From: a plasmid
Assembly: GCF_053078305.1 (NCBI RefSeq)
Contig: NZ_CP166875.1
Length of the DNA stretch: 64,000 nt
Direction: 5' to 3' (one strand)
Shown here: one piece after another, positions 1 through 64,000 of the stretch
Position numbering within the stretch: the stretch's first letter is position 1
How the letters are laid out: the number at the start of each line of letters is the position of its first letter
Notes under the pieces: generated by a model
Database searches by the model: none
The model's input: the letters and a program-made list of their open reading frames with translations, nothing else
Told to the model about the DNA's origin: nothing
Program-made: the position numbers and the translations under genes

Positions 1-546
1 ATGCAGGCACATGATGTCTGCGTAACAACGATGACAACGTTACTGGCTCCCTGGAATATCCGTCCTGCCGTTTTCCGTGACCCGGACAAACTCGCAGATT
101 ATCTGACAGGAGAGATTCTGACGGCTCTGGCTGACTGGTTTTATCTCAACCCGGAATGGCTGAACGGCAGGGTACGTTATCCTTTAAGCCGTGCCGGTGA
201 GTGGCCAGCAACACAGGATGCGTTCTGCCAGCTTATTTCAGCCAGCGATAATGTGGATATTATTCTCTGGCACAGTTTTCCTTTTGCCGGTGTTCATTCA
301 CAGGAATATTGCGGTGTACTGTTCCGCAAGAAAAAAGAAATTAATAAAGCCATCATTTATCCTGTACTTTCTTTATCACCTGTAAGAATGAATAAGGAAA
401 AAGAAAACTGGTTTCACACTGCCCGCAATTTATATGCAAAGACATCCGTCCGGACCGTAACGCTTCGTCCGGCACAGGCAGAATATCTGATGACAGGAAA
501 AATATTACCTGCTGAGTTATTCAGTATACCGTTATTACCCTGGTAA
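1..546 (+). CDS. hypothetical protein, possibly 5'-partial at window edge, upstream of the tra lipoprotein genes
   Basis: Open frame from position 1 to stop at 546; same strand and tight spacing with downstream tra genes; no recognisable motif. Confidence 0.3.
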   Translation: MQAHDVCVTTMTTLLAPWNIRPAVFRDPDKLADYLTGEILTALADWFYLNPEWLNGRVRYPLSRAGEWPATQDAFCQLISASDNVDIILWHSFPFAGVHSQEYCGVLFRKKKEINKAIIYPVLSLSPVRMNKEKENWFHTARNLYAKTSVRTVTLRPAQAEYLMTGKILPAELFSIPLLPW

Positions 547-635
547 TAACGCAGAGAAAAAACCAATAAATTTTTAATGGCACAGTCGTGTCATACCGTT
601 GCTGTACCCAAAACACCTCAAACCAGGAAACTGAA

Positions 636-1838
636 ATGATGATGAATATGCACATTACCCGAACTCTCATCGCATCTGCTGTTTTATTTTCCTTTAATTC
701 AACAGCCGCAACTTCATATTTTGAAGCCCGCAATGATGCAATGGGGGGAACCGGGGTAGCCTCCTCTCACTACGGTGTGGCACCTCTGGCAAACCCGGCC
801 CTGCTGACAAAAGCCGGTCCGGAAGATGACTTCAGTCTTCTGCTTCCGTCCGTTGGTGGGCAATTGTCCGATCCGGGTAATATCAGTGACAACGCAGACA
901 AAATCAGTGATGACTGGAAAGCCTTTGATCGTGCCATCGACAGTCAGAGCAACGTGTCGCAGACTGCTGCACGTCTGAAGACGCGACTTCAGGACTTCCG
1001 TCACACACATGCTGACGCACAGGTGGGAACATCTGCTGTGGCGACTCTTCCCGGTGACACCCTCGCTGCCGCTCTGATGCTGAAAAGCTACGGTACGATC
1101 AGTGTCGACGGTAAAGTCAGTGATGCCGACCTGAACTATCTGGAAAGCATTGCAAACAGTAACGGTCAGGATGTGGATAAAGACAGACTGACCTCTCAGG
1201 CTTTTGCCCGTGCCGCACTGGTCACCGATGTGGGTATTGCTCTGGCTACTGAACTGGAAACGGCCGGACAAAAGTGGTCTCTGGGCTTCACACCAAAATT
1301 CCAGCGTGTTGACCTGTTTAACTACAACGTGCTGGTTAAAAATTACGACAGCAGCGCTTTCAAAGGCGACCGTTACCACAACACCAGAAACGGCATTAAC
1401 GCTGATATCGGGGCCAGCATGGACCTGGATGACAACTGGACACTGGGTCTGGTCGCACAGAACCTGCTCCCCCGCAGTATTGAGACAAAGGAAGTGAACG
1501 GTGTCACAGAAACTTTCAGGATCCGCCCGCAGGTGACTGCCGGTGTCTCCTGGCACAACGACATGTTCACTACAGCACTGGATGTTGACCTGACCCCGGC
1601 CAGTGGCTTCACATCAGACAGTAAACGTCAGTTTGCTGCCATTGGTGCTGAATTTAATGCCTGGAAATGGGCACAGTTACGTGCAGGCTACCGCCAGAAT
1701 CTGGCCAGCAATGATGGCAGTGCGTTCACCGCCGGGCTGGGTATCTCACCATTTGATGTCGTCCATATTGATGTGGCGGGTATAGCAGGCACAGACAACA
1801 ACTACGGTGCCGTTGCACAACTGCAGTTCACATTCTGA
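636..1838 (+). CDS. secreted/outer-membrane protein of the transfer operon (TraF-like by position)
   Basis: ATG at 636 after AGGAAA; N-terminal signal-peptide-like segment (MMMNMHITRTLIASAVLFSFNSTAA); C-terminus ends ...AQLQFTF, typical of a beta-barrel terminal signature. Confidence 0.45.
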   Translation: MMMNMHITRTLIASAVLFSFNSTAATSYFEARNDAMGGTGVASSHYGVAPLANPALLTKAGPEDDFSLLLPSVGGQLSDPGNISDNADKISDDWKAFDRAIDSQSNVSQTAARLKTRLQDFRHTHADAQVGTSAVATLPGDTLAAALMLKSYGTISVDGKVSDADLNYLESIANSNGQDVDKDRLTSQAFARAALVTDVGIALATELETAGQKWSLGFTPKFQRVDLFNYNVLVKNYDSSAFKGDRYHNTRNGINADIGASMDLDDNWTLGLVAQNLLPRSIETKEVNGVTETFRIRPQVTAGVSWHNDMFTTALDVDLTPASGFTSDSKRQFAAIGAEFNAWKWAQLRAGYRQNLASNDGSAFTAGLGISPFDVVHIDVAGIAGTDNNYGAVAQLQFTF

Positions 1839-2196
1839 TCATCTCTGCCCCGGTACTGACCGGGGTATCCAGACCTGCATCCTCGCGTTTTCCGACCATC
1901 AAACGACACAGCCAGACCTGTAGTGCTGCCTCTGATCTGGCTGTTATCTGACATATCATTTTCGCATGAGGAAATGCATGTTTAACAAAAATAAAACGCA
2001 TATCGAAAACAAAGCCTTTATGGTGGAACCGTTCCGGGATCCGACAGCTAACGAATGTAATGTCGTGATAGCAAACGATATTTGTATCCGGGTAGCACTG
2101 TCTCCCTCTGAGGTGCTCCAGCCATTCAGCAAAAACACGAACCAGTAAATCCTCCCCACAACGCTTTCTTCTTTCACTGCTCAGGAAAAATACACC

Positions 2197-2649
2197 ATGA
2201 ACCGTATGATACCTGCGGGATGTCTCGCCGTACTCTGCCTGAACGGCTGCCATCTCCCCCCGGATAATACAGCTCCGACCAGAAAGTATGGTGCTGCCTC
2301 TGATGTCGCCGTCGCCCGGCATGCGCAGTATCAGCTATGGGGGCAGGGAATTTACTCTGCAGCCCTTCCGGAGCGTCAGTCCGGCGGCAGTCTGAAGGCT
2401 CACAGCGACCGTGTTTCCTTTGACTGGGAAGGCGATGCCCTGGAATTGCTCAACGAACTGGCCCGTCTGCGCGGCCAGCAGTTCAGCTACAGCGGCGTCC
2501 GTCTCCCCTTACCCGTCTCACTGCACGTCCGCGACATGACCTTTGCTGATGTCCTTCGTATCACTGAAGCCCAGACTGCCTGGCGGGCAACACTCTCGCA
2601 GTCAGCCGGGCGTTTACATCTGTCTTTTATGACGCCGGAGAAAAAATGA
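2197..2649 (+). CDS. T4SS lipoprotein (TraH/DotD-like)
   Basis: Lipobox LNGC after signal peptide; stop overlaps next start (ATGA); size and order match IncI traH. Confidence 0.5.
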   Translation: MNRMIPAGCLAVLCLNGCHLPPDNTAPTRKYGAASDVAVARHAQYQLWGQGIYSAALPERQSGGSLKAHSDRVSFDWEGDALELLNELARLRGQQFSYSGVRLPLPVSLHVRDMTFADVLRITEAQTAWRATLSQSAGRLHLSFMTPEKK

Positions 2650-3482
2650 AAACACACCTGTGTCTCCTGCTGTCTGCTCTCCTGCTTACAGGCTGTGCCG
2701 GACAGCATCACCGTTCTTCTGCCGTCATGACAGAAAACGCACCGCCCCCGGATATCCGTGCATGGCTGACGCCCTCCGGAAACCAGGATGATGGTATTTC
2801 AGATACCCGTCGTCAGATGCTCACGGATGCCGGCAGAACGCTGGGATTCCGTGGTGGAAAAGCACAGCGCTCATGGGAACTGATTCAGGCACTGAATGCC
2901 CGGGAAAGTACCCTGAATGCCCTGTATGATTTCCGGCCTCTCATCAGCAAGGAAGGCTGGCTGCCTCCTGTTATCGATGAAGCGCAGGATGTTGCACACA
3001 TCAGACCGGACCAGATAAGAACAGCCTCCCGTGTCTGGACCATCCTCCGCCCGGAACGCTTTGTCAGTAATCCACCTGGATGGCGTGACTGGCTGCTGAA
3101 AGGACTCTCAACCACCGCCACACCAGGCACTGAAGGCCGGGTTGTGCCGGAAGACCGGGCACAACGCAGACTATGGGAAAACGCCTTACGTCAGGGATGG
3201 CAGGAAGGGCGCCTCAACGCAGATCTCACACTGGAAGCTAATCAGAAGCGCCTGACCCGTGATTACCGGGGCATGATGCTTTACGCCCTTCTGTGGCGTC
3301 AGGGCATGATCACACGTCCAGATGTCACAGAGCAGATGCAGACGGTTACCGGCAACGGGCAAAAACTCATCACTGGCGATCGCGTCCGCCGCCTGAAAAC
3401 ACATGCTGAATTTACGCTGCAGAAATCGCGCTGGCGCCCTCTTGTCAGCACCGAAGGAGAGAAAAATGATATCACCAGATGA
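2646..3482 (+). CDS. T4SS lipoprotein (TraI/DotC-like)
   Basis: Signal peptide with lipobox LTGC; ATGA coupling to the preceding gene; position immediately before the DotB-like ATPase. Confidence 0.5.
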   Translation: MKTHLCLLLSALLLTGCAGQHHRSSAVMTENAPPPDIRAWLTPSGNQDDGISDTRRQMLTDAGRTLGFRGGKAQRSWELIQALNARESTLNALYDFRPLISKEGWLPPVIDEAQDVAHIRPDQIRTASRVWTILRPERFVSNPPGWRDWLLKGLSTTATPGTEGRVVPEDRAQRRLWENALRQGWQEGRLNADLTLEANQKRLTRDYRGMMLYALLWRQGMITRPDVTEQMQTVTGNGQKLITGDRVRRLKTHAEFTLQKSRWRPLVSTEGEKNDITR

Positions 3483-4614
3483 CTTCGGTACCTTCCCCTT
3501 CTCCCGTTTTACGGCAGAAGAGTTTCGCCATTTTTTTGCCTGGTGTGCCCGCCACCGCGTCAGTGATATTGATCTGACCGGCGGTTCACCGGTATCCGTC
3601 AGTCGCTTTGGACGGCGGGTTCGCTCATCCGTAAATCCCCTTCCGTCTTCCATCATGATGGCACTGAGTGATGAGCTGTTTGGGCGGGAGGTTCTTCCCC
3701 GGGTTCTGTCAGGTCATCCCGTGGATCGTACCATTCAGGTCAGCGGAGATGCCTCCGGCCGCTATGGCCTGCAGCGAGGTCAGCGTGTTCGCCTGCGCTG
3801 CCACCTGATACAGGGAACATCGGCAACAGAAGAAAAAGCCATTTCCGTCACCATGCGGGTGATCCCGTCAGATATTCCGGACATCCTCACTATGAATATT
3901 GAACCGGATCTGCTGGATGCCATGCTCAGAAAAACCGGCCTGGGCTTCATCTGCGGAGAAACCGGCTCCGGGAAATCCACACTGGCGGCGGCACTGTATC
4001 GCCACATTCTGAAAAATTTCCCCGATCGCAAAATAGTGACCTATGAAGATCCGGTGGAATACATTCTGGGCGGAGAGAATGACCTTCTGCCTCCCCATCA
4101 GGCCGAAATCGGGCGCGATGTGGAAAGTTTTGCTGCAGGACTTCGCTCTGCCGTTCGCCGTAATCCGGACATCATTGGTATCGGTGAAATCAGGGATTAT
4201 GAAACAGCAGATGCCGCAGTCCAGGCGGGTAATACCGGACACTTTTGTATCGGCACCATGCACACAAAATCACCCGGAGAAACCTTTGCCCGCCTGCTGG
4301 GATTGTTTCCTCCTGAAATCAGGGATTCGATGGCTGCAGCCACGCTTTCCCTCGTACAGTTCATTCTGGTGCAGGTACTGGTCAGAACAAATGACGGCGG
4401 CAGGCAGGCTGTCCGGGAATACATCGTCATAACTGACGAACTGCGCAATACGCTCTCCGGACAATCCCATGCAACATGGGGACATTACATTGACGAAATC
4501 ATTCGTCAGGAAAAACGGCGGATAAGGGATCAGGTTCTGACCATGTATCAGAACGACCGCATTGAGAAATCAGAAGCAGCGCTCTTCATCCCGGCCGGAG
4601 AGTTCCCCCGATGA
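3466..4614 (+). CDS. traJ: type IVB secretion ATPase, DotB/PilT/VirB11 family (TraJ-like)
   Basis: Walker A GETGSGKST; strong SD AAGGAGAG before ATG 3466; 382 aa; ATGA overlap with next gene. Confidence 0.8.
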   Translation: MISPDDFGTFPFSRFTAEEFRHFFAWCARHRVSDIDLTGGSPVSVSRFGRRVRSSVNPLPSSIMMALSDELFGREVLPRVLSGHPVDRTIQVSGDASGRYGLQRGQRVRLRCHLIQGTSATEEKAISVTMRVIPSDIPDILTMNIEPDLLDAMLRKTGLGFICGETGSGKSTLAAALYRHILKNFPDRKIVTYEDPVEYILGGENDLLPPHQAEIGRDVESFAAGLRSAVRRNPDIIGIGEIRDYETADAAVQAGNTGHFCIGTMHTKSPGETFARLLGLFPPEIRDSMAAATLSLVQFILVQVLVRTNDGGRQAVREYIVITDELRNTLSGQSHATWGHYIDEIIRQEKRRIRDQVLTMYQNDRIEKSEAALFIPAGEFPR

Positions 4615-4901
4615 AACGCGAAGGCTTCTGGCGGGATGTAACACCACCGCTCAACATTTATGGTGTCCCCCTGCCGTTTACCATGATTTACCTGCTGTTG
4701 TTTCCGTATCCGTCAAAAACGACATTCTGGGTGTGCAGCGGCATTCTGCTGTTTTTTATGCTCCTGGGATATTCCGGCTGGACAGTCCGCACCCTCTGTA
4801 TACGTCTGTACAGCCTGCTTCAGGGTAAGCAGGCATCGGGACGTCCCTGGTGGTACCGACACCGCACAGAATTACCCCGTGAATGGCACGGACCAGAATA
4901 G
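4611..4901 (+). CDS. small hydrophobic T4SS inner-membrane protein (TraK/IcmT-like)
   Basis: 96 aa, two hydrophobic segments; translationally coupled to traJ. Confidence 0.5.
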   Translation: MKREGFWRDVTPPLNIYGVPLPFTMIYLLLFPYPSKTTFWVCSGILLFFMLLGYSGWTVRTLCIRLYSLLQGKQASGRPWWYRHRTELPREWHGPE

Positions 4902-4964
4902 CCCTCTTTTGTCCATCATCCCGGCGTATCACAACGCCCTCATATTTAATCCCCGGAGAACGAC

Positions 4965-7900
4965 ATGAAGTCCAGATATCGTACCTGGCTTGCTGTCCCG
5001 CCTGAGGAGACAGAAGCCGTAAAAAATGCAGTCCCCCCGTTAAATGGCCGCAAAGCTGTCGCATGGGATCCAGAAAAAAAACTCTGGTATGCCCGGGCGG
5101 GTACCGAACTTTCACTGCTGGAGCGCTGGTTACCCCGGCCGCAGGAACTGTCGATGGATGCCGGCGATCCGGTCACCGAATTTGCTCAGGTCCTGGAAAA
5201 CGCCGGACTGGTTATTCAGGGATTGCCACAGATGGATGGCGCCATACACAGAGTCGCCACCCGGGATGACAAAAAAGGGGCCAAAAGTGGCGCATACAAG
5301 GCCTATCTTGATGGGCGCCCCGCCGGCTGGTACCGCGACTACCGGAGCGCCGATGACAGTCCCACAAACTGGGTATTTTCCGGCGGAGAACAACACGATC
5401 CTCTGGCCAGACTGCATCTGCGGGCATTCGCTCAGCAACAGCGCGATGATAACGCACGTAAACTGCAGCAACAGTACAACAAACAGGCCCGGTATGCCCG
5501 CTCCTATATTAACCAGTTACCACAGGCAACAGAGCATGAATACCTGACCCGAAAAGGGATCCTTGCCGCACCGGGCGTCCGTCTGAATAACAAGAATGAA
5601 CTCGTCATCCCTTTCAGTAACAGCCGGGGAGAAATACGTTCATACCAGCGTATTCCTGTCACCGGCGGGAAGGATGCCCGCATTCTGAAAGACTCAGAGA
5701 AAACCGGTAACTGGTTCACCTTCGGAACCCCGGAAAATGGCCGTCCCCTGTTATTTGCGGAAGGTTACGCAACTGCAGCCTCCCTGCACGAAGCCACCGG
5801 CCTTCCGGTTCTGATGACAGTTGATGCCGGCAATATGATTGACGTGGCAGAAAATGCCCGCCAAATCTGGACTGACAGCCCCTTTGTCTTCTGTGCCGAC
5901 AACGACCATCAACGGAAAATTAACAAAGGTGTTTCAAGTGCCCAAAAAGCTGCCGCAAGCACGCATGGCGAAGTCATTATTCCGGCCTTTACGGAGGCGG
6001 AAAAAGCACAGGGACTGACCGATTTCAATGACCTGGACGCCAGCAGGGGACGAGACGCCTTTCAGCGAGCCATGAACGCACAGTTAGAATATATCGGTAT
6101 CCCCACGCCCAACAATGACACTACTGACCGCCGTGAAGCTATCGTGATCGGCAACCTGATATTCACACCGGTAAAAGATGAGAAGCCACAAGTGTACCCT
6201 GAAAACAGACAGAGCACAGCCCCTGAACCGGCAGTGTCGGAACAGAATCATCCTTATGACATCCCTGCAGAAGAGACAGACAATCAGGCATATGAAGATG
6301 ACTATGCAGCATATGCATCCCTGCAGTCGGTAACTGCAGGGACAGCCTCCCCGAATGAACCGCAGGTGAATGCTGTTTCTGCCATTGACAGCAACGCAAA
6401 GAATACCTCTGCCGCCACCACTGACGACCGAAATGTATTAGCACAAGAACCCAATGCTGACGCCACAGTTACGACCACGGCTCACGACACCGGCACAGCA
6501 GAAACAGATTCACCTTCTGAACCTGCAGAGATTCAGCCAGTGCAGCAGGCCAGTCCTGAACCATCGGCTAAAGATAAACCACAGGAGAACGTAGTGTCTG
6601 CTACTGATAATGACGCAGAGAACACCTCTTCCGCCACCACTGCCCTCCGGAGTTACGACACACCGGAAACATCCGTCTCCGACGCAACCGGGACACAGCA
6701 CACCGCCACAACGCAACCTGAAGAACCACAGCAGGTCTCCATGGGCAGCGCTGACGACTGGAGCGCATTTGCGGAAGACCTCAATGCTGATGCTCCGGGG
6801 AATGCCACTGTTCACAGCACCGACAACGCGGAGACAAAGACACTTTCTGAACCTGCCGGGATGCAGCCTGTTCAACAGGCAACCCCTGAACCAACGGAAG
6901 AAAATAAACCTCAGGAAGAGGGCGTTATGTCTGCCACTGATACAGGTGAAGAGAGTGCCGCTGCCGCTATCGATGACGACCTGGACACAGTTGCGGAAGA
7001 CCTCAATGCTGATGTTACTGTGATGACCACAGCTCACCACACCGATACAGCAGAAACAGCCTCACCTTCTGAACCTGCAGAAATTCAGCCCGTACAGCAG
7101 GCAACCCCTGAACCAACGGCAGAAGATAAACCGAAGGAAGAGCGTCCAGTGTCTGCCACTGAGACCAGCACAGCGAATGAAACAGCCCGCCCTGAAACAG
7201 CATCGCTTTTCAGCCGCCTGCGCCGTTTTCTGACCGGTGGAAAATCACGTACCGCCGAACCTCCCGTTATTCAGGAGAACAAGCTTACGGAGGCCGAAAC
7301 TGCGACAGAGGCCGCAGCACCACCGTCACCACCTGAAACCAGCCCGGAAGACACATCGTCAGCAGAACCGGACACGATTATCTTTGCGCCCCGCCGGCCC
7401 AACAGTCCGCAGCGGCACAACCTGGACGAGATTATTAAAAATCTTACATACGATGAGTTACCCGACAATACTGCGCTCTGCCGCGTCGACGGCGAACCGG
7501 CATTCCTGGATAAACTCAACCGTCTGGAAATGGTGGATGGTGCCAGCACTGATGACAAAAAGGTCCTGGCTGCCCTTGCTGTGGCCACCAACTTCTATGG
7601 CGGCGTTATCGAGCTGACCGGCAGTGATGCCTTTAAACAAAAAGCCATGCAGCTGATTGTCGAATATGACATCAAGGTTCGCATGAAACTCCCGGTCCAG
7701 AGGGCTGCGCTGGAAAAACTCCGCCAGGAGAAAGGGATGGCGCATGATGCCATCGTCACCCACAGACCCACGCCGGAACTCAACCGCCTGTCACCGGAAG
7801 AGACAACAATGGCACAACCGGCCCCCCCTGTGTCACCGAAAGCAGAAACAGAGCAAACTGCAGGCAGTACGGCTGAAACACCGCATCCGGAAGCGCCGGT

Positions 7901-8981
7901 CACGGCAAAAGCTGAAGCCCCCCGGGCCGGCACACCGGAACAACCAGCCGCCCCGTCATCGTCAGCAGGAAACGTCGCTGTCAGTGCACAGCCACAGCAA
8001 CCCGACACACCGGAGGAAGAGCCCCCCGGCAAACTCAGACCCGGTGAAAGTGTGACTGCCGTCCTGACAAACTACGGAGAAAAAGAGTATGCGCCCGGAA
8101 AAGGGCGCTGCTTTTTTGTGGAGCTCACCAACCGCAGTGGCAAACGGGAATACTGGGGAAACGGCCTGGAAGAACTGGTCAAAAACCACCAGAAAGGCAA
8201 CCCCGTCACACTGACGCTGCAGGCGAGAGAAACATTCCGGCTGTCCGGTGAAACACGGGATCGTATCCGTAATATCTGGGCCATGACTCCTGTCAGTAAC
8301 GGCATTACCGTCGATAATGACCATCCTCATGCTGGTCAGCATATCCTGGATTTTCCGATGGCAACATTCAGCCAGGTGATGTTACAGATGCAACAACACT
8401 GGCCACAGATAATGCAGGAAGTTCGCTCCCCCAAAAATCCTCCCAATAATCTGTACATTGGTGAAGACAGGCAACCTGCATCAGCACCTCAGGATCAATC
8501 AATGCGACTCCCCCTCGCTGGTAATGCCCCCAATGAACTGATACCAGCCATCGCCTCTGCCGATAAGGACAATCGTCAGTTGAATCTTCTGCTGGTCCAC
8601 AGCGCAGATGATCATCTGCAGGGCGTGGTCCGCCTGAACGGCACCCTTTACCCGGCACTGGCCACCCCGTCAGCTGACAACCGTCAGCTGGTCATCAATG
8701 CCCTGACGGATAACGGTCTGCAGTTTGCCGGTTACGGTGAAGCTGTTAACCATGATGAGAATAATCATCAGCGTCCGTCCCCACAAATAATGCAGTTTCA
8801 CCTGAAGCAACAGGACTCCCCGTTGTTTGCCGCCATCCACAAACCGGAAGAGCAACCGGACAAGCTTTTCCGCTCTCTGGGTTTTGAGCAGACCTGGAAA
8901 GAGTGGTCTGACAGCCAAAAGGCGGAGGACAGGCAGGAAAAAACTCTGCAACAGGCACAATCCCACAGCCCCGGCCGATGA
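4965..8981 (+). CDS. Sog-like conjugative DNA primase, multidomain (1338 aa)
   Basis: Toprim-like motifs (FAEGYATAAS ... FVFCADNDHQ) in the N-terminal third; SD GGAGA before ATG; central acidic repetitive region; located between traK-like and traL-like genes as sog is in IncI1. Confidence 0.65.
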   Translation: MKSRYRTWLAVPPEETEAVKNAVPPLNGRKAVAWDPEKKLWYARAGTELSLLERWLPRPQELSMDAGDPVTEFAQVLENAGLVIQGLPQMDGAIHRVATRDDKKGAKSGAYKAYLDGRPAGWYRDYRSADDSPTNWVFSGGEQHDPLARLHLRAFAQQQRDDNARKLQQQYNKQARYARSYINQLPQATEHEYLTRKGILAAPGVRLNNKNELVIPFSNSRGEIRSYQRIPVTGGKDARILKDSEKTGNWFTFGTPENGRPLLFAEGYATAASLHEATGLPVLMTVDAGNMIDVAENARQIWTDSPFVFCADNDHQRKINKGVSSAQKAAASTHGEVIIPAFTEAEKAQGLTDFNDLDASRGRDAFQRAMNAQLEYIGIPTPNNDTTDRREAIVIGNLIFTPVKDEKPQVYPENRQSTAPEPAVSEQNHPYDIPAEETDNQAYEDDYAAYASLQSVTAGTASPNEPQVNAVSAIDSNAKNTSAATTDDRNVLAQEPNADATVTTTAHDTGTAETDSPSEPAEIQPVQQASPEPSAKDKPQENVVSATDNDAENTSSATTALRSYDTPETSVSDATGTQHTATTQPEEPQQVSMGSADDWSAFAEDLNADAPGNATVHSTDNAETKTLSEPAGMQPVQQATPEPTEENKPQEEGVMSATDTGEESAAAAIDDDLDTVAEDLNADVTVMTTAHHTDTAETASPSEPAEIQPVQQATPEPTAEDKPKEERPVSATETSTANETARPETASLFSRLRRFLTGGKSRTAEPPVIQENKLTEAETATEAAAPPSPPETSPEDTSSAEPDTIIFAPRRPNSPQRHNLDEIIKNLTYDELPDNTALCRVDGEPAFLDKLNRLEMVDGASTDDKKVLAALAVATNFYGGVIELTGSDAFKQKAMQLIVEYDIKVRMKLPVQRAALEKLRQEKGMAHDAIVTHRPTPELNRLSPEETTMAQPAPPVSPKAETEQTAGSTAETPHPEAPVTAKAEAPRAGTPEQPAAPSSSAGNVAVSAQPQQPDTPEEEPPGKLRPGESVTAVLTNYGEKEYAPGKGRCFFVELTNRSGKREYWGNGLEELVKNHQKGNPVTLTLQARETFRLSGETRDRIRNIWAMTPVSNGITVDNDHPHAGQHILDFPMATFSQVMLQMQQHWPQIMQEVRSPKNPPNNLYIGEDRQPASAPQDQSMRLPLAGNAPNELIPAIASADKDNRQLNLLLVHSADDHLQGVVRLNGTLYPALATPSADNRQLVINALTDNGLQFAGYGEAVNHDENNHQRPSPQIMQFHLKQQDSPLFAAIHKPEEQPDKLFRSLGFEQTWKEWSDSQKAEDRQEKTLQQAQSHSPGR
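6440..7170 (+). repeat. three imperfect tandem coding repeats inside the primase gene
   Basis: Repeated blocks LNAD...AET..PSEPAEIQPVQQA(T/S)PEPT..(D/N)KPQEE..VSATD beginning near 6445, 6781 and 7002; nucleotide copies about 85-95% identical. Confidence 0.7.
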
Positions 8982-8997
8982 GCCGGTAAGGACGACC

Positions 8998-9348
8998 ATG
9001 AACATGAAAAAAACGCTGCTGGTCATACTGACCGGCATCACCCTGGCATCACCGGTGGCAGGTGCCGCCACCTGCCGGGCGGGGGCCGCTGCCGAAGCCG
9101 GCAGCAAAGCAGCCTGGGAGCGGGCGCGCACAGCCAGCCAGGCATGGTCACAGCGAGAAAACGACGTCGCCTCCTCCCTGCAGTCCTGCCTGTCCCGCAT
9201 TAAGGACGTCAGCATCACTCTTCCGCAATTCCCCAGTCTGGACAAAATCCTTCGCGATCTGGAAAACCAGGTCTGTGATGCCGTCGTGGATCGGGTGAAT
9301 GAACATCTGCCGGGGAATATCGACCCCTGGAAAGACTATAACCTCTGA
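8998..9348 (+). CDS. small secreted protein (TraL-like)
   Basis: ATG 8998 after AAGGA; signal peptide MNMKKTLLVILTGITLASPVAGAA; 116 aa. Confidence 0.4.
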   Translation: MNMKKTLLVILTGITLASPVAGAATCRAGAAAEAGSKAAWERARTASQAWSQRENDVASSLQSCLSRIKDVSITLPQFPSLDKILRDLENQVCDAVVDRVNEHLPGNIDPWKDYNL

Positions 9349-9359
9349 ACAGGAGCCCC

Positions 9360-10055
9360 ATGAGCGAAGCACACCCCACATCCCCTGTCTCTCCGGAAAC
9401 AGATAACAGCGGAGATATTTATAAACAAACGCTCAGTACCATTGCACAGTCAGAACAACGGGCCGCACTGGTTCCCGGACTTGTCAGGGCCTTGCTGTGT
9501 AGCAGCGCAGCTCTCGTCATCAGTCTGACCGGCAATATCATACAGTACTGGCATAACAGCAACGTAACGCGTGAATACTTTGCCACCGACAATGGCCGGC
9601 TGGTCCGCCTGGCCCCCACCAGTCAGCCAGCCTGGAGTCAGAGCGACGTCATGACGTTTGGCAGCATGACGCTGAGCGAAGCTTTTAATCTGGATTTTGT
9701 CCACTACAGGAAACAAATCACGACACTGGCCCCCCGCTTTTCCGAAGCCGGTTTTGCCGGCTATGTGAATGCTCTTCAGGCCTCCAACATTCTGGACACC
9801 ATTAAAAAGGAGAAATTTAACCTCACGGCCACCATCGGGGCCGGCACGCTGGTGAATCAGGGCCAGATGGAAAACGGCATCTGGTTCTGGAAATTCCAGT
9901 ATCCGGTCAGGATGCGTCTGGTCGGTCAGAGCAGCACCCGCCCCGAGCAGGCCTTCACCTTTGAAATCACTGTCCGGCGCGTTGACCCACGAATCAAACC
10001 CGGCGGCATGGAAATCAGCCAGATGGTTTCCCGTAACGCCGCATCAGGAACCTGA
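9360..10055 (+). CDS. T4SS inner-membrane protein, IcmL/DotI family (TraM-like)
   Basis: SD AGGAG before ATG; single N-terminal TM segment then periplasmic domain; size and order match. Confidence 0.5.
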   Translation: MSEAHPTSPVSPETDNSGDIYKQTLSTIAQSEQRAALVPGLVRALLCSSAALVISLTGNIIQYWHNSNVTREYFATDNGRLVRLAPTSQPAWSQSDVMTFGSMTLSEAFNLDFVHYRKQITTLAPRFSEAGFAGYVNALQASNILDTIKKEKFNLTATIGAGTLVNQGQMENGIWFWKFQYPVRMRLVGQSSTRPEQAFTFEITVRRVDPRIKPGGMEISQMVSRNAASGT

Positions 10056-10065
10056 GACTCATATC

Positions 10066-11040
10066 ATGCAAATACATCATCTTCTTGGCGCACTGCTTAT
10101 TGTGTGCGGCACTGTCACGGCTGCAGATAACCCGAGCTGGCAGAACGCACGAACCCCACAGGCTGGCGGAAAGACAGGACAGGCTCCCGGGAACGCCCCC
10201 GCAGGCGGCCCCCCGCCTGCCACACAACTCACAGGCCCCCTGCCGCCACCTGCCTCTCCCCTTGTTCAGGAAGCCGCATCACTGGATTCCCCCCTGAATG
10301 CAGGTGAAATTCGGGAACTGCGGGGACGAATGGCCGATAACGAACGGGCCATCAGCGCACCTGTCACCAGTGTGGTGCCCCGTATCAGCTCCCTCACAGT
10401 AAATCTGTCACCCGGGGCCAGTCTGCCGCTTGTCCGAACCGCACTGCATAACGTCAGCGTGGTAACGTTCACGGACATCAACGGCTCCCCGTGGCCTCAG
10501 TCGGATCCGCCTTATAACGCGGCACCCGGTCACTTTGATGTGCAGTTCAACGGCAATATGGTCTCCGTCACTCCCCTGCGCGCCTGGGCTGCAGGGAATG
10601 TAACGGTCTACCTCAAAGGACTGTCTGTACCGGTCATTCTGAATATCACCAGTGGTGAAACCGACACCAATACCCTGAGTCAGGAGATCGACAGCCGTCT
10701 GGATCTGCGCATTCCCCGTCAGGGACCTGTCAGTCCTGTGGTAGCCGTACCATCAGAGAAGATTGCCCTGCATGATGCCACCCTGCAGGCCTTTCTGGAC
10801 GGTGTTCCTCCCGATGATCCCACCGTGCGTCGGCTGAAATTCTCCGGAAATGTTCCGGACACCACCATCTGGCAGCACGGCGATGATCTGCTCGTGCGAT
10901 CGCGGGCCATGCTGCGGGATGAATTTGAACAGACGCTGGCATCTGCTGACGGTACGCGTCTGTGGAAACTGCCGGTGACTCCCTTACTCACCTTCTCCGT
11001 GAATGGTCAGTCCATTCACGTCACCCCTGAACTGGAGTAA
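10066..11040 (+). CDS. T4SS core protein with Pro-rich linker (TraN-like, DotH/IcmK-like)
   Basis: Signal peptide MQIHHLLGALLIVCGTVTA; proline-rich segment; follows the IcmL-like gene. Confidence 0.45.
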   Translation: MQIHHLLGALLIVCGTVTAADNPSWQNARTPQAGGKTGQAPGNAPAGGPPPATQLTGPLPPPASPLVQEAASLDSPLNAGEIRELRGRMADNERAISAPVTSVVPRISSLTVNLSPGASLPLVRTALHNVSVVTFTDINGSPWPQSDPPYNAAPGHFDVQFNGNMVSVTPLRAWAAGNVTVYLKGLSVPVILNITSGETDTNTLSQEIDSRLDLRIPRQGPVSPVVAVPSEKIALHDATLQAFLDGVPPDDPTVRRLKFSGNVPDTTIWQHGDDLLVRSRAMLRDEFEQTLASADGTRLWKLPVTPLLTFSVNGQSIHVTPELE

Positions 11041-11043
11041 ATC

Positions 11044-12375
11044 ATGAGCGCAGAACAGGACACAGCCGCAAAGTCCGGCAAAAAACTGTCAGCCCTGCTG
11101 GTTCTCGGGGGCGTGATTATCATCGGGGGCGGATACCTGCTGCTCACCTGGCTTTCCCCCGAAAACAGCGCATCGCTCTCGTCAGTCAATATCAACAGCA
11201 CGACAACAGGCAGCGGGCGGACCGTGGTGGAGTCACAGCACTACCGGGATTTACTGCGTGCTGACAATGAGCGCGGGGCCGCAGAAGCATTACGTAATAA
11301 CCAGACGTTCATCGCCAGTCTGCCCAGGGGACTGGATACTGATCACGGAAAGAATCAAAGTAGGGATACTCAGCCTGCTGACCAGGCCGAGGGTTCTGGT
11401 CAACCATCAACGCCCCCTCAGGCAGATCAAACAGCCCGGGAAAAACAGCGGGAAGCGTTACAAAAACTGCTTGCCCGCATCAACACACAGCATCCTGACG
11501 CCCGCCCCCCGGTAGTGGCGGCTGCAATGTGGGGTACCACTGGTGCTCCCGGGATAAGCTCACACGCCTCACCACCCGGTACCGGCACATCACCACAACC
11601 ACGTCTGCAGGAGGCCAGTCTGGCAACCCCGGCAGCTCGTACAGGGATACAGCTGATACCGGCACTGACCCGCGTACCTGCCTTCATTGATACGGAAGTG
11701 GACTCTGACAATGCTGTCTCCCGCGTGGTGGCCTCCGTACCTGCCGGCCCATGGGCCGGGGCAGTCCTCTACAGCCAGGACGCCAGACTCGCCGGCAAGG
11801 GAATGGATATCCACTTTGACCGGATGATGTGGCGGGGCATGTTTCTGAAAGTCAATGCATATGCCCTGAATGAACATACCGGCATGTCATCCGTGGCCAG
11901 CGACGTGAACCACCGCTGGTTTAAGCATATCGTTCTGCCGTCTGTGCTCGGTGGGGTGGGCAGTGTCGGAAGTCTTTACAAAGACGCCAACACACAGGTC
12001 ATTCAGGGAAACTACGGCAGCATTACCGGCAGGGTGGGAATGCCTGATGGCGAGGCGCTGGCTGGCGTCATTGCAGGCGGCATGGCCGAACGGGGCAGTC
12101 AGTTGCTGACCCGCCAGGCGGAGAGCGAACCTTACCGGCAGGTGACAGTGTCACGCGGAGAGGTTGTCTCCATTCTGTTTGTTGAGCCGGTCATGAGCAA
12201 CGATATCAGTCCCCCCTCCTCCGGCACTGCCCCTTCTGTGCCACCGCCCTCCGGACGCCCGCTCACCCAGGAAGAAGCAGAGCGTCAGGCGTCTGACAGG
12301 ATCCAGGCAGCTGTCATGCGTAAACAGAACGAAATGCGGCAACGTTACGGAATACAACAGGAAAGTCATCCATGA
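11044..12375 (+). CDS. T4SS core protein, DotG/IcmE/VirB10-like (TraO-like)
   Basis: N-terminal TM helix, Pro/Gln-rich spacer, C-terminal globular domain; 443 aa; stop overlaps next start. Confidence 0.5.
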   Translation: MSAEQDTAAKSGKKLSALLVLGGVIIIGGGYLLLTWLSPENSASLSSVNINSTTTGSGRTVVESQHYRDLLRADNERGAAEALRNNQTFIASLPRGLDTDHGKNQSRDTQPADQAEGSGQPSTPPQADQTAREKQREALQKLLARINTQHPDARPPVVAAAMWGTTGAPGISSHASPPGTGTSPQPRLQEASLATPAARTGIQLIPALTRVPAFIDTEVDSDNAVSRVVASVPAGPWAGAVLYSQDARLAGKGMDIHFDRMMWRGMFLKVNAYALNEHTGMSSVASDVNHRWFKHIVLPSVLGGVGSVGSLYKDANTQVIQGNYGSITGRVGMPDGEALAGVIAGGMAERGSQLLTRQAESEPYRQVTVSRGEVVSILFVEPVMSNDISPPSSGTAPSVPPPSGRPLTQEEAERQASDRIQAAVMRKQNEMRQRYGIQQESHP

Positions 12376-13085
12376 AAAACGAACATGAAGATCCCGGCAG
12401 TTTTGGCGAAACAACGACACCGGCATCCGGCAAATCCTTCCTGAAACGCCAGTATATGGGATACAGCCTGCCAGTCTGGGCCGGCTGTGTCCTCATCATC
12501 CTGGCCGCAGTCTGGTACAAGTTTCTGCGGACACCCTCAGAGCCCCCTGCAGATGCAGGCTTCGCTGTCACACCGCCCGCAGCCGAAAGCTGGGCAGAGC
12601 CCATGCCCATGACGGAGACCGGGAGCGGAAACACCATGTCCGCGCCTCCTGTCTCCCCACAGGCAGACATGCAGCAGCTTGCCCGTGACCTGAAAGCAGA
12701 GCTGGACAGGCGGGATGAGGAAATCCGACGTACCCTGACCATGCTGAAAGAGAGCATCACAACCCTTGGCGACACCATACGGAAAGATGAGGCCTGGGCA
12801 CAGGAAACCCGTCAGTTGCTTGATGAAACCCGTAAGCAGGTGCATGCCCTGCAGATGCAGGGACCACTGCAAATCCCGACCGGGAATAACGGCCAGTCAA
12901 CGAAAACCCCGCCTTCCCGCCTGCAGGGCATGCAAATCATGTCGGTGGAAAAAGGAATGGCCTGGATCCGCTGGCAGGGTAGCGCCTGGGCAGTACGGGA
13001 AGGTGACAGGCTGGGGAATATCACCATCACCCGGATTGAACCGTCCAGCCGCTCAGTCATCACCTCTGCCGGTACATTACGATGA
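12372..13085 (+). CDS. T4SS membrane protein (TraP-like)
   Basis: Single TM segment (LPVWAGCVLIILAAVWY), coiled-coil-like middle; translational coupling on both sides. Confidence 0.4.
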   Translation: MKNEHEDPGSFGETTTPASGKSFLKRQYMGYSLPVWAGCVLIILAAVWYKFLRTPSEPPADAGFAVTPPAAESWAEPMPMTETGSGNTMSAPPVSPQADMQQLARDLKAELDRRDEEIRRTLTMLKESITTLGDTIRKDEAWAQETRQLLDETRKQVHALQMQGPLQIPTGNNGQSTKTPPSRLQGMQIMSVEKGMAWIRWQGSAWAVREGDRLGNITITRIEPSSRSVITSAGTLR

Positions 13086-13612
13086 TGAGCATTGATGCCC
13101 TGACAGCCATAGAGAACTTTGCCAGCGGTATATTCAGTGCAGGCATGGAGTTTCTCTTCACCTGGGGAGAGCTGCTGGGGATTATCGGCCTGATTGGTCA
13201 TCTGATGCGTGCCCGGGCTGAAGGGCGTCACAGTATGGGACCGGGAAAATTTATCGCCGGTATCGTCATCTGCGGCATGCTGGTCGCCCTGCCATCCTTC
13301 ATCAATGCCGGGGGTACCCAGATGGGATTCAGGGCAGATTCCTTCGGCCCTATCGCTTATGTACAACCAACCACCTTTGGTGCCGCTGCCGGTGCCGCCA
13401 ATGCCATGCTCTCACTGGTAAAACTGGCCGGAGTGGGGTTTGCCATGAACGGCATTTCCATCTGGCGTAAATCCCTGCTGGACGGGCATACCGCCCTGAG
13501 CAGCAGTGAGTCCATCAGCAAAGGAAACGTCAAGTTTGTTGCCGGCGTTCTGCTGGTTTTTATCGATCGCGTCATCGATGCCTCTCTGGCGAGTCTTGGT
13601 CTCGCCTTCTGA
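13082..13612 (+). CDS. polytopic T4SS inner-membrane protein (TraQ-like)
   Basis: Multiple hydrophobic helices; coupled to the preceding gene. Confidence 0.4.
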   Translation: MMSIDALTAIENFASGIFSAGMEFLFTWGELLGIIGLIGHLMRARAEGRHSMGPGKFIAGIVICGMLVALPSFINAGGTQMGFRADSFGPIAYVQPTTFGAAAGAANAMLSLVKLAGVGFAMNGISIWRKSLLDGHTALSSSESISKGNVKFVAGVLLVFIDRVIDASLASLGLAF

Positions 13613-13658
13613 TCCACATCCTTTTTCAGTAATTCAGTCTGTTAGTTAAGGAGACTAT

Positions 13659-14057
13659 ATGTCACGATTCCGTGCCATGGCGGCGCGTCTGTGCGCTGCA
13701 TTTATTTATGTTCAGTTATGCCTGGTGGCCTGCCGTGATCGGCTGATACGCCTGTTACTTCTGCTTCCCGTGATACTGCTGCCCCACACAGCGATGGCAA
13801 ACACCCTATTCGATATGATCAAAACCGTTGGCGATGGTGCAAAAGGCTCCAGCAGTTCATTTGTGGCTATCGGTCAGGTTATTGGCCTGGTGCTCTTTAT
13901 CGGCGGCCTGCTTGGCCTCAAACAAATCGGTAAAAAACCCGGTGCCGGGCTGGCCTGCCTGCTGTCAATTCTGGTCGGCCTCTGCCTTGCCGTCGTACCG
14001 GAACTGATGGGTAGCGGACAGAAAACGCTCGGTCTTTCTCCGGTTTCAATCAGTTAA
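13659..14057 (+). CDS. small T4SS membrane protein (TraR-like); start uncertain
   Basis: Two hydrophobic helices (VIGLVLFIGGLLGL, LACLLSILVGLCLAVV); alternative internal start at MANTLFD. Confidence 0.4.
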   Translation: MSRFRAMAARLCAAFIYVQLCLVACRDRLIRLLLLLPVILLPHTAMANTLFDMIKTVGDGAKGSSSSFVAIGQVIGLVLFIGGLLGLKQIGKKPGAGLACLLSILVGLCLAVVPELMGSGQKTLGLSPVSIS

Positions 14058-14113
14058 TCCGCAAAGGCACCGGGAAACCGGTGCCGTCTTCACACAATGA
14101 GGAGGACCAGACC

Positions 14114-14365
14114 ATGTCCTGTGAGCTGCCCCCTTTCACCCTGCTCAGAACAGAGCACGGCAACGTGATTGCCCGCGACAACCGGGATAATCAGGAGTTT
14201 GTGTTTGCAGAATGTTATTCCACCGCCATCGCAGCACTGATTCTGGCTGCCGTCACCCTGTATACAGAGAGAAAAACGTATGAACAAAACACCGCCACTC
14301 ATCGCCCCGGTCCGGGAACGCTGGCTTTTCCCGCTCCCGCAACCGGACACGGTATTCAGCGGTGA
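14114..14365 (+). CDS. small ORF (TraS-position); overlaps next gene in another frame
   Basis: ATG 14114 preceded by GGAGGA; overlaps 14280-15098 by about 85 nt, so one of the two boundaries is probably wrong. Confidence 0.25.
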   Translation: MSCELPPFTLLRTEHGNVIARDNRDNQEFVFAECYSTAIAALILAAVTLYTERKTYEQNTATHRPGPGTLAFPAPATGHGIQR

Positions 14366-15098
14366 ATCCCTGCTGCCACCACCAGTGCTCTCAACACCCG
14401 GACGCTGTCCCTGCTGTCGCAGGACCGTCACTCACCGCTTCATTCTGGAGGATTCATGGCCATTACAGCAGATGGCTGACACCTGCCGGGATACGGTCGT
14501 CCTGCTGGAAAAAAACCTCACCCGGGTGATGCGCCTGAAAAAACATCCGGTACCGGAAAATGCTGACGAAAAAAAGAAACACACCCGAACCCTGCAGGAT
14601 GCGGAGCGGTCCCTGGCACAGGCCCGCCTGTCGGCCAGGCGACTGGCCCTGCGTCATGTGGAAAAGTCACAAATCGTCACAACAGATGCACTCAGCGAAA
14701 ATGAAAGTGAACTGCTGCAGCCGGAAGGCCCGCCCTTTCATCTCTGTGCCTTCTGCCACGCCTGGCACTGCCTGAACGGCTACGCTGCCGCACAGGGGGT
14801 GATGGTCTGGCTCCCTGATTTGCATCCGGCCTCGGTAGTTGCTCTCAATGCACGGGCACTGAAGGAAATTTTCAGCGATGAGCGTAAGCGAGTCAGACAG
14901 GGACGGGCCGTACTGAATGCCCTGGTACAGAACCGCCTGGCCGTTGAGGAGAAATTTCGCACCTGGCGTCCGGCGGATTTTGCTGATGCACTGCGCCGCT
15001 GGCCGCCGGCACAGCGTAAAACGTTGAGGGAGAAAATGGACGGGGTGGCGCTCATTCTGCTGCCGGATTCGTTTCCTGACAAAAAGTACGTCATGTGA
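14280..15098 (+). CDS. hypothetical transfer-operon protein (TraT-position)
   Basis: 272-aa ORF, Cys-containing (CPCCRR, CAFCHAWHC), basic; same strand as the tra operon. Confidence 0.35.
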   Translation: MNKTPPLIAPVRERWLFPLPQPDTVFSGESLLPPPVLSTPGRCPCCRRTVTHRFILEDSWPLQQMADTCRDTVVLLEKNLTRVMRLKKHPVPENADEKKKHTRTLQDAERSLAQARLSARRLALRHVEKSQIVTTDALSENESELLQPEGPPFHLCAFCHAWHCLNGYAAAQGVMVWLPDLHPASVVALNARALKEIFSDERKRVRQGRAVLNALVQNRLAVEEKFRTWRPADFADALRRWPPAQRKTLREKMDGVALILLPDSFPDKKYVM

Positions 15099-15156
15099 CA
15101 CACACCGGTACCGATGACATTCTGCCGGCACACATTCAACTTACAGAGGAACAAAA

Positions 15157-15516
15157 ATGGATACACACTCTGCCGGATATCAGTTCACTGCAGATTCATT
15201 CCGGCGTTTTATTATACGGACGCTGACTGACAATATTCCGCCTGACGGAGATGAAAAAGAAATTGCCCGGTTCATTCTCCGCCACCCGGCATTTAACGGC
15301 GGCTGGCTGCTCTTTCTGGCTGCAGAAATTCATGAAAGATCCCGTACCCATAAAAGCATCACCGTCACAGTGAGCGTCGATAACTATCTCTCATGGATGG
15401 ATATTGCCGTATCCGGTCTCCCGGAATTACCGGATATGCCCTTCTGTGATTTTTTCATTCGCCGCCAGCAGTTTATCTATCCGGGTGTGCCCCCGACAAA
15501 ATCAGGAGAAGAATGA
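15157..15516 (+). CDS. hypothetical protein
   Basis: 119-aa ORF; stop overlaps next ORF start. Confidence 0.3.
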   Translation: MDTHSAGYQFTADSFRRFIIRTLTDNIPPDGDEKEIARFILRHPAFNGGWLLFLAAEIHERSRTHKSITVTVSVDNYLSWMDIAVSGLPELPDMPFCDFFIRRQQFIYPGVPPTKSGEE

Positions 15517-15896
15517 TGAAAATTCACCGCATATCCCCGGAGATGCTTATAACACTCATCCACGCACACCTGGCCGGAAAAACTGACAGTACCGCCAAAG
15601 AAGAGCACCGGCTACTCCGTCGTTTCCTGCGGGATGATGACGGCAGGCTGGCCGGCGTACTGCTGAATATTGCCGGAATACTTCAGTTCAACAGGGAATT
15701 AAGTGCGCGGCATAATTATCCGGCCACACCCCTGACTGAATTTTCATTAAGGAAACGGGGAAAACAACTTCATCTCTGTCTCTGCAGTCTCCGTTTCTTT
15801 TATATTCCTCCGGTATTTATACAAAACAAAAGAAGAAAATCTATTGTTGTACATCTTAATAAGATCACTTATAAACAAACCCATTCAATACGCTGA
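15513..15896 (+). CDS. hypothetical protein
   Basis: 127-aa ORF coupled to the previous one; C-terminal part runs into an AT-rich segment. Confidence 0.3.
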   Translation: MMKIHRISPEMLITLIHAHLAGKTDSTAKEEHRLLRRFLRDDDGRLAGVLLNIAGILQFNRELSARHNYPATPLTEFSLRKRGKQLHLCLCSLRFFYIPPVFIQNKRRKSIVVHLNKITYKQTHSIR

Positions 15897-16414
15897 CGAA
15901 GTGATTCATACTGATTATACTCATCTTTGCCTATATGTTTTTTAAGCGTATTAACAATATCATATTGAGGATGTCCTGAATTGTCAGTATACAGTGTTGT
16001 TGCAGGAAGGACTGCATAATCTGATATTTCACAACCTGTATACAGTTCTTTGTCAGTTCGGCAGGAATGGCAAAGAGAAAGACATGTATACAGGTCTGTG
16101 TTTTCTGCCTCCTCAGGAGATAACCACGACACATATTGCAAATCATCTGTATCAGGATAACAATTTTCTTCCTGAACCTGAACTCTGAAAATATAGAAAA
16201 ATAATTCATCTTTTGAAAGGCATGCTATTTTATTCCCCCAATGCACCGCATTATCAAGTTGATCCGATAAATAAATCCATCCTGGTGTCGTCTCTAACGA
16301 CCAGCATATAACAGAAGGAGCATCAGTTCTTATTTTCCCATCTTTTATTATTTGCAGACCTCTGCTCATTGTTGTCGCATGAAAAAGATTTAATATTTTA
16401 TTTTCAGCCTTCAC
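15869..16414 (-). CDS. hypothetical protein encoded antisense to the tra operon, AT-rich (181 aa)
   Basis: Long minus-strand ORF in a markedly AT-rich block between GC-rich tra genes; N-terminal motif LFHATT...GLQIIKDGKI. Confidence 0.4.
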   Translation of the reverse strand: MKAENKILNLFHATTMSRGLQIIKDGKIRTDAPSVICWSLETTPGWIYLSDQLDNAVHWGNKIACLSKDELFFYIFRVQVQEENCYPDTDDLQYVSWLSPEEAENTDLYTCLSLCHSCRTDKELYTGCEISDYAVLPATTLYTDNSGHPQYDIVNTLKKHIGKDEYNQYESLRQRIEWVCL

Positions 16415-16483
16415 TCTATTTCCTCATTTCCCAAGAAACATATTAAAAACGGAAAACATTACACATAACCTGGAGGACAAATC

Positions 16484-16576
16484 ATGACTTTAAATTTCCC
16501 TGCCGGGGAAACTACACTATTCTCAGCAAAAAACATCCTGACAGCAATACTCACTCTGCACAACTTACACGCATAG
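16484..16576 (+). CDS. small ORF (30 aa) with strong ribosome-binding site
   Basis: GGAGG 7 nt before ATG 16484; encodes MTLNFPAGETTLFSAKNILTAILTLHNLHA; lies just upstream of traU. Confidence 0.25.
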   Translation: MTLNFPAGETTLFSAKNILTAILTLHNLHA

Positions 16577-16638
16577 CGTTCCCATTTGAATACAGTTGCA
16601 GCCCGCGATTTATTTTGTCTTCCGGAGCCACCTCTGCC

Positions 16639-19600
16639 ATGAATATCAACCGCATTATTTTTGCCATTGAAGACTGTATCAGTACCCTGTCACGGTATTC
16701 CGTTTCCGCATTCTTCCCCGATTACTGTGATCTGCACACCGTCATCGGTCTGGACCAGCAGGACCGCGAACGCCGCCCCTGGCTGAAAGCCCCCTACATT
16801 GCCACCACAAAACAGGGGTATTACCTTTCCGTCTTTGAAATCAGCGGTGCCCTGAAAGAAATGGATGAAAACCCGGACCTGACAGCCCCCGGCACACTGG
16901 AATCACTGATTACAGCGCTGGCAGAGCGAATGAACACTGCCTATAAAAACACCGGTCACAAAATCAGTTTTGTTTTCGAACGCGATCCGGAGCGTGGAAG
17001 GGATGAAATCGAAGCCATGCTCTTACCCCAGCGAAAATCCATCGCACGCACGGGGATCCTGCTTCAGGACGTTCTGGATGAAAAAGTCACCACGCTCACC
17101 CCCTGGCTTGTCCGGGAACGCTGCTGGCTGACCGTCTGGAGCTCTGAAGAACTGCTGAGCCGGACCGATCGCAAGGACCACCAGACCCGTATCAGGAAAC
17201 TCGCTGAACACGCTCCGCCAGCCCGATTTGCGCAGGATCCATGGCGCTGGACACTTTCCGCACTCAAAATACGGCATGACGCCTTTCTGGACACGCTGGA
17301 GCAGGCCCTGACACATGATTCTGATGGTCTGCTGGTTCGCCTGATGGATATTCATGAAGTGGGACGGGAAATCCGCCGTCAACTGGAGCGCAACAGCACA
17401 CCTGCAGTATGGCAGCCTCATCTGCCTGAAGATGCCCGTCCTGCCGGCTGGCGACAGGGCGAGGATACCTCTGTATTCCACGCACCGTCGCTGAATCTGC
17501 AGTTATTCACCACACAGCCTGAAACACACGGCAGCCTGATAAAGGCCGGTGACCTCTGGCACGGTATGGTCGCCATTACCCTGCCACCCCAGAATCTGCG
17601 GACATTCAACCAGCTGGTCAGGGATGTGCCCCGCGCAATCCCCTGGCGTATCCGGATGGATCTGATGCCCGGCGGCATGAAGGCGCTTGGGGTCAAGAAA
17701 ACCCTGCTGACCTACAGCAGCTTTATTTCCCCTCTCCGGCCCATGTATGACTCGGTGATGATGCTGAATGACATCAACAAACATGATCCGGTCTGTATCA
17801 TGACCATTGTTGCCACCACATGGGGAAACAGCCGGGAAGTCTGTACCCGCAACCAGGCTCTCCTGAAATCTGCGCTGGAAGGCTGGGGAGTATGCGGCAC
17901 CACCACCACCTTCGGTGATCCGAGACGTGCCTGGGTGAACACGGTTCTGGCGGCCTCCCACGGTTCCGGTCCAGTCCCCCTTTACCCGCCCCTTTCACAC
18001 GCCCTTTCCCTGTTTCCCCTGAACAGGGCCGGCTCTGTCTGGCGGGGACAGGGAAATCTGATGATGCACACCGAAGACGGCTCTGCATGGGAGGTCGCGC
18101 TGGCATCGTCACAACAGAACAAGCACACGGAACTGACGCCCGGCGCACCCGGTCTGGGCAAATCGGTACTCATCAACGCACTGTCGGAGATCCAGATAGC
18201 CTCAGCCCAGAAGAACCTGCCTTTCATTGCCTATATCGACAAGGGATTCAGTGCACAGGGACTGGTACAGCTTATCCGTGACAGCCTGCCGGAGCAGAGA
18301 AAGGACGAAGCCGTGGGGATCATTCTGAGCAATGATCCGGAACACACCCGTAACCTGTTTGATGTGATGTACGGTGCTAAAAAACCCGCCACCCCGGAAA
18401 AGAACTTCATGGTATCTGTACTCTGCGCACTGTGCGTGGATACCGGCACCGGTCAGCCCTGTAATCCCGGTGACACCCGGCAAATCATAAGCAACCTGGT
18501 GGATCTGGCCTTCAGGGAGTATGGCGAAAACAACCCCAGACTGTACCGTGCAGGAACAGAGCCCCTTGTGGATCTCGCCCTGGAAGAGAGTGGCATCGCA
18601 GAACAACATGACGCTGGATGGTGGAATGCTGCCACCTGGTTTGAAATCAGGGACATGCTGCATATGGCTGGCAATATCCCCGCAGCCCAGCGGGCACACT
18701 ACCAGGCCATGCCCCTGCTGGCTGAAATGTCCGCCCTGCTGGGACAGCCATCCATCCGGGATGTGTTCGGCACAGTTCAGCGCGATAACTCAGCAGAATT
18801 GTTACTGGACTACATCCGCCGTGCCCTCGATCAGGGACACAGTGACTACCCGATGATGTCCGGCTGTACCCAGTTTATGCTCAGCCCCGACACCCGCGTC
18901 GTGGCCGTTGATCTGAACAATGTGGCCGGTGACAAGACACCTGCCGGGCGTCTGCGCACCGGCATCATGTACCTGCTGGCAGGACAAATCGCCGGAGGGG
19001 ATTTTGTCCTGCCGCAGTATCAGGAGGAAATACGGAAAAATCTCGACCCACGCTACCATGAGGTGATTTTCCGCCGCATTGAACAGCTTGATCAGGAGGT
19101 CAAGACCAAAGTCTATGACGAACTGCACAATGCAAAAGGGATCAATTTCATCTGGGAAGCCCTGGACACCCAGGAGCTGGAGCAGCGTAAGTTCGGGATA
19201 CGCACAGTGCTGAGCACCCAGCTATTGCAGGACTATCCACCGGCAGTTCTCAAATCCGCCAACACCCTCTGGTTGCTGCGTTACCGCCCTGACGAAATTC
19301 CGTTTCTGCGGGATAATTTTGGTGTCCCTGAAGTCACCCTGCGGCGCTTCCTGAAAATGCCGGAAGGGGCTGCACCGGATGGCAGCGGTGTCCCGGTACT
19401 GGCGGTGTTCCGTGTAAAAAACGGTACGCTGGCCCGGATCCTGAAATTCACTCTCGGTCCACTGGAGCTGTGGGCACTGAATTCCTCACCCAAAGACAGC
19501 GCCCTGAGACGTGCGCTGACGCAGGAGCTCGGGTCACTGCGGGCACGCCAGATCCTGGCAGAAAACTTTCCCCGTGGTTCAGCCACCTCACTGATAGAAC

Positions 19601-19683
19601 ACCGCGCCCGTACACATGACAGTGAAAACGTCATCCATGATCTGGCTGCGGAACTCATCCGTAAGCAGGGATATCACCTCTGA
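16639..19683 (+). CDS. traU: T4SS ATPase, DotO/IcmB (VirB4-like) family (TraU-like)
   Basis: Walker A PGAPGLGKS; 1014 aa from ATG 16639; stop overlaps next start. Confidence 0.75.
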   Translation: MNINRIIFAIEDCISTLSRYSVSAFFPDYCDLHTVIGLDQQDRERRPWLKAPYIATTKQGYYLSVFEISGALKEMDENPDLTAPGTLESLITALAERMNTAYKNTGHKISFVFERDPERGRDEIEAMLLPQRKSIARTGILLQDVLDEKVTTLTPWLVRERCWLTVWSSEELLSRTDRKDHQTRIRKLAEHAPPARFAQDPWRWTLSALKIRHDAFLDTLEQALTHDSDGLLVRLMDIHEVGREIRRQLERNSTPAVWQPHLPEDARPAGWRQGEDTSVFHAPSLNLQLFTTQPETHGSLIKAGDLWHGMVAITLPPQNLRTFNQLVRDVPRAIPWRIRMDLMPGGMKALGVKKTLLTYSSFISPLRPMYDSVMMLNDINKHDPVCIMTIVATTWGNSREVCTRNQALLKSALEGWGVCGTTTTFGDPRRAWVNTVLAASHGSGPVPLYPPLSHALSLFPLNRAGSVWRGQGNLMMHTEDGSAWEVALASSQQNKHTELTPGAPGLGKSVLINALSEIQIASAQKNLPFIAYIDKGFSAQGLVQLIRDSLPEQRKDEAVGIILSNDPEHTRNLFDVMYGAKKPATPEKNFMVSVLCALCVDTGTGQPCNPGDTRQIISNLVDLAFREYGENNPRLYRAGTEPLVDLALEESGIAEQHDAGWWNAATWFEIRDMLHMAGNIPAAQRAHYQAMPLLAEMSALLGQPSIRDVFGTVQRDNSAELLLDYIRRALDQGHSDYPMMSGCTQFMLSPDTRVVAVDLNNVAGDKTPAGRLRTGIMYLLAGQIAGGDFVLPQYQEEIRKNLDPRYHEVIFRRIEQLDQEVKTKVYDELHNAKGINFIWEALDTQELEQRKFGIRTVLSTQLLQDYPPAVLKSANTLWLLRYRPDEIPFLRDNFGVPEVTLRRFLKMPEGAAPDGSGVPVLAVFRVKNGTLARILKFTLGPLELWALNSSPKDSALRRALTQELGSLRARQILAENFPRGSATSLIEHRARTHDSENVIHDLAAELIRKQGYHL

Positions 19684-20300
19684 TGTACAGCATACACATC
19701 ACTCCCCGCTGCCGGCGTCCTGCACGGGGACAGGTCTTCCTGAAAACGCTGCGCGTGGACGGTGACAGTTTCAGCTTCACCCTGCCGTCCGCCTGCTTCA
19801 CGCTGCGTCCCTCCCCCAATCCCCGGGTCATTTTCGCCAGTGACAGACGGGCTGACGGGGAAATGAGTGGCGTTCGCCTGGCTCTGCCCGGAGAGACAGG
19901 CACGCTGATAACAACGGCCACCTGGCAGGTCAACGTGCCGGAGCGGCCTCCTTTTGATATACAGCATGTCATTCACTGGCTCCTGCCCTCGCCTCTCACG
20001 GCGCTGATGTCCGACAACACCTGGCTGTGGCCGGATAGCCCCGGCACACCGGCACTGACGGCGGGAGACTGGCCGGTAATGGAAACCGATACCCCGACGC
20101 TGAAACGCGTGAAGCGTCGTACCTTCACGCTCATCGATAACCGCAACCGTCAGGGATGGATCACCCGTCGCTTCCAGTGCTTCCCGCTGGCTCCGCTGCC
20201 GGAATCACACAGTCACCGCGTACCAGACATCCTGTATCCCCTGAAAACGGAGAAAAAAGAATGCAAAGACAACCAGCAACCACACTGCTTGCACTCCTGA
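19683..20300 (+). CDS. hypothetical transfer protein (TraV-position)
   Basis: ATG overlapping the traU stop (TGATG); 205 aa. Confidence 0.4.
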   Translation: MYSIHITPRCRRPARGQVFLKTLRVDGDSFSFTLPSACFTLRPSPNPRVIFASDRRADGEMSGVRLALPGETGTLITTATWQVNVPERPPFDIQHVIHWLLPSPLTALMSDNTWLWPDSPGTPALTAGDWPVMETDTPTLKRVKRRTFTLIDNRNRQGWITRRFQCFPLAPLPESHSHRVPDILYPLKTEKKECKDNQQPHCLHS

Positions 20301-21466
20301 TAGGCTGTACGGTTATCCCGTCCACCCACGCCTATCCTGTGACCGTAGTGGCCAGCCAGCCTGTCACCACACAAATCATGCCGGAGCTGGCCGCCATTCA
20401 GGGCGTGATGGCAGAGATGGTCCGTATGCAGACAGCCACCGGCACAGCCATCAACCAGAGTTCAGAGAAGCTGGCCTCTGTCATCGCACAGGATGGGCAG
20501 GCCACCCGTCAGCAGATGATATTCAGTAATGAAACCCGCCGGCTTGAGGAAGCCCGGAAGAGCTTCAGCGTGCCGGACTCCATCTGCAGTGAATCCGCCT
20601 CCGGAGTTGCAGCTGAAAGTCGCCGTGCAGCAGCGTCTGCGGCTGCACGTCTGAGTCAGGGAGGAGGCGTCAGCAGTAAACCCATCCGTGAACGTCTCTC
20701 CCGGGCAGCAGACTCACCAACCCGCGAGGCATATGACAGTGCAGGCATTCATGCCGGTTACTGCACGGAAGCTGAATATGCCCGCTTTGGCGGAACCGAT
20801 GTCTGCCCTGCCGTGGGCGAGCTGCCGGGCGGAGACAGCCAGGTGCGATCGCTCTATCAGGGTGCAGGCACAGCAGATAGCCCTGCCGCCCTCACCTGGG
20901 ATCAGAAACAGATTGATGCTGCCACGGCTTACATGAAAAACACCGCCAGACCGTCAGCGGGTCGTGCCCCGGGGAAAGGTGAAGTGGGAACACAGACCGG
21001 GCGCACGTATGTGGGCCTGCAGAATGAATACAACGGCATCATCGATGCCGCTTCTCATCCGCAACTGTCACTGATAGCTGACAGCACCCCTAATGAGGCC
21101 ACCCGTGGAGCGCTGACTGAAGCCCTGCAGTCACCATCCGCTGCGGCATATTTTGACCGGACCGCATCATCAGAGGCCCGCACCCGTGGTCACATGAGCC
21201 AGCGGGAGTTTGAGGCCTTTGAAGCCGGCAGACGCTATGCAAACACCGACTGGCAGCAGGATCTGCAGGGCATGGAAGGCGATAACCTTCTCCGTGAACT
21301 GCTGCGCACTACCGCCCTGCTGAACTGGCAGATGAACGACCTGAAAGAGCAGATACGCCAGGGTAATGTTATCGCCGGGCAGCAGCTGGCACTGGCGGCA
21401 CGACAGTATTACGGACAGCGTCTCGGTGAACTGTCACAGGCCATGAGCCAGGGGAGCGTAAGATGA
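20261..21466 (+). CDS. T4SS lipoprotein (TraW-like)
   Basis: SD GGAG before ATG 20261; lipobox LLIGC after signal peptide; 401 aa. Confidence 0.5.
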   Translation: MQRQPATTLLALLIGCTVIPSTHAYPVTVVASQPVTTQIMPELAAIQGVMAEMVRMQTATGTAINQSSEKLASVIAQDGQATRQQMIFSNETRRLEEARKSFSVPDSICSESASGVAAESRRAAASAAARLSQGGGVSSKPIRERLSRAADSPTREAYDSAGIHAGYCTEAEYARFGGTDVCPAVGELPGGDSQVRSLYQGAGTADSPAALTWDQKQIDAATAYMKNTARPSAGRAPGKGEVGTQTGRTYVGLQNEYNGIIDAASHPQLSLIADSTPNEATRGALTEALQSPSAAAYFDRTASSEARTRGHMSQREFEAFEAGRRYANTDWQQDLQGMEGDNLLRELLRTTALLNWQMNDLKEQIRQGNVIAGQQLALAARQYYGQRLGELSQAMSQGSVR

Positions 21467-22032
21467 AAGACGACAACAGCACCGACAAAAAAAAACCGGC
21501 CCCCCGTCTCCGCCGCATCGGTGACATCGGGATAAACCTGTTCGCACCACTGGCAGAAACCCGGTGGATGCTGCGCAGCTGCCACCATATGCTGGGCCAG
21601 CATAAAACGCGCCTGAAGCGCCTCATGCCCGACCGGCAACCGGAGAGTCCGGTCTGTATGACCTGGGAAGAAGCCGTCAGGGCCAGCGGCCTTACGGTCA
21701 ACGAACTGGATCGGCGTCTGCGACGTCGCAGGATGTTCTGGCGGACAGGATTCTGGCTGATGATGATACCGGTACTTCTGCTGTGCGGCATGGCCCTTGC
21801 TGCCACAGCGCTTCCGGCCATCACCCTGATACGTATACTGGCCTGCCTGTTACTGATGAGTGCCATTGCAGCACTGTGTGCCTCAAAAACCCTGATTGTG
21901 TCATACCGCCTCTGGCAACTGAATGAACGGCGGGTCAGCGAGGACGAACAGGGCACCTTCCCCGATTACCTGCAGGCCCGGCACGGCTGGAAACAGGCCA
22001 CATGGCTGGCCATTACCCACCGGCAGTACTGA
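21463..22032 (+). CDS. membrane protein (TraX-position)
   Basis: Coupled start (ATGA); two long hydrophobic segments. Confidence 0.4.
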   Translation: MKDDNSTDKKKPAPRLRRIGDIGINLFAPLAETRWMLRSCHHMLGQHKTRLKRLMPDRQPESPVCMTWEEAVRASGLTVNELDRRLRRRRMFWRTGFWLMMIPVLLLCGMALAATALPAITLIRILACLLLMSAIAALCASKTLIVSYRLWQLNERRVSEDEQGTFPDYLQARHGWKQATWLAITHRQY

Positions 22033-22104
22033 CCGTCCGGTCTGCAATTCCTTTTCCTCATTCCGGAGGCTGATGCCCTGCATCCCTTCGGTTCCGGAGT
22101 TATC

Positions 22105-24270
22105 GTGAAAATCATACCCAGAGCACTGAGTGCGGGTCTGGCGCTGGCTGCCGTACCTGCACAGGCATTCGTCACCTATCAGGACATTGTGAGCGCCGCC
22201 ACCAATCCGGATGACCTGTCGCGCCAGGCACTGGTCACCATTTTTGGCGACGTGGTCACAAATCCCCTGACAGCCAGCAGCAACACCATTATCGGCAACC
22301 TGTTCATGGTGTTTAACGCAATTATCGCCATTATGGGGATAGTCTGGTTCCTGTTTATTGGAATCCGCCATGTTGTCCGCACCGGCCACCAGGGCAATGT
22401 CTTTAACAACGGGCGGGACGTCGTCGGAATGCTCAGTATTGTGAGCGGTTTTATGATGATTGTGCCCACCGCTTCCGGCTGGAGCCTGGCACAACTGGTC
22501 ATGCTCTGGGGCGCATCCATCATGGGCATTGGTTCCGCCAATATCATGGTTCAGACGGCTGCAGAAAACATCGCTGAAGGCTATTCAATGACCGTACAGC
22601 CAGTTCATGTCTCCACCCGCACGGCAGCACGGGGAATACTGGAGATGGCGCTGTGCAAACACGCCATGAATGCAGGCCTCGATGACTTTAACCGTACTGC
22701 CCGTTCATCAACGCCCCCCATGAGCGAATCCTCACGGACAGAGAACGGCAGGTATACCATCACCGTTTCAAATGGCAGTGCCACCTGCGGTAGTGTGAGT
22801 CTCTCCGTAAAAGGGAATGGCAGCAACAACCAGTCCGCACTGGACTATTTTTTCAATCCCTTCATTGAAACGGAGTATCAGGGTGTCCTGACGGCACAAC
22901 GCTCCGCCATGGATACCATGCTCCGTGACCTGGACAGCGCAGCACAGGAATTTGTGTCAGCGTACCGGACCCGACGCGACACGGGTAACGGCAACCTGCC
23001 GGATATTGAAAGCCGTATTCAGAAGGCTGCCAACAGGTATGAAGAAACGGTGCAGAAGGCGTTGCCAACAGATAACGCAGAAACTGAGCGCAGGGAGCAG
23101 CTGAAATCCTACCTGACCACCTACGGCTGGGTTGCCCTGGGGGCCTGGTACCAGACCTTTGCCACTGCCAACCAGCGACTGGCAGAACTGGCCGACCGTG
23201 CCCCCACTGTGAGTGGAGTTTCATCGCAGGGCGAAGCAGGGGATACTGAATTCCTGAAGGAAGTAAAAGGAGCTTACCAGGCACAGTTGCAAAACTCACC
23301 ATATACACCTGCACTGGGAACAGCCACCTCCGCCAGTGAATACCAGGCATCTAATACACAGAATCCTCAATCAGCCCTGTTAGAGTTCATAGGGCCAGGG
23401 TTAACTCGATTTTCAAATAAAGTAGCAACCATACATTCAGGAACAGGAACAACGAGTCAGCAGGCAAATCCTCTGCTGAAAATGAAGGACATTGGTGATT
23501 ACACCATGGTCACAACCGAAACCATCTGGGCGGGTTATACCACTGTCAGGGTGCTTTCAACTGCCGGCAGCAACTCCGTTTTTGGCCGACTGGTCAATGC
23601 CGTCAGCGGCTTATCTGATGCCGCAAAGGCTTTTCTGGAAGCCTCCGCACCACCACTCTACTTCCTGCTGTTTTTGCTGTTCTGTGCCGGTTTTTCGTTG
23701 TCCATTTACCTGCCGTTTATCCCGTTTATCTTCTGGATGACCGGCATCGGCAACTGGATAGTCAGCGTACTGATTGGATGCGCCGCCGGCCCCCTGTGGG
23801 CCGCAACCCACCTGGGAACAAGTCAGGACAGAGGAAGTCGGGCCGCTTACGGTTACATCTACCTGATAGACAGCATGATCAGGCCTCTGTTGATGGTGTT
23901 CGGGTTCTTTTTTGCATCGGTCGCCATCGTGGCTGGCGGCACCATACTGAATGCTCTGTACGCTGCAGCACTAATGAATGTCCAGATAAATTCTGTGACG
24001 GGCGTGTTCAGCATGGCGGGATTTTTGATGATTTATGCCCGCGCCTGTACCACACTGGTTGCGGGCGTTTTTGCACTTCAGGCTTATCTGCCAGACCATG
24101 TGATTAATTTTCTGGGCGGACGTGATGGCGTTAATATGCTGGGGAATATGGTTTCTTCCGTCAAAGATATTATTGCCGGCGGAAACACCAATATACGCAG
24201 AACACCTGGCGTTCGTGAAGATAAACTGAAAAATATTAATAGAGATGATAAGGACGGAATAAAACAATAG
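22105..24270 (+). CDS. traY: large polytopic membrane protein, DotA-like (TraY-like)
   Basis: GTG start after GGAG; signal peptide; multiple TM clusters at both ends; 721 aa at the distal end of the tra operon. Confidence 0.6.
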   Translation: MKIIPRALSAGLALAAVPAQAFVTYQDIVSAATNPDDLSRQALVTIFGDVVTNPLTASSNTIIGNLFMVFNAIIAIMGIVWFLFIGIRHVVRTGHQGNVFNNGRDVVGMLSIVSGFMMIVPTASGWSLAQLVMLWGASIMGIGSANIMVQTAAENIAEGYSMTVQPVHVSTRTAARGILEMALCKHAMNAGLDDFNRTARSSTPPMSESSRTENGRYTITVSNGSATCGSVSLSVKGNGSNNQSALDYFFNPFIETEYQGVLTAQRSAMDTMLRDLDSAAQEFVSAYRTRRDTGNGNLPDIESRIQKAANRYEETVQKALPTDNAETERREQLKSYLTTYGWVALGAWYQTFATANQRLAELADRAPTVSGVSSQGEAGDTEFLKEVKGAYQAQLQNSPYTPALGTATSASEYQASNTQNPQSALLEFIGPGLTRFSNKVATIHSGTGTTSQQANPLLKMKDIGDYTMVTTETIWAGYTTVRVLSTAGSNSVFGRLVNAVSGLSDAAKAFLEASAPPLYFLLFLLFCAGFSLSIYLPFIPFIFWMTGIGNWIVSVLIGCAAGPLWAATHLGTSQDRGSRAAYGYIYLIDSMIRPLLMVFGFFFASVAIVAGGTILNALYAAALMNVQINSVTGVFSMAGFLMIYARACTTLVAGVFALQAYLPDHVINFLGGRDGVNMLGNMVSSVKDIIAGGNTNIRRTPGVREDKLKNINRDDKDGIKQ

Positions 24271-24340
24271 AGTACAAAACAGTATTGCCATATTCACCTG
24301 AAGAGTTTAAAATATATTCAGGTGAATATGGAGGTTTATT

Positions 24341-24991
24341 ATGAACAAAACGAAAAGCAGATATCCTTCCTGGTGGGCATATTACCACTTGGCCCGCAAC
24401 GCTTATTTCTTATTAGGAATACCGTGTTTACTTTTATACTCAGCCGCTTATACATCAGATTTATTAGATGATAATCTAAGACATTCAACAAGCCTTTTTA
24501 TTTTGGCATATGGATGTTATTTTCTTCTTTTTATTCCCCCACTCTGGCTATATCTGAGAACTAAGGCAAAGAAAAAGAAAATCCTACAGGTTGTTAAGAA
24601 GATAAAAGAAAGCAGTCCCTTTGCGCCGACCAGCGATTACGAGCAACTGTCATTCTCGAAGAGTTGCTATTTCGGGATCGACATTAAAAACGGCACCATG
24701 CTGTATGTGCGCATTTACCCAAACAATGTCATGGATGTGATTGGTCTGGATATTCACAACTTCACCCGAACAGTTGCTGAAGACGGCAAGCTGGAAATCC
24801 ACACCACCTATGTGAGTCTGCCGATGATCCCTCTTGAAATCTCCGGCATCTCAGCAAGGACGCTGGCCAACACCATGCACACCATGGCTGCACGTGGATA
24901 TGAGTACAAGGAACGTTTCCCACAGATGATCCGGTATCGGGTTAAAGAGTGGGAAAAAGTTGCCGGTGTTCCTGTTGCAGAAGTATTTTGA
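24341..24991 (+). CDS. inner-membrane protein, candidate entry-exclusion protein (ExcA-like by position)
   Basis: GGAGG before ATG; AT-rich; two N-terminal TM helices; immediately follows the traY-like gene. Confidence 0.4.
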   Translation: MNKTKSRYPSWWAYYHLARNAYFLLGIPCLLLYSAAYTSDLLDDNLRHSTSLFILAYGCYFLLFIPPLWLYLRTKAKKKKILQVVKKIKESSPFAPTSDYEQLSFSKSCYFGIDIKNGTMLYVRIYPNNVMDVIGLDIHNFTRTVAEDGKLEIHTTYVSLPMIPLEISGISARTLANTMHTMAARGYEYKERFPQMIRYRVKEWEKVAGVPVAEVF

Positions 24992-25023
24992 GGTAGCTAT
25001 CAACTGTTAGACGATAATCCGTC

Positions 25024-25055
25024 AGCCGGTTTTCTCTGAACCGGCTTTTTCTTTT
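25024..25055 (+). terminator. intrinsic terminator after the tra/exc operon
   Basis: Inverted repeat AGCCGGTT / AACCGGCT followed by a T-run. Confidence 0.5.
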
Positions 25056-25264
25056 CAGGCAGAATGCCTGTCTGCCGTCTATCTCAGGACGCCGCATGGA
25101 GTCTCTATGTTTTCCCCACAAATTCTTAGCACTGTCTTGCCCACTGTAGACAAAATCAATACAATTCTGCATATCAGTTATCTATAAAAGATAACAATAT
25201 CATTATAAATAATTATCATATCCACACACTCAAGGCAGTACCTAGAAAACATAAAGATAAAATC

Positions 25265-26848
25265 ATGTCTACCCGCAGCAATTTTCCAGCACGACATGGT
25301 ACTCCATGGAATACTGAAGAGTTACAGCGTCTTCTCGTATCCATAGCGGAGGGCGTCTCGCTAAAAAAACTTACTCAAACACATCAACGATCGTCCGGGG
25401 GAATACGTGGAGCAATCAAACGCCTGCTTCCTTCTGAGTTTCTTGAGTTCAACGATATAAACACGGTGAATGATCTCAGCAATTACTTCAACAAGATTCC
25501 TCGCCAAGAACACAATAGTATCATCAATAATTTAATATCATTGAGCACTGCAAAAACAATTGCTCATGATAAAGTTGAAATACAAAAGAATAGTTTTAAA
25601 CAAAATACCCCACTCCCCCTCTGCCAACCCAATACAGATTTTAAAGATTATATAGCCGATGAACATGATGTCATTATGCTAATTCATTCTGCTATCGAAA
25701 GTTTATCTAATAAACGACATCAATATATTCTTCTAATGCGACTCGGCACAGATGATTCACCTCATTCTCTGGCAGATATTGCCGTCAAATTAGGAATTTC
25801 CCGTGAAAGGGTAAGACAACTTCAGGAACGAGCCCTTGGCTTACTAGCTGCTAAATCTCGCTATGAAGGGACACCTGGAGCTTGCCTTAAAGCCCTTATT
25901 AACTCAATAGGTAATTCACCATATGATATAGCAGTATGGATTTATCGTATTGTTCATCGGGATTTCGTTACATCCTCTGACTTAGCCGCCAAATTCATTA
26001 TTTTTACCGCAGGCATTCCTAAAGCAAGACGAGATGAAATAAAAAGTTCGCTCTCATTAATATCACAATTACAAAAGCAGAGGTTACGTGAACGAAGAGC
26101 AGAATTAGCACACGCTCGCGCTCAGGAAAGAGCCCGAATCAAGAAAGAAAGAGTTGAGTTCATATTCAGTAAATGGCTAGACAATACACATTGGCCAAAA
26201 TATATCGCACCTCCTCCCCCCGTAGAACAGCTATGTTCACAGAGAGCGGTTAATGATACTGACATATCTGGATTCTTTTACTCTCAAAAATTAGGTCGTA
26301 CAGTCCAGTACGAATCAGGGCTTGAGTTTAAAATAATGAATCTATTAGAATGTTGCGATCAGGTTCTTTTCTATCAAGAACAACCATTTTCTATTCCATA
26401 TTGTTTTAAAAACAAATCAAAAAAATACTATCCAGATTTACTCATTGCGACAGTTGATGGTCGGTGCCTACTTATGGAAGTGAAGCCAACAGACCGAATG
26501 ACCTTGAGTCTCACGAGAATAAAAAGTAATGCAGGTCGCAAATGGGCACATACTCGAGGATGGGGATGGTTGGTCATTAGTGATAGGTTCTCGTTACGTC
26601 AGCTGGAAGAACATGCCATCTCAACAAACACATGGAAACTTATAGAGGCTGAACTGAAAACATCAAGGATTTTAGCATGGCGTGAAATGATGGAGTTACG
26701 TACACGATACGAGATTCATCGTTTAGATCTTATTGCATATATCATTCAGTCTGGTGCTGAAGTGGATAACTTTTATCGAATTACCCCGAAAATATCTAAT
26801 AATACATCTAACCAGAGACAACTAAATGAGAGCGACTGTCATAATTGA
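25265..26848 (+). CDS. fusion protein: sigma-70 region-4-like HTH and C-terminal TnsA-like PD-(D/E)xK endonuclease domain
   Basis: Strongly AT-rich 527-aa ORF; HTH segment SLADIAVKLGISRERVRQLQERALGLL; C-terminal YESGLEF...YYPDLLIATVDGRCLLMEVK resembles the TnsA/restriction-endonuclease fold. Confidence 0.5.
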   Translation: MSTRSNFPARHGTPWNTEELQRLLVSIAEGVSLKKLTQTHQRSSGGIRGAIKRLLPSEFLEFNDINTVNDLSNYFNKIPRQEHNSIINNLISLSTAKTIAHDKVEIQKNSFKQNTPLPLCQPNTDFKDYIADEHDVIMLIHSAIESLSNKRHQYILLMRLGTDDSPHSLADIAVKLGISRERVRQLQERALGLLAAKSRYEGTPGACLKALINSIGNSPYDIAVWIYRIVHRDFVTSSDLAAKFIIFTAGIPKARRDEIKSSLSLISQLQKQRLRERRAELAHARAQERARIKKERVEFIFSKWLDNTHWPKYIAPPPPVEQLCSQRAVNDTDISGFFYSQKLGRTVQYESGLEFKIMNLLECCDQVLFYQEQPFSIPYCFKNKSKKYYPDLLIATVDGRCLLMEVKPTDRMTLSLTRIKSNAGRKWAHTRGWGWLVISDRFSLRQLEEHAISTNTWKLIEAELKTSRILAWREMMELRTRYEIHRLDLIAYIIQSGAEVDNFYRITPKISNNTSNQRQLNESDCHN

Positions 26849-27467
26849 TGACGCACAGGACGGAAAAAATAATAGCTGCCGGACAGCAGCAACCAGCAGT
26901 CGTCCGGTAAAAAAGACAAACAAGGCGCATTGAGGTCAGCCTTCGCAACAATCCGGCGGCAGATTCTCTACCGCCGTGTTGCCCGTTAACGTTTAACTTC
27001 GTAGGCTAACGTTGCCACAAGCACCGTATTTCCCTGCTCGATACGAAATCCGCAAAGCGAATCCCTCACCATCCAGACAAAACACAGTATCGTCACACAG
27101 ACGACGATTAACATCATTAAAAACGTTCGTTGTGGCATCGCAGCCCCTCCATTGCCTTTCGGCCGTCATCGGGCTACTATAATGTTGTTGAGGCATTACA
27201 GTGGGCCCTGGGTTGATTGATAAAAAAATCGCCTGGGGCTTTCTGCTACATGCCGTCCACAAAACGCTTTCGGCATACAGCCTCAAGCGCCCGCCGCTAT
27301 TCTAATCGTTTTCCAGTCCGCCACAATCCTTTTCATGCCACCACGTATTTTGTGTCAGGGACAGAAATAAAGCCGGAAAGTGACTACGTGTGCACACATC
27401 TGTTTTCCGGGCTGCAGGCATCGTGTTATTTTCTGAAATGCAAAATAATAAAAAACAAGGACACATC

Positions 27468-27710
27468 ATGAAGGATGAAATACACAGTACCAGCATTAAC
27501 CCGGATGTTGTTGAGCAGTTTCTGGCCCTTATGAACACACATTGTAAATCCTCAGAAGAGGCACTCGCCATGCTGAGTACGCTTTGTTACAACCTGATGA
27601 TGACATGCGGTATCCATTCCATGGACAGCCAGATGCTCAATGGGCATGGGATATCCATGCAACTTCAGGGGATTGATATTGCCGAAAGGCCAGGCAAGAA
27701 TATTCACTAA
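27468..27710 (+). CDS. hypothetical small protein
   Basis: ATG 27468 preceded by AAGGA; 80 aa. Confidence 0.3.
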   Translation: MKDEIHSTSINPDVVEQFLALMNTHCKSSEEALAMLSTLCYNLMMTCGIHSMDSQMLNGHGISMQLQGIDIAERPGKNIH

Positions 27711-27994
27711 CCTGAACAGGGTCTGAAAACGCTGATTTTTCAGCGTCTCTGCAGGCTAAAACTGATGATGTAATGACAACAAAATTTCTGCGTTTGTACC
27801 CCACCGATGAAAAAGACAAAAACTCACACCGGGCTTCTCATCATTAAAGATAAAACCCGACGTGTCAGCCTCTACGAAACGCCAACGGCATGGTGTATCA
27901 GGGGGCAGGAGTGCTACAGCAAAAGTACAGGACGCCGCTGTGGCAGCCACGACAGTCTGAGCAGACTGCGCCTGGACAGCATTAAGCCTGTTGA

Positions 27995-28378
27995 ATGAGT
28001 GGTGGCACCATGAAAGATAACAACACAACCTCCACCCCAGAAGCCTGGAAAATGCGTTTTCTGGCCAACGGGACATCCGGCACATGGTTTTACACTGACG
28101 ACATTGCAGTCACTGACGCGTGGCTTCGCGCGCACCCGGATGATGTGGAGGTTATCCCTCTCTGCCGGATACAGCCCCGCCAGCATTCCCATGAACAACA
28201 TATTGAAGAACTCCGCGCAGCCCTGGCCCGGATGCTCCATATGCATCATATGATGCTGGAAACCACACATTACCGGGAAAATATCACCGATGCCCGTTGT
28301 ATCCGTGAAATGCATGAAGCGCCATTACAGGCGCTCAATATTCTGTCCAGATACCCGCATAAAAAGGACGAGGTGTGA
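27995..28378 (+). CDS. hypothetical protein (His-rich)
   Basis: 127-aa ORF, first of three tightly linked small ORFs. Confidence 0.3.
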   Translation: MSGGTMKDNNTTSTPEAWKMRFLANGTSGTWFYTDDIAVTDAWLRAHPDDVEVIPLCRIQPRQHSHEQHIEELRAALARMLHMHHMMLETTHYRENITDARCIREMHEAPLQALNILSRYPHKKDEV

Positions 28379-28381
28379 CGC

Positions 28382-28597
28382 ATGTGGCTACTGATTTTCT
28401 GGCTTTCATCGCCCTTTAATGTCTCTTCCGGTGATGCCCGTCAGCCCACACTGGCGGTGCACAGCCAGGCCTTTCATACCGAACGGGCCTGCCGCGATGC
28501 ATTGCGCGCCATTAAAAAGGAGAATGTTGGCGAATTTTCTCTGCGGGGCGTTTGTGTTTCTGACGGAAATACGAAGGAGGAGGCTGAGAGCTCATGA
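28382..28597 (+). CDS. hypothetical small protein
   Basis: 71-aa ORF starting 4 nt after the previous stop; N-terminal hydrophobic segment. Confidence 0.25.
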   Translation: MWLLIFWLSSPFNVSSGDARQPTLAVHSQAFHTERACRDALRAIKKENVGEFSLRGVCVSDGNTKEEAESS

Positions 28598-28845
28598 CGG
28601 ATATTACTGACAGACATACACTTCGCCGTATGTCCTGGTCGGAACTCATCACGGCAGGACAGGAAGCAGAATTTCAGCATGATTACGAGCGTGCCAGAAT
28701 AGTGTGGTCATTCGCCTTACATGTTGCAACAACCACGATTAACAAAAATCTGGCCATAGCTCATATTCGACGCTGCGATACTTTGTTGCATAAATCAAAG
28801 GCTGTACCCGGAAACAACCCGTGTGGTTCCGGTCAGCGAGTCTGA
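28594..28845 (+). CDS. hypothetical small helical protein
   Basis: 83-aa ORF overlapping the previous stop; predicted helical. Confidence 0.3.
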   Translation: MTDITDRHTLRRMSWSELITAGQEAEFQHDYERARIVWSFALHVATTTINKNLAIAHIRRCDTLLHKSKAVPGNNPCGSGQRV

Positions 28846-29475
28846 GACCTCAACATCCCGGGTGATGATTGTCATTCCGGACTGACGCAGCCGCTGCACA
28901 TCTGCGGCAATACGTTGAATACCAAGCCAGAACAGACCATCCAGCGCGGTGACAATTAACCCGCTTTCCAGCGCCAGTTTCAGCCGTGCTGTCGGGGCTT
29001 TAACCTGCCCGGCTATATCAGTGAAACAACGCGTCGTCATGCCATAGCTGTCCGCCCGCCGTATTCGCGTCGCAAGACTGTAACTGAAGCTATCCGGCAC
29101 GCCGGATAAGTCATTCTGCAGACTGTATACACATCCCCGCTGCCGCTCATTGAATACAACTTTTTTCTGGCTGAGCTGCCATTCCCGCCGCACGCTGTCA
29201 ATCATCTGCGGTGTCCGGGTTAACAGCAGACGAAACGGCAGTTCAAAACTGGTCACATAATCAACATTAAGTAAGGCAATCCGCAGCCGCTCCCTGGCTC
29301 CTGCTCCGGTATCACGGCATTCACGCATGACATCTTCCCACTGGCGCATCAGTCGCGGTGACTCATTCCTGGCCCTGAACTGATATTTCTCAATCTGATA
29401 ATCAATATGTTCCTGCATACCGTCACCGGATATCTGTTGCCGTATCATCACGGATATCAGCGTACTGGAATTCAT
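28795..29475 (-). CDS. hypothetical protein with putative C-terminal DNA-binding region
   Basis: 226-aa minus-strand ORF convergent with the small-ORF cluster; C-terminus LDGLFWLGIQRIAADVQRLRQSGMTIITRD looks HTH-like. Confidence 0.35.
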   Translation of the reverse strand: MNSSTLISVMIRQQISGDGMQEHIDYQIEKYQFRARNESPRLMRQWEDVMRECRDTGAGARERLRIALLNVDYVTSFELPFRLLLTRTPQMIDSVRREWQLSQKKVVFNERQRGCVYSLQNDLSGVPDSFSYSLATRIRRADSYGMTTRCFTDIAGQVKAPTARLKLALESGLIVTALDGLFWLGIQRIAADVQRLRQSGMTIITRDVEVSDSLTGTTRVVSGYSL

Positions 29476-29577
29476 GCCCTGCGTGAAGTATCACACTGCC
29501 AAAAAAAACACACCTGAACGTTATTATTTCGCAATATTAATTGCACCTGTTTTCATAAATAAAAAGGAGACGATGAA

Positions 29578-30045
29578 ATGATAAAATATATCTTTTCACT
29601 CACCATTATTTTTTCCGCTTCTCTCTGTGCTGCACAGATTCAGGGGCACGTCATCCGCGTTCTTGATGGTGATACGCTGGAAATATTACAGGACAAAAAG
29701 CCTGTCAGGGTCCGTCTGGCTAATATTGATGCACCGGAAAAGAAACAGCCCTTTGGACGCTGGTCAGCCACTCAGCTGAAGGACCTGGTGGCCGGAAAGC
29801 CCGTAACCGTGCAATACGCGCAGACAGACAGGTATGGCCGTATTCTCGGCCGGGTCTATACCGCTGACGGCACAGAAGCAAATCGCTGGCAGGTCCGTAA
29901 CGGCGCTGCCTGGGTGTACCCGGACTACAATAATGACTATACTCTCCCGCCGCTCCAGCGTGATGCCCGCGCCCTGAAGCGGGGATTATGGGCAGATAAA
30001 AATCCGGTACCACCATGGACCTGGAGAAAACAGAATAAGAAATAA
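29578..30045 (+). CDS. nuc: secreted thermonuclease (staphylococcal nuclease/SNase family)
   Basis: SD AAGGAGA; signal peptide; SNase motifs VIRVLDGDT, RVRLANIDAPE, DRYGRILGRVY. Confidence 0.75.
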   Translation: MIKYIFSLTIIFSASLCAAQIQGHVIRVLDGDTLEILQDKKPVRVRLANIDAPEKKQPFGRWSATQLKDLVAGKPVTVQYAQTDRYGRILGRVYTADGTEANRWQVRNGAAWVYPDYNNDYTLPPLQRDARALKRGLWADKNPVPPWTWRKQNKK

Positions 30046-30385
30046 TTATTTGCTGATATGAAGAAAAAAACCATTTCAAAGAAAATAAATGGCAAAAATA
30101 CAGCATGGAAAAAAATTGCCATTTTTACCGCCGCGTTATTTTTAATATTTGCTGTCTGCTGGTCGTAATAAGCAGAATAACAGAAAGGTGTAAAAATGAA
30201 CCTGGTTGATGCATTTGTCACTAAAGTGATATCCGGACCGTATGAAGAATACGGAAAATGGTGGGTGGATGTAGAATATATTTCCTGGGGAGTTCCGGGT
30301 AAAAGCCGGCTCATGTTTGACTCACGGGAACAGGCACAGGAAGTGCAGGAAGGTTTTCGATTTTTAACCTGAGCATATTTTGTTA

Positions 30386-30415
30386 AAGGGCAGAAGGCGG
30401 TGACCCTCTGCCCTT
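30386..30415. terminator. hairpin after toxin copy 1 (bidirectional)
   Basis: Perfect 9-bp inverted repeat AAGGGCAGA ... TCTGCCCTT. Confidence 0.4.
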
Positions 30416-30434
30416 AAGTACGTTTCCGGGATTA

Positions 30435-30530
30435 TCAGTCAACCAGTTCCCGGATCAGTTCCAGGAGAGCTATCACTGCGTTAGCCACAGCAACAACCGC
30501 CCTGAGAACGATGATTAACAGGTTAATCAT
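30435..30530 (-). CDS. DinQ/TisB-like small hydrophobic toxin peptide, copy 1 (31 aa)
   Basis: Encodes MINLLIIVLRAVVAVANAVIALLELIRELVD; GGAG 8 nt before ATG; the IALLELIR core matches DinQ as I recall it. Confidence 0.4.
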   Translation of the reverse strand: MINLLIIVLRAVVAVANAVIALLELIRELVD

Positions 30531-30845
30531 CCGCTTCTCCATCAATGGAGAAAGAACACCGTGGTTTGCCCTTACATTGCCTGTCGCCACGTTTTCTATA
30601 GTGTCAGTTATAGACAGTTCTTCTCCGGCCAGAGCACCAAAACCAGCACCACCTGATGTTTTGGCCAGGACTTGCAACCTGTTCATCCCGGTGAACGATA
30701 TGCCGGAAAGAACGTGCCTCAAAGCTGACACACCGAGTATATACTTATACTGTGCTTGCAGAAATATTATTTCAGCCGTATTATTTCATAGTCAGTTATA
30801 GGCAGTTATCTTCCGGTCAGGGCTACCAACTTCGATCCGGAATCG

Positions 30846-30876
30846 CAAAAAAACCGGCCTCACCAGTCGGTTTTTT
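30846..30876 (+). terminator. A-tract / hairpin / T-tract terminator, possible 3' end of an antisense sRNA
   Basis: AAAAAAACCG-loop-CGGTTTTTTT; sits at the far end of the toxin leader. Confidence 0.4.
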
Positions 30877-31077
30877 TGCGTCTGTACCTCCTCCCCGGAC
30901 AGCAGTTCTCTCACTCCCGTTGAATATTTCCTGTTGAATTTTACGAAAATACGGCAAATGGGAGATATCGAATATATTTCCTTGGGTGTAGTCGGTAAAA
31001 ACCAGCTCATGTTTGACTCACAGAAACAGGCTCTGGAAGTACAGAAAGTAATCTGTCCGTAGATTATTAAAGGGCAG

Positions 31078-31107
31078 AGGGCGGTGACCCTCTGCCCTTA
31101 AGTACGT
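31078..31107. terminator. hairpin after toxin copy 2
   Basis: Same 9-bp inverted repeat as at 30386. Confidence 0.4.
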
Positions 31108-31118
31108 TTCCGGGATTA

Positions 31119-31214
31119 TCAGTCAACCAGTTCCCGGATCAGTTCCAGGAGAGCTATCACTGCGTTAGCCACAGCAACAACCGCCCTGAGAACGATGATT
31201 AACAGGTTAATCAT
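31119..31214 (-). CDS. DinQ/TisB-like small hydrophobic toxin peptide, copy 2
   Basis: Identical 31-aa peptide and GGAG site to copy 1. Confidence 0.4.
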   Translation of the reverse strand: MINLLIIVLRAVVAVANAVIALLELIRELVD

Positions 31215-31575
31215 CCGTTTCTCCATCAATGGAGGAAATCACTGTTGTTTACTCTTACATTGCCTGTCACAACAGCTCTTTCATTGTTAGCTGAAAAGAG
31301 ACTTCCTCCGGCCAGAGCACCAGACGCAGCACCACCTGTTTGTCCGGCCAGGTCTTTGAATAGCACAGATCCATAGTCCCGATGGATTGATGCGAAGGTA
31401 AGTCTCCAGACAAGGCTAACTTGCTGATTATACTTGTTTCAGGCGATATCGCTACTCCCGGAACAATAGACTGTAACGAACAGATTGCGATCAGGTGAAT
31501 ATAACGATATTCTGGTAACGTTAGTTGAAAAGAGACTTCCCCCGGGCCAGAGCCACCCACTCTCCCTGGGATCGC

Positions 31576-31606
31576 AAAAAAGCCGGCCTCACCAGTCGGC
31601 TTTTTT
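31576..31606 (+). terminator. A-tract / hairpin / T-tract terminator (second copy)
   Basis: AAAAAAGCCG-loop-CGGCTTTTTT; same loop sequence as at 30846. Confidence 0.4.
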
Positions 31607-31750
31607 GTGCCTGTCTCTCACCACCTTCTGCTGTTCCTGTGAAAATGCCCTGCTGAATTCAGCCCTGCCCGGTCATTACCGGCGATTGTTCGCATTAATT
31701 CCACTCAGCCTCATCCCGAAATTTATCTATTTATCGATGGAGGAATCCTC

Positions 31751-33067
31751 GTGTCTTACCAACACTCCCCCACAACAGAAGACCCGATGAACATATGGTA
31801 TATCGTTGGCACCATATGTCTGCTCTTTGCGCTTCTCATCTGGCTCTTTTTACCCGACATCGTCTTTGCCACCTGCCTGATCCTGCACACAATGTGGGGG
31901 ATGACTGACTGGGGGCCTTTTCACCATTTTGCCGCCCCCCGTTACAACCTGCTGGCCATCACTGCTAACAACGCGGCAACCATCACTTTCGGCCAGTGGC
32001 TGGATGTTATGTCCCGGACAGTGGGGATCCTCTGGTTGATTCTGCTTCCCATGACATTCGGCTTTCTGTGGATGTGGTTTCACCATCCGGCCCAGCCCCG
32101 TTTTACCCGCAGGCCACTGAATATCCACACACTGCCCCATATTTTTTCAGCTCTGTCACCGGCGATCGCCCCCGTTCTGGCTGATGGAGACAACAACAGA
32201 CTCTTCCACGGACAAAAACGTCCCGAGCGCCGTGTCGCACTAACCCCCGAAGTCTTTGTGGAGCAGAACAACCTTATCCGCAACATGCAGCTCGATGTTG
32301 CGTCCACACGCCAGTGCTTCATGGCGCAACTGGGGCAACCACTGACCAGCTGGAAAGACATGGCCCCACATGAAAAAGCGCTCTTTGCCATCTTTGGCCT
32401 GCAGTTCTTCCTCGGTGACCGGAAAGCAGCGGTAGCCCTGATGAACAACCTCAATCTCTCCTGCAGGCTCAAAAGTAAACGGGACCAGGGGCGTTTCAGC
32501 ACGCCGGTGTATTCACTGGCCAGAAACGCCTTTATCCGGGTCATCAAAACAGAAGGCGCACAACAGTGGCTCAGGCAGCACCGTTACGTTCGCAGCGGTC
32601 TGGTCTGGCTTTACGCACATGATTTGCGCCTGACGCCTCCGAACTGGCTGTGGCTCAAGGGCGTTGACCGGACGCTCTTCTATGCCCTTCACCGGGCAAA
32701 CACCACAAAAGGCTTCATCGAAGGGGCCGGCGTGGTGGCCGTTGCCCGGGCAGAAAATGAAGCCAGCCGTCTCGGCCTCCCCTGCCCGGAACCCTGTGTG
32801 GAAGAGGCCATTGAAGGGCTTCGACGGGACATGCTGGGGCTGGGCCTGATATGGGACGAACCTCAGCCAGATCGCGATCGTAAACGTCAGATCAGGACCC
32901 GCTGGTCACTCACGGATGACGTGATACCCCGCCGCCATGATAACGACGAAGACACTGACACTGGTGAAACCACCGAAACCACCGAAACCACCGAAACCAC
33001 CGAAACCACCGAAACCACCGAAACCACCGAAAAACAGCATCCCGCCGACAAGGAAAAAGAACAATGA
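31751..33067 (+). CDS. T4SS inner-membrane protein, DotM/IcmP-like (TrbA-like)
   Basis: GTG start after GGAGG; N-terminal TM helices; C-terminal ETT tandem repeat; precedes the trbB/trbC-like genes. Confidence 0.5.
   Translation: MSYQHSPTTEDPMNIWYIVGTICLLFALLIWLFLPDIVFATCLILHTMWGMTDWGPFHHFAAPRYNLLAITANNAATITFGQWLDVMSRTVGILWLILLPMTFGFLWMWFHHPAQPRFTRRPLNIHTLPHIFSALSPAIAPVLADGDNNRLFHGQKRPERRVALTPEVFVEQNNLIRNMQLDVASTRQCFMAQLGQPLTSWKDMAPHEKALFAIFGLQFFLGDRKAAVALMNNLNLSCRLKSKRDQGRFSTPVYSLARNAFIRVIKTEGAQQWLRQHRYVRSGLVWLYAHDLRLTPPNWLWLKGVDRTLFYALHRANTTKGFIEGAGVVAVARAENEASRLGLPCPEPCVEEAIEGLRRDMLGLGLIWDEPQPDRDRKRQIRTRWSLTDDVIPRRHDNDEDTDTGETTETTETTETTETTETTETTEKQHPADKEKEQ
32966..33028 (+). repeat. in-frame tandem 9-bp repeat (gaaaccacc, 6-7 copies)
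   Basis: Perfect tandem units encoding (ETT)n at the TrbA-like C-terminus. Confidence 0.85.
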
Positions 33068-34188
33068 CCATCCACTACACTGCAACACTGAATAATAAAC
33101 ACCTGTCCCTGACCGCCCTGTACCCTGACGGTAATCGGGAGGTGATTGCCATCCTGCCGGTAACAGAACTGGGCGCACTGATTAACCGTAATAACAGGCT
33201 GATGCACCTGTCCTTCAGTTCCCCTTTTCGCGAAATAACCGAAACGGTGCTTGTTGATACCGTTGATGCAGAACGTCCCGGACATCACATCGGCAGAATG
33301 CTCTCAGCGATTGATGCCTGCCTGGATGCCGAATATGCCGGAAAAGGAAAACATCCCTCCCGGAAATATGGCTTCTGGCGGACACTGATGTGTGGCTTTA
33401 TCGCCGGAATTGCTCTGCCGGCGACAGTTGCAGGTTACCACTGGATGAAGGCAGAGCCCCCTTCCACGCTGGCTTACCCTAAATCTCAGGAATGGAGAGC
33501 TGAACCAGTAACCGACACAGAGACACCACGCCCACATACGGAACATCATGTTAACAGCATCCCGGCCCGCCCGGCTCCCACACAGCAGGAACCTTCTTCT
33601 GCCCCCGCCCCGACGGCAGTGACGGAAGAACAACACGTTCAGGCCGCTGAGGCCCGCCGTAATCTGGCCACAGTACTTAAACGCAACGCAGACCGGGGGA
33701 TGTTCACCATTAACCTGTCCACTGGTCATGAACGCACGCTGTACGCCTTCCTTGACCCCGCATGCATCAACTGCCGTCTGCTGGAACCCGCGCTTAAGCA
33801 ACTGGCCCGGGAATTCAGCGTGGTGATTTATCCGGTCTCCGTGATTGGCGGGGAGTCCAGTACAAAGCGGACTGCTCCGCTGCTGTGTGAACCGGACTCA
33901 CAAAAACGGGCGACCGGATGGCATCAGCTGTATTCCGCTGACAGTGGTATGGCCCCCACCGGCGATGCACCGGCCGCACAGGATGGACAGTGTCTGACCG
34001 CCGCACGTGCTGCCATCGATGTCAATAACCAGGCTTTCCGCCAGTTCGGTTTTGGCGGAACCCCCTGGGTGTTATCAGATACCGGCTGGCACCTGCCGTC
34101 CGGCATCCTGAAAGACGCCACTTCCGTTCGCCTCTTCCTGAAAGCAACAGATAGCGAGGAGTATCACAATGAGCCAGCACCACGTTAA
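33064..34188 (+). CDS. thioredoxin-fold protein with CxxC motif (TrbB-like)
   Basis: ATGA coupling; CINC motif in LDPACINCRLL; hydrophobic N-terminal segment. Confidence 0.45.
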   Translation: MTIHYTATLNNKHLSLTALYPDGNREVIAILPVTELGALINRNNRLMHLSFSSPFREITETVLVDTVDAERPGHHIGRMLSAIDACLDAEYAGKGKHPSRKYGFWRTLMCGFIAGIALPATVAGYHWMKAEPPSTLAYPKSQEWRAEPVTDTETPRPHTEHHVNSIPARPAPTQQEPSSAPAPTAVTEEQHVQAAEARRNLATVLKRNADRGMFTINLSTGHERTLYAFLDPACINCRLLEPALKQLAREFSVVIYPVSVIGGESSTKRTAPLLCEPDSQKRATGWHQLYSADSGMAPTGDAPAAQDGQCLTAARAAIDVNNQAFRQFGFGGTPWVLSDTGWHLPSGILKDATSVRLFLKATDSEEYHNEPAPR

Positions 34189-36469
34189 TCCTGACCTCAT
34201 ACACCGCACGGCCTGGGGAAACCCGCTGTGGAATGCACTGCATAACCTGAACATCATTGGTCTGTGTCTGGCCGGCAGTATCATTACGGCCCTGATATGG
34301 CCACTGGCCCTTCCTGTCTGTCTGCTGTTCACCCTGGTCACCTCCGTGATATTCACGCTGCAACGCTGGCGATGCCCCCTGCGTATGCCCATGACGCTCA
34401 GCCTTGATGACCCCTCCCAGGACAGAAAGGTCAGGCGAAGCCTCTTCAGCTTCTGGCCCACCCTGTTTCAGTATGAAGCAGATGAAACATCCCCCGCACG
34501 GGGGATTTTTTATGTCGGTTACCGCCGTATCAATGATATCGGTCGTGAGCTCTGGCTGAGCATGGATGACCTCACCCGGCATGTCATGTTTTTTGCCACC
34601 ACCGGTGGCGGTAAAACAGAAACCACCTTTGCCTGGCTGCTCAACCCGCTCTGCTGGGGAAGAGGCTTTACCTTTGTTGACGGAAAGGCACAGAACGATA
34701 CCACGAGGACAATCTGGTATCTCTCCCGACGTTTTGGCAGGGAGGATGATATCGAGGTCATCAACTTCATGAACGGCGGAAAATCCCGCAGCGAAATCAT
34801 TCAGAGTGGCGATAAATCCCGCCCACAGTCAAACACCTGGAACCCGTTCGCATTCAGCACCGAAGCCTTCACCGCCGAAACCATGCAGTCCATGCTGCCC
34901 CAGAACGTTCAGGGCGGTGAATGGCAGTCACGGGCGATAGCCATGAACAAGGCACTGGTCTTTGGCACAAAATTCTGGTGCGTCCGGGAAGGTAAAACCA
35001 TGTCCCTGCAGATGTTACGGGAACATATGACGCTGGAAGGGATGGCAAAACTCTATTGCCGTGGCCTTGATGACCAGTGGCCGGAAGAAGCCATCGCACC
35101 ACTGCGAAACTACCTGCAGGATGTCCCGGGATTCGATATGTCACTGGTGAGAACGCCGTCAGCCTGGACTGAGGAGCCCCGTAAACAGCATGCTTATCTC
35201 TCCGGTCAGTTCTCGGAAACGTTCACAACCTTTGCCGAAACCTTCGGGGACGTCTTTGCGGCAGATGCCGGCGACATCGATATTCGCGACAGTATTCACA
35301 GCGACCGCATTCTGATTGTGATGATCCCTGCACTGGACACATCGGCCCATACCACGTCGGCACTCGGTCGTATGTTCGTCACCCAGCAGAGCATGATCCT
35401 CGCCCGTGACCTGGGCTACCGCCTGGAAGGCACAGATGCACAGACCCTGGAAGTCAAAAAATACAAAGGCAGCTTCCCCTATATCTGTATCCTTGACGAA
35501 GTCGGTGCCTACTACACAGACCGCATTGCTGTGGAGGCCACCCAGGTACGTTCACTGGAGTTTTCCCTGATAATGATGGCGCAGGATCAGGAGCGAATTG
35601 AAGGGCAGACCTCCGCCACCAACACCGCCACACTGATGCAGAACGCCGGCACCAAATTCGCCGGACGCATTGTCAGTGACGACAAAACGGCAAGAACGGT
35701 GAAAAATGCCGCCGGTGAAGAGGCACGGGCCAGAATGGGCAGCCTGCAGCGCCACGATGGTGTGATGGGTGAGTCCTGGGTGGACGGTAACCAGATCACC
35801 ATCCAGATGGAAAGCAAAATCGACGTGCAGGATTTGATCAGACTGAATGCCGGTGAGTTCTTTACCGTTTTCCAGGGGGATGTGGTGCCGTCAGCCTCTG
35901 TGTATATTCCGGACAGCGAGAAAAGTTGCGACAGTGATCCGGTGGTCATCAACCGCTATATTTCCGTTGAAGCCCCCCGGCTGGAGCGTCTCCGCCGTCT
36001 CGTCCCCAGGACAGTGCAGCGCAGGCTCCCCACACCGGAGCATGTCAGCAGCATCATCGGTGTACTGACAGCAAAACCATCCCGTAAACGTCGTAAAAAC
36101 CGTACAGAGCCTTACCGTATCATTGATACATTCCAGCGCCGGTTGGCAACAGCGCAGACATCACTGGATCTGCTTCCGCAATATGATACAGATATCGAAT
36201 CCCGGGCAAACGAACTGTGGAAAAAGGCTGTGCACACTATCAATAACACAACCTGGGAAGAACGCCGGGTATGTTATATCACACTGAATCGTCCGGAAGA
36301 GGAACACTCCGGTCCTGAAGATATACCTTCAGTAAAGGCGATTCTGAATACCCTGCTCCCCCTGGAGATACTGTTACCGGTCGCTGAAAATAATAAATCG
36401 CAGACAATAAATAATGATCATCCCCAGAAATCATGTGGAGCACAACCAACAACTGACGAAAAATACTGA
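34169..36469 (+). CDS. trbC: type IV coupling protein, DotL/IcmO (VirD4-like) family (TrbC-like)
   Basis: N-terminal TM helices; Walker A FFATTGGGKTET; 766 aa; SD GAGGAG. Confidence 0.7.
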   Translation: MSQHHVNPDLIHRTAWGNPLWNALHNLNIIGLCLAGSIITALIWPLALPVCLLFTLVTSVIFTLQRWRCPLRMPMTLSLDDPSQDRKVRRSLFSFWPTLFQYEADETSPARGIFYVGYRRINDIGRELWLSMDDLTRHVMFFATTGGGKTETTFAWLLNPLCWGRGFTFVDGKAQNDTTRTIWYLSRRFGREDDIEVINFMNGGKSRSEIIQSGDKSRPQSNTWNPFAFSTEAFTAETMQSMLPQNVQGGEWQSRAIAMNKALVFGTKFWCVREGKTMSLQMLREHMTLEGMAKLYCRGLDDQWPEEAIAPLRNYLQDVPGFDMSLVRTPSAWTEEPRKQHAYLSGQFSETFTTFAETFGDVFAADAGDIDIRDSIHSDRILIVMIPALDTSAHTTSALGRMFVTQQSMILARDLGYRLEGTDAQTLEVKKYKGSFPYICILDEVGAYYTDRIAVEATQVRSLEFSLIMMAQDQERIEGQTSATNTATLMQNAGTKFAGRIVSDDKTARTVKNAAGEEARARMGSLQRHDGVMGESWVDGNQITIQMESKIDVQDLIRLNAGEFFTVFQGDVVPSASVYIPDSEKSCDSDPVVINRYISVEAPRLERLRRLVPRTVQRRLPTPEHVSSIIGVLTAKPSRKRRKNRTEPYRIIDTFQRRLATAQTSLDLLPQYDTDIESRANELWKKAVHTINNTTWEERRVCYITLNRPEEEHSGPEDIPSVKAILNTLLPLEILLPVAENNKSQTINNDHPQKSCGAQPTTDEKY

Positions 36470-36558
36470 AGGAATACAAATATTTTCTGGTGACCATATC
36501 TGTCAATCCGACTGTAAAACCCTGTTCACTAAGTCCGGGGTTTTACGGCACACTGGAT

Positions 36559-36580
36559 AAGGGCCGCAGACACGGCCCTT
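36559..36580. terminator. bidirectional hairpin between convergent trbC and nikB
   Basis: AAGGGCCG-cagaca-CGGCCCTT. Confidence 0.45.
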
Positions 36581-36689
36581 AATTCAGAGTTAACCGGGTA
36601 TAAACTCAATTCAGTGACTACTCCCGCCCTTATTGACGAAGGTTCCTGCCGTTTTGGGGCTGAATCTTTGCACCATCACTTATCCGGGC

Positions 36690-39410
36690 TTACATTCCAG
36701 GTGATGGTGGCTCCCATGTTTTCTCCTGCCGTAACGTATAATTATCATCATGGCTCTCCGATAAACGGGTCTGCTGTCTGATATATTCCCGGTAATACTG
36801 CTCACTGCGTTGACGGTGCAAATCCACGTCCGGACGAGTAATGGTGAAGTGTCCGTTTCCGGTTATTCCCGCTGCATTGTGCCAGGCCACCATTTCTGCA
36901 AACACATCATTAAACTGCTGGTATGAACCTTCCGGCTCAAAACCAAGCTTTCCGTTGCGGCTGAACAGAACTGGCGCAATTAAATCAAGCTTCTCTGCCA
37001 GTTCATTTCGGTCCGTGTGATGGTAGAACACAACCCGATCTCCGTAATCCGTACAGACATTTTTTCCTGTCCGCGTATCCCTGAAATGAACACTTCCATT
37101 TTTCTGAAGACGAGCTTCAAGTTTTGCAACATTATTAAAAAGTGGCGTTCCTCCGGGTTCGCAGAGTACGACACAACGATCAGCATTAGTTGTGCGTCTT
37201 TTATCCTTATTACGCGAGCGACGATCACGATAATCCCAGCCACGTAACTGCGATACTGCAGCCCTGTCTCCCTGAGCCGCCTGTTGTTCCACCCACTGCC
37301 GGTAGGACAAAGGATACCACTTACCCTCCGCAATCAGTGACAACCGCTCTTCCTTCACACTCTCCTTCAGCCTGATCAGCGCCTGCATACGCTGCACTTC
37401 CGCAATATGGTAATGCAGCTTACGCAATTGTGGATCCCGGAACTGCACACGGATATACGCCTTGCGCCGACGGCAGGCAGCATGAATTTCCCGTAACCGT
37501 TCTCCGTAACGTAAGTCGGGTTTACGCCAGTGCTCCTTCCATGCAAGATAACGCGCACGCAAATCTTCCCGCGCAGCTGCACGGGCTTCACGGCGCTCAC
37601 GACGAATCTCAGGATCGCGCCGGAAGCCTGGTTCCACTTCATCACTGGCAGCAAGTTCCGGATTGTAACGACATTCAGGCTTCACCCGTTCGAAAATATC
37701 TGCAGCCGCAATTTCAAATGGCCCGGCCTGAGGCTCGGCACGGGATAACGTCAAATCCGGGTGGATACTGCTGGCCTTCACCGGTGTCAGCTCATGATTA
37801 AACGCATCCACAATCACAAGACCATGATGCTGTTTCTGCAGCATAAGCCCTTTACGCGCAAACATCTCATGACATGCCTGCCAGCTGAAATCCCCGCCAG
37901 CTATCATCTCTTCAATCTGGCTCCTGCACTGAATAAGAGCGTATCCCCACAGACTTTCCTTATCGGAAAACAGTTCACGCTTTATAGCCCCCTGCGGACC
38001 TGTGCCCATCCTCATGCGATACCATTCGTAATCACTGACAGGCTGAGAGCCAATACTGTGTCCCCGGAATCGTTCTCCGGGAACGACCTGAGTAAAAATA
38101 TCCTTCGGTACAGGCTGCCATCCACCATCCAGATCCTGCATATAATCCAGCGTCATTAACGGCCACACACTGTCTGCACGTACTGGTGTCTGTTGTTTAT
38201 CAAATCCATCATGCAGTACCAGATGCCCGTGCTGAATCCCCATCCATAATCCCGCCTCTGCCAGAGTACGGTGTACAGCCAGGCAGCTTTTCAGTTCACC
38301 ATTGCGCGCCATTGCCGGTAAGCGTTCGGCAAAATGACGGCAGGCGTACTGTTTCAGACTCTCCGTTTCTGCCACTTTTTCCGGCCGGATATCAACGTTT
38401 ATGGCTTCCGGATCATAACGACCGGGTGTCCCCACCTGACTGAAAATATCTGTCGGTACAGGCTGATATTCCCCCAGTTTCCGCCCCAGTTTTTCAGCCG
38501 TCCATGACGGTCCGAACGAACTGAGTGCAACACCTTCCCGCGCTCTGTCCCAGCCATCCTTCACCACCAGTTCCCCTTCCTGCATCGTGATATACAGACC
38601 ATCGCTGGCCAGCCGTTTATGCAAAGATAACCAGTCCTGTGCAGGCTCTTCACGCAGCCCGGCAATCGACATCTGAGCAATATATTCCCTGAACGTCTGC
38701 TTTTTCCCGCGTCGCCAGGCATTACGGCGCTCACGTACCAGCGCTGTTTTGCGCACAATACGGTTGCCGGGTGCATGCACAAAGCAGCCATTATCCGGCG
38801 CGAATCCGTGCTTAAGTTCAAGTTCACGACATGCACGGCTGAGTTTTTCCTGGCTCCACGGAAGGCAATTGATATAGCCGGTTTCAGGGTGGACACGATT
38901 CACTGCAACATGTACATGCAGGTTATCCGTGTCTGTATGAACGGCTGCCACATACTGATGTTTTGACAGCTCAAGGGATTTCAGGGTGTGACGCACACAG
39001 TCAAAAAGCTGCTCAGAACGCGGACTTTCGTGCGCAGGCCAGGAGAGAATATAGTGAAAAACAGGATCTGTATCATCTTTGGAAAAATGAGCAAGGTCTG
39101 CTGCTTTCTGCATTTCTTCAGCCGCAGATTCAAGAGACAAACAGTTATGAAAGCAGGTCACACCATAGAAATTCACCCACTGACTGCCGTCTTTCATCAC
39201 ATCAATCAGGGAAACAAATTTTTCATTACGCAGACGTGTTGCATAATCAACAAGACGTCTGAAGCGATTCCGGTGCGGAACCTCACCTTTCACTTCCGTG
39301 TCTGGTCTGAGTTCATCTTCCGGCACATCATCCCGCACTGAGGTGTACGCAATCAGGTCTTCAAAAGAAGACTTTCCGTCGCGTCTTTTTTTCGGAATGA
39401 TGGCATTCAT
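36690..39410 (-). CDS. nikB: conjugative relaxase (NikB-like)
   Basis: 906 aa; N-terminal relaxase domain with histidine motif HVHVAVNRVH; adjacent to nikA-like gene and oriT-like site. Confidence 0.8.
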   Translation of the reverse strand: MNAIIPKKRRDGKSSFEDLIAYTSVRDDVPEDELRPDTEVKGEVPHRNRFRRLVDYATRLRNEKFVSLIDVMKDGSQWVNFYGVTCFHNCLSLESAAEEMQKAADLAHFSKDDTDPVFHYILSWPAHESPRSEQLFDCVRHTLKSLELSKHQYVAAVHTDTDNLHVHVAVNRVHPETGYINCLPWSQEKLSRACRELELKHGFAPDNGCFVHAPGNRIVRKTALVRERRNAWRRGKKQTFREYIAQMSIAGLREEPAQDWLSLHKRLASDGLYITMQEGELVVKDGWDRAREGVALSSFGPSWTAEKLGRKLGEYQPVPTDIFSQVGTPGRYDPEAINVDIRPEKVAETESLKQYACRHFAERLPAMARNGELKSCLAVHRTLAEAGLWMGIQHGHLVLHDGFDKQQTPVRADSVWPLMTLDYMQDLDGGWQPVPKDIFTQVVPGERFRGHSIGSQPVSDYEWYRMRMGTGPQGAIKRELFSDKESLWGYALIQCRSQIEEMIAGGDFSWQACHEMFARKGLMLQKQHHGLVIVDAFNHELTPVKASSIHPDLTLSRAEPQAGPFEIAAADIFERVKPECRYNPELAASDEVEPGFRRDPEIRRERREARAAAREDLRARYLAWKEHWRKPDLRYGERLREIHAACRRRKAYIRVQFRDPQLRKLHYHIAEVQRMQALIRLKESVKEERLSLIAEGKWYPLSYRQWVEQQAAQGDRAAVSQLRGWDYRDRRSRNKDKRRTTNADRCVVLCEPGGTPLFNNVAKLEARLQKNGSVHFRDTRTGKNVCTDYGDRVVFYHHTDRNELAEKLDLIAPVLFSRNGKLGFEPEGSYQQFNDVFAEMVAWHNAAGITGNGHFTITRPDVDLHRQRSEQYYREYIRQQTRLSESHDDNYTLRQEKTWEPPSPGM

Positions 39411-39421
39411 CAGCGATTATC

Positions 39422-39754
39422 TCAGCGTCCCATTAAATCTCTTCGCAGAGTATTAGCGAGTTCTGTAATAGCAACGAGAACCTCTGCATACTCTTTATCT
39501 CCCGTGCGTTTTCCTTCCACAAACAGATGCTTCTGCAGGCGACCAAGACGCATCAGCTCTTTCAAAAACTCTTCGTCAATGCGGGCATTTATCTGTTTTC
39601 CCAGCACAGTTTTTCTTATCAGAGTTGAAACTGTCAGTCCGTTTTTTTCTGCCTTTTCTCTAACAATCTCAGCCTCTTCTGGTGAAAAACGAACAGCAAT
39701 GAGGACATTCTTTTGCCGTTTCTCACTGCCACTTCGGGTTTTCTTCTCACTCAT
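39422..39754 (-). CDS. nikA: relaxosome accessory DNA-binding protein (NikA-like)
   Basis: 110 aa, basic; sits directly between relaxase gene and oriT-like inverted repeat. Confidence 0.65.
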   Translation of the reverse strand: MSEKKTRSGSEKRQKNVLIAVRFSPEEAEIVREKAEKNGLTVSTLIRKTVLGKQINARIDEEFLKELMRLGRLQKHLFVEGKRTGDKEYAEVLVAITELANTLRRDLMGR

Positions 39755-39794
39755 GGTCTGCTCCTTACCGGGGTGTCGGGGCTAAGCCCTGACC

Positions 39795-39855
39795 AGGTGG
39801 TAATCGTATAGCCGTGCGTGCGCGGTTATACGATTACACATCCTGTCCCGTTTTT
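39795..39855 (+). other. predicted origin of transfer (oriT): inverted repeat plus nick-region-like motif
   Basis: Inverted repeat GGTAATCGTATA (39799-39810) / TATACGATTAC (39827-39837) followed by ACATCCTGTCCCG, which resembles IncP/IncI-type nick regions. Confidence 0.5.
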
Positions 39856-39986
39856 CGGTCCATTATAGCCTGTTATTTTTGTGCATCATAGTCTTATGCA
39901 GACGGCAGAGGCAGGGCGCAGCCCTGCCAGGAGTCAGTTTTTGATGATAAAATCAGACTTCAACATGAAACGGAGAGAAAGTGCCA

Positions 39987-40322
39987 ATGGCTTCTAAAAA
40001 ATTTTACTCAGATGATGACATCCAGCTGGCAAAAGCTGCTTTATCAGAATTGCCGGACCTCACCGCTCAACGGAAAACATTGCGTGATTTTCTTGATGCC
40101 ATTCGTGATGACATTATTGTCCTGGTAAGGACAAAGGGTTATGCACTGGCAGATGTTCGTGACACGCTCAAAAATGCAGGGTATGAAGTAGGAGAGAAGG
40201 CACTTCGTGACATTATTCGGGAAGCAGAATCGAAAAAACCATCCCGCCGTTCTTCCTCTAAAACAGCACCTAAAAAGACAGATTCAGGCAGGAAAGATGG
40301 CATCGATATGAACAACAATTGA
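39987..40322 (+). CDS. hypothetical basic protein adjacent to oriT
   Basis: SD GGAGAG before ATG 39987; 111 aa; Lys/Arg/Ser-rich C-terminus. Confidence 0.4.
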   Translation: MASKKFYSDDDIQLAKAALSELPDLTAQRKTLRDFLDAIRDDIIVLVRTKGYALADVRDTLKNAGYEVGEKALRDIIREAESKKPSRRSSSKTAPKKTDSGRKDGIDMNNN

Positions 40323-40407
40323 TGTGACAATGTCACATCGTGTTCTGAGATTATGATGATTACAGAAAAAAAAGCCCCGGCATAAATACCAGGGCTTTTC
40401 TGTTTAA

Positions 40408-41259
40408 TCAGACTCGTGGCGGCAATGCACCAGGATAATGCCGTGCAATAATATCATTCAGTTTTTCAACAAGGTCAGAACGCTTAAAGACAATGTGTAC
40501 GGTCCCTTTCTGGTAGCCACGCACCGTAAAATATTCCCCTTCTAACAGCTTACCGACATTGTCGCCGTTCCCGAGAAATTCACCGTACTGCGCCCCGATG
40601 CTGCTCCGGAAGTCAGGAACGTTGCGCCCCTCCAGCAGATAAAACGGACGTACCAGGTCATCCAGTGCCTCCCGTCCGCTGCAGTCCAGCGTCACACGCC
40701 CGTTACTCCAGCGGTACAGCAGGTTTTCAATAATGATTTTCTTACCCAGACGGCAGGGATTATTGGTTCTGTAATCCCATGACAATTTCCGGTAGACATC
40801 AATCAGTCCCTGTTCAAATGTTTGCATCTTACTGGCATTCAGATAGCGAAAAGTTGCCAGTACATTGTCCAGGGTGATTTCAGGACAGGTGTCGCTCATC
40901 AGCTGGCTGTTCCACTCATCACGCTGGCATGAACTCATGAAGGTGTACATGCCAGTATCCGTCATCAGGCGATCCCAGATTTTCCGGTCGGCAAGACGGG
41001 TGATATTCTTTTTTGCTTCTTCCGGTTTATCCATGCATCGAACGGAGTCAGTCACGCAGTCTTCAAACCCGTAGAGAAAAATGTCACCGGAAGCATCGAG
41101 CAGAATCCTGCGCGCTGTCGCCAGGCATTCCATCGCCTGCATGAACAGTGCAATACCTTCGTTACGCTGCGCGATAATGCGGTCGATGGCCACAGACGGA
41201 ATAATATCTGTCGTGCCGGCAGTATTCAGGTCAGCAGTGGGTAAAGTCTGATTCATCAC
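40408..41259 (-). CDS. hypothetical leading-region protein (283 aa)
   Basis: First minus-strand ORF downstream of hairpin element A1. Confidence 0.5.
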   Translation of the reverse strand: MMNQTLPTADLNTAGTTDIIPSVAIDRIIAQRNEGIALFMQAMECLATARRILLDASGDIFLYGFEDCVTDSVRCMDKPEEAKKNITRLADRKIWDRLMTDTGMYTFMSSCQRDEWNSQLMSDTCPEITLDNVLATFRYLNASKMQTFEQGLIDVYRKLSWDYRTNNPCRLGKKIIIENLLYRWSNGRVTLDCSGREALDDLVRPFYLLEGRNVPDFRSSIGAQYGEFLGNGDNVGKLLEGEYFTVRGYQKGTVHIVFKRSDLVEKLNDIIARHYPGALPPRV

Positions 41260-41269
41260 ATTGTCTCCT

Positions 41270-41660
41270 CATCGTCACGACTGCCGGGTCAGCCAGGTCA
41301 TTTCCCGGAGGAGCGAAGCTCCTTCTGCCGTCCGGGTCTTCGGGGATTTCCCCGCAGTGGACCTTTCCGATGGGGGCCCGTTTACCGCCTCACGGGACAG
41401 CTGTCCGGGGGCGGACGCAAAATTTTTAGCCGGGTTCATGGCTAAAAATTTTGTGGCCGGTGCATCTCACCCTGGACAGATGGAACGGGAGGGGGTTACG
41501 TCTGCCCCCTGGAAAGTCCACAGCGGGAAACAGGCCGCAGGGGTGGCGGCAGGAGGGAAGACTGCTGCGCCATCAGGCGCAGTTTCCTCACACACCGTCA
41601 GGTGTGCAGGGAGCGCAGGTCACGGCGCGACTGAAGAAAAACGACGGCACAACAATGGCA
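41270..41660 (-). promoter_or_regulatory. repeated hairpin element, family A copy 1 (Frpo/ssi-like ssDNA promoter candidate)
   Basis: Shares blocks with 44690-45070 and 60050-60420; contains perfect hairpin AAAATTTTTAGCC / GGCTAAAAATTTT. Confidence 0.4.
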
Positions 41661-41734
41661 TGTGGTGGTCACTGGCACACCACTCCCGCACAGGTGAAAA
41701 CAGAGAAAACCGCACGACATTTACAACCAAAAAA

Positions 41735-41820
41735 AAGTGAAATTTCTTCACTTTTTCACGCTTATTTTTCGCGTTGATTTGGTGATTATGATGATAAAAT
41801 AAAGTGAAATTTTTTCACTT
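41735..41820 (+). promoter_or_regulatory. two identical palindromes (AAGTGAA-N5-TTCACTT) flanking a putative promoter
   Basis: Palindromes at 41735-41753 and 41802-41820, AT-rich spacer with TTGATT; just upstream of the HTH gene. Confidence 0.4.
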
Positions 41821-41835
41821 TTTCAAAGGTGTTTT

Positions 41836-42087
41836 ATGACCGGCTGGGAACTGCGAATCTGGCGAAAAAGCATGCTCTGGTCACGCGAAAAAGCGGCCAG
41901 AGAATTTGGCGTGACGCAGAGAACATGGCACGCCTGGGAAAATGCGGAACAGGTGGATGTCACCGTCTGGAGGACCACCCAGGCACTTTCAGTCCGTGAC
42001 CTGCTGCCTCACATGCAGGGGATGCGTAAGGCAGATATCATCAGGCGTCTGGAAAATGAACTGGGGGAAACGGCAGGGAATGTGTGA
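41836..42087 (+). CDS. small HTH DNA-binding regulator (Cro/XRE-like)
   Basis: 83 aa; segment AAREFGVTQRTWHAWEN typical of an HTH; preceded by twin palindromes. Confidence 0.5.
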   Translation: MTGWELRIWRKSMLWSREKAAREFGVTQRTWHAWENAEQVDVTVWRTTQALSVRDLLPHMQGMRKADIIRRLENELGETAGNV

Positions 42088-42117
42088 GCGTGATTCACAG
42101 CCTGGCTGAATGCCAGG

Positions 42118-42324
42118 CTACTGCTCATCAGGAAACAGCTTTTTCAGTTCTTCACCGGAAAGTCCCGTGACCTCCTGAATCCGTTCCGGCGGCCAGCCTA
42201 TATCCCGCAGCCGGCAGGCTATTTCCCGCGCCACTTCAAGAACCCCTTGTTTAAAACCTTCTTTAAAACCTTCTTTAAAACCCTCGTCGAAACCTTTCTG
42301 TATAAGACGTTCTGCAATCGTCAT
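42118..42324 (-). CDS. stand-alone small protein resembling an Rpn C-terminal domain (RpnS-like)
   Basis: SD AGGAG before ATG; resembles the C-terminus of the adjacent Rpn (TIAERL..KG...TGLS.EEL.K); contains KEGF x3 tandem repeat. Confidence 0.45.
   Translation of the reverse strand: MTIAERLIQKGFDEGFKEGFKEGFKQGVLEVAREIACRLRDIGWPPERIQEVTGLSGEELKKLFPDEQ
42249..42287 (-). repeat. 12-bp tandem repeat x3 encoding (GFKE)n
   Basis: ttctttaaaacc repeated three times on the + strand. Confidence 0.8.
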
Positions 42325-42386
42325 GCTGTTTGCTCTGCTCCTGCTGGCAAAAAAGCCCGGGATTTTGCCGGGCTTTGTGGTTCTCA

Positions 42387-43301
42387 TCAGTGAGTGATTT
42401 TCTTCAGTTCGTCATCGGAAAGTCCGGTAGCCTGCTTAATCTGCTCCGGCGTCATCCCCATTTTCTGAAGCTGGCACGCAATAGCCAGGGCTTTTTCAAG
42501 CGCTCCTTCCATGCGTCCTTCCATCCTGCCTTCCTGGCGACCTTTTTGCTCAAGACGTTCTGCGATAGTCATCAGTTTATCCTCATGCTGCGGCAGACGC
42601 TCAGCCAGCGCCCGCATAAATTCCGGTGATACAGAGTCCCCTGCGTTAACGATGTAATGAATCAGAACACGCACCTGTTCATCTGAAATTTCCACCATGA
42701 CCTGCGGGAGTTTGTCCAGCAGCTCCATCATGTCACGATGGCGGATATGCTTCATCAGCAGCGTCAGTGCGGCCATCCGGCGATGGTTCATGATTTCATT
42801 GTCATCAACGACAGTGATATCAACCAGCGGAAACGGCTTTGTGTATATTTTAGCCGCAAGAGCCGGATTCTCAAAACAGCCCAGCCAGTTCATGCTGTAC
42901 GGGTACGGGCTGCGCTCACCGTGATAGAACAGCACCGGAATCACCAGTGGCAACGTTTTGTGCTGCTCCAGATGTCTCTGCATCGCCGCCACACTGTAAC
43001 GTAACATGCGAAAAGGCATGTACAGATTTTCGGTGCTCTGGTGCTCGATGAGCGTATAAACATAGCCGTCTTCACCCCCGGTGGTTTTCACGCTCCAGAG
43101 GATATCGCTGGCGTACTGATGCAGGTCCGGCTCTACAAAGGTGGCGGGTTCCAGCTTCAGCGTGGACAGGTCGCACAACTGCCGGTACTCCGCAGGAAGA
43201 TGCAGTTCCAGAAAATCTCTGGCGACGTCGGGATTCGCCAGGAACGACCGGAACGCGGCATCATGCGGCGTGGGCGTTGTGGTGTTTTTCTTCTTACTCA
43301 C
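42387..43301 (-). CDS. Rpn-family recombination-promoting nuclease (YhgA-like PD-(D/E)xK)
   Basis: 304 aa; N-terminal region typical of YhgA/Rpn proteins; C-terminal repeat domain QEGRMEGRMEG ... TGLSDDELKK. Confidence 0.65.
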   Translation of the reverse strand: MSKKKNTTTPTPHDAAFRSFLANPDVARDFLELHLPAEYRQLCDLSTLKLEPATFVEPDLHQYASDILWSVKTTGGEDGYVYTLIEHQSTENLYMPFRMLRYSVAAMQRHLEQHKTLPLVIPVLFYHGERSPYPYSMNWLGCFENPALAAKIYTKPFPLVDITVVDDNEIMNHRRMAALTLLMKHIRHRDMMELLDKLPQVMVEISDEQVRVLIHYIVNAGDSVSPEFMRALAERLPQHEDKLMTIAERLEQKGRQEGRMEGRMEGALEKALAIACQLQKMGMTPEQIKQATGLSDDELKKITH

Positions 43302-43687
43302 GGTTCCTCCATCAAATCAGCAGCATCGCAGCAATCATCGCCCAAATCCCCACAACCGAGAGGACAGCAATTGCGTTCAAAGCCATGACAACAATAGCCG
43401 CGTTCTGAGTCACGGCGTATTTCTTCAGCAATCTCTTCTGCGGAAAGGTAATCAAACTCCTCACGGGCCAGTTCCAGGACCAGTAGATGTTGTTCTGTCG
43501 GCAATGTGGCCACAAAATTATCAATAGCAGCACTCAAACGTCGCTGATATAGCTCATAAACAAGACCACAACGGGGCATTAGTTCTTCGGATAATAGTTC
43601 CAGTTTTGAGCGAATTCTGTCAGCGTTGAAAGTGACTTCATCAAAAGACATATGAAAAGCTTTGTCAGTATCAAAACAAGACTTCAT
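43298..43687 (-). CDS. hypothetical acidic protein with Cys-rich C-terminus
   Basis: SD GGAGG before ATG 43687; C-terminus CCHGFERNCCPLGCGDLGDDCCD. Confidence 0.4.
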   Translation of the reverse strand: MKSCFDTDKAFHMSFDEVTFNADRIRSKLELLSEELMPRCGLVYELYQRRLSAAIDNFVATLPTEQHLLVLELAREEFDYLSAEEIAEEIRRDSERGYCCHGFERNCCPLGCGDLGDDCCDAADLMEEP

Positions 43688-43863
43688 TGTTATCTCCAGC
43701 CCTCCCGGGCCCTGAATGAAAGAGAATCTGTTTCCCTTTTCTGTTTTTTGTGGAGACACCATGCAACACAGACGTCGTGATGTTTTTCATCTTGCTCACG
43801 GTTCCTCCTGGTAAAGTACCTGAACACATCCTGCCACCTGCACAGGCAGACGGCAGGGGTTAA

Positions 43864-44130
43864 TCAGTGACAGACCCGTTCAATTTCAAGCGCGCGGAGC
43901 AGGTGGCCCCATTCGCTGACTTTCATGGCGGGGATACGTACCCGCTTCTGCTCACTGCAGCGTCTGGCGATATGACCGCCCATCGCCAGGACGTCCGGGT
44001 TAATCTCATCCGGTGCCAGTTCCTGGCGTCTGAAGCGGGTATGGCGGTGCAGGGGTTTATTCTCCCGCAGGCACTCTTCACGCAGACGCTTTACATACTC
44101 GGCGGTTGCGAAGATAATTGATGGTCTCAT
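43864..44130 (-). CDS. hypothetical basic protein (88 aa)
   Basis: SD GGAG before ATG 44130. Confidence 0.4.
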   Translation of the reverse strand: MRPSIIFATAEYVKRLREECLRENKPLHRHTRFRRQELAPDEINPDVLAMGGHIARRCSEQKRVRIPAMKVSEWGHLLRALEIERVCH

Positions 44131-44222
44131 GGCATAATCTCCATAGTTAGTGAATGAGATGCCGGACTTCCGTACGGGGAAGCGCCGGCGGAGAGAGGCA
44201 GGGTTTATCGCCCTGCTTTTTT

Positions 44223-44657
44223 TCATTCCGGACAGCGACGCAGTGCCAGCGCGAGCGCTTTCATCTTCCAGCCTTCCGGCGTGCGGTACATCACCTTCCA
44301 GTAGCCGTCGATGAACACATAATGGAAGCGCACCTCTTCAGTGCTTTCCGTGGCGATGGCCTCCCTGAAAGAACGGTACTCACGCGCCTCACTGTCCATC
44401 CGGAAACCACTGTCACGTCCGTAATAAGCCGTCACACCGTCCACCGGGTTCTGAAGCGTATGCCCGGCGGGTTTGTCGCAACGGGGACCGAGGCAACGGA
44501 TATCACCGTGTTCAACCAGGGCTTCGGCCTGCTGACCGGTGGCATAGTGGGTATGCAGGATGCGACCGTTCCAGGTCGGCTCACCGTGCAGGTGGCAGTA
44601 AACGGTACGGAACACCCCGTCGCGGCAAAAAACGGAAATCGTGCTGCTGACTGTCAT
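44223..44657 (-). CDS. hypothetical leading-region protein (144 aa)
   Basis: SD AAGGAGA before ATG 44657; directly downstream of hairpin element A2. Confidence 0.45.
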   Translation of the reverse strand: MTVSSTISVFCRDGVFRTVYCHLHGEPTWNGRILHTHYATGQQAEALVEHGDIRCLGPRCDKPAGHTLQNPVDGVTAYYGRDSGFRMDSEAREYRSFREAIATESTEEVRFHYVFIDGYWKVMYRTPEGWKMKALALALRRCPE

Positions 44658-44689
44658 GAAAACGTCTCCTTCTGCTGAATCAGGTCGCC

Positions 44690-45070
44690 GGGCCGACCGA
44701 TTGCTCCCCCGGAGGGGCGAAAGCCCCTTCTGCCGTCCACTTCTTCGGGGTTTCTCCCCGCAGTGGACCTTTCCGATGGGGCAGCGACAGCCACGGCACG
44801 GGGCAGTTGTCCGGGGGCAGACGCAAAAGTTTTTGACGCTTGCGGCAAAAAGTTTTGTGGCTGGTACATCTCCCCCCTGGACGGCTGACACGTGTTGTGG
44901 CCGCTTCAGCCCCCGGAAAGTCCACAGCGGGAAACAGGCCGCAGGGGTGGCGGCGGAAGGGCAGACAACTGCGCCATCAGGCGCAGTTTCCTTACACACC
45001 GTCAGGTGTGCAGGGAGCGCAGGTCACGGCGCGACAGAGGCGGCGCGACCGGAACGGTCGCTGCAAGCCT
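44690..45070 (-). promoter_or_regulatory. repeated hairpin element, family A copy 2
   Basis: Same ordered blocks as copy 1; hairpin CAAAAGTTTTTG / CAAAAAGTTTTG with TTGACG in the stem. Confidence 0.4.
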
Positions 45071-45388
45071 GGTTTTTCAGACATCGGACCGTAGCGGCAG
45101 CCCGAAACCGCGCCAGCGGGTTCGGCGGAGACTGGCGGGTGCGCCAGCAGCTGCCTGTCGGAGTCGGGCCTGACGACCGGATGCCGCCAGGCAGCCGGGA
45201 GCCGAAGGTGTCCCCGCCTCCGGAAATCAGAACAACAGAAACGACATAACAGAAAAATGCCTCACACCATGACGGGCAGGAAGGGCAGCGCCGCAGGCGC
45301 GGCCCTCCTGCATTTCAGGCAGGCGTAAGCCTGCCAGGGTTTTCCGGCGGCCTGGCAGGCCATACCCCCGCCGGAGCGGGGGAGTAAA

Positions 45389-45889
45389 TCACCGACGGAA
45401 CACATGACCGTCAATAAAGGTGAAGGAGTCCAGGAATAAATCCCGCGCATACGCCTCATAGTCAAAATAGAGCGCCACCGTCTCCGGCACGTCAGCCAGC
45501 AGGCCGGTATCACTGGCGAACTCAACCGCAAAAGCCTCCTCACTGTCAGCCTCGCCCCACCAGGCATCGCGGAAGCTGTCAAAATCCGTCTCACCGGTAT
45601 CATCCACCCAGAGACGATAAGCCTCTTCGCAGCCTTCATCCCGTGCCCGGCGGAAGCCTTCAACCCAGGCCCAGTTGATATGACATTCAGAGGCCATATT
45701 CCCCGGGAATCCCTCATAATCCTGAAACATCAGTTCAGGATCGGCTTCATCCTGGTGAAGAGCACGGCAGGCGGCGAAAAAGTCGCGCTCATCATCAAAC
45801 GTGGTCAGGTCAAACCAGCGTCCGGCGATGCTTCCACAGTTGTATTTGTGCCAGGTTCCAACGTATACAGCAGGTGCAACAACAGACAT
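45389..45889 (-). CDS. ardA: antirestriction protein ArdA (DNA mimic)
   Basis: 166-aa highly acidic protein starting MSVVAPAVYVGTWHKYNCGSIAGRWFDLTTFDDE, recognised as ArdA; SD GGAGGA. Confidence 0.85.
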   Translation of the reverse strand: MSVVAPAVYVGTWHKYNCGSIAGRWFDLTTFDDERDFFAACRALHQDEADPELMFQDYEGFPGNMASECHINWAWVEGFRRARDEGCEEAYRLWVDDTGETDFDSFRDAWWGEADSEEAFAVEFASDTGLLADVPETVALYFDYEAYARDLFLDSFTFIDGHVFRR

Positions 45890-46302
45890 TCCCGAATCCT
45901 CCATAGTCACATGTTCTGCGACACCGGGCGGTGCCGTGCCTCCATCTTTGCCGGGCCTGCAGGGATGCAAGGGCGCAAGGAAAGCCGCAGCCCGACGCGC
46001 ACGGCTGACGGGAGTTGGAGGGTGAGACCGCGAAATCTGAGCGGGTGAACGACCGGAAAATCACGGCAGACGGGAAGGAGGGACCGGGTGACCGCAGCGG
46101 TTCATCTTACCTTGCAACCCGCCCGCAGAAGCCCGGCTACGATGGAGGCACGGCACAGCCCGCACACGACGCTGAGGCCACATAACTGAAAACCCACAAG
46201 GCCATGCCCCGCATGGCCGGGTAAAGCGGAGCCTGCGGCGACATCCTTTTGCTCTTTCCGGGGACCGGCTGGAAAAGGCGGAGATTTTCCCCGCCAGCGT
46301 CA

Positions 46303-47073
46303 TCATTTCCGGATTTTCGCCAGTGCATCCGCCATGCTGCGGATTTCAGTCCGGGCTTCCAGGACCACCTCCCGCAGAATATCCCGGTCAAACCAGCGAC
46401 GGGACGGTTCATCAGGTATACGCAGCACATCGCAGGCCAGCCCACTGGACAGGATATGCTCCACACACTCACTGACCAGATACATTTCCACCGACGAAAA
46501 ACGAGCGCCCCGGTTCAGGATGGCATCGAGCACCACGGGCAGGTTTTCGTCGTCTTCATCGAGCCAGCAGGGGTGATCGCTTTCCTTCACAACCAGACGA
46601 AAGCGGCGCGTCTGGCGGGTCAGCAACGTCTGACCGGTGGTAGTCAACGCCGCACGGATACGCCGCGCATCTTCTGCCACCCGGCAACTGACACTGCATA
46701 CTGCATCGCGCACCGCATCAAGAACTGCCCTGATTTCGTCTTCGGTCAGCCATTCTCCGGCATACGGGAAAGACACCTGCGTTCCGTCTGCCGGAAGTAC
46801 CGGCAGCGACTGCCACTGACTGCCGGACAGAACAAGTTCCGCCCCGGTTCCGGTCAGTTTCTGAATGGCAGAGGCCAGGAGCGGCGGCAGTACGCCGCCG
46901 TGACGGTTGATAAGTAACGTCGCCAGCCGGGGCGCATCCAGCCGCACGTAAATGCTGATCCAGCCCGGATACTTCGGGTTCCGCTGGTCAACATCCGTTT
47001 CTTCCGGCCAGCCCTGCGCCAGCAACAGGTTGCTGGCGTGGCGATAAATCAGTGCATTCAGCGTTTCATTCAT
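46303..47073 (-). CDS. hypothetical leading-region protein (256 aa)
   Basis: SD GGGAG before ATG; same strand as ardA. Confidence 0.5.
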
Positions 47074-47117
47074 AATTCATGAACTCCCTGTATCGCCGCC
47101 CGAAGGCGGCGATAACA

Positions 47118-47552
47118 TCAGTCGTTTTCGTGTGTGTTGTTTTTCAGCAGGGTGCGGGCCTGATTAACCACCTCCTGACGGCGGGTGACGCATTCCGGGA
47201 CGGCGAGGCCATGATCCCGGGCGGCCCATTCACGTTTCCACAATGCCTGCTCAGCGGTCTGAATCAGGGACGCCAGCAGTTCAGCAGGGACGGTCACCTG
47301 GCGGTTTTCGCTCACGTTATTGATGATCTCCATCACCGCAGCGGAAGAAATACCGGACTCAATCCGCTGTTCTTCCGGGATGTCCTCCAGGCGTGCCAGG
47401 ACGGTCCTGATTTCATGACCGGTCAGAGAAATTTCCATACCGTCAGCCAGTGCCTGAATCTCTTCCGGGGACCAGACAACCAGCATCAGCGGCGTGTTCT
47501 CCGTATACTGCGCTGCCAGCTCACGGCAGAGCGTTTCGCATGTTCCGTACAT
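47118..47552 (-). CDS. hypothetical leading-region protein (144 aa)
   Basis: SD AAGGAGA before ATG 47552. Confidence 0.45.
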   Translation of the reverse strand: MYGTCETLCRELAAQYTENTPLMLVVWSPEEIQALADGMEISLTGHEIRTVLARLEDIPEEQRIESGISSAAVMEIINNVSENRQVTVPAELLASLIQTAEQALWKREWAARDHGLAVPECVTRRQEVVNQARTLLKNNTHEND

Positions 47553-47565
47553 TCTCGTCTCCTTC

Positions 47566-47787
47566 TCAATCTTTAAAGCACGCATCCAGTTCCAGAATTT
47601 CGGTATATGCCTCCATCAGGAGGCGGTTTGCGCGAAACAACGTCTGACGCACCAGACGTTCCGGCAGGGTGTCAGCATTAAAGCTGTACCGCCGCTCCAT
47701 CTCATTCATGGTTGTACGCAGGTCGCACATGGCATTGGCCACATCCGCCACTTCGGCGCGAAGTTTTTCGTGTCCGGCATAGTTCAT
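47566..47787 (-). CDS. hypothetical small protein (73 aa)
   Basis: SD GGAGG before ATG; start overlaps the methyltransferase stop. Confidence 0.4.
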   Translation of the reverse strand: MNYAGHEKLRAEVADVANAMCDLRTTMNEMERRYSFNADTLPERLVRQTLFRANRLLMEAYTEILELDACFKD

Positions 47788-48471
47788 TTACGCAGCCTCC
47801 GGCATAAACCAGTCATCATTCGCGGCCCCCTGCTGCATGGCCCGTTGTACGGCGGCAAGGCGTTGCTGCCCGGCACGGTGATACTGCTCAAGCAGCTCGA
47901 TACCGATATACCGGCGTCCGGACTGGAAGGCGGCCACGCAGGTTGAGCCGCTGCCTGCAAACGGGTCCAGCACAATTGCGTTCGGGTGTGTGAAGCTCTC
48001 AATCAGCGGTTGCAGGCTGGTAACGGGCTTTTCCGTCGGGTGATGACGATTGCCTGAATATTTCCAGCCCAGCACGTCCGGCAGCGGGTTTTGTGGCAGA
48101 CGTGGACGGCCTTTTGCCAGGATGTAGGCACATTCGTGGCGATAGCCCACATATGCGGCCTTCGATGTGTAGTTTTTGGTGAAGACCAGGTGACCAACAA
48201 CGCTGAATCCCGCATTTTTCCAGGCAGACATAAAACGATCGACGCGATTCCAGCCATAGAAGCTCACCATTAACGCGTCTTTTTTGAGTACGCGGTACAT
48301 CTCATTACAGGCCGGTTGCAGCCATTCATCGGTTTTATCGCCGGCAATGGTACGCCCCTGACGGTCACGAAAACCGACGAGGTACGGCGGGTCGGTGAGG
48401 ATGAAATCAATGGCGTTATCAGGGATACGGGCCATAACATCGATGCAGTTACCGAGGACAAAACGGGACAT
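47788..48471 (-). CDS. orphan DNA methyltransferase (N6-adenine/N4-cytosine class, DPPY motif)
   Basis: Motif IV FILTDPPYL; C-terminal AdoMet-binding segment VLDPFAGSGSTCVAA; SD GAAGGAG; no adjacent restriction enzyme gene. Confidence 0.7.
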   Translation of the reverse strand: MSRFVLGNCIDVMARIPDNAIDFILTDPPYLVGFRDRQGRTIAGDKTDEWLQPACNEMYRVLKKDALMVSFYGWNRVDRFMSAWKNAGFSVVGHLVFTKNYTSKAAYVGYRHECAYILAKGRPRLPQNPLPDVLGWKYSGNRHHPTEKPVTSLQPLIESFTHPNAIVLDPFAGSGSTCVAAFQSGRRYIGIELLEQYHRAGQQRLAAVQRAMQQGAANDDWFMPEAA

Positions 48472-48485
48472 ACCAAACTCCTTCT

Positions 48486-48830
48486 CTTACAGAGGGCACC
48501 GGGAGGGCCCCCCTGTGGTGCCCGTTCCCCGCTGCCTGTGGGCTGTTCACCGCGTCCGGTAACGGGTCAGGCCGACCGTGGAATACCGCAGCCGTCGTCT
48601 TTTTGACGGCAAGGTTATGCCGCGAAAGCGGCTTGAAGGGCGTTCATCAGAAAAGGGCGACGGGCTGGCGTACACTGTCACCGGTGCCAGCCGGGAGCGG
48701 TAAAAGCGCCCGTCCCGTGCCCGGCCGGACGCGGGACACTGACCACAGGCAGCGTTTATGCCGCGCCGCGTCAGCCGGCGCAGTAAAAAGAGGAGCACGG
48801 CGACATCCTTTGTCGGAAAAGAAACGGGCG
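48486..48830 (-). promoter_or_regulatory. long imperfect-hairpin element, family B copy 1 (Frpo/ssi-like ssDNA promoter candidate)
   Basis: Near-identical to 49800-50115; distal arms complementary (CGCTGCCTGTGG ... CCACAGGCAGCG); contains TTGACGG. Confidence 0.45.
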
Positions 48831-48855
48831 GTTGCCCGCCCGTCTCCGTCATACT

Positions 48856-49782
48856 TCATCCGCCATAATGCGCCACCTTGTCGACTATCCACGCAGGTCC
48901 GGTGACTTCCGGCAGCTCATCGTCATCTGTCGGGGAAGACCATTCCAGTTCCCCCCACAGCACATCAACGAGCTCTCCGCGCTCATACAACTGCCAGCCA
49001 CAGAAATTGCAGCCCTGTTCGGCGTACCAGTGCTCCAGCGTGCAGCCGAAACGGCGGCTTAATTCTGCAACAACGTCGCTTTCCGGCTGACACCACGGCG
49101 TGTCGAAATCTACCTGAATGAAGTTTTCCCCCTGACTGCTGATATTCAGGTCATACCCACAAGGCCACTTCACGCCATACCGTTCTGTATACCAGTGATA
49201 TGCAGAAGGAACACCGTTCAGAACACCGCCGTTAAAGCCATTCACTTCAATATCCAGGCGGGTCGGCAAAACCGTCAGCAGGTCAAACGGCATGGTTTTT
49301 TCCGGCAGTACGTTGTCACACAGACGGTTCCACCACACCGATACATCCTCGTTACCCCAGATGTCACACCAGTCACCTCTTTTTGCGGTGAAATGCACAG
49401 TGATAGTTTCCCTGACATCATCCGGTAACTCTTCCCAGCGACGCTGTCCAGTACCGCTCTGCAGCCAGAGTTCATGCAGCATCAGGCAGTTTTGCTCATC
49501 CAGCAGTACACCGTTCTGCAGGTGTGTCAGCCAGCGGGTGAACGCGATATTTTCCGGTGATACAGCACCACGTCCGGCAGCCGTCACTCCGGGGCACTGC
49601 TCAGAGCGGATATTTTCAGTGATCTGCAGAAGTCCGGCACTTCCGGCCAGAAACAGCTGAATACCTTCATTTGTGGCGCGGCGATAAAACGGTGTGACTG
49701 CACCGCTGGCCAGTCGTTTAATCTCAGCAATCTGTGCCGGTTCACCAGAAAAATACATACGATTCGAGCACCAGTTTGGCAT
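48856..49782 (-). CDS. hypothetical leading-region protein (308 aa), Trp/Cys-rich
   Basis: SD GAGGAG before ATG 49782; directly downstream of element B2. Confidence 0.5.
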   Translation of the reverse strand: MPNWCSNRMYFSGEPAQIAEIKRLASGAVTPFYRRATNEGIQLFLAGSAGLLQITENIRSEQCPGVTAAGRGAVSPENIAFTRWLTHLQNGVLLDEQNCLMLHELWLQSGTGQRRWEELPDDVRETITVHFTAKRGDWCDIWGNEDVSVWWNRLCDNVLPEKTMPFDLLTVLPTRLDIEVNGFNGGVLNGVPSAYHWYTERYGVKWPCGYDLNISSQGENFIQVDFDTPWCQPESDVVAELSRRFGCTLEHWYAEQGCNFCGWQLYERGELVDVLWGELEWSSPTDDDELPEVTGPAWIVDKVAHYGG

Positions 49783-49799
49783 GGGAATTCTCCTCACAG

Positions 49800-50115
49800 G
49801 AGCACCGGGAGGGAGCCCCTGTGGCGCCCGTTCCCCGCTGCCTGTGGGCTGTTCACCGCGTCCGGTAACGGGTCAGGCCGACCGTGGAATACCGCAGCCG
49901 TCGTCTGTTTGACGGCAAGGTTATGCCGCGAAAGCGGCTTGAAGGGCGTTCATCAGAAAAGGGCGACGGGCTGGCGTACACTATCACCGACGCCAGCCGG
50001 GAGCGGTAAAAGCGCCCGTCCCGTGCCCGCCGGACGCGGGACACTGACCACAGGCAGCGTTTATGCCGCGCCGCGTCAGCCGGCGCAGTAAAAAGAGGAG
50101 CACGGCGACATCCTT
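49800..50115 (-). promoter_or_regulatory. long imperfect-hairpin element, family B copy 2
   Basis: About 97% identical by eye to copy 1 over roughly 310 bp. Confidence 0.45.
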
Positions 50116-50159
50116 TTCCCCTGAACATCCGTCAGCCTTTCTCTGCGGCAAGATCAATC

Positions 50160-50385
50160 CTTAACAGAAAAAAAACCAACAAGCACCCACATAAAAAACA
50201 AAAAACCCAAGCAACACCCACACAAACAAAAAAAACACCCAGAAAACACCCAAAGACAAACAACAATAAAGTAATGAAACCCATAAAACACCCAAAAAAA
50301 GACAAAAAAGATTAAATAGCACTTGAACGCCACCAAAAAAATACTATTATGGGTATAGACACCCAAACGACACCCAAAAGAGGAT
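50160..50385 (+). repeat. parC-like centromere: A/C-rich iterons (ACACCCA and variants)
   Basis: At least 8 direct copies of (A)ACACCCA in a C/A-rich tract directly upstream of the ParM-like gene. Confidence 0.45.
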
Positions 50386-50388
50386 TTT

Positions 50389-51360
50389 ATGATTAAGATA
50401 TTCTGTGATGATGGTTCTACAGCGGTTAAGCTGGCATGGTTTGAAAACGGGGAACTAAAAACCCTCATTAGTCACAATTCTTTCAAGGAAGGCTGGAACA
50501 CATCAGGATTTGGCAGTGAGAAAACTTATAATTACTTAGTCGATGGAGAGAAATATGCGTTTGATACACATAACCCATCAGCAATAGTCACAACCAATAT
50601 TGAGTTTCAATATAGTGTAGAAAATCGTCTCGCTGTACATCACGCACTACTACAAACAGGAATGGAGCCTGGGGATGTAGAGCTTTGGGTTACATTACCT
50701 GTATCTGAATATTTCACTACAGATATGCAAGAGAATTCGGATAACATAAGAAAAAAAATAGAAAACCTGAAAAAAGAAATTACACTGAATAAAGGCAGCG
50801 TATTTTCAATCAAGAAAGTTCATGTATTACCCGAGTCTCTACCTGCAGCGTTGACCTCTCTCGAAGAGGATAAAGTCAGTGATCTTGAAACGTCCCTTGT
50901 CGTCGATCTTGGTGGAACAACTCTTGATTGTGGCGCTATAGCTGGCAGATATAAAAATGTAACACAAGTATCCGGAGAACCTGGTCTTGGCGTAACTCTG
51001 GTAACAACGGCGACAATGAATGCCCTGAAACAGGCAGGAACGCATACCAGCTACTATATTGCAGATCAACTGGTTAGAAACAGAAATGCTGATGATTTAT
51101 TCGAAATTGTTGTTAATGACAGCAGTAAAATAGATGATGTGAAATCAGTAATTGAAAACAGTATTACAAGACTTTCAGACAGAGTTATAAATCATTTACA
51201 CTCGTACAAAGGGATAAATCGTATATACATGACTGGTGGTGGTGCGGAACTAATCTACCCTGCAATAAAAAAAGCATTCCCCTTATTAAAGGATAAAGTA
51301 AAAATTTTACCAGATGCGCAATTAGCCCTTGTTATTTCTATTGCTGAAATAAATCGATAA
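50389..51360 (+). CDS. parM: actin-like plasmid segregation ATPase (ParM/StbA family)
   Basis: N-terminal IFCDDGSTAVKLAW and phosphate-2 motif VVDLGGTTLD; overall resemblance to R1 ParM; 323 aa. Confidence 0.75.
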   Translation: MIKIFCDDGSTAVKLAWFENGELKTLISHNSFKEGWNTSGFGSEKTYNYLVDGEKYAFDTHNPSAIVTTNIEFQYSVENRLAVHHALLQTGMEPGDVELWVTLPVSEYFTTDMQENSDNIRKKIENLKKEITLNKGSVFSIKKVHVLPESLPAALTSLEEDKVSDLETSLVVDLGGTTLDCGAIAGRYKNVTQVSGEPGLGVTLVTTATMNALKQAGTHTSYYIADQLVRNRNADDLFEIVVNDSSKIDDVKSVIENSITRLSDRVINHLHSYKGINRIYMTGGGAELIYPAIKKAFPLLKDKVKILPDAQLALVISIAEINR

Positions 51361-51371
51361 TGAGGTACAGG

Positions 51372-51923
51372 ATGAGTGATGAACGTCGTAAATTATGGCT
51401 ATACTTATATCCTGATGAGCCACAGCAAAAATCCGCAATAGAAACCATTGAAGAAATACCTCAAAGACAACGTTCTGATTTCTTCAGAGATAGTATTGTT
51501 GCAGGTATTGCATTATCAAAACTCGATAAACGATTACCTGCACTTGTATCTATGTTACTACAGCAAGATAGTAATATAGATACTCTTGTACGTATTTTAA
51601 AAATACTATTCCCCAAGCTTGATATTGACTCAACGGAAGATAAATCTACACTCTGTGCCGTTGCTTGGCAAAAAAGATGTCGGGATGAATTACAACAAGG
51701 CACACCATGGTCTGCCTGGTTTGCGATTAGTGAGGATGAATATAATCATCATCTTAATCATCCAGAATCAAACAGTCAGGTACGTGCATTATGGGCTTAT
51801 GATGAAAACGAGCAGAAAAAGGATATACAGGATAAAGAGAGAACGCCCTTTCCGGAGGCCAACACCAATACAAGTTCAGAAACATTGAGTAATGCTAAAA
51901 AATTATTTGGTAATTCAAATTAA
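51372..51923 (+). CDS. putative partition adaptor (ParR/StbB-position)
   Basis: Immediately follows the ParM-like gene; no motif recognised, assignment by position only. Confidence 0.35.
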   Translation: MSDERRKLWLYLYPDEPQQKSAIETIEEIPQRQRSDFFRDSIVAGIALSKLDKRLPALVSMLLQQDSNIDTLVRILKILFPKLDIDSTEDKSTLCAVAWQKRCRDELQQGTPWSAWFAISEDEYNHHLNHPESNSQVRALWAYDENEQKKDIQDKERTPFPEANTNTSSETLSNAKKLFGNSN

Positions 51924-51936
51924 TTATTCAAAGAAA

Positions 51937-51958
51937 ATCCCGGTCGAAGGGCCGGGAT
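51937..51958. terminator. bidirectional hairpin between convergent parR-like gene and helicase
   Basis: ATCCCGG-tcgaaggg-CCGGGAT. Confidence 0.45.
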
Positions 51959-52033
51959 GTTTACACGTTAACCACCCTGCAATTCTGCCACTCCTGATGC
52001 GGAATAACAGGACAGGACCGGGAACAGTCAGGC

Positions 52034-53560
52034 TCACTTTTTTCTCCGTCGTCTGCCACGCGCTCTGCTGCCTGTATTTTTTTCCCGGGATGCCGGCTCA
52101 CTCTGCAATGCCGGGGGAGGTACCTGTTTCAGGAGCTGGCGCAGCACACTGTTGAGGATCAGCGTCCGCCGAGCCCGTGTGGCAGCCACATAGAGCAGGT
52201 TGAGTTCATCCCGCAGTTTCTCTTCAAATTCCTGCACATTGTCCGTTCCCGGCTGCTCAAGCTCCTGAAAATCCTCATGCAGCCTCACTGTGTCCCATTC
52301 CAGGCCTTTGGCCCTGTGCACCGTGGTGACAGTCACGGCAGCAGCCTTTTCGTCACGGACCTCATATTTTCGCAGCGTGGCCACATGTTCCGGCAGCGGC
52401 GAAAACTTCTGAATGATAGCCACTGACTGCAGCATTTCCGCGTCCCGGCTTGCCTTTGCCGTCGCCTCATAGTCAGAGAACGACTCCCACGCAGCAAAGC
52501 GAGCCGGCTCCCGGATTTTTTCCGTCATTCCCACAGAAAACCACCACAGATCCAGCAGGCGGGCAACCGGCCAGGCATTCATACCGTTGATCCAGTATGT
52601 TTTCTGCTTCCTCCGGGCCGCGTGAAGCGCAGCACCAATCACGCCCATCACTGTCCGGCACAGCACCGCACAGTGAGGCATATTCCTCTCGGGTTTCAGC
52701 AACAGACGGTCATCACCGCCAAGCCCACAGACTTTTTTCGTCTCCCCGTCCAGAGCCAGCACAGCATTTGCCACATCTGCCACACAGGGACCGAAACGGA
52801 AACTGCCGGTAAGCCACAGCCTGTCTGCCGTGGCCAGAGAGGGGGTATTCAGCGCATCCACGGCACCCCGGAAGCGATAAATCTGCTGATGTGGATCACC
52901 CACCATCACCAGCGTTCCACGGTGGCGCAGGACCAGGTCGGAGATCACCGGACTGGCGTCCTGGGCTTCATCAAACAGGATTTCATCGTACTTTGCGGAC
53001 AGATCCGGCTGCGAAAGCTGGTACAGCTTCAGATACAGATCATGAACGACCGGAAAGTCATCACTGCGGTCGCACATTCTTTGCCAGAGACGCACGGCCA
53101 GCGGCAGCACCTCTGCTGCGCGCAGTGGCGGCCTGGCACGGACATGCACCTCAGACAACGTCGTGTCCGCACTGTTCATGAAAGCCTGTAGGGTTTCCCT
53201 GACGGCCGCAGCCAACGGCCACTGGCGCAGTGAAAGCGCCCCGGCGATATCAGTAATGCCCAGGGAAGGCACGAGACGGTGGGAGTAATGTCGTCCAAAT
53301 TCCGGCCACGCCAGCTGATGTGCAGTCCGGCAACAGACATTCACCGGGAAGCGTGCCTGAGCCTCCTCCCGGACAGACCGGTTGAATGCGATATAGAGCA
53401 TACGGCGTTCAGGCCGGGCCTGCGCATAAGCCACCAGTGTGGCTGTTTTGCCGGTGCCGGCAAAAGCCCTGACAACCAGTCGCTGTCCCTGCCAGTTAAT
53501 GACAGCCTGTTGTTCAGCGGTCGGAGCGTGACGGATTTTCCTGACCGGGTGCTGAGTCAT
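52034..53560 (-). CDS. UvrD/Rep-like superfamily-1 DNA helicase (about 508 aa)
   Basis: Walker A AGTGKTAT, motif II FDEAQD, C-terminal VTTVHRAKGLEWDTV; ATG overlaps the upstream stop (ATGA). Confidence 0.7.
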   Translation of the reverse strand: MTQHPVRKIRHAPTAEQQAVINWQGQRLVVRAFAGTGKTATLVAYAQARPERRMLYIAFNRSVREEAQARFPVNVCCRTAHQLAWPEFGRHYSHRLVPSLGITDIAGALSLRQWPLAAAVRETLQAFMNSADTTLSEVHVRARPPLRAAEVLPLAVRLWQRMCDRSDDFPVVHDLYLKLYQLSQPDLSAKYDEILFDEAQDASPVISDLVLRHRGTLVMVGDPHQQIYRFRGAVDALNTPSLATADRLWLTGSFRFGPCVADVANAVLALDGETKKVCGLGGDDRLLLKPERNMPHCAVLCRTVMGVIGAALHAARRKQKTYWINGMNAWPVARLLDLWWFSVGMTEKIREPARFAAWESFSDYEATAKASRDAEMLQSVAIIQKFSPLPEHVATLRKYEVRDEKAAAVTVTTVHRAKGLEWDTVRLHEDFQELEQPGTDNVQEFEEKLRDELNLLYVAATRARRTLILNSVLRQLLKQVPPPALQSEPASREKNTGSRARGRRRRKK

Positions 53561-54183
53561 TTTGCCGTTGCGTCCTCCCCGTCCGTCATCCCGGCCAGAG
53601 CGACCTGTTTTTTCTCCCACCGTCGGTCCCGGATGGCCAGCCAGCGTTGAGCATTTTTTGCCTCATCCTCAGAAACCAGCCCGGCAGGCTTACCGTCGAG
53701 GTCATAGCGGGTGGCACCGGTGACAGCGGTACGCAACAGATAGACACGGCGGGAGGTGATACAGGATACGGCACAGTCCCATTCATCCCGGGTGAGTCCG
53801 GCTTCAGGGTGCTCAGCCAGCCAGGCAGGAATATCGCGGGAGATACCGACCCTGAGAGGCAGAAAACCGCCGCCTTCAGCGCGAAGATGCGGGAAAATCG
53901 CCTTGACCTTTTCCATGCACTGGTCGGTGAACTCCCGTGTCCAGTGCTCTCTGAGGGGTCTGCGTGGTGGTCTTCCTTTCCTTTTTTTTCCGACGGCAGC
54001 AGGCGCAGGAGACGCATCCTGGATGGGGGCTGGCAGCTGCTCATCAGCAGCAGCCGGTGGTGCCCCCACTTCCGGTACAGGCGAAATGACAGTCTCTGTT
54101 TTATCGACGACAGGTGGTGGTGAAATAACGCGACGTTTTTTCACCACAATGACGGGCGTTTTCTTTTCCTGATTCCTGGCCAT
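53557..54183 (-). CDS. ProQ/FinO-domain RNA-binding protein (FinO-like)
   Basis: Basic/Pro-rich N-terminus; C-terminal domain aligns by eye with FinO (PLRVGISRDI ... GATRYDLDGKP ... EDEAKNAQRWL). Confidence 0.55.
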   Translation of the reverse strand: MARNQEKKTPVIVVKKRRVISPPPVVDKTETVISPVPEVGAPPAAADEQLPAPIQDASPAPAAVGKKRKGRPPRRPLREHWTREFTDQCMEKVKAIFPHLRAEGGGFLPLRVGISRDIPAWLAEHPEAGLTRDEWDCAVSCITSRRVYLLRTAVTGATRYDLDGKPAGLVSEDEAKNAQRWLAIRDRRWEKKQVALAGMTDGEDATAK

Positions 54184-54635
54184 TAATACCCCGACAAGAT
54201 TAAATTCTGGTTAACGATATCATTATACAGCGAATAATATAATTATGGTTCACGTATTATTATCCGTGACTCTTTCCTGGTAACTCCCGCATAATAACTT
54301 CACTTTTCCAGTATTCCAGAAGATGATGTTTTTTCCTCGATAATAAAAATGTGCCAATATGGAAATAAGAAATCGGATTTTTTATCAGCATACGCAAATT
54401 TTCAGATAACAATGAATACAGATGTATTTTATATACACAGATAAAACCGCGCAACAGACATAAATATGACAGTAGCATGAAAAAGCAGAGAGAGACAGGG
54501 TGATACAGAAAAGTAACTATTTTTTTAGCTATAGTATTATTGGTTTTACCTATTTTCGTGATTGTGTTTCTGTATATTGGGGGTTCGCGCCCATTTCCTC
54601 TAAAAGTCTCACCTTGCTTAGGTAATTAATTGAAT

Positions 54636-55217
54636 TTATTTATAAAACGTTGCAATTTTAGCATCATTTTTTATTGTTCTTTTTAACCTGAAGTACGTCG
54701 ATCGAGAGATACCTGTTTTTTCTGTCACACTGCCCAGAGATTCTCCCTGTGATATAAGCTCCAACGCTGTAGGCGTTCGTGGATGCTTCTTCCTGCCAAA
54801 TTTTACGCCTGCGGCAAGTGCCGCTATTCTTCCGTCGTTTGTCCGCTCCAGAATACGCTCACGTTCCGCTTCAGCTACAGCAGCAAGGATTTGGATAACC
54901 ATTTTGCCCATTGTCCCTTCTGTACTGAGACCGTTCTCCAGGAACCGGATGGCGATCCCCTTTTTGTAACAGCTATCAACCACACGAATCATGTCAGCAG
55001 TGTTACGCCCCAGTCGGTCCATTTTTGTACAGATGATTACGTCGTCTTTCTCTGCACGGGCCAACAACCGCTGTAGTCCTTCCCGTTCATCAGTTGCGCC
55101 AGTCATCATATCCGTAAAAATACGATCTTCCCGTACCCCGGCATTTTTTAGCTCCGAGATTTGATGTGTTAGCTTCTGATGACTGGTTGATACCCGTGCA
55201 TACCCCAATAACGCCAT
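54636..55217 (-). CDS. tnpR: serine recombinase (resolvase TnpR)
   Basis: N-terminal LLGYARVSTSHQ catalytic motif; C-terminal HTH. Confidence 0.8.
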   Translation of the reverse strand: MALLGYARVSTSHQKLTHQISELKNAGVREDRIFTDMMTGATDEREGLQRLLARAEKDDVIICTKMDRLGRNTADMIRVVDSCYKKGIAIRFLENGLSTEGTMGKMVIQILAAVAEAERERILERTNDGRIAALAAGVKFGRKKHPRTPTALELISQGESLGSVTEKTGISRSTYFRLKRTIKNDAKIATFYK

Positions 55218-55373
55218 TTTTAGTCTCACTTATCGTTTTTGACACTGCATGGTATCATAATGTACAAAATACGATTTTTGAAACCTGCTTTTATGCTGTT
55301 TTAGACAGGTATCAGATATCTTAATATTTGATACTAGCCATATTTAACAAATATTTAGCATTTTGGTAAATGT
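55218..55373. promoter_or_regulatory. res site region between divergent tnpR and tnpA
   Basis: AT-rich 156-bp divergent intergenic region; subsites not resolved. Confidence 0.4.
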
Positions 55374-58300
55374 ATGCAGAAGTACAAGAAAAGAATTAGT
55401 ATATTAACAAAAAGTGAAATAAATGAATTATATCAAGTCCCCTCTTTTAATCCTGTTGAAAGGGATGAGTTTTTTTCGCTGGATATCAGCCTTAAAAGAG
55501 AAATTGATAAAATAATAAATATAGAAAGCAGGGTGTATCTGATATTAATAACAGGGTATTTCAGATATAAACCTGTGATTCCTGAATTTACATTAAAAGA
55601 CGTAAAAAGGGATGTGAAATATATTATCCAGACATATTATAAAAACGAAAGTACTAATCTCAATTTAAACATACCTAAAAGTACAAAGTACCGCCTTGTT
55701 AAACGAATGCTTTCTACTCTAGGATTTGAACAACTCACCCCATCTATAAAAAATGAGTTAAGTGAACGTCTGAATGATGTTGCTACTATATGTATGGAAC
55801 CAAAATATATTTTTGATGAATTACTTGCTTTTTTAGGACAGCGGCGTATAGCTCTTCCTGGATACAGTACTGTCCAGAACCTCGTTTCAGATGCTTTAAA
55901 CTTTGAAAGGAAAAGGACAATTAATATTTTGTCAAAGAGAATTTATCCTGCCACTGCACAAAAGATTACATCCATCATCCATGATGATGGAATATTAAAT
56001 TCCATCAGGGGATATAATTATAGCACGAGAGACTTCTCAGCATCAGAAATAGAAAATGAATTAAGAACTCACAATGTGATAAGTAGTATTTACTATGAAA
56101 TAAAAGATATAATTAATTCATTAGGTATATCCCAGGGAAACATGGAGTACTATGCAACTATCGTAAAACACAGTACAACATTCAGACTTAAGCGACACCC
56201 TAAATGGCAAGGAATACTTTATTTGTGCTGCTACTTGTACTTCAGATACAGAGAGATAAATGATAAAATAATCACAGCCTTCAGATATTTAGTAAAAAAA
56301 CATAAAGACGCTTCAGTTTTGTTTGCAAAAGCTCGGGCAACAGAGGAAATAGATCTAATAAATAAAAAGCTTAAGTTTGCGAGTAAAATATTTAACTTCT
56401 TCGTTGATAGTAACATTGAAGACAGCATCCCTTTTGGATATGTTCGTGAAAAGGTTTTTTCACTTATATCGAAAGATGATATGCATCTTGTGAGTGAATT
56501 TTTTGACAAAAATAAAATCGATGTAATTGAATATCAATGGCAGTATATTGACAGCCATCACCTTAAGATCGCCAATTCAATCCGAAAGCTTTTTCTGGCT
56601 ATAGATATAGTATATGACAACGAGAAGTCTGTTATTGGCCAGCAAATTACTGCTGCCAAGGATGATCTCAGAGGAAAAGGAAAGCTGGATGCTAAGGATC
56701 TGAGGGTAATTCATCCATCCGAGAAAAATTACATTGTAAAAGAAGGAGAAATTAACACTCAACGATTCGAATTTCATATGTACAGCAGGGTATCTAACCA
56801 TCTGGAAAACGGTGTCTTTTATGCTGCGGAGAGTGAACAAAACAAGAGACTGGAAGATGATCTCATAGAACGAAGTTACTGGCATAAGAATAAATCGATT
56901 TTGATAGAGAAAACAGGCCTTGAACGACTTATCACACCAATAACGCAGACTCTTAATGAGCTGGAGAATACCTTTAGCGATAAACTGGCTCGTATAACCA
57001 TTGGAATAAACTCAGATGCTAATGAGTTTGTGAAAAAACAACCACACTCCAACAGATTACAGTGGAGTCTGGCCAGTAAAAAATGGAAGACCAGCATCGA
57101 TAATCCGATTTACAATCAGATAAAAAATATCGGAATAGTTGACGTAATGAAGTATGTAAACAATGAGACGAATTTTTTGTCTGTGTTTAATGCCATATCA
57201 TCCAGGAAAAATAATCTTGAAGCTGACTATAATGACCTTCTTGCCTGTATATTTGGTAATGGCGCAAATTATGGTGTTCACAGAATGGCATCTGCATCAG
57301 ACCGTAGTATTGGAATACTACGTGATGTGAATGACAAATTCATTCGTCCAGAAACAACAGGAATGGCCAACACAGTAATATCTGATGCAATTGCAAATCT
57401 TTCTGTATATAAATACTGGACGATAAATGAAGATTCTCCATTTGGAAGTGTTGATGGGCAGAAGCACACTTGCAGAATAAATACATTTAAAGCCCGTTAT
57501 TCTGCCAAGTATTTCAGAAAGGGGAAAGGGGTTTCTGCGATGACACTGGTATCTAATCATGTGCCATTATCAACTGTGGTAATTTCTCCAAATGAATATG
57601 AAGGTCATTTTGCATTTGACTTGTTATATAACAACACCAGTGAAATACAACCAAAGTCATTAGCGACTGACAATCATGGTATAAACAACGTTAATTTTGC
57701 GATTCTTGACATTTTTGGCTATCAGTTTTCACCACGTTATGCAAAATTCAAGAAAATATTTAATGAATTATTTGATGTTATACTGGAGAGTGATAAACTC
57801 ATTATAAAACTTAAAAAACAATTTAACTTTAAGCTCATTGAACATGAATGGGAAAACATCCAACATATTATTTGTTCTTTAAGCAGAAAAACAACCATTC
57901 AAAGTACGGTTGTTAAGAAGTTATCTAATACAAAGCGTAGCAACAAGACATTAGCAGCACTTCGGGAGTATGACCGAGTTATAAAATGCATATATGTCCT
58001 GGATTATGCTGACAATAAAACCTTAAGGCAATTTGTGCAACAAGCACTGAACAGAGGTGAAGCTTATCATCAACTAAGAAGAGCAATAGCATCAGTAAAT
58101 GGAAATCAATTTCGCGGTGGTAATGACTACCAAATAGATCAATGGAACGACTGTGCGAGGTTAATAGCTAATTGTGTAATCTATTATAATTCAGCAATAT
58201 TATCCAGGCTGGTCGAGAAATTTGAAAAAGAAAATAATAAAAAAGCGATAGATGTTCTGGCTAACTTATCCCCAGTAGCATGGAGACACATTCTCCTTGG

Positions 58301-58412
58301 AGGGAATTATTCTTTTGAAGATCAAGTTGCGATCACAAATTTGGACAGTCTTTTGGAGGGAGTAGACCCACTAAGTGATATCGGAGATATTGAGTCCGAA
58401 TATGACGGTTAA
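55374..58412 (+). CDS. tnpA: Tn3-family transposase TnpA (1012 aa)
   Basis: Size, N-terminal region and position inside the IR-bounded element. Confidence 0.8.
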   Translation: MQKYKKRISILTKSEINELYQVPSFNPVERDEFFSLDISLKREIDKIINIESRVYLILITGYFRYKPVIPEFTLKDVKRDVKYIIQTYYKNESTNLNLNIPKSTKYRLVKRMLSTLGFEQLTPSIKNELSERLNDVATICMEPKYIFDELLAFLGQRRIALPGYSTVQNLVSDALNFERKRTINILSKRIYPATAQKITSIIHDDGILNSIRGYNYSTRDFSASEIENELRTHNVISSIYYEIKDIINSLGISQGNMEYYATIVKHSTTFRLKRHPKWQGILYLCCYLYFRYREINDKIITAFRYLVKKHKDASVLFAKARATEEIDLINKKLKFASKIFNFFVDSNIEDSIPFGYVREKVFSLISKDDMHLVSEFFDKNKIDVIEYQWQYIDSHHLKIANSIRKLFLAIDIVYDNEKSVIGQQITAAKDDLRGKGKLDAKDLRVIHPSEKNYIVKEGEINTQRFEFHMYSRVSNHLENGVFYAAESEQNKRLEDDLIERSYWHKNKSILIEKTGLERLITPITQTLNELENTFSDKLARITIGINSDANEFVKKQPHSNRLQWSLASKKWKTSIDNPIYNQIKNIGIVDVMKYVNNETNFLSVFNAISSRKNNLEADYNDLLACIFGNGANYGVHRMASASDRSIGILRDVNDKFIRPETTGMANTVISDAIANLSVYKYWTINEDSPFGSVDGQKHTCRINTFKARYSAKYFRKGKGVSAMTLVSNHVPLSTVVISPNEYEGHFAFDLLYNNTSEIQPKSLATDNHGINNVNFAILDIFGYQFSPRYAKFKKIFNELFDVILESDKLIIKLKKQFNFKLIEHEWENIQHIICSLSRKTTIQSTVVKKLSNTKRSNKTLAALREYDRVIKCIYVLDYADNKTLRQFVQQALNRGEAYHQLRRAIASVNGNQFRGGNDYQIDQWNDCARLIANCVIYYNSAILSRLVEKFEKENNKKAIDVLANLSPVAWRHILLGGNYSFEDQVAITNLDSLLEGVDPLSDIGDIESEYDG

Positions 58413-58478
58413 CAACATGATAAATAATGGTTTTTATGCTAAGAGTGAGACTTTTGGAGGAAATGGGCGCAGAACCCC

Positions 58479-58702
58479 TGTATCTGCCGTTCGGTTTTTG
58501 CACGAAGTTTTTCTGAGCTTTTACCGAACTGCATACGTTGCAGTTTCGCAACCAGCGCCTTCAGCCGGTTGATTTCGGAAGCATAAGCCGCCACCCGCTG
58601 TGAGAGCAGGCGGTTGTATTCAGCCATCTGGCGGATGGTGTCCTGTTGCGTCTGCAACAGTGCCCGCAGGCGGGCGTTCTCATGAGCAAGTGAGGTGTCC
58701 AT
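58479..58702 (-). pseudogene. IS66 tnpC 5' fragment
   Basis: Leucine-zipper-like N-terminus (ENARLRALLQ...) ending inside the Tn3-family IR. Confidence 0.5.
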
Positions 58703-58721
58703 ATCCTCACTTTACAACGGG

Positions 58722-59069
58722 TTATATGCGGATTCCAGCGCGTTCCGTTCGTTTCGGGTGCTTCCAGTTGATACCTTCAAGAAGCATGGATAACTGAGCC
58801 GGAGTAAGGTGCACCTTGCCGTCACGGGTGACTGGCCAGACGAAGCGGCCCCGCTCCAGGCGTTTGGTGAAGAGGCACAGTCCGTCACTGTCAGCCCACA
58901 ACACTTTTATCTGGTCACCCCGGCGTCCGCGGAAGATGAACAGGTGTCCGGAGAACGGGTCATCCTTCAGGACGTTCTGAACTTTTGATGCCAGGCCGTT
59001 AAAGCCATTTCGCATATCGGTGATACCTGCAACCAGCCAGATACGCGAACCTGCAGGGAGAGATATCAT
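58722..59069 (-). CDS. IS66-family accessory protein TnpB (orf2)
   Basis: 115 aa with RIWLVAGITDMRNGFNGL motif. Confidence 0.65.
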   Translation of the reverse strand: MISLPAGSRIWLVAGITDMRNGFNGLASKVQNVLKDDPFSGHLFIFRGRRGDQIKVLWADSDGLCLFTKRLERGRFVWPVTRDGKVHLTPAQLSMLLEGINWKHPKRTERAGIRI

Positions 59070-59746
59070 CAGTGGCTGCTCCCTTTTATTTCGCGGATAA
59101 GTGTCTGTAATAACGCCGGCGTCAGTTTACCTTTAAGCCTGAGAGTTCCGGCCGGCAGAACCAGCTCACAACACAGACTGTCGGACGGTGTATTTATCTG
59201 CTCTGGTTCCTGTGCGGGGGCCGGGATTTTATTATCCGGCTCCGGCGTTAACGTCACGGGAAGCAGTGCCGGCATATTTTTTCCGGAAGGCAGCAGGCCA
59301 CCTTTCCGGTATTGATGGCGCCAGTTGAAGAGCAGGTTATCGTTGATTCCGTTTTCCCGGGCGATCTGCGCCACACAGGCTCCGGGCTGCAGTGACTGCT
59401 CCACTAAGGCGATTTTAAACTCATAAGGGAAGTTGGGCCGCCGGGGACGTTTTTTTACCACGGGGGCTTCGGATATAACGGTGCTTTCAGGACGTACGAC
59501 TGGTACCGTGGAAAATTGTCCGTAAAGGCAGGCATCAAGTTCCTGCTCCGACATGCCTGCGGGCAAAGGCCACGAAAGGCCAGCTCTCCGAAAGCGCACG
59601 AACATACTACAAACTGTTGATTTTGGTACACCCAGGCGACGCCCGGCCACAACCCGGGGTAAATGTTCTTCAAAGTGAAGACGTAAAGCTTCAGTGATCC
59701 AGGTCCGGTGTTTCATACGATAGTGTCCATTAAAAATGATGGACAT
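59069..59746 (-). CDS. IS66-family orf1 (HTH transposase accessory protein); true start may be 59716
   Basis: C-terminal half FPYEFKIALVEQSLQPGACVAQIARENGINDNLLFNWRHQYR typical of IS66 orf1; stop overlaps tnpB start. Confidence 0.6.
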   Translation of the reverse strand: MSIIFNGHYRMKHRTWITEALRLHFEEHLPRVVAGRRLGVPKSTVCSMFVRFRRAGLSWPLPAGMSEQELDACLYGQFSTVPVVRPESTVISEAPVVKKRPRRPNFPYEFKIALVEQSLQPGACVAQIARENGINDNLLFNWRHQYRKGGLLPSGKNMPALLPVTLTPEPDNKIPAPAQEPEQINTPSDSLCCELVLPAGTLRLKGKLTPALLQTLIREIKGSSH

Positions 59747-59798
59747 TATTTTTGTAGAGCCGGAGGAAACAGACCAGACGGTTTAAATGAGCCGGTTA

Positions 59799-59964
59799 CA
59801 AACAAATTCGCTTCATAAATTTCATAGTGCAGACCACATCCCCAATGAGCCTGCTTTTCCAGCCTGCTGATCACCACATCAGCCCGGATAACATCAAAGG
59901 GATTGCGGGAATGAATATTACGAATAAAGCCATCGGTACGTGCTGCTGACATATTTCTGCCCAT
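59799..59964 (-). pseudogene. 3'-truncated ORF interrupted by the IS66-family element
   Basis: SD AGAGGTG before ATG 59964; reading frame runs into the IS terminus; directly downstream of hairpin element A3. Confidence 0.3.
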
Positions 59965-60049
59965 CTTTAATACACCTCTGTTTTTTGCCCCCATCATCTG
60001 TTGAGTTTCGGGAGCCGCGGTTTTGACGTTTTGCGGGGACCTGCCTTTT

Positions 60050-60420
60050 GTTCCCTCCGGTATTCACCATCACCTGTTTGAGAACCTTCGCCGCAAGGGG
60101 CATCACTGCCACGGCCGGAAACGACTGTCCGGGGGCAGACCGCAAAAGTTTTTGCCTGCTTTTGGGCAAAAAGTTTTGCGGGATGTGCATTTCACCCCTG
60201 GACTGGCGGAGACGGTTGTGGCTGTCTTTGCCCCCGGCGACAGGGGCTTAAACAGGTGTATGGCACCGGACACAACAACGGGCAGGGACCCGCCGCAACG
60301 ACGAAGAGCGCGTGCGCGAAACGGCGTTGCCCCTTACATCCCGGCGGCCTTTTGCCGGGATGCCAGGAGCGCAGGCCACGGCGCGACAGAGGCGGCGCGA
60401 CCGGAACGGTCGCTGCAAGC
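60050..60420 (-). promoter_or_regulatory. repeated hairpin element, family A copy 3
   Basis: Shares the CAAAAGTTTTTG hairpin and the 60-bp block CGCAGG(T/C)CACGGCGCGACAGAGGCGGCGCGACCGGAACGGTCGCTGCAAGCC with copy 2. Confidence 0.4.
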
Positions 60421-60856
60421 CCGGGGTTTCGCGTCAGGGATGGAAGCCCGCCAGGGCGGAGACAGCTTCGCTGGCTCCGTTCACGACAGCCCGCCCCGCC
60501 TGGGGGACGCCCGGAAAAGGCATAAGCAGGAGAACAACAAAACAGACAATAATCAGGGCAGCAGTAATCAGAGTCAGAACAGGAGGAAAAAGAGAATAAT
60601 CAAAGGGAAGGTGATGTGATTTCCGACAGGTCATAAACAGAGAAGGCGGGGGAAAAGAACGGGCGCCGCAGGCGCGCGTTCATCCCCGTTCCCGGAGGGA
60701 ATCGGCCTTCCTGGCAGTCTGGTTGTTCATGCTGCTGCAATGTCAGCAAGGAGAAAGGGGCCACCGGCGAACCAGCAGCCCCTTTATAAAGGCGCTTCAG
60801 TGCAGTCAGACCAGCATCAGCCCTGAAAAGGCGGGCCTGCGCCCGCCTCCAGGTTG

Positions 60857-61015
60857 CTACTTACCGGATTCGTAAGCCATGAAAGCCGCCACCTCCCTGT
60901 ATCCGTCTCTGTAACGAATCTCGCACAGCGATTTTCGTGTCAGATAAGTAAATATCAACAGTGTGAGACACACAATCAACACACACCAGACAAGAGAGCT
61001 GCGTGGTAGTTTCAT
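60857..61015 (-). CDS. hok: Hok/Gef-family type I toxin
   Basis: Encodes [52 protein letters not shown]. Confidence 0.8.
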
Positions 61016-61072
61016 GGCCTTCTTCTCCTTGCGCAAAGCGCGGTAAGAGGCTATCCTGATGTTGTCAGACAT
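60857..61072 (-). CDS. mok-like overlapping leader frame
   Basis: In-frame upstream extension ([19 protein letters not shown]-) of hok, as in hok/mok/sok loci. Confidence 0.4.
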
Positions 61073-61289
61073 ATGGGATGCCTCGTGGGTTAATGAAAAA
61101 TTAACTACGGGGCTATCTTCTTTCTGCCACACAACACGGTAACAAACCACCTTCACGTCATGAGGCAGAAAGCCTCAAGCGCCGGGCACATCATAGCCCA
61201 TATACCTGCACGCTGACCACACTCACTTTTCCTGAAAATAACCCGCTCATTCAGGCTGTTTACGGGTAATCTGTGTGATTGTTGCCGCA

Positions 61290-62009
61290 TCACGCCGCCT
61301 CCCGGAGTTTGTTCGGCACCATCCACCGCTCCATCTCACGGACAGCGTGACCCGCCTCCCTTGCTGCCATACCTGCCTCTGCGATGACCTGCCAGAATGG
61401 CATATCCTGCCACTGCCAGCGTTCCATCCCGGCCAGTGACGGAAAACGCTCACCCCACTGCCAGAACAGGGTTTCCAGGTCATGCTCTGCCACCCGGTCA
61501 CTCCAGCGTGCATACCAGCTTCCGACTGTTTCCGGTGAATGGAACGCCAGTTCGATTTCAGCCTGAGCGACCAGCGTCTGGTACGCACGGGCTTTCTGCT
61601 CTGCCTCCCGTGCCTGCTGGCGGCTGTACTTCTGCATGACCAGCACGGATTTATGGCGACTGCGTTCCCTGACACGGAACCGCACCGACGGGAACAACCG
61701 CTCTGCTGCATCACCGGGAAGGGGAAGGAGGCAGACCTCGCCCTGTGTTTCAATCAGCACATCGACGGCATACAGCCACTGAGAACGGTTGCCGCGCAGT
61801 TCTTCTGCGGTCAGGGACGGCATGAAAAATCGCAGGTCAGACAGCGAAATCCTGCGGCTTCCGTTCAGACAGCGGAAAAACGCCCCCGCATACGGATATT
61901 CCGCCAGCGTGTTACCCTGGTGGCGGCGTTTTTCTGTCTCCGCCACCGCCCGCCATGCGGCCTGTTGCTCTGTGCTGAGAGGAACCAGTGCCTGTGAACG
62001 TGCGCTCAT
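61290..62009 (-). CDS. psiA: plasmid SOS-inhibition protein PsiA
   Basis: 239 aa starting [22 protein letters not shown]; coupled downstream of psiB. Confidence 0.8.
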
Positions 62010-62440
62010 GCCTGACCTCCTTCCGCCATCAGGATATGGATGATGTCACTGACGCTGTATCCCTGTTCATCCAGTGATGCCGCCAGTGCCAGTGAATGGC
62101 TGACAGCTTCCGGTGCAAACCGCCGCTGCACCTGAACCACCGCAAACGGCTCACCACCGGCATTCACCAGAACCAGCACCCAGACCTGAGAGACATCGCC
62201 CGGTGAACATAACGCCAGGTGAAAACGTTCGTGGGCAGGCGTGAAACGGACCTGGACGGGGAAAAAGCCGCCGAACTCGCTGCCGTACTCGCCATTCATC
62301 GTCCAGTTGTCCGGCGCATCCAGTTCCCGCATCACGGCGTGTGTCAGCTCACGGCGTTCATCACTTCCGGCAGCCCGGATATCTTCATATTCCTGTGCGC
62401 TCATGGTCTGTAATACATTCAGGGTCAGTTCAGTTTTCAT
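62006..62440 (-). CDS. psiB: plasmid SOS-inhibition protein PsiB
   Basis: [41 protein letters not shown]... recognised as PsiB. Confidence 0.9.
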
Positions 62441-62494
62441 CACGGTATCTCCCTTGCTGCCGCCCCGTCTCCGGCGGGGCGGTGTGGTTGTTCA

Positions 62495-64000
62495 TCAGGC
62501 GGCATCAGCCAGGTTATCGGCGCGTTCAGTGGCATCCGTCTGTGGACGTGGTGAACCCATCCAGCCAGGCACCCAGCGGTTGTCTTTCATGTGGAACTCT
62601 GCATGTTCAGCGGCATCGCCTTTCTTCATCTTCTCCGCGTCCCGTGCGGCACCGGACAGTCCGGCATCATTCAGGGCATCGATAATCTGCGGCTTTTTCA
62701 GGTGACCGAAGAAGTTTGCTTTTGTCGGCTGCCACCAGTCACGCATGTGAAAGCCGATGGCGCTCTCCAGCGAGTCCAGCGGACTGCGTGACGTGTGACC
62801 ATACTCGCGGGTCTGAACGCCGTGGATGCTGCACGCGGTGCAGAAACTGAGCAGTGATAACAGCACGTCCTGGCTGAGTGACAGGAACGTCGTCATGTCC
62901 CGTGCCCATCCCTCCGGTAACAGGGCAGCAAGACGGGCTTTTTCTGCCATCATCGCCATGAATGCGGCACCGTCCTTCCCCGATGGCGCATCGCTGGTCA
63001 GCGAATAATGTTTACATTCCAGGCTGATTTGTGCTGGTTTACTGTACGCTCCGCTGCCAAACACATTCAGGCAGAGCGTCCATGCCAGCAGTGCCAGAGA
63101 TTTGTCCGGTTGCTGCATGAGTGCCGCCTGGACTGCCAGCGTGCGTTCGGAAGACATTTTCGTCAGCAGTGGCAGACTGATTTCCTCCACTGACGCTTTC
63201 TCCTGCACCTGTTCCGTGCGGTCAGCGTCGTCAGTCACGTCATCTTCACTGCGCAACTGCACACCACGCTGGACACACACATTACCGTAACGCCAGGACA
63301 CCACCACGCCACTTCCGGCACGCATCTCCGGCGTCCACGCCCTGACCTTCGCCATGCAGTCAATCAGCTTCATTTCTGCTGCCAGCAGGTCAGATTCCTC
63401 ACACTGGTTTTCCAGCGCGTCGTAACGCATCATCAGTTCGTTCAGGCGTTCTTCTTCTGCCTCCGTCAGCACCGCTTCCGGCTCCGGCAGGTTGCGGTAT
63501 GCCCGGGAATCTTCACGGCACTCACCGACAGGCTCCATGCGTCCGGCGCACCATTCCCAGCCTTCGGCTTCCCGAAGGTGTTCAGCGACAGCCTGGAGTT
63601 TTTCCAGCAGGGCGGCATCGAGCGCCACGCAGTCCACATAGCCACCCTCGTCATCGCTGAACAAATCAGTACGCAGTTCGTCAGGTGAGAAAGCATCAGC
63701 CCCCACGAAGCGGAATTTAGTGTTGTCCTTCACCGCCACTTCACTTTCCGTAATCAGATTGCGGATAACCCGCACATCCGGTTTACCGCCCCATCCTGAC
63801 TGGCAGGCCGCTTCAAACACCTGCACCTGACGCGCGGTGTCGTTCTCCAGCGCCAGCGCCTGACAGTGCTCGGTGGTGATGCGGTCTTCTGCCAGCGCAT
63901 CGAGGATGACAGGCGCAAGGTCTGCCAGTTTCAGCATTCGCTGAACGTGGCGGGGCGAATAACCCAGCAAATCACCGATTTGTGCAGGTGTTTTGCCTTC
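62495..64000 (-). CDS. ParB-like nuclease-domain protein of the leading region, 5'-truncated by window end
   Basis: Frame stays open to the window edge; N-terminal visible part has ParB-type HTH (IGDLLGYSPRHVQRMLKL). Confidence 0.55.
   Translation of the reverse strand, partial: EGKTPAQIGDLLGYSPRHVQRMLKLADLAPVILDALAEDRITTEHCQALALENDTARQVQVFEAACQSGWGGKPDVRVIRNLITESEVAVKDNTKFRFVGADAFSPDELRTDLFSDDEGGYVDCVALDAALLEKLQAVAEHLREAEGWEWCAGRMEPVGECREDSRAYRNLPEPEAVLTEAEEERLNELMMRYDALENQCEESDLLAAEMKLIDCMAKVRAWTPEMRAGSGVVVSWRYGNVCVQRGVQLRSEDDVTDDADRTEQVQEKASVEEISLPLLTKMSSERTLAVQAALMQQPDKSLALLAWTLCLNVFGSGAYSKPAQISLECKHYSLTSDAPSGKDGAAFMAMMAEKARLAALLPEGWARDMTTFLSLSQDVLLSLLSFCTACSIHGVQTREYGHTSRSPLDSLESAIGFHMRDWWQPTKANFFGHLKKPQIIDALNDAGLSGAARDAEKMKKGDAAEHAEFHMKDNRWVPGWMGSPRPQTDATERADNLADAA

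Follow-up and report, generated by a model that had tools for sequence, protein, structure and literature searches.

A tandem-repeat linker with variable unit number in the Sog-type primase of IncK2/Z conjugative plasmids

We identified a tandem-repeat array within the linker of a conjugative primase encoded in the window, the 64,000-nt stretch of plasmid DNA analysed here. Sequence comparison identifies the open reading frame concerned as sog, carried by an IncK2/Z (I-complex) conjugative plasmid, and its product as an orthologue of SogL. In the B/O/K/Z lineage the linker of this protein consists of tandem units of 73-110 aa, which have been lost and gained whole and in register at microhomologies of 12-22 nt, so that circulating alleles have from one to four units but folded domains of constant length. 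We consider it highly probable that the protein is the primase of an I-complex plasmid, with a flexible spacer of tandem units that evolves by in-register unit loss and gain. The sog gene is already well known; the new part is a modest repeat-length polymorphism, for which a limited search of the IncK and I-complex literature returned no earlier description.

The gene is listed as a single open reading frame with an ATG start (Table 1). The same locus, with 100% identity in DNA, was found in many deposited IncK2/Z, MOBP, MPF_I plasmids such as NZ_AP017613.1, in which the protein, 100% identical to that of the window, is labelled 'DNA primase / LPD7 domain-containing protein'. The gene order in these plasmids is traJ-traK-sog-traL-traM, placing sog between traK (icmT) and traL in the MPF_I transfer operon, as is characteristic of I-complex Sog primases, and sog is likewise flanked by traK and traL in R64 (reference record NC_005014). 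In global alignment the protein is collinear with R64 SogL over its full length, as is also characteristic of this group, with identities of 75% in aa 1-398, 69% in LPD7 and 64% in the C-terminal region, and with divergent linkers. The first-pass annotation had described a Sog-like primase, and this synteny and collinearity bear it out.

Table 1. Positions in the window of sog and of the features identified within it.
Feature	Position	Strand	Basis
Shine-Dalgarno-like GGAG of the sog (SogL-type) ATG, 7 nt upstream	4955..4958	+	sequence context; anti-SD duplex -6.6 kcal/mol
sog CDS, 1338 aa, 146 kDa, pI 4.8	4965..8981	+	ORF list; 100% identity to IncK2/Z proteins; collinearity with R64 SogL
DUF5710 N-terminal domain, aa 6-57	4980..5135	+	Pfam PF18974, E 1.1e-8
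Primase catalytic region, aa 145-376	5397..6092	+	PHROG phrog_2249, E 2.5e-56; Toprim_3; AlphaFold; Foldseek
Linker 1, aa 399-818, ~420 aa, acidic, predicted disordered	6159..7418	+	charge-hydropathy; AlphaFold; length comparison
GTG (Val410), candidate SogS-type start, 929-aa product	6192..6194	+	pairwise alignment: position of R64 SogS Met412
Repeat unit A, aa 466-538, 73 aa	6360..6578	+	direct-repeat family; unit alignment
Repeat unit B, aa 539-648, 110 aa (unit + 37-aa insertion)	6579..6908	+	direct-repeat family; unit alignment
Repeat unit C, aa 649-722, 74 aa	6909..7130	+	TRF; direct-repeat family; unit alignment
Partial fourth unit, aa 723 to ~745	7131..7199	+	D2 family copy at 7148-7177; unit alignment
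Conserved basic amphipathic motif LFSRLRRFLTGGKSR, aa 747-762, inside linker 1	7203..7250	+	kept in all aligned relatives
LPD7 domain region, aa 819-924 (Pfam match aa 840-922)	7419..7736	+	Pfam PF18821, E 7e-11; AlphaFold pLDDT 80-93
Linker 2, aa 925-1022, Pro/Ala/Glu/Thr-rich, disordered	7737..8030	+	AlphaFold pLDDT ~30; composition
C-terminal beta-rich region, aa 1023-1338; two modules, aa 1023-1109 and aa 1127-1334	8031..8978	+	

The domain order is DUF5710 and a Toprim/EGYATA primase (aa 1-398), linker 1, LPD7, linker 2 and a beta-rich C-terminal region. Within the primase part, Pfam places Toprim_3 at aa 264-364 (3.1e-5) and the EGYATA motif occupies aa 266-271 (nt 5760-5777), in a region (aa 250-379) modelled by AlphaFold at pLDDT 89-96. 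The best Foldseek matches of the modelled Toprim core are 3b39 and 1dde, the DnaG catalytic core, with probability 0.98-0.99. The family alignment shows no variation at E27, G28, Y29, A30, T31, A32, D75, D114 and D117 (numbered within the fragment); the protein accordingly contains the N-terminal primase, with EGYATA motif and Toprim acidic residues, that is typical of I-complex Sog proteins. The fusion of LPD7 to a primase in one polypeptide matches the domain combination of the LPD7-containing polyvalent proteins of conjugative elements, among which SogL has been named as a transferred Toprim primase (PMC5512222). Searches of the whole protein against NCBIfam found no family, neither the N-terminal nor the C-terminal part had a significant sequence match in the PDB, and the linker and C-terminal part had no matches in PHROGs.

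For linker 1 (computed over aa 396-830), we found a net charge of -58, a pI of 4.07 and a charge-hydropathy balance typical of disordered sequences. AlphaFold gave a pLDDT of ~35-45 over roughly aa 399-814, compared with >85 in the flanking domains. Composition and model both mark this segment as disordered, and these scores are consistent with its reading as the extended linker of a protein that would be moved into recipients. The repeat units within it are 56-62% identical to each other at the protein level. Tandem Repeats Finder (TRF) reported a period of 222 with 1.9 copies and a score of 534 at 6752-7162, and a direct-repeat family comprised 209-nt copies at 6378, 6708 and 6930, spaced by 330 and 222 nt and with 64-76% identity. 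The best 20-aa self-match scored 95, against a mean of 36.5 (sd 3.5, maximum 50) in 200 composition-preserving shuffles; the linker repeats are real and far beyond chance. While the repeats noted in the first-pass annotation are therefore upheld, its length of about 240 residues is not, as the repeat block extends over ~280 aa and the whole acidic linker over ~420 aa. Its unit starts (6445, 6781 and 7002) mark the same repeats in another register, in which the in-register positions are 6445, 6775 and 6997, leaving the last two 5-6 nt off. The unit cores SEPAEIQPVQQATPEP and AEDLNAD are well conserved in every unit across diverged alleles, and the basic motif downstream of the array aligns with SFLDKARGFFTRKK of R64 and forms a short helix (aa 749-756) in the AlphaFold model. 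A 176-aa open reading frame on the opposite strand (6510-7040) and other overlapping frames were set aside as by-products of the repeat composition.

We compared unit number across 121 sequences, comprising 120 related protein clusters and the window protein. Three units were found in 73 of these, two in 43, four in 4 and a single unit in 1, confirming the proposal that copy number could change and showing that it is not invariant among related plasmids. Linker 1 measures 222-531 aa between its anchors and is the sole segment of widely varying length among the relatives; the primase (398), LPD7 (130) and C-terminal region (317) are of fixed length save in a few 5'-truncated gene calls, LPD7 being constant in 70/70 relatives, and linker 2 differs in rare alleles only (45 aa against 87 aa between its anchors in relative P0002). 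Near-identical alleles differ from the window by in-register deletions. Allele L006, without a mismatch over 3798 nt, lacks 219 nt (window 6412-6630), with 12 nt of homology at the junction; L005, with 3 mismatches, lacks 222 nt (6876-7097), with 22 nt of homology; and L007 lacks 552 nt (6495-7046), with 13 nt. Over 3 kb of flanking sequence, L005 differs from the window by 4 nt and L006 by 1 nt. Junction homologies as short as these favour slippage during replication, or template switching, over RecA-dependent recombination.

These three alleles come from Logan or ENA draft or metagenome assemblies, and their exact junctions were absent from the closed plasmids of PLSDB, which gave two-piece or lower-identity matches only, so that support for these particular events comes from draft assemblies and k-mer reasoning. 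It is nevertheless extremely unlikely that short-read assembly over the repeat created the differences in copy number and that the true gene is invariant, as the units are only 64-76% identical in DNA and, in our judgement, every assembler k-mer exceeds the 12-22 nt of the junction homologies (k141 stands in the name of the L005 contig). Moreover, the protein of L006 was found on 9 contigs and is present in NCBI records too, and closed IncK2/Z plasmids themselves have five different sog lengths (3810, 3846, 4017, 4062 and 4098 nt).

By orthology with the Sog of IncI1 plasmids, the protein would be made in the donor and exported to the recipient via the Dot/Icm-like (MPF_I) type IV secretion system of the plasmid. 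There, the N-terminal Toprim/EGYATA primase would prime the incoming single strand, and the C-terminal two-thirds (LPD7 and the beta-rich, possibly OB-like region) may be the part that conjugation itself requires. PMC6112013 describes R64 sog as producing SogL (1255 aa) and, by internal reinitiation, SogS (844 aa), both of which are transferred to recipients; according to work cited in PMC6112013 and PMC7213743, transfer of Sog into recipients, and primase activity (dnaG suppression), are known only for the IncI1 plasmids ColIb-P9 and R64. Transposon sequencing of the IncI1 plasmid pESBL scored the SogS portion at 1.00, 'required for transfer', and the whole of SogL at 0.26, non-essential (PMC4288162, Table 2), and the I-complex plasmid pMS7163B needs sogLS for conjugation (PMC10286972).

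Tolerance to length change leads us to infer a passive role for linker 1, as a flexible acidic spacer and not a folded functional module, although unit copy number might still tune function. We think it unlikely that the units are functional modules, whether acidic DNA mimics or binding sites for partners such as the coupling complex, SSB or recipient factors, whose number tunes activity or host range in an adaptive polymorphism. Conservation of both unit cores in each unit across diverged alleles would fit such modules, but this conservation does not extend beyond the B/O/K/Z lineage, and R64 and other family members without such units have functional Sog proteins (PMC6112013). Every indel is whole-unit and in frame, but in-register slippage would produce this automatically when the period is a multiple of 3. 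All family members have a strongly acidic linker and two- and three-unit alleles are both common, yet the AlphaFold model gives the units no structure. Quite unlikely, too, is a tunable array in which unit number, slipping at appreciable frequency (perhaps during conjugative single-strand replication), sets the behaviour of Sog. Such an array could mimic DNA, as a decoy for or an autoinhibitor of the C-terminal DNA-binding region, or could offer multivalent docking to the Dot/Icm-type coupling complex. Plasmid lineages would then have, within a transfer gene, a contingency-like locus by which to vary transfer efficiency or host range.

For the internal start, we found GTG at the codon homologous to the SogS initiator of R64. 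This position is ATG in 45 of the 120 clusters and GTG/Val in 75, with either ATG or GTG in all sampled DNAs, and the corresponding column of the family alignment has Met in 13/22 other rows and Val in 3/22, with 9 of the Met rows outside the close relatives. The in-frame restart suggested earlier is thus favoured by a start codon at the SogS-homologous position and weakened by poor Shine-Dalgarno pairing (-2.7 kcal/mol, compared with -6.1 in R64); on sequence grounds, a SogS-type short product probably starts at GTG 6192. It is very unlikely that the repeats multiply such starts, each unit boundary supplying an SD-like purine run and an in-frame GTG or ATG to give a ladder of nested short Sog forms. 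The window allele made this attractive, with in-frame starts at GTG544 (nt 6594, -7.4 kcal/mol), ATG655 (nt 6927, -6.3) and GTG729 (nt 7149, -5.7), all pairing more strongly than the R64-homologous site. Among related alleles, however, these boundary starts are not conserved, as three closed IncK2/Z alleles lack any and a fourth has one unrelated site, and we demoted them. SD-like runs are expected by chance from Glu-rich coding sequence (GAG/GAA), and R64 also has several that are not known starts.

In Escherichia coli, Salmonella and Shigella, resistance of the ESBL and AmpC types is spread by I-complex plasmids (IncI1, B/O, K and Z), among whose core transfer genes is sog; our understanding of this gene is unchanged by the repeat polymorphism. 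Our data add that the B/O/K/Z lineage has swapped the Sog linker for a tandem-repeat array, that this array loses and gains whole units between otherwise identical plasmids, and that the conserved design of the whole primase-LPD7 family includes an acidic disordered linker that is free to vary in length. The length of sog provides an inexpensive lineage marker, the array is a pitfall in short-read assembly and in sog-based typing schemes, and the natural series of one to four units offers ready-made linker-length variants.

[quoted passage not shown] R64 SogL and the window protein both have a start codon at the SogS initiator position, which in R64 is ATG with GAGGA and in the window GTG with a weak SD. 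The R64 linker is unrelated in sequence (29% identity to linker 1) and has no tandem units, a repeat-unit HMM finding no match in R64 SogL, and the window linker is ~75 aa longer; unlike R64, the window locus has no nuc between traK and sog.

The Pri protein of the IncM plasmid pCTX-M3 (1070 aa, reportedly 23-30% identical to SogL and with a potential internal product of 689 aa; PMC6112013) and distant MPF_I primase-LPD7 proteins have the same order of primase, acidic variable linker, LPD7 and C-terminal region. Many of the distant members have Met at the primase/linker boundary, in the alignment column of Val410 of the window protein. Divergence in the folded domains is far greater than for R64, with 24-61% identity in the C-terminal part among the relatives aligned. 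Their linkers span 139-758 aa with net charges of -14 to -64, and several have their own unrelated, lineage-specific internal repeats while others have none. Across these sequences, an acidic linker of variable length is a family-wide trait of primase-LPD7 proteins.

TraC1 of RP4 (IncP) is also a Toprim plasmid primase with an EGYATA-type motif and long and short forms, and is transferred to recipients (PMC5512222, PMC7213743). The window protein does not have the domain architecture of this type: TraC1 has its Toprim domain C-terminally, the reverse of the window protein, and contains ArdC-N/DUF1738 and a metallopeptidase (PMC5512222, PMC7213743), whereas Pfam scans of aa 1-1200 and aa 740-1338 of the window protein found only DUF5710, Toprim and LPD7. 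TraC1 is, moreover, exported by another type of secretion system.

Finally, the alpha primase domain of satellite phage P4 and the DnaG core have the Toprim catalytic fold in common with the window protein, whose primase region has strong profile matches to phage primase families (PHROG). The EGYATA motif is reportedly common to P4 alpha as well, an observation said to go back to Strack and colleagues in 1992. Compared with P4 alpha and DnaG, the window protein is without a helicase domain, a match to a zinc-binding domain or a DnaB-interaction domain, and its primase, unlike theirs, is fused to a disordered linker and a conjugation-specific C-terminus.

The sog gene was found at full length and 100% identity in more than 20 E. 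coli plasmids (megablast, 72,556 plasmids), in which it is labelled 'DNA primase' or 'LPD7 domain-containing protein'. NZ_AP017613.1, one of the plasmids with an identical gene, is typed IncK2/Z, MOBP and MPF_I, and has the gene order traJ, traK(icmT), sog, traL-like, DotI/IcmL (traM), DotH/IcmK (traN) and traO. The order around sog is the same in the IncI1 plasmid R64, apart from nuc, a gene for a phospholipase-D nuclease that separates traK from sog in R64, indicating that the window is part of an I-complex plasmid transfer region; further window ORFs match DotA/TraY, TrbC, a MOBP relaxase and DotM/IcmP. The traK-sog gap, occupied by nuc in R64, is 63 nt in the window (4902-4964), and holds a 582-nt hypothetical ORF in the IncK2/Z plasmids CP088704.1 and NZ_CP033633.1.

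The window protein is collinear with R64 SogL (1255 aa) in a global alignment, with identities of 75% over aa 1-398, 69% over the LPD7 region, 64% over aa 1023-1338 and 58% over the second linker, and only 29% over the first. The R64-like locus, this collinearity, and the EGYATA, Toprim_3 and PHROGs primase matches all place it in the Sog family, and the Sog-like primase recognised in the first-pass annotation is thereby confirmed.

Features of sog, its product and RNA genes of the window
Feature	Position	Strand	Details
sog ORF	4965-8981	+	1338 aa, ATG start, GGAG 7 nt upstream
DUF5710	aa 6-57		Pfam
DNA primase families	aa 145-376		PHROGs; phrog_2249 at E 2.5e-56
Toprim_3	aa 264-364		Pfam
EGYATA motif	aa 266-271
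Unit A	aa 466-538
Unit B	aa 539-648		includes 37-aa insert
Unit C	aa 649-722
Partial fourth unit	after unit C to about aa 745
LPD7	aa 840-922		Pfam
sok antitoxin RNA	27136-27292	-	Rfam gathering-score match
AgrB-like antisense RNA	30792-30879	+	Rfam gathering-score match, 47.7 bits
sok antitoxin RNA	61013-61184	-	Rfam gathering-score match

An AlphaFold model of aa 240-930, built with a 23-row family alignment, gave pLDDT values of 89-96 for aa 250-379, about 35-45 for approximately aa 399-814 and 85-91 for aa 820-919. Its best Foldseek matches were the DnaG catalytic cores 3b39 and 1dde (probability 0.98-0.99), RNase M5 Toprim and T7 gp4, with weak E-values because the model is mostly disordered. 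In a second model (aa 830-1338) LPD7 is folded, aa 925-1022 are disordered (pLDDT about 30), and the C-terminal region is modelled with confidence as two beta-rich modules (aa 1023-1109 and aa 1127-1334). These are predicted to lie nearest to tandem OB-fold DNA binders (POT1, RPA70, HIN domains, bacterial SSBs and PrgE of pCF10), with no Foldseek E-value of 1e-3 or below.

We identified tandem repeats in the first linker: TRF reported a period-222 array at 6752-7162 (score 534), and a repeat finder gave three 209-nt copies at 6378, 6708 and 6930, 64-76% identical, with a partial fourth copy near 7148. At the protein level units A, B and C are 56-62% identical pairwise, and the best 20-aa self-match scored 95, whereas 200 residue shuffles of the linker gave 36.5 ± 3.5 with a maximum of 50. 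The repeat block covers about 280 aa with a net charge of -45, and aa 396-830 as a whole (net charge -58, pI 4.07) fall on the disordered side of the charge-hydropathy boundary, so that this measure and the AlphaFold pLDDT both predict disorder. The first-pass annotation, which had proposed an extended linker here, had seen the same repeats in another register, with the second and third unit starts 5-6 nt off. The Sog polypeptides of ColIb-P9 reportedly migrate on gels at 210 and 160 kDa, far exceeding the masses that their sequences predict; slow gel migration is an expected effect of a long acidic disordered segment.

Within the acidic linker we additionally noted a basic amphipathic motif, LFSRLRRFLTGGKSR (window 7203-7250, Sog aa 747-762), which is kept in all aligned relatives, with SFLDKARGFFTRKK as the R64 counterpart. 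AlphaFold places a short helix at aa 749-756 within it, and the motif may serve in docking or membrane binding.

The suggestion that the units change in copy number between related plasmids was borne out, with 1-4 units found and whole-unit deletions in near-identical alleles. Close relatives span 1154 to 1463 aa (search of 5.8 billion proteins), and a unit HMM, which did not match R64 SogL, counted one unit in 1 sequence, two in 43, three in 73 (including the window protein) and four in 4. Measured between conserved motif anchors, linker 1 ranges from 222 to 531 aa; LPD7 (130 aa) and the C-terminal region (317 aa) are fixed among relatives, and the N-terminal 398 aa are constant except in a few 5'-truncated gene calls. 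Linker 2 (window 7737-8030, aa 925-1022), which is Pro/Ala/Glu-rich and disordered, varies in rare alleles only: it measures 45 aa between anchors instead of 87 in the relative P0002 (1296 aa), and in P0114/P0115 the part downstream of LPD7 is longer by about 99 aa.

In alignments of the relatives, different unit pairs are joined cleanly and in register. Among alleles from draft or metagenome assemblies, L006, present on 9 contigs, is identical to the window sog at 3798/3798 aligned positions and differs only by a deletion of 219 nt (window 6412-6630), the junction of which has 12 nt of exact homology. In L005, which has 3 mismatches, 222 nt (6876-7097) are missing and the homology at the junction is 22 nt long; in L007 the missing segment is 552 nt (6495-7046) and the junction homology 13 nt. 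The related proteins P0058 and P0114 have a fourth join, at DDWSAF|AEDLNAD. The upstream 3 kb differ from the window by 4 nt in L005 and 1 nt in L006, and both therefore belong to the same plasmid backbone. The exact junctions of these three alleles are absent from closed PLSDB plasmids, which would fit an assembly artefact; such an artefact is nevertheless unlikely, as the junction homologies are below assembler k-mer length, the units are only 64-76% identical, and closed IncK2/Z plasmids themselves carry sog of five lengths (3810, 3846, 4017, 4062 and 4098 nt). Efficient RecA-dependent exchange in E. coli usually requires homologies longer than 12-22 nt, and we therefore infer that units are lost or gained by slippage or template switching. 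Compared with the window, L007 (3001-6465) shows 10 mismatches upstream of nt 7364 and about 80 in 7364-8426. Its sequence points to a mosaic sog, formed by intragenic recombination between sog lineages.

Searching the full set of 1.84 billion representatives with aa 830-1338 as query yielded 210 relatives; about 50 are full-length, and their C-terminal parts show identities of roughly 26-60%. In full-length relatives with an EGYATA primase, the primase-LPD7 stretch ranges from 139 to 758 aa and its net charge is always negative (-14 to -64); several linkers, e.g. in P0125, P0169 and P0151, contain unrelated internal repeats. Thus, the conserved design is a primase, an acidic linker free in both length and sequence, LPD7, a second linker and a C-terminal region, and the tandem units of the window are one lineage's way to build the acidic linker.

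R64 sog yields SogL (1255 aa) and SogS (844 aa) via reinitiation (PMC6112013), the length of SogS placing its start at Met412, where the R64 DNA reads GAGGAAAAAACC-ATG. Met412 aligns with window Val410 (GTG, nt 6192), and the equivalent residue is Met in 45 and Val in 75 of 120 related clusters, the codon being ATG or GTG in all sampled DNAs. Met occupies this column in 13/22 other rows of the family alignment, typically preceded by Glu-rich codons, and nine of these 13 lie outside the close relatives of the window protein. The pattern supports a putative conserved internal start at the primase/linker domain boundary, from which the window allele may make a short form, with weak anti-SD pairing at its candidate GTG (-2.7 kcal/mol, versus -6.1 in R64). 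Stronger SD sequences with in-frame GTG/ATG codons occur at nt 6594 (-7.4), 6927 (-6.3) and 7149 (-5.7 kcal/mol), the starts of unit B, unit C and the partial fourth unit; comparison with four other IncK2/Z alleles showed no conservation of these sites, which Glu-rich coding probably produced as a by-product.

By orthology, the long form would carry the primase into the recipient via the MPF_I secretion system, where it may prime complementary-strand synthesis. The C-terminal two-thirds would be the part needed for conjugation, and the linker a spacer, presumably a flexible acidic tether tolerating large length changes. Conjugation of the I-complex plasmid pMS7163B needs sogLS (PMC10286972). 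Tn-seq of the IncI1 plasmid pESBL scored the SogS portion 1.00, 'required for transfer', and the whole of SogL 0.26, non-essential (PMC4288162, Table 2), consistent with a dispensable primase part.

Elsewhere in the window, the two sok matches (124.7 and 87.2 bits) and the AgrB-like RNA probably represent type I toxin-antitoxin modules belonging to the plasmid backbone. Downstream of traY/excA, a 527-aa ORF (25265-26848, +) has weak NCBIfam matches, all far under curated cut-offs, to a sigma-70 region-4-like HTH (aa 131-199) and a TnsA-like endonuclease domain (aa 331-439), which would be an unusual combination. A 528-aa ORF (52034-53620, -) matches UvrD/RecB-type helicases in short pieces only, adjoins a Tn3-family transposase (55374-58412, +; E 2.6e-181), and could represent a helicase, truncated or divergent, of the accessory region.

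Unlike the window Sog, TraC1-type primases contain ArdC-N and peptidase domains and have the opposite domain order (PMC5512222, PMC7213743), ruling out a TraC1-type identity for the window protein, which has neither domain. Databases already contain many records of the gene, and it has been investigated under the name sogLS. We found no description in the searchable literature of the B/O/K/Z linker as a tandem repeat or of its unit-number polymorphism; the linker polymorphism is a detail of a known protein, and not a new kind of system.

Follow-up and report, generated by a model that had tools for sequence, protein, structure and literature searches.

A predicted ADP-ribosyltransferase gene and two small partner genes between traT and traU: probably a long-standing accessory module of I-type transfer regions

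The window analyzed here, a 64,000-nucleotide stretch of plasmid DNA, belongs to the IncK2/Z lineage. Its traT-traU interval contains two small genes on the plus strand, o119 and o127, a convergent minus-strand ORF of 181 amino acids, here called ART, and an ORF of 30 amino acids; all four lie where the preliminary description had placed them. The features are as follows.

14280-15098, plus strand: traT, flanking the module upstream in the IncK2/Z lineage, annotated in identical plasmids as TraT conjugal transfer protein
15157-15516, plus strand: o119 (119 aa), of a small enterobacterial plasmid family; conserved partner gene of ART
15513-15896, plus strand: o127 (127 aa), translationally coupled to o119, its 3′ end overlapping the convergent ART gene
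15869-16414, minus strand: ART gene (181 aa), encoding a predicted ADP-ribosyltransferase; AT-rich and antisense to the tra operon
15869-15896: convergent 3′ overlap of o127 and ART (28 nt), from the ORF coordinates
15898-16621: segment of 724 bp specific to ART-bearing plasmids, from blastn break points and sequence reading
16484-16576, plus strand: 30-aa ORF with GGAGG 7 nt upstream; probably no gene
16639-19683, plus strand: traU (DotO/IcmB-type ATPase), from its PGAP start; the downstream flank

The ATG of o127 overlaps the stop codon of o119 (ATGA), and the ART gene starts with GTG, with GAGGA 8 nt upstream. TraT is 61% identical to IncI1 TraT, and TraU is 54% identical to an 880-aa ORF of another transfer region, L005. 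The GC profile confirms the AT-rich block that had been described earlier: GC is 0.34-0.39 across 15700-16600, compared to 0.54-0.62 in the flanks (300-nt windows). The ART gene has a GC of 0.361 and a GC3 of 0.253, compared to 0.585 and 0.637 for traT and 0.566 and 0.627 for traU; o119 (GC 0.49) and o127 (GC 0.45) are intermediate, and the backbone has about 58% GC versus 36% in the ART block. Comparison of 14000-17500 with Rfam yielded no RNA family matches, and no terminator-like site was found between o127 and ART. No convincing ART promoter was identified, as a simple scan gave only a weak site inside traU, and aligning the sequences upstream of ART from different lineages to find a common promoter was uninformative. 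The 30-aa ORF, whose GGAGG site had been described earlier as strong, lacks counterparts in L005, L008, L012 and L018; in L008 (56 bp) and L012 (86 bp), the ART-traU spacer is too short to contain it. From this comparison of sequences, it is probably not a gene.

Structure prediction shows the product of the antisense gene to be a stand-alone small protein that has an ADP-ribosyltransferase (ART) fold. The AF2 model (pLDDT 95.5, pTM 0.90) contains the split β-sheet of this fold, and all 47 Foldseek matches up to E 0.8 belong to the ART superfamily, including cholera and pertussis toxins, TreTu, Arr, Tpt1, DarT and PARPs; the nearest structures are the toxins TreX, LT and DarT1. The 181-aa protein itself has no match in Pfam (even at E 10), NCBIfam, PADLOC or PDB sequences, and its sole direct profile match is phrog_13493 (E 2.8e-4), which has no assigned function and is also matched by several members of the ART family. 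Only more distant family members match the Pfam models PARP, DUF3990 and ART-PolyVal, three of them matching PARP at E ≤1e-3, with a best value of 8.7e-7. With a profile built from 101 members, the best match among PDB sequences was the HGT motif of Tpt1, which was not significant (E 0.28).

These Pfam matches and the AF2 model substantiate the earlier impression that the N terminus is ART-like, as does the sequence LFHATT..RG..I..G, which is the H-x-T NAD-binding motif of the family. The key residues are H12, T14, Y48, D88, D90, D91 and R119, and the conserved NAD-site positions (H12-x-T14, Y48, an aromatic pair at 58/59 and the acidic D88-x-D90-D91) are all kept. Among the 101 family members, H12 is present in 98, T14 in 99, Y48 in 100, D88 in all 101 and D90 in 96; position 91 is Glu in 88 members, Asp in the window protein and Asn in some plasmid relatives. 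The candidate catalytic acid is D88, D90 or D91, as superposition did not single one out. From these features, we infer that the protein is an active NAD+-dependent mono-ADP-ribosyltransferase. Since the protein has Ala in place of the Gly that is typical of the H-G-T motif, and Asp rather than Glu at position 91 (Asn in some relatives), activity could be altered or lost.

The protein belongs to an uncharacterized family (172 clusters) that, outside enterobacterial plasmids, is found mainly in low-GC mobile elements. Distant members reside in low-GC Firmicutes elements (GC 0.24-0.36) and have no o119-like neighbor. Across the family the contexts are prophage-like, ICE-like and plasmid, mostly with ART as a solitary gene, and the family is also present where a T4BSS is absent. 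Some relatives occur in defense-island-like settings beside TIR, AbiJ, Lit and NERD genes. In a set of 5426 complete E. coli genomes, 77 have plasmids with an intact ART gene at ≥99% identity. A tblastn search of 50,697 phage genomes with the window ART and a Bacillus homolog gave zero matches, and a scan of GTDB representative genomes with the plasmid-clade alignment revealed no relatives. When PADLOC models were compared with ART, o119, o127 and traT, the only match was a chance-level one of o119 to DndH (E 0.027), and of 10 other ART family members only the Rahnella protein matched, weakly, an "unknown effector" (E 0.005). While the superfamily was already known, the family and the module are new.

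Within the superfamily, ART most resembles the H-Y-[E/D/Q] clade (PARP, PF00644; ART-PolyVal, PF18760; DUF3990, PF13151), with which it shares the predicted fold, a His on strand 1 (H-x-T), a Tyr on strand 2, aromatic residues approximately 10 residues past the Tyr and a later acidic motif. Like the ART family described here, ART-PolyVal is found on mobile elements (PMC5512222; PMC9503650). However, the window protein lacks a Pfam match and has H-A-T instead of H-G-T, its D-x-D-D begins the helix just past strand 3, and its plasmid clade contains additional conserved Cys and His residues, C85 and C115-H116-S117-C118. It is also a stand-alone protein of 181 aa, rather than a domain of a polyvalent protein. 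DarT, the ssDNA thymidine ADP-ribosyltransferase (DUF4433) of DarTG, is similar in size. Its N terminus, with the pattern hYH.T....L..I...G.l, resembles that of ART. Unlike DarT, ART has neither a DUF4433 match nor an adjacent macrodomain protein DarG; the o119 model lacks a macro-like fold, and o119 and o127 are convergent to ART and not co-transcribed with it. The rifampin ADP-ribosyltransferase Arr and Tpt1/KptA are, like ART, minimal stand-alone enzymes, and the H19/Y49/D84 spacing of Arr resembles the H..Y..D of ART. However, neither gives a significant sequence match, ART lacks the Arg/His tetrad context of Tpt1, and its genomic setting points to neither antibiotic resistance nor RNA repair. 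A literature search on ARTs of conjugative plasmids or leading regions found nothing relevant.

At this interval, I-complex plasmids are polymorphic: only 74 of 450 matching plasmids have the interval in full. Five or more diverged I-type transfer regions of enterobacteria carry the trio of o119, o127 and reversed ART, with identical order and orientation in L008, L012, L018 and L005, and 3′ ends that overlap convergently, by 6-28 nt, are seen again in L005, L006, L008, L012 and L018. Between trio-bearing lineages, tra proteins are only 40-60% identical. For two lineages, dN is 0.39 and 0.57 for ART, compared to 0.36 and 0.50 for traT and 0.31 and 0.48 for traO; in L005, dN is 0.16-0.29 for the trio and about 0.6 for the backbone. 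These values show that the trio has co-diverged with the tra backbone in two lineages and was exchanged as a unit in a third. A Rahnella plasmid carries the o119-ART pair within its pil operon. ART is AT-rich in every lineage (GC 0.36-0.45, versus 0.58-0.64 for the backbone).

ART, or all three genes, has been lost several times. Close IncK2/Z relatives differ in whether they carry ART, which some of these and a Plautia symbiont have lost, and L002 and L017 contain o119 and o127 without ART. In ART-less IncK2/Z and in IncB/O plasmids, an unrelated 157-bp traU leader replaces the 724-bp segment. IncB/O has lost the trio, and since it retains an o119 remnant, its compact traT-traU junction is a deletion product. 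In classical IncI1, traT and traU are adjacent, with an 89-bp gap between them, and none of the three genes is present (the reference was another IncI1 plasmid, not R64, AP005147). Among IncK2/Z plasmids, ART hardly varies while traT has a dS of 0.16; the gene lies in a low-divergence recombination tract, and here ART spreads laterally by recombination, as cargo would.

The two partner genes are more widespread than ART. Homologs of o127 are found in L002, L004, L005, L008, L012, L017 and L018, and in PLSDB full-length o127 is present on 229 plasmids and ART on 76. In enterobacterial MPF_I regions, including that of Rahnella, ART is always accompanied by o119, but o119 and o127 often occur without ART. 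Since both are maintained under purifying selection in about 150 ART-less plasmids, they must have a role that is independent of ART, and their link to ART may be merely physical. Neither matches Pfam. Two candidate relationships were rejected: the proteins are not paralogs (BLASTP E 18, negligible HMM score), and o119 has no similarity to PilM, whose position the Rahnella homolog occupies.

How should the interval be explained? It is possible, though not likely, that ART functions in counter-defense or host takeover, modifying a host immune or core protein to aid plasmid establishment, with phage T4 Alt/Mod, polyvalent-protein ARTs and AcrIF11 as analogs. The ART-PolyVal and phrog_13493 matches of family members and their mostly solitary occurrence in prophage-like, ICE-like and plasmid contexts are consistent with such a role. 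However, the gene is outside the leading region and antisense to the transfer operon, making early expression in the recipient not obvious, the phage genomes contained no tblastn match, and the TIR, AbiJ, Lit and NERD neighbors of some relatives fit defense equally well.

A toxin-antitoxin or addiction module seems rather unlikely. Here ART would be a growth-arresting toxin like DarT or ParT, o119 and/or o127 would be protein antitoxins and antisense tra RNA would add control at the RNA level. That the trio moves as a unit, that the nearest structures are toxins and that o119 and o127 also occur without ART, as orphan antitoxins do, would fit. However, the genes are convergent rather than co-transcribed, co-occurrence runs only one way, and o119 and o127 persist in the many plasmids that lack ART. 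Moreover, the o119 model shows no macrodomain, NADAR, ARH or known antitoxin fold, no PADLOC or toxin-antitoxin model matches, and the wider ART family is solitary.

The preliminary description regarded the interval as acquired cargo. On this reading, an AT-rich gene from a low-GC donor would recently have entered a traT-traU junction that had been compact before. The patchy presence of ART among close IncK2/Z relatives, its near-invariant allele within a recombination tract, its GC of 0.36 versus 0.58 and the low-GC Firmicutes elements that carry distant relatives all agree with this. There is also precedent for cargo at this site: the only label of the interval in the literature, "between traT and traU," describes the insertion of ISEcp1-blaCMY-2-blc-sugE in IncK2 (PMC5350095), and in pTMSA992 (L004) the resistance unit, directly upstream of o119, has removed its first 31 codons. 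However, the ISEcp1-blaCMY-2 unit is a bounded transposition unit with inverted repeats, found in one recent lineage, while the trio lacks the hallmarks of a mobile element (no direct or inverted repeats, IS elements or integrase flank 15898 and 16621) and is common to deeply diverged transfer regions. Apart from lateral exchange of the unit in L005 and K/Z, none of the marks of a recent island (absence from the backbone, bounding mobile elements, incongruent phylogeny) was found. The cargo reading had been made to depend on related transfer regions not carrying the same genes with matching composition; the genes are there in L008, L012, L018 and L005, but their composition mismatches the backbone in all lineages. 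Since the low GC persists in every lineage, the foreign look of the block is lasting and no sign of recent arrival. Recent acquisition is therefore improbable, as synteny across such divergent tra regions, ART divergence equal to that of the backbone and the o119 remnant in IncB/O appear largely to refute it.

Given the Dot/Icm-like transfer system and the two small upstream genes, ART could also be a non-catalytic T4BSS accessory, an NAD-binding module of the IcmQ type, for which o119 and o127 would be the IcmR-like chaperones. This is very improbable: IcmQ is not the closest structure but ranks 57th, far below genuine ARTs, the ART gene is antisense to the operon with no co-oriented icmR-like gene, many transfer-proficient I-complex plasmids (including IncI1) lack ART, and the family occurs without a T4BSS. 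That ART is a spurious or decaying ORF, dispensable in many plasmids and within a block that matters only as AT-rich DNA (such as an H-NS site or traU promoter), is scarcely credible and is already contradicted by cross-lineage protein conservation (pN/pS 0.27-0.52, that is, below 1; 44 invariant residues among eight relatives at 41-74% identity), the many clusters of the family and the high pLDDT.

We consider it probable that the three genes form an accessory module that I-type (MPF_I, Dot/Icm-like) transfer regions have long carried, and in which ART has a conflict-type role. As an active mono-ADP-ribosyltransferase, it would serve the plasmid in such conflicts. We tentatively favor a defense- or exclusion-type effector that would act on an invader or host macromolecule; a counter-defense enzyme is a somewhat less likely alternative, and an addiction toxin or a regulator of the T4SS would each be unlikely. 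Since the overlap is convergent, no terminator lies between the genes and traU comes next, tra-operon transcription would cross the whole ART gene in antisense, and traU, unless it has its own promoter, would be reached only by such transcription. Expression of ART and of the transfer genes would then be opposed, with ART on when transfer is off. As products of the tra transcript, o119 and o127 would be likely protein partners of ART, either inhibitors or adaptors.

A bolder version of this module, which we find rather doubtful, is that the trio constitutes a conjugation-coupled switch of a new kind. In the non-transferring state, ART would be made and would attack incoming DNA, phage or rival plasmids; its target could be nucleic acid, as for DarT. 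The transfer operon would silence ART by antisense read-through, and the o119 and o127 proteins that it encodes would represent a new family of ART-inhibiting proteins. Together, the two controls would keep ART from modifying the single-stranded DNA that the plasmid itself transfers, or the plasmid's secretion machine.

Finally, I-complex plasmids (IncI, K, B/O and Z) are major carriers of ESBL and AmpC resistance genes, and their transfer operons are usually regarded as fully catalogued. The interval nevertheless contains three uncharacterized genes, one encoding a predicted NAD+-using enzyme, that have been retained in the operon across deep plasmid divergence. Our analysis defines a small ART family borne by mobile elements, with the window protein falling outside all Pfam and NCBIfam models, and provides a concrete case of a gene whose low GC is a lasting feature and does not mark recent transfer. 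Since the trio has been kept across such divergence, it points to an unrecognized conjugation-linked accessory function, which may lie in defense, counter-defense or transfer control.

The window belongs to an I-complex plasmid and contains its transfer region, traE-traY; the segment 14000-17500 matches E. coli plasmid NC_025145 at 100% identity and many plasmids of type IncK2/Z, MOBP, MPF_I (the I-type transfer class) at 99.9-100%. NZ_CP027600 is collinear with the window (99.2% identity) only to ~27.3 kb (window 1-27334); since 27335-64000 matches it in gapped pieces of 80-97% identity, the accessory and leading regions differ from that plasmid. All of the ORFs that the preliminary description named around the traT-traU junction are present:

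14280-15098, + strand, traT
15157-15516, + strand, o119 (119 aa)
15513-15896, + strand, o127 (127 aa), its ATG overlapping the o119 stop
15869-16414, - strand, ART (181 aa), with a GTG start and GAGGA 8 nt upstream
16484-16576, + strand, 30-aa ORF behind a GGAGG site
from 16639, + strand, traU

The final 28 nt of ART overlap the end of o127. The reported AT-rich block is likewise real, with GC of 0.34-0.39 across 15700-16600 versus 0.54-0.62 in the surroundings. ART has GC 0.361 and GC3 0.253, compared with 0.585 and 0.637 for traT and 0.566 and 0.627 for traU; o119 and o127 are intermediate in GC. Within ART, an imperfect 21-nt inverted repeat at 16034-16095, which is also a direct repeat and is centered on the palindrome TGTATACA, coincides with two "LYT" codon triplets on either side of a CHSCRT motif and may be a mere by-product of palindromic codons.

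The antisense gene is predicted to encode an ADP-ribosyltransferase. On its own, the protein matches nothing in Pfam, NCBIfam (including Arr and every other curated ART model in these two), PADLOC or PDB sequences, its sole match being phrog_13493 (unknown function; E 2.8e-4). A word-indexed search yielded 13 relatives, those of full length going down to 41% identity, and a profile built from eight of these retrieved 172 representative clusters from 1.84 billion proteins; almost without exception their members stand alone and are 165-195 aa long. The consensus of a 101-member alignment reads M.LYHGT...RG..IL.DG.IK ... TT.GYVYLT.....A.YYGN ... YIF...I....L.PD.DE ... SL....S.R, and the best-kept positions are H12 (98/101), T14 (99/101), I22 (101/101), Y48 (100/101), D88 (101/101), D90 (96/101), E91 (88/101) and W178 (94/101). 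The window protein retains every top-conserved position apart from two substitutions: Ala replaces the Gly that follows the His, a change shared with 16 other members, and the family E91 is Asp. When members were scanned against Pfam one by one, PARP was matched by three at E <= 1e-3 (best 8.7e-7) and by seven at E <= 0.1, DUF3990 by one and ART-PolyVal weakly by two. A highly confident AlphaFold2 model from the 101-member alignment (pLDDT 95.5, pTM 0.90) retrieved ART-fold proteins from the PDB with Foldseek without a break down to E 0.8, including cholera and pertussis toxins, TreTu, CARDS, Arr, Tpt1, NatT, DarT and PARPs, at TM-scores of only 0.37-0.44. Together, the motifs, the Pfam matches and the Foldseek list bear out the earlier impression of an ART-like N terminus: in the family alignment and fold model, "LFHATT...GLQIIKDGKI" is the strand-1 H-x-T NAD-binding motif.

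These data show an intact, constrained gene whose product has the ART fold and the NAD-site residues of its family. Neither solved structures nor curated families come close to it, and the family is an uncharacterized one within the H-Y-[E/D/Q] portion of the superfamily (clade naming follows PMC9503650). The protein is predicted to work like the minimal mono-ARTs (DarT, Arr, Tpt1 and the PARP-like ARTs of mobile elements). It does not belong to DarTG, having neither a DUF4433 match nor a macrodomain partner, and it matches no PADLOC defense system. Two features count against confident assignment of catalysis: the H-A-T motif and, among the plasmid-borne members, D or N in place of the family E91.

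Judged by their conservation, o119 and o127 are real genes: across lineages they share 33-66% identity with pN/pS of 0.33-0.57. Neither matches Pfam, no relationship to each other as paralogs is detectable, o119 is unrelated to PilM, and the o119 family is restricted to Enterobacterales plasmids. The 30-aa ORF is probably not a gene. It has no counterpart at any locus compared, and ART is separated from traU by only 56 bp in L008 and by 86 bp in L012, two of the deeper relatives described below.

Is the ART segment, which the preliminary description read as acquired cargo, a recent insertion? Related tra operons were compared. In classical IncI1 (L013), traT and traU are indeed 89 bp apart, with none of the three genes. 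Deeper relatives, however, carry the trio. The Salmonella-associated loci L008-L010 (ART 55% identical) and the metagenomic L011/L012 (41%) have traT, a ~120-aa gene, a ~125-aa gene, a backwards ART and traU. An Enterobacter ludwigii plasmid (L018; 43%) has traR, o119, o127, backwards ART, a traT-like gene and traU, and L017, closely related and from a Plautia stali symbiont, is arranged alike but lacks ART. E. coli plasmid CP055049 (L005; 72%) has the L018 gene order, backwards ART included, with a PLD-family gene added between ART and the traT-like gene. In the Rahnella MPF_I plasmid L006 (also L015), ART lies antisense inside the pil operon, convergent with a 137-aa o119 homolog (pairwise E 1e-7 to 3e-6; 1.8e-35 against an o119 HMM that includes this protein). 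On Rahnella sikkimica plasmid NZ_CP019065 (L006, 4989-5928), that homolog occupies the usual place of pilM, between a TcpQ-domain pilL-like gene and pilN, with no annotated PilM-like gene there. PGAP misses both homologs on L005 (NZ_CP055049, typed only as "mobilizable"): RefSeq calls a + strand ORF at 5881-6315 over the minus-strand o119 homolog (5878-6228) and leaves out the o127 homolog (5495-5881), a likely mis-annotation of 5495-6315.

Non-synonymous divergence (dN) from the window, gene by gene, is similar for ART and the tra genes: in L008, 0.39 for ART, 0.36 for traT, 0.31 for traO, 0.33 for traV and 0.20 for traQ; in L012, 0.57, 0.50, 0.48, 0.50 and 0.37, respectively. ART thus diverged in step with the operon. 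The trio of L005 (dN 0.16-0.29) is far closer to the window than are traQ and traO (~0.6); there, all three genes have been exchanged as a single unit. The ART allele hardly varies within IncK2/Z (dS 0.009, versus 0.12-0.19 for traT and o119), and the low-divergence tract, ~15300-16800, indicates spread by homologous recombination among relatives. Neither repeats nor IS elements nor an integrase were found at the ends of the ART segment. With the deeper relatives decisive, these comparisons lead us to reject a recent insertion.

Other plasmids show how the junction has varied. IncB/O (L003) has a compact junction with a fused o119 remnant (codons 1-43 plus a later piece), a type seen in ~218 plasmids, so this compact junction is a deletion product. 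In the IncK2 blaCMY-2 type (L004), ART is absent and ISEcp1-blaCMY-2-blc-sugE lies directly upstream of o119, truncating it; in the literature searched, the interval is mentioned solely as the site of this IncK2 integration, placed "between traT and traU" (PMC5350095). On pTMSA992 (NZ_KR905387, 1-3269, corresponding to window ~15100-15250) the insertion removes the first 31 o119 codons and o127 is intact. Full-length genes occur in PLSDB on 76 (ART), 229 (o127) and 174 (o119) plasmids, and ART is in 77 of 5426 complete E. coli genomes, every copy being plasmid-borne and full length, with identity of 99% or more. When the whole set of loci was scanned with HMMs, the association of ART with o119 proved to be one-way: o119 and o127 adjoin ART in five of five enterobacterial tra-region lineages, and o119 only in Rahnella, while L004, L017 and the ART-less IncK2/Z locus L002 keep both without ART. 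ART-less IncK2/Z (L002, 3397-3553) and IncB/O (L003, 2760-2890) share a 157-bp traU leader, replaced in ART-carrying plasmids, with a GC-rich hairpin (TGCCACATCCCCTGCTGTGGCA) between a T-run and an A-run that could be a bidirectional terminator or regulatory element.

Since all lineages have an AT-rich ART (GC 0.36-0.45 versus 0.58-0.64 for the locus; GC3 0.25-0.37), low GC is a stable property of the gene, without drift toward backbone GC despite backbone-like protein divergence. Candidate causes are selection, whether for silencing by H-NS or for weak expression, and exchange within a lower-GC gene pool. GC of o119 and o127 stays intermediate at 0.42-0.49 (window 15157-16600, L008, L012, L018 and L005), with backbones at 58-64%.

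Distant family members are solitary. They occur on a Bacillus licheniformis phage-like linear plasmid, on a chromosome of low GC (33%) where a TIR-domain gene lies immediately upstream and AbiJ and Lit genes are neighbors, behind a NERD-domain gene, in a prophage-like region adjoining holin and endolysin, in an ICE-like region and in an integrase/relaxase element. At L014 (CP075175.1, 4938-6513), 31 bp separate a 170-aa member from the TIR-domain (CAP12-PCTIR_TIR) gene upstream of it, with AbiJ and Lit (Peptidase_U49) genes in the neighborhood; the TIR-ART pair could be an unrecognized two-gene defense system.

What might ART do? As its family is mostly solitary on plasmids and prophage-like and ICE-like elements, sometimes beside defense genes, we favor a conflict function. 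ART may, tentatively, be a defense or exclusion effector; somewhat less probably, it acts in counter-defense or host modification. An addiction toxin is unlikely: a simple toxin-antitoxin reading fits poorly with the convergence of o119 and o127 with ART, with the ~150 ART-less plasmids that retain these two genes under purifying selection and with the solitary wider family. Regulation of the T4SS is equally improbable.

The arrangement suggests how expression could be controlled. Convergence is conserved in six lineages (3′ overlaps of 6-28 nt), the o127-ART junction has no terminator-like site and traU lies directly beyond ART. If traU lacks a promoter of its own, transcription of the tra operon would have to cross the whole ART gene in antisense, and ART and traU-traY would interfere with each other's expression through transcriptional collision and RNA duplexes, such that ART would be made chiefly while the transfer genes are silent. 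The tra transcript would supply o119 and o127, which move along with ART; these two are the obvious candidate partner proteins of ART, either inhibitors or adaptors.

ARTs on mobile elements are as such common. What is new is the ART family and a three-gene module embedded antisense in a conjugation operon, unreported in the literature searched, where none of the three genes is described; the trio raises testable questions.

Follow-up and report, generated by a model that had tools for sequence, protein, structure and literature searches.

The excA-trbA interval of an I-complex conjugative plasmid: a variable accessory slot within a compositional mosaic

The window, by which we mean the entire stretch of 64,000 nucleotides from plasmid contig NZ_CP166875.1 that was analysed here, carries at positions 24341-31750 the genes that separate traY (22105-24270) from trbA (31751-33067, plus strand, pDW54_2 annotation; GC 0.563), where the GC-rich backbone restarts. 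The first of these genes, excA (24341-24991, plus strand), is predicted to encode an entry or surface exclusion protein of the IncI1 type. Residues 3-212 match NCBIfam model NF033891 with 254.1 bits (cut-off 100), and the gene lies directly downstream of traY. Entry exclusion in IncI plasmids has been attributed to ExcA acting on TraY (PMC11493245, PMC8923210). Aligned against the alleles of R64, pCT and further plasmids, excA divides into a membrane-spanning and allele-specific 5′ half (24341-24600; GC 0.354) and a conserved 3′ half (GC 0.483). A sliding identity scan likewise reveals a hypervariable segment inside traY (23250-23500, plus strand) whose GC content is 0.45 versus 0.54-0.56 for the remainder of the gene. 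Identity in this segment falls to 72-76% for pCT, CP057399 and CP082750, compared with 91-100% around it, and is 94% in CP088678, which has the same excA allele as the window.

Beyond the 3′ end of excA, a pattern scan and sequence inspection locate a terminator-like hairpin with a run of T residues (25024-25056, plus strand), and the ORF list for the window contains no second exclusion ORF after excA. The preliminary description had noted that an excB-like gene is missing and that cargo occupies its position. The absence is genuine, but it is no anomaly: the RefSeq annotation of R64 also has excA without a separate excB CDS after it, and such a gene is not to be expected.

The next gene (25265-26848, plus strand; GC 0.395, GC3 0.305) codes for a protein of 527 amino acids and was identified as pCT_066, both published pCT primers matching it exactly with an amplicon of 1289 bp. 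In the literature this gene is labelled a ‘putative sigma factor’, and its knockout, under conditions that did not include phage or incoming DNA, produced no phenotype. The protein comprises an N-terminal helical domain, a sigma-70 region 4 helix-turn-helix (HTH) domain (residues 149-192; PF04545), a long helix, and a TnsA-like PD-(D/E)xK nuclease domain (about 331-500; PF08722, 46.6 bits versus a cut-off of 26.5). Thirty homologues all retain residues E354, D391, E405 and K407, and the AF2 model (pLDDT 88.7) matches Tn7 TnsA (1t0f) in Foldseek with an E value of 7.7e-5. The sigma factor label, which would call for region 2 (core-binding and -10 recognition) besides region 4, is not supported: Pfam, NCBIfam, a PDB sequence search and Foldseek recover just Sigma70_r4 (149-192), and all sigma equivalog scores are far under their cut-offs. 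The C-terminal 220 residues share with Tn7 TnsA both the fold and the E...D...ExK catalytic residues. In contrast to Tn7, however, the nuclease is fused to a sigma-region-4 HTH and is encoded by a lone gene with excA and pnd as neighbours. No tnsB, tnsC or tnsD genes and no transposon ends lie near it, flanking repeats were not found, and homologues elsewhere are also lone genes. Membership in a Tn7-like transposon is not supported, for lack of companion tnsB and tnsC genes and of terminal repeats.

The remainder of the interval is rich in small genes. A pnd type I toxin-antitoxin locus of the hok/sok type (26924-27333, minus strand) includes a Hok/Gef CDS (26986-27138; Pfam HOK_GEF PF01848, 1.3e-12) and a sok-type antisense RNA (27136-27292; Rfam RF01794, 124.7 bits versus a gathering score of 59). 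This locus is 89.5% identical to its R64 counterpart, versus about 70% for the flanking backbone. In an IncI1 plasmid, ISEcp1-blaCMY-2 adjoins pnd/finQ. Five small ORFs without assigned function follow (80, 63, 122, 71 and 83 aa; 27468-28845, plus strand; GC 0.46-0.54; from the ORF list and the pDW54_2 annotation), for which Pfam yields no family; there is one weak ANR-like match, under the cut-off. Next are a winged-HTH protein of the ECs1377 family (28795-29475, minus strand; GC 0.53; Pfam HTH_39, and NF052300 with 299.6 bits versus a cut-off of 190) and nuc, a gene for a staphylococcal-nuclease-type thermonuclease (29578-30045, plus strand; GC 0.52; Pfam SNase 6.5e-22) that has a hydrophobic N-terminus and is predicted to be of the secreted type. 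The interval ends with orf58 and a tandemly duplicated type I toxin-antitoxin unit resembling dinQ/agrB (30196-31608). Both copies of dqlB (30435-30530 and 31119-31214, minus strand) score 63.7 bits against NF041473 (cut-off 35), and the associated AgrB-like RNAs (30792-30879 and 31521-31608, plus strand) score 47.7 and 38.5 bits in Rfam, the second falling just under the gathering score of 40. The repeats span 30268-30673 and 30964-31356, with a period of about 684-696 bp. With pnd and two dqlB/AgrB units, the interval has three type I toxin-antitoxin systems in total.

The window belongs to an I-complex (MPF_I) conjugative plasmid, a member of a common E. coli conjugative family. Its nearest relatives are typed IncK2/Z, and relatives are typed MPF_I and MOBP. 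Plasmid pDW54_2 (IncK2/Z, MPF_I) is 99.9% identical to positions 1-24000 and 100% identical to positions 24000-32000, and no single PLSDB record is identical to the right-hand 24 kb. By blastn, traI-traY, excA, trbABC and nikBA are collinear with R64 at 68-78% identity, and the tra genes align at 68-74%. The IncI2 plasmid R721, which is MPF_T, was rejected as a backbone match; its first 50 kb shares no transfer-region synteny with the window and gives just two short matches (nuc at 65.6% and one 313-bp piece).

Base composition across the window is not uniform, and the unevenness that the preliminary description had noticed by eye is borne out by calculation. Whole-window GC is 0.522, and penalised maximum-likelihood segmentation in 50-bp bins divides the sequence into 13 segments, versus one in each of 20 shuffles. 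The tra/trb genes stand at 0.53-0.60 and the transfer backbone that the islands interrupt at 0.56-0.59; the backbone includes segments 751-15700 (0.557), 16701-24100 (0.571) and 31851-36050 (trbABC; 0.564). The AT-rich islands, at 0.36-0.40, are the traT-traU gap (15701-16700; 0.379), excA with the 527-aa gene (24101-26850; 0.400), ParM/StbA with StbB (50151-51950; 0.371) and the resolvase with the Tn3 transposase (54101-58450; 0.359). These are the same sites that had been named as AT-rich. Segment 26851-31850 has a GC content of 0.487. Relative to 20 tra/trb genes (GC3 0.618 ± 0.050), GC3 z-scores are -2.9 for excA, -6.2 for the 527-aa gene, -7.3 for orf181 in the traT-traU block, -6.5 for stbA, -7.2 for stbB and -6.2 for tnpA. 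Dinucleotide signatures also exceed the 95th percentile of same-size backbone pieces, with delta* values of 88 versus 72 for 24101-26850 and 64 versus 45 for 26851-31850; this support comes from these two segments.

Two parts of the original picture required correction. First, AT-richness from excA through the HTH-nuclease gene holds for 24101-26850, but the full interval of 24341-31750 is uneven (mean GC 0.459), and 27334-30045 is near backbone composition (GC 0.50-0.53, with GC3 z-scores of -0.8 to -1.5 for most genes). Second, the tra and trb genes are indeed GC-rich, but the nik genes are not. The GC content of nikB is 0.51, and nikA is an AT-rich core gene in both lineages (0.438 here and 0.423 in R64).

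Three of the islands outside the interval fit the earlier suggestion of repeated cargo acquisition. The block between traT and traU (15157-16414), which is an insertion, holds three ORFs without assigned function or family matches (119 and 127 aa on the plus strand, 181 aa on the minus strand); GC falls to 0.36, and GC3 is 0.25 in orf181. In R64 the distance from traT to traU is 90 bp, and the block aligns to neither R64 nor pCT. It is present at full length in 74 of 450 related plasmids, where this and our other presence frequencies are BLAST coverage classes and not a curated phylogeny. The predicted stbAB partition module (50389-51923, plus strand; GC 0.37-0.38) is of the ParMRC/StbAB type according to its Pfam matches (StbA_N 1.6e-63, ParM_N 1.5e-42, Plasmid_stab_B 2.8e-19). 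Ten PLSDB records cover at least 80% of this query, whereas more than 5000 contain its 300-bp flank.

The third is a minimal Tn3-family element (54579-58478; GC 0.36) with a resolvase gene (54636-55229, minus strand) and a transposase gene (55374-58412, plus strand). It resembles other Tn3-family transposons in its DDE transposase, serine resolvase (Pfam Resolvase, DDE_Tnp_Tn3 and DUF4158) and GGGG-ended inverted repeats of about 38 bp, which align here over 39 nt with 85% complementarity. It differs in having no passenger gene and no clean 5-bp target duplication, and in abutting an IS66-family element. The sequence TGTAT stands right after the right repeat (58479-58483), and its left-hand occurrence (54570-54574) precedes that repeat's GGGGG by 4 nt. 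Ten PLSDB records hold the whole element, among them a 34-kb E. coli plasmid with 100% identity. Both stbAB and this element are rare cargo.

The interval between excA and trbA behaves differently. The earlier suggestion of cargo acquisition does not extend to excA, nor to the interval as a series of recent insertions. We aligned a small panel of plasmids in detail, consisting of R64, pCT, pO26-Vir and five IncK2/Z plasmids. From 24750 to 31750, the IncK1 plasmid pCT and pO26-Vir have the same gene order at 98-100% identity, versus 91-95% for traW-traY, with dips to 72-86% in the traY segment and the excA 5′ half. Intergenic DNA is as conserved as the genes, and no direct or inverted repeats were found flanking the interval's genes. 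This combination indicates a lineage-conserved module that moves by homologous recombination, as opposed to a set of fresh insertions. The shared order in pCT (NC_014477; IncK) includes pCT_065 (pndACB) and pCT_066. This plasmid differs in carrying an IS21-family insertion that separates the HTH gene from nuc, in having one dqlB unit instead of the two present in pDW54_2 and pO26-Vir, in its excA 5′ half and its traY segment, and in lacking the traT-traU insert. The IncI1 plasmids R64, ColIb-P9 and pRK1 use the same slot between traY-excA and trbA, with excA, pnd and a dqlB unit. In R64, however, the distance from excA to trbA is 2.3 kb versus 6.8 kb here; the 527-aa nuclease gene, the small-ORF cluster, the ECs1377-family HTH gene and the SNase nuclease are lacking, and backbone DNA is about 70% identical.

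Other relatives show the locus changing content. CP088678 has a 1366-bp internal deletion of the 527-aa nuclease gene, CP082750 and CP141250 have this gene replaced by an R64-like small ORF and what is left of a second excA 3′ end, and CP057399 carries a phosphoethanolamine-transferase block. Such variation agrees with published accounts, in which the ‘trbA-exc region ... is a diverse region’ (PMC3032704) and the trbA-excA (trbA-traY) region of IncI1 plasmids is very variable and an insert site (PMC3032704, PMC8004404).

Taken together, these observations lead us to favor, with a probability of roughly 80%, a GC-rich tra/trb backbone with three classes of lower-GC DNA, in which 24341-31750 is the known variable ‘trbA-exc’ interval and a module exchanged by recombination. 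The first class would consist of core genes whose AT-richness holds across all lineages, namely excA (chiefly its allele-determining 5′ half) and nikA. The second, lying between excA and trbA, would be a lineage-conserved module of accessory and maintenance genes, which IncK1, IncK2/Z and pO26-Vir plasmids with more diverged tra genes have in common with little change. The third would be truly sporadic cargo, comprising the traT-traU insert, stbAB and the Tn3-family transposon, whose AT-rich genes may be of foreign origin, although AT-richness alone is no proof of this. We propose that the module shifts between backbones by homologous recombination in conserved flanks (the excA 3′ half and trbA) and not by transposition, and the same recombination would swap the co-varying specificity segments of traY and excA. 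Near-identity of the interval across plasmids could instead reflect strong purifying selection, though intergenic DNA is equally conserved.

A credible but less probable account is that low GC reflects function and not origin, with the islands representing native membrane and specificity segments, toxin-antitoxin loci dense in promoters and antisense RNA, and regulatory DNA. Within excA, AT content peaks in the variable membrane half (GC 0.354), the hypervariable traY segment stands at 0.45, both lineages have AT-rich nikA and excA, and three type I loci with antisense RNAs lie in the interval. However, this account leaves unexplained the GC3 values of 0.25-0.31 in long genes for soluble proteins (the 527-aa gene, stbA, tnpA and orf181), as well as the absence of those genes from many relatives.

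We consider it improbable that each AT-rich block, excA included, is a separate recent cargo insertion that displaced excB. In its favour are the distinct composition of the blocks, the sporadic presence of the traT-traU insert, stbAB and the Tn3-family element among relatives, and the landing of resistance genes and IS elements in the interval in other plasmids. However, this scenario is largely refuted as regards excA and the interval taken as a whole. The excA gene is a universal core gene and not cargo; its GC of 0.389 in R64, against a backbone of about 0.50, makes it equally AT-rich relative to its surroundings, and thus its composition does not signal acquisition but is a conserved feature. 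Moreover, the interval is syntenic and nearly identical in pCT and pO26-Vir, insertion signatures were not found, and R64 lacks a separate excB CDS that could have been displaced. That the mosaic is a chance fluctuation or a by-eye impression can be dismissed, given one segment in 20 of 20 shuffles, GC drops of 0.16-0.21 over 1-4 kb and GC3 z-scores reaching -6 to -7.

Because the interval has already been described as variable and mosaicism is expected in conjugative plasmids, the compositional finding is ordinary and by itself matters little. Its value is mainly for annotation: the recombination-exchanged module favored above marks excA-trbA as an accessory slot that is also a landing site for resistance genes in relatives, as exemplified by the phosphoethanolamine transferase of CP057399 and by ISEcp1-blaCMY-2 in the IncI1 plasmid mentioned above, and both excA and nikA demonstrate that AT-rich DNA is not necessarily cargo.

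The only part that could carry wider weight is the fusion of a sigma-region-4 HTH to an intact TnsA-like nuclease, which is the one new lead and is otherwise uncharacterised. Five of the eight homologue contexts examined are in defence or integrase islands, and in four of those PADLOC or Brx Pfam matches confirm defence genes (GajA/GajB, LmuB, BrxABC/PglX, ThsB), placing homologues next to Gabija, Lamassu, BREX and Thoeris genes. Among PADLOC-DB v2 defence models, the sole match of the protein itself is to SspB, at an insufficient 17 bits (E 5.6e-4). We tentatively suggest, while judging it rather unlikely, that pCT_066 is not a sigma factor and may instead be a single-gene, sequence-targeted TnsA-like nuclease that acts against phages or rival mobile DNA and protects the plasmid's host. 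If so, pCT_066 would represent an undescribed defence family in about two thirds of IncK/B/O/Z-branch plasmids, and a defence or anti-plasmid role would contribute to explaining why epidemic IncK/B/O plasmids, pCT among them, are successful. The gene has no counterpart in R64 and is deleted or replaced in some relatives; by BLAST coverage class, at least 80% of it is covered in 286 records, and the figure for at least 99% identity is 321 records.

The preliminary description of this DNA proposed that AT-rich cargo blocks interrupt a GC-rich transfer backbone, and the mosaic composition itself is confirmed by calculation. GC content is not uniform, ranging from 0.32 to 0.63 in a sliding profile around an overall value of 0.522. 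Recursive single splits overlooked internal islands, and so likelihood-penalized optimal partitioning of 50-bp bins was used in their place. This procedure yields 13 GC segments, compared to one in each of 20 out of 20 sequence shuffles. The four blocks that had been singled out as AT-rich are indeed the four deepest GC troughs: the gap between traT and traU (15701-16700, GC 0.379), excA with an adjoining gene for a 527-aa HTH-nuclease (24101-26850, 0.400), a partition module with Pfam matches to ParM/StbA and StbB (50151-51950, 0.371), and a resolvase and Tn3 DDE transposase, also recognized by Pfam (54101-58450, 0.359). The GC content of tra and trb genes is 0.53-0.60 and their GC3 is 0.618 ± 0.050 (n = 20). 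Relative to this set, GC3 z-scores are -6.2 for the 527-aa gene, -7.3 for a 181-aa ORF in the traT-traU insert, -6.5 for stbA, -7.2 for stbB, -6.2 for tnpA and -2.9 for excA. Dinucleotide signatures of 24101-26850 and 26851-31850 lie beyond the range of equal-sized backbone pieces, whereas for 15701-16700 and 50151-51950 backbone pieces of equal size vary as much.

Two parts of the compositional picture require correction. The AT-rich range had been drawn from 24341 to 31750, which holds at 24101-26850 but not at 27334-30045, where GC is 0.50-0.53 and GC3 is close to that of the backbone, and therefore the range is heterogeneous. Likewise, the nik genes do not belong with the GC-rich set, as nikB reaches only 0.51 and nikA 0.438. 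We also observed that the tra and trb genes (2646-24270 and 31751-36469) are 4-11 GC points above their orthologues in the IncI1 plasmid R64 (0.53-0.60 versus 0.47-0.53, at ~70% DNA identity), and that they are GC-richer than the E. coli chromosome (50.8%; PMC3032704). Thus it is the backbone, not the ‘cargo’, that is furthest from host composition.

A mosaic of this kind has been described before and is unremarkable in this plasmid family. The E. coli plasmid pDW54_2 (typed as IncK2/Z, MOBP and MPF_I) matches the window with 99.9% identity over 1-24000 and 100% over 24000-32000, and plasmid pL2-87 is an equally good match over the parts tested. No single PLSDB plasmid accounts for the entire window: pDW54_2 and pL2-87 match its left 36 kb, but its right-hand 24 kb forms another mosaic, with 60% as the highest coverage by any one PLSDB record. 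The order traI...traY, excA, trbABC, nikBA is collinear with that of R64 at 68-78% DNA identity. In contrast, the IncI2 plasmid R721 carries an MPF_T system and has essentially nothing in common with this transfer region, which renders the IncI2 comparison that had been suggested moot. R64 also differs in having, between traK and a sogL-like gene, a phospholipase-D-family nuclease gene (R64 13431-13982), whereas the corresponding gap in the window is 63 bp (4901-4965) and lacks this gene; in pCT (IncK) the slot is occupied by ISEcp1-blaCTX-M-14. The window instead has an unrelated SNase-type nuclease gene between excA and trbA.

The interpretation that the AT-rich blocks record repeated acquisition of cargo is partly supported: it holds for the traT-traU insert, stbAB and the Tn3-family element, but not for excA or for the branch-conserved remainder of the excA-trbA interval. 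In R64, traT and traU are 90 bp apart, and the block between them is missing from pCT. It is complete in only 74 of 450 relatives, with several alternative fillings seen, and is a true insert. Its ORFs belong to no family by Pfam or NCBIfam and have no meaningful PADLOC match. For stbAB and for the Tn3-family element, full-length copies occur in only 10 records each. The latter has terminal inverted repeats ending in GGGG, and there is no clean target duplication at its ends. Its right end adjoins IS66-family accessory genes (58439-59997; TnpB, 58722-59069; TnpA, 59069-59746), and so this transposon may have landed in or beside another insertion sequence.

The excA gene, which scores 254 bits against the NCBIfam ExcA model (cut-off 100) and is followed by a terminator-like hairpin, is not cargo. 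It is found in every relative compared, and the R64 copy is equally AT-rich versus its neighbours (0.389 versus about 0.50). Its distribution and composition therefore identify excA as an AT-rich core gene, like nikA, which is AT-rich in both lineages. The low GC is concentrated in the 5′ half (0.354), which codes for the membrane-spanning, allele-specific part, compared to 0.483 for the conserved 3′ half. This 5′ half (24341-24600) co-varies across five plasmids with a hypervariable traY segment (23250-23500). In both genes the co-varying segment exceeds the conserved parts in AT content, in line with what a matched pair of exclusion-specificity determinants should show.

It had further been proposed that cargo occupies the position of a missing excB-like gene. 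There is indeed no second exclusion ORF 3′ of excA in the window, but the R64 RefSeq annotation likewise shows excA, then a small reverse-strand ORF, and no second exclusion ORF. The second exclusion product described for R144 and R64 is made in frame from within the excA ORF itself. Inspection of excA in the window revealed no convincing internal ribosome-binding site. Among the papers searched, none joins excB with exclusion and plasmid; ‘excAB’ is used without detail in one paper (PMC3032704), and IncI exclusion is assigned to ExcA acting on TraY (PMC11493245, PMC8923210). Given this assignment, and because R64 also has no separate excB, its absence is no evidence of displacement by cargo.

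Following excA, the interval comprises the 527-aa gene (25265-26848, + strand), which is preceded by an AT-rich region of its own, the pnd locus (26924-27333; Hok/Gef toxin and sok-type RNA, Rfam 124.7 bits), five small ORFs with no Pfam or NCBIfam match, a winged-HTH protein of the ECs1377 family and a staphylococcal-nuclease-type gene (29578-30045), both identified by Pfam/NCBIfam, a 58-aa ORF, and a dqlB/AgrB type I toxin-antitoxin unit that is present twice in tandem (repeat period ~690 bp). The trbA gene then starts at 31751. The pnd locus is 89.5% identical to R64 versus ~70% for the flanking backbone, suggesting either much stronger constraint on this locus than on the backbone or a more recent exchange. 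The C-terminal end of TrbA consists of six ‘ETT’ triplets, GETTETTETTETTETTETTEKQ (about 32990-33050, the 3′ end of trbA).

Sliding identity to pCT is 91-95% across traW-traY, falls to 72% in the 250-bp traY segment 23250-23500 and to 75-86% in the excA 5′ half, and is 98-100% from 24750 to 31750 before becoming variable again within trbA (32000-32500 is 91-92% identical versus 98-100% around it). CP088678 has the same excA allele as the window and a similar traY segment (94%), whereas all three plasmids with the other allele diverge there. Apart from the 527-aa gene, the interval is conserved throughout the branch, being the same in pCT (IncI-gamma/K1) and pO26-Vir, and neither direct nor inverted repeats flank the 527-aa gene or the small-ORF/nuc block. 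We propose that the interval is a module swapped between related backbones via homologous recombination in conserved flanks, and that the specificity segments of traY and excA are exchanged together. A joint swap fits the reported recognition of TraY segments by ExcA (PMC11493245, citing Sakuma et al. 2013).

This stretch has been termed ‘a diverse region’ (PMC3032704) and ‘a very variable region’ with inserts RD1 and RD2 (PMC8004404). Relatives carry a phosphoethanolamine transferase, an IS21 element or an IS3 element here, and ISEcp1-blaCMY-2 adjoins pnd/finQ in an IncI1 plasmid. In CP057399.1 (IncK2/Z), lipid A phosphoethanolamine transferase and DUF2569 genes (7813-10003) replace the small-ORF/HTH block, and an autotransporter gene follows nuc at the place of trbA in the window; this could represent a colistin-resistance-type gene occupying the same position.

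R64 lacks the 527-aa gene, which is full-length in 286 PLSDB records, nearly all with at least 99% identity, the comparison set being about 450 plasmids with this branch's traT and traU. It carries an internal 1366-bp deletion in CP088678, and in CP082750 and CP141250 its place is taken by an R64-like small ORF, together with what remains of a second excA 3′ end. Both primers for pCT_066 match it exactly, giving the published 1289-bp amplicon. That gene has been labelled a ‘putative sigma factor’ of pCT, and its knockout left stability, conjugation, growth, biofilm and competitive index unchanged (PMC4083329). A sigma factor is ruled out, as region 4 alone is present. The AlphaFold model is confident (mean pLDDT 88.7), and its C-terminal 220 residues match Tn7 TnsA (E 8e-5). 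Residues E354, D391, E405 and K407 form a PD-(D/E)xK set that does not vary among 30 homologues, with identities as low as 25%. The family is small: its 53 clusters come from Enterobacterales, Xanthomonas and some high-GC bacteria, with identical architecture throughout.

In the eight contexts examined, a gene of this family is always lone. It lies directly after GajA/GajB (PADLOC, 892 and 765 bits) and before McrB in Pectobacterium, adjoins Lamassu LmuB and a SIR2 gene in Xanthomonas, and adjoins BrxA/B/C and PglX in Salmonella. One integrase-bounded island also holds ThsB (437 bits), PIN, HNH and NACHT-like genes, and another, 3′ of smpB, holds DUF4145. The remaining examples are on a Providencia plasmid, on a ParA-carrying contig with mycobacterial-type genes, and between rpoD/HipA and ordinary signalling and metabolic genes, the last without any link to defence. 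The protein has no meaningful match to PADLOC defence families, and we found no paper presenting it as a defence gene. A defence or anti-mobile-DNA role for this HTH-TnsA-like nuclease is possible from gene association, and is the one lead worth following. Elsewhere, the leading region carries an Rpn-family recombination-promoting nuclease gene (42387-43301, - strand; pDW54_2 annotation), and Rpn proteins have been reported as gene-within-gene toxin-antitoxin anti-phage systems (PMC10327210).

Follow-up and report, generated by a model that had tools for sequence, protein, structure and literature searches.

A plasmid gene of a widespread family joins a sigma-70 region 4-like module to a TnsA-like nuclease domain: a candidate single-gene defence endonuclease

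The stretch of DNA analysed here (the window) comprises 64,000 nucleotides of a conjugative plasmid of the IncK/IncB/O type (NZ_CP166875.1). At positions 25265–26848 on the plus strand it contains an uninterrupted open reading frame for a protein of 527 amino acids, whose RefSeq relative is WP_000004560.1. The gene has a GC fraction of 0.395, whereas the whole window averages 0.522 and neighbouring traY (22105–24270) has 0.528, and it lies just downstream of excA (24341–24991). It is the sole content of an AT-rich block of 39.3% GC that extends from 25080 to 26917, as delimited by blastn against the related plasmid L013, by the junction sequences and by GC content. Downstream of the block the hok-like gene pndA, a toxin gene of the pnd/hok type, occupies 26986–27138 on the minus strand, and beyond it follow small ORFs, an HTH gene, a thermonuclease gene, two dqlB toxins and trbABC. 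An earlier reading made from the sequence only had described a 527-residue ORF in a low-GC island between the exclusion gene and trbA; the ORF call and the composition bear this out, with pndA as the nearer downstream neighbour. The region ahead of the gene includes a promoter-like element, TTGCCC-17-TACAAT (25137–25165, plus strand), which is a consensus match only, six such sites being present in the region where 5.7 are expected. A perfect inverted repeat read from the sequence, TTATCT-N5-AGATAA (25178–25194), lies 71 bases upstream of the start codon and is possibly an operator.

The window is collinear with the IncK2/Z plasmid pDW54_2 (NZ_CP038793.1), with 95.7–99.9% identity over positions 1–54580 and 87% over 61434–64000; the collinearity is broken by a gap inside the leading region, by another of 0.4 kb (36382–36769) and by a 6.9-kb block (54581–61433). 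The last of these carries a Tn3-family resolvase and transposase and lies approximately 28 kb from the gene. Another IncK2/Z plasmid, L013, lacks positions 25080–26917 by blastn and has 157 unrelated bases in their place, in which a TacA/DUF1778-like antitoxin ORF begins, plus a small ORF annotated as HEAT repeat. The boundary with the gene-less plasmid is that of a replacement and not of an insertion with target duplication. No flanking inverted repeats longer than 13 nt bracket 25080–26917, and no Tn7-like or other transposon was found around the gene, a setting that would have counted against the sequence-only reading.

Intact copies of the gene predominate, and a small number of plasmids carry broken ones. 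In CP088678.1 a deletion of 1366 bp inside the gene has occurred at a CATGG microhomology. [quoted passage not shown] Together with the absence of the gene from L013, these damaged copies indicate that it is exchangeable and dispensable cargo, while most carriers retain it intact. FinQ was considered as an alternative occupant of the same slot and rejected, since in other I-complex plasmids finQ sits between a hok-like gene and trbA, that is, elsewhere in the wider excA–trbA accessory region.

The gene is pCT_066 of the IncK plasmid pCT: published lambda-Red primers for ‘sigma factor pCT_066’ match the window without a mismatch at 25348–25387 (plus strand) and 26493–26532 (minus strand). It was described in 2011 (Cottell et al.) and again in 2014 (PMC4083329) as a ‘putative sigma-70 factor’ or ‘unusual sigma factor’. 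In the later study pCT_066 was replaced by aph, and the resulting plasmid was unchanged in its stability, its conjugation to E. coli and Salmonella, and its influence on host growth and biofilm formation (Cottell et al. 2014, PMC4083329). The competitive index of 1.00 was likewise unchanged, in a set of assays that included neither phage nor incoming plasmids (PMC4083329). RefSeq names WP_000004560.1 a ‘TnsA endonuclease N-terminal domain-containing protein’, and some of its records instead use ‘sigma factor-like helix–turn–helix DNA-binding protein’. Literature searches on the gene, the accession, the domains and the combination of TnsA with defence returned no functional paper, the pCT papers alone treating the gene, and no expression data for it were found in the supplementary text of a pCT transcriptome paper. 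The domain fusion has thus already been annotated and the gene already named; as far as could be found, neither its association with defence islands nor the invariance of its sigma-type reading helix has been reported.

The architecture of the protein was delineated by profile searches and by an AlphaFold2 model built from 24 relatives (mean pLDDT 88.4). Pfam identifies two domains, Sigma70_r4 at residues 149–192 (E 2.2e-8) and Tn7_TnsA-like_N at residues 365–439 (E 1.7e-11), and beyond these no named family in PADLOC, PHROGs or NCBIfam accounts for the whole protein. The chain begins with a three-helix HTH-like module (residues 10–57; 25292–25435, plus strand) with modelled helices at 17–28, 33–40 and 44–54 and a conserved G-x-P-W...EE...L...G...L...H-x-R-T motif; it is present in 46 of 140 relatives, or about one third. 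The possibility that this module is a duplicate of either region 4 or the winged helix was rejected (hhalign probability below 2%). In the model two further helices (residues 64–102) and a disordered linker (103–130) lead to the sigma-70 region 4 module, which comprises both 4.1 and 4.2, spans residues 133–197 (25661–25855, plus strand) and includes the recognition helix SRERVRQ. It is followed by a small helical domain of unassigned type (residues 204–248; 25874–26008, plus strand) with helices at 204–215, 219–233 and 238–248, for which pLDDT exceeds 94 in each block of ten residues. A single long charged helix of 54 residues (253–306; 26021–26182, plus strand), with 16 lysines or arginines and 8 aspartates or glutamates, varies in length from 37 to 54 residues among relatives, and judging from the model it may serve as a spacer or a dimerisation element. 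The remainder is made up of a TnsA-like PD-ExK catalytic domain (residues 320–440; 26222–26584, plus strand) that holds E354, P390-D391 and E405-x-K407, and a C-terminal winged-helix domain (residues 444–507; 26594–26785, plus strand) that is the counterpart of the TnsA C-terminal domain.

The nuclease half resembles TnsA, the endonuclease subunit of the Tn7 TnsAB transposase (PDB 1f1z, 1t0f), in the order of its domains, a restriction-endonuclease-like fold and then a winged helix, and in its aligned catalytic residues E, D, Q or E, and K. A profile of the C-terminal part places S351-x-x-E354 onto the SDLE motif (S60-D-L-E63) of Tn7 TnsA (1f1z_A) and D391 onto the aspartate of TDF, and the same alignment sets E405-V-K407 opposite the glutamine and lysine of the TnsA QVK motif. 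The TnsA counterparts are the residues that we take to be E63, D114, Q130 and K132, of which E63 alone was counted exactly. In the predicted structure E354 lies in the helix 352–363, P390-D391 opens the strand 392–396 and E405-V-K407 closes the strand 401–406; the model therefore reproduces the layout of the PD-(D/E)xK superfamily, in which the first helix carries an acidic residue and PD and (D/E)xK follow on consecutive strands. The TnsA-like E...PD...(D/E)xK signature that had been proposed from the sequence is thereby upheld by its alignment to the catalytic positions of 1f1z_A.

The DNA-reading half resembles the primary and group 2–3 sigma-70 factors RpoD, RpoS and RpoH, with which it shares the recognition helix S/T-R-E-R-I/V-R-Q and the R-L/F-G motif of region 4.1. 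Residues 545–605 of E. coli sigma70 align to residues 141–201, so that R180-E-R-V-R-Q185 corresponds to R584-E-R-I-R-Q589 of sigma70, and matches of the HTH to solved region 4 domains are as good as E 1e-4. In sigma70 the R584–Q589 helix reads the −35 hexamer, with E585, R586, R588 and Q589 touching −35 DNA.

Conservation was counted over 140 representatives of no more than 50% mutual identity. The catalytic residues are kept in 138 (E354), 137 (D391), 133 (E405, with aspartate in a further five) and 129 (K407) of the 140, and the residues of the sigma-type helix in 134 (E181), 134 (R182), 133 (R184) and 139 (Q185). Both halves of the sequence-only reading thus stand, the likeness of the HTH to sigma region 4 through its Pfam match and its conserved recognition helix, and the nuclease through catalytic residues each of which is retained in at least 129 of 140 homologues. 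Judged by these counts, strong constraint acts both on the catalytic site and on the helix of sigma type. That the recognition helix stays the same in a family of such diversity suggests a single universal target, which may be a hexamer of the −35 type or some universal region 4 partner, in place of the diversified specificities of restriction enzymes.

The gene had been described as an ‘orphan’, a term that its distribution and its literature as pCT_066 refute. At 95% identity or more it is found in 315 PLSDB plasmids from E. coli, Shigella sonnei, Klebsiella and Salmonella, and it is present in 255 of 5426 complete E. coli genomes (4.7%), where every copy is plasmid-borne. When 1.84 billion cluster representatives were searched with a profile, 473 proteins were recovered at E ≤1e-30, so that at 50% identity the family numbers at least 473 clusters. 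Its members span Proteobacteria, Actinobacteria and other phyla and share a common core of about 370 residues, consisting of region 4, the helical domain, the long helix and the TnsA-like module. A profile of the nuclease part found just two close relatives among 2.9 million viral contigs, and tblastn against phage genomes found one related gene, gp94 of a Mycobacterium prophage; the remaining viral and phage matches are short nuclease-only proteins labelled ‘head completion’ in phage records. This scarcity indicates that it is not a typical phage gene. The carriers of the family are plasmids, integrase islands and occasional prophage-like elements, in which the gene is accessory cargo.

Twelve independent neighbourhoods of relatives, picked by the length of the contig and without regard to content, were inspected, and in all twelve the gene is solitary. 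Recognised defence systems lie within 10 kb of it in seven of the twelve, a small sample that comes without a matched control. In a Pectobacterium integrase island GajA and GajB of the Gabija system are directly upstream (E 9e-269 and 2e-230) and McrBC is downstream; a Providencia plasmid carries the Borvo gene BovA directly upstream (E 2e-128); and in Salmonella the neighbours are brxA, brxB and brxC of a BREX system and a methylase. A Xanthomonas locus combines an LmuB-like (Lamassu-like) ATPase with SIR2 and GmrSD, a metagenomic integrase/Prim-Pol island includes a type IIG restriction–modification enzyme and HEPN/NTase genes, AbiEi/AbiEii adjoin the gene on another metagenomic contig, and a further integrase island encodes OLD-TOPRIM, TIR, PIN, HNH and STAND NTPase proteins. 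The five neighbourhoods without a recognised defence gene are an integrase island beside smpB, a locus near hipA and rpoD, a mycobacterial element with toxin genes and two ordinary metabolic chromosomal regions. A scan of genome contigs with the full-length alignment yielded no usable neighbourhood statistics: of the 80 loci retained, only 3 belonged to relatives, the sigma-helix pattern having drawn in ordinary sigma factors. A methyltransferase, the partner expected in a type II restriction–modification system, is adjacent to the gene neither in the window nor beside most relatives. PADLOC-DB v2.0.0 has no model for the protein and returns only a marginal match to SspB (E 5.6e-4), which covers 81 residues from the sigma region 4 HTH into the helical domain.

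Enzymes that combine a binding and a cleavage module in one gene are familiar from solitary PD-(D/E)xK defence, type IIS and type IV nucleases such as FokI, Shedu SduA and Mrr, which occur in defence islands. The present protein differs from these in matching none of the PADLOC v2 models, in having no adjacent methyltransferase and in using a copy of sigma region 4 as its binding module; we know of no description of such a copy in a restriction or defence nuclease. A comparable domain of the region 4 type is found at the C-terminus of MzaA of the MZA system (NCBIfam NF041931), whose profile positions 610–708 are matched by residues 103–201 of the present protein (E 1.7e-6). MzaA, however, is a 726-position protein of a multi-gene system and lacks a TnsA-like nuclease, so that the HTH alone is in common.

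On the best explanation, the gene encodes a solitary DNA endonuclease of several domains, whose family is widespread and uncharacterised; the protein is not a sigma factor, nor is it a subunit of a transposase. For its role, we give about an even chance to a stand-alone, one-gene endonuclease of innate immunity, carried as plasmid cargo and directed against phage or other invading DNA, a proposal whose basis is genomic association. A solitary gene on mobile carriers, set among defence genes at more than half of the sites sampled and without a phenotype in maintenance or transfer, points to a conditional function, most plausibly defence. The lack of any effect of the knockout on stability, conjugation, growth, biofilm formation and competition fits a function that is needed only under attack. 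Among the roles put forward in the sequence-only reading, single-gene defence accords with the seven defence neighbourhoods, whereas exclusion and site-specific nicking sit poorly with a pCT_066::aph plasmid whose conjugation, stability and competition are unaltered.

By homology and conservation, the complete acidic and lysine site of the C-terminal TnsA-like module (E354, D391, E405 and K407) is predicted to catalyse Mg2+-dependent DNA hydrolysis. The conserved −35-contact residues suggest that the region 4 module would bind either duplex DNA that resembles TTGACA or a universal region 4 partner. The charged helix of 37–54 residues, if the model is correct, might act as a spacer or dimerisation rod and position the cut away from the docking site in the manner of a type IIS enzyme. 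Self DNA might be spared through low expression, through activation only upon infection, or through a dependence on DNA modification or on DNA structure. Several observations count against a defensive role. Toxicity would be expected of a solitary nuclease that reads a hexamer as common as the −35 element, and no immunity mechanism is evident. Moreover, 5 of the 12 neighbourhoods hold no recognised defence gene, PADLOC has no model for the protein, and in a few plasmids the copy is frameshifted or deleted, which marks the gene as dispensable.

The label under which pCT_066 was first annotated, an alternative sigma factor of RNA polymerase, draws on the region 4 homology to RpoH, RpoS and RpoD and is extremely unlikely to be correct. 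Pfam and NCBIfam detect neither region 2, the element for core binding and −10 reading, nor region 3; the scores of 24.6 bits against a cut-off of 42.9 for TIGR02937 and of 31 against 241 for RpoH fall far short, and sigma matches of the AlphaFold2 model are confined to the region 4 module. Unlike RpoD, RpoS and RpoH, the protein lacks regions 1.2, 2 and 3, which makes sigma activity impossible, and has a nuclease fused to it. The alignment of the C-terminal ~210 residues to the whole of TnsA, both catalytic and winged-helix domains, could be taken to mean that the protein is part of a heteromeric transposase of the Tn7 type, or what remains of one. This is very improbable, given that no TnsB- or TnsC-like gene is found either in the window or among the 12 neighbourhoods (nor is one annotated in the collinear plasmid, in agreement with the earlier statement that such partners are missing), that terminal inverted repeats are lacking around the gene, and that NCBIfam NF033179 (TnsA_like_Actin) scores 46.8 bits against a cut-off of 110. 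The catalytic domain also has weak profile matches to phage endonuclease I (E 0.005) and Hjc (E 0.07–0.2), as a structure-specific nuclease of processing or recombination (Hjc-like or T7 endonuclease I-like) would have, but TnsA and not a resolvase is by far the best match. The presence of finQ within the wider accessory region of other I-complex plasmids would suit a factor for competition between plasmids, for example by fertility inhibition of rivals, yet conjugation and competition were unchanged in the pCT knockout, in assays without rival plasmids. We consider it unlikely that the gene has either of these two functions.

A selfish solitary nuclease, comparable to free-standing homing endonucleases or addiction elements and maintained by its own spread or retention and not through protection of the host, would explain why an AT-rich cassette that consists of one gene and its own upstream region occurs at many unrelated sites and is present or absent at the excA–pnd slot among related plasmids. 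The gene-less site, however, consists of unrelated sequence and offers no clean target, the gene has no intron, intein or phage setting, and its loss by knockout or deletion brings neither plasmid instability nor host killing; we regard this explanation as improbable. The region 4 module might alternatively mimic its sigma counterpart, binding the beta-flap of RNA polymerase or baiting the phage proteins that seize region 4 (AsiA-like or gp67-like) and thereby switching on or positioning the nuclease, as a guard or decoy would. In favour of such mimicry are the close likeness to 4.1 and 4.2 of primary sigma factors, including R159, G161, T168, L169 and the recognition helix, the near-invariance of the module in a family of no more than 50% identity, which suggests one universal partner, and structural neighbours, among them complexes of sigma region 4 with gp67 of phage G1 and with WhiB proteins. 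Conservation is nonetheless highest at the residues that contact −35 DNA in sigma factors, so that plain DNA binding is the simpler account and mimicry is unlikely.

A bolder form of the defence hypothesis, to which we assign a low probability, is that of a one-protein immune sensor-effector in which the copy of housekeeping sigma region 4 would either read consensus −35 promoter hexamers on incoming DNA or act as a lure for region 4-hijacking proteins of phages, with the rigid charged helix relaying the signal to the TnsA-derived nuclease. The latter would then cut at a set distance or upon activation. Were this correct, promoter recognition or the appropriation of sigma would be tied directly to the destruction of DNA, and the TnsA fold would have a second career outside transposons. 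The pairing of a sigma region 4 reader with a TnsA-type cutter would in itself be unusual. Should the protein prove to be an immune nuclease, a ‘sigma factor’ label of 15 years’ standing would be corrected and a compact single-gene family added to the known defences. The carriers are globally spread resistance plasmids of the IncK, IncB/O and I-complex groups such as pCT, which would then confer resistance to phages or plasmids besides antibiotic resistance, with a bearing on plasmid success and on phage therapy. Testing is cheap, because the knockout plasmid and its E. coli host already exist.

The interval between excA and the hok-like pndA is occupied differently in a related IncK2/Z plasmid that lacks the 527-aa gene (NZ_CP141237.1), where positions 4295-4451 correspond to 25080-26917 of the window. 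An antitoxin ORF resembling TacA/DUF1778 (MPSATQTARLEARISTELHAMLKRAAEIQ...) begins in this short segment, and the same slot also holds a second, remnant copy of the 3' end of excA; the excA-pnd gap is therefore a cargo slot prone to recombination.

The gene itself has been reduced in another IncK2/Z plasmid (CP088678.1), in which 1366 bp corresponding to window 25310-26675 have been lost from within the reading frame, so that no more than 45 bases at the start of the gene and 173 at its end survive. The deletion occurred between two CATGG microhomologies. A finer form of variation is located within the coding sequence at window 26141-26152, where a tetranucleotide tract, (AAGA)3, reads (AAGA)4 in seven of 291 plasmids, including pCERC6 and LR213460.1. 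The longer allele introduces a +4 frameshift that splits the protein between its HTH and nuclease halves, and the tract could represent a hotspot for slippage or serve to switch the gene on and off. Upstream of the gene, 71 bases before the start codon, an AT-rich region contains the perfect inverted repeat TTATCT-ATAAA-AGATAA (25178-25194), which may serve as an operator for the 527-aa gene.

Elsewhere in the window, the block 54581-61433 is missing from the otherwise collinear plasmid pDW54_2. It encodes a resolvase of the Tn3 family on the minus strand (54636-55229), a Tn3-type transposase of 1012 aa on the plus strand (55374-58412) and IS-like ORFs. Between nuc and trbA there are two copies of dqlB, a DinQ-like type I toxin gene, in segments 30244-30673 and 30945-31356, which are approximately 82% alike in a comparison across the plasmid pair.

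Relatives of the gene reside in diverse neighbourhoods. In Pectobacterium (locus L002, 12150-17274) three co-directional unannotated genes of 734, 643 and 327 aa are placed between the homologue and McrBC within a defence island; the last of them has a weak ZorA/MotA-like match (E 8e-6), and the set may constitute an undescribed defence system. On a gammaproteobacterial chromosome (L009, 7700-10000), 2.3 kb without a called gene lie directly upstream of the homologue, flanked on the other side by a hipA-like kinase gene and with rpoD close by. A further relative, with 30% identity over 80% of the query, is gene 94 of the Mycobacterium phage prophiT36-1 (L101, 6944-8548), which belongs to the accessory region of a prophage-like element in M. 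abscessus; two tyrosine integrases and an AAA ATPase are encoded nearby.
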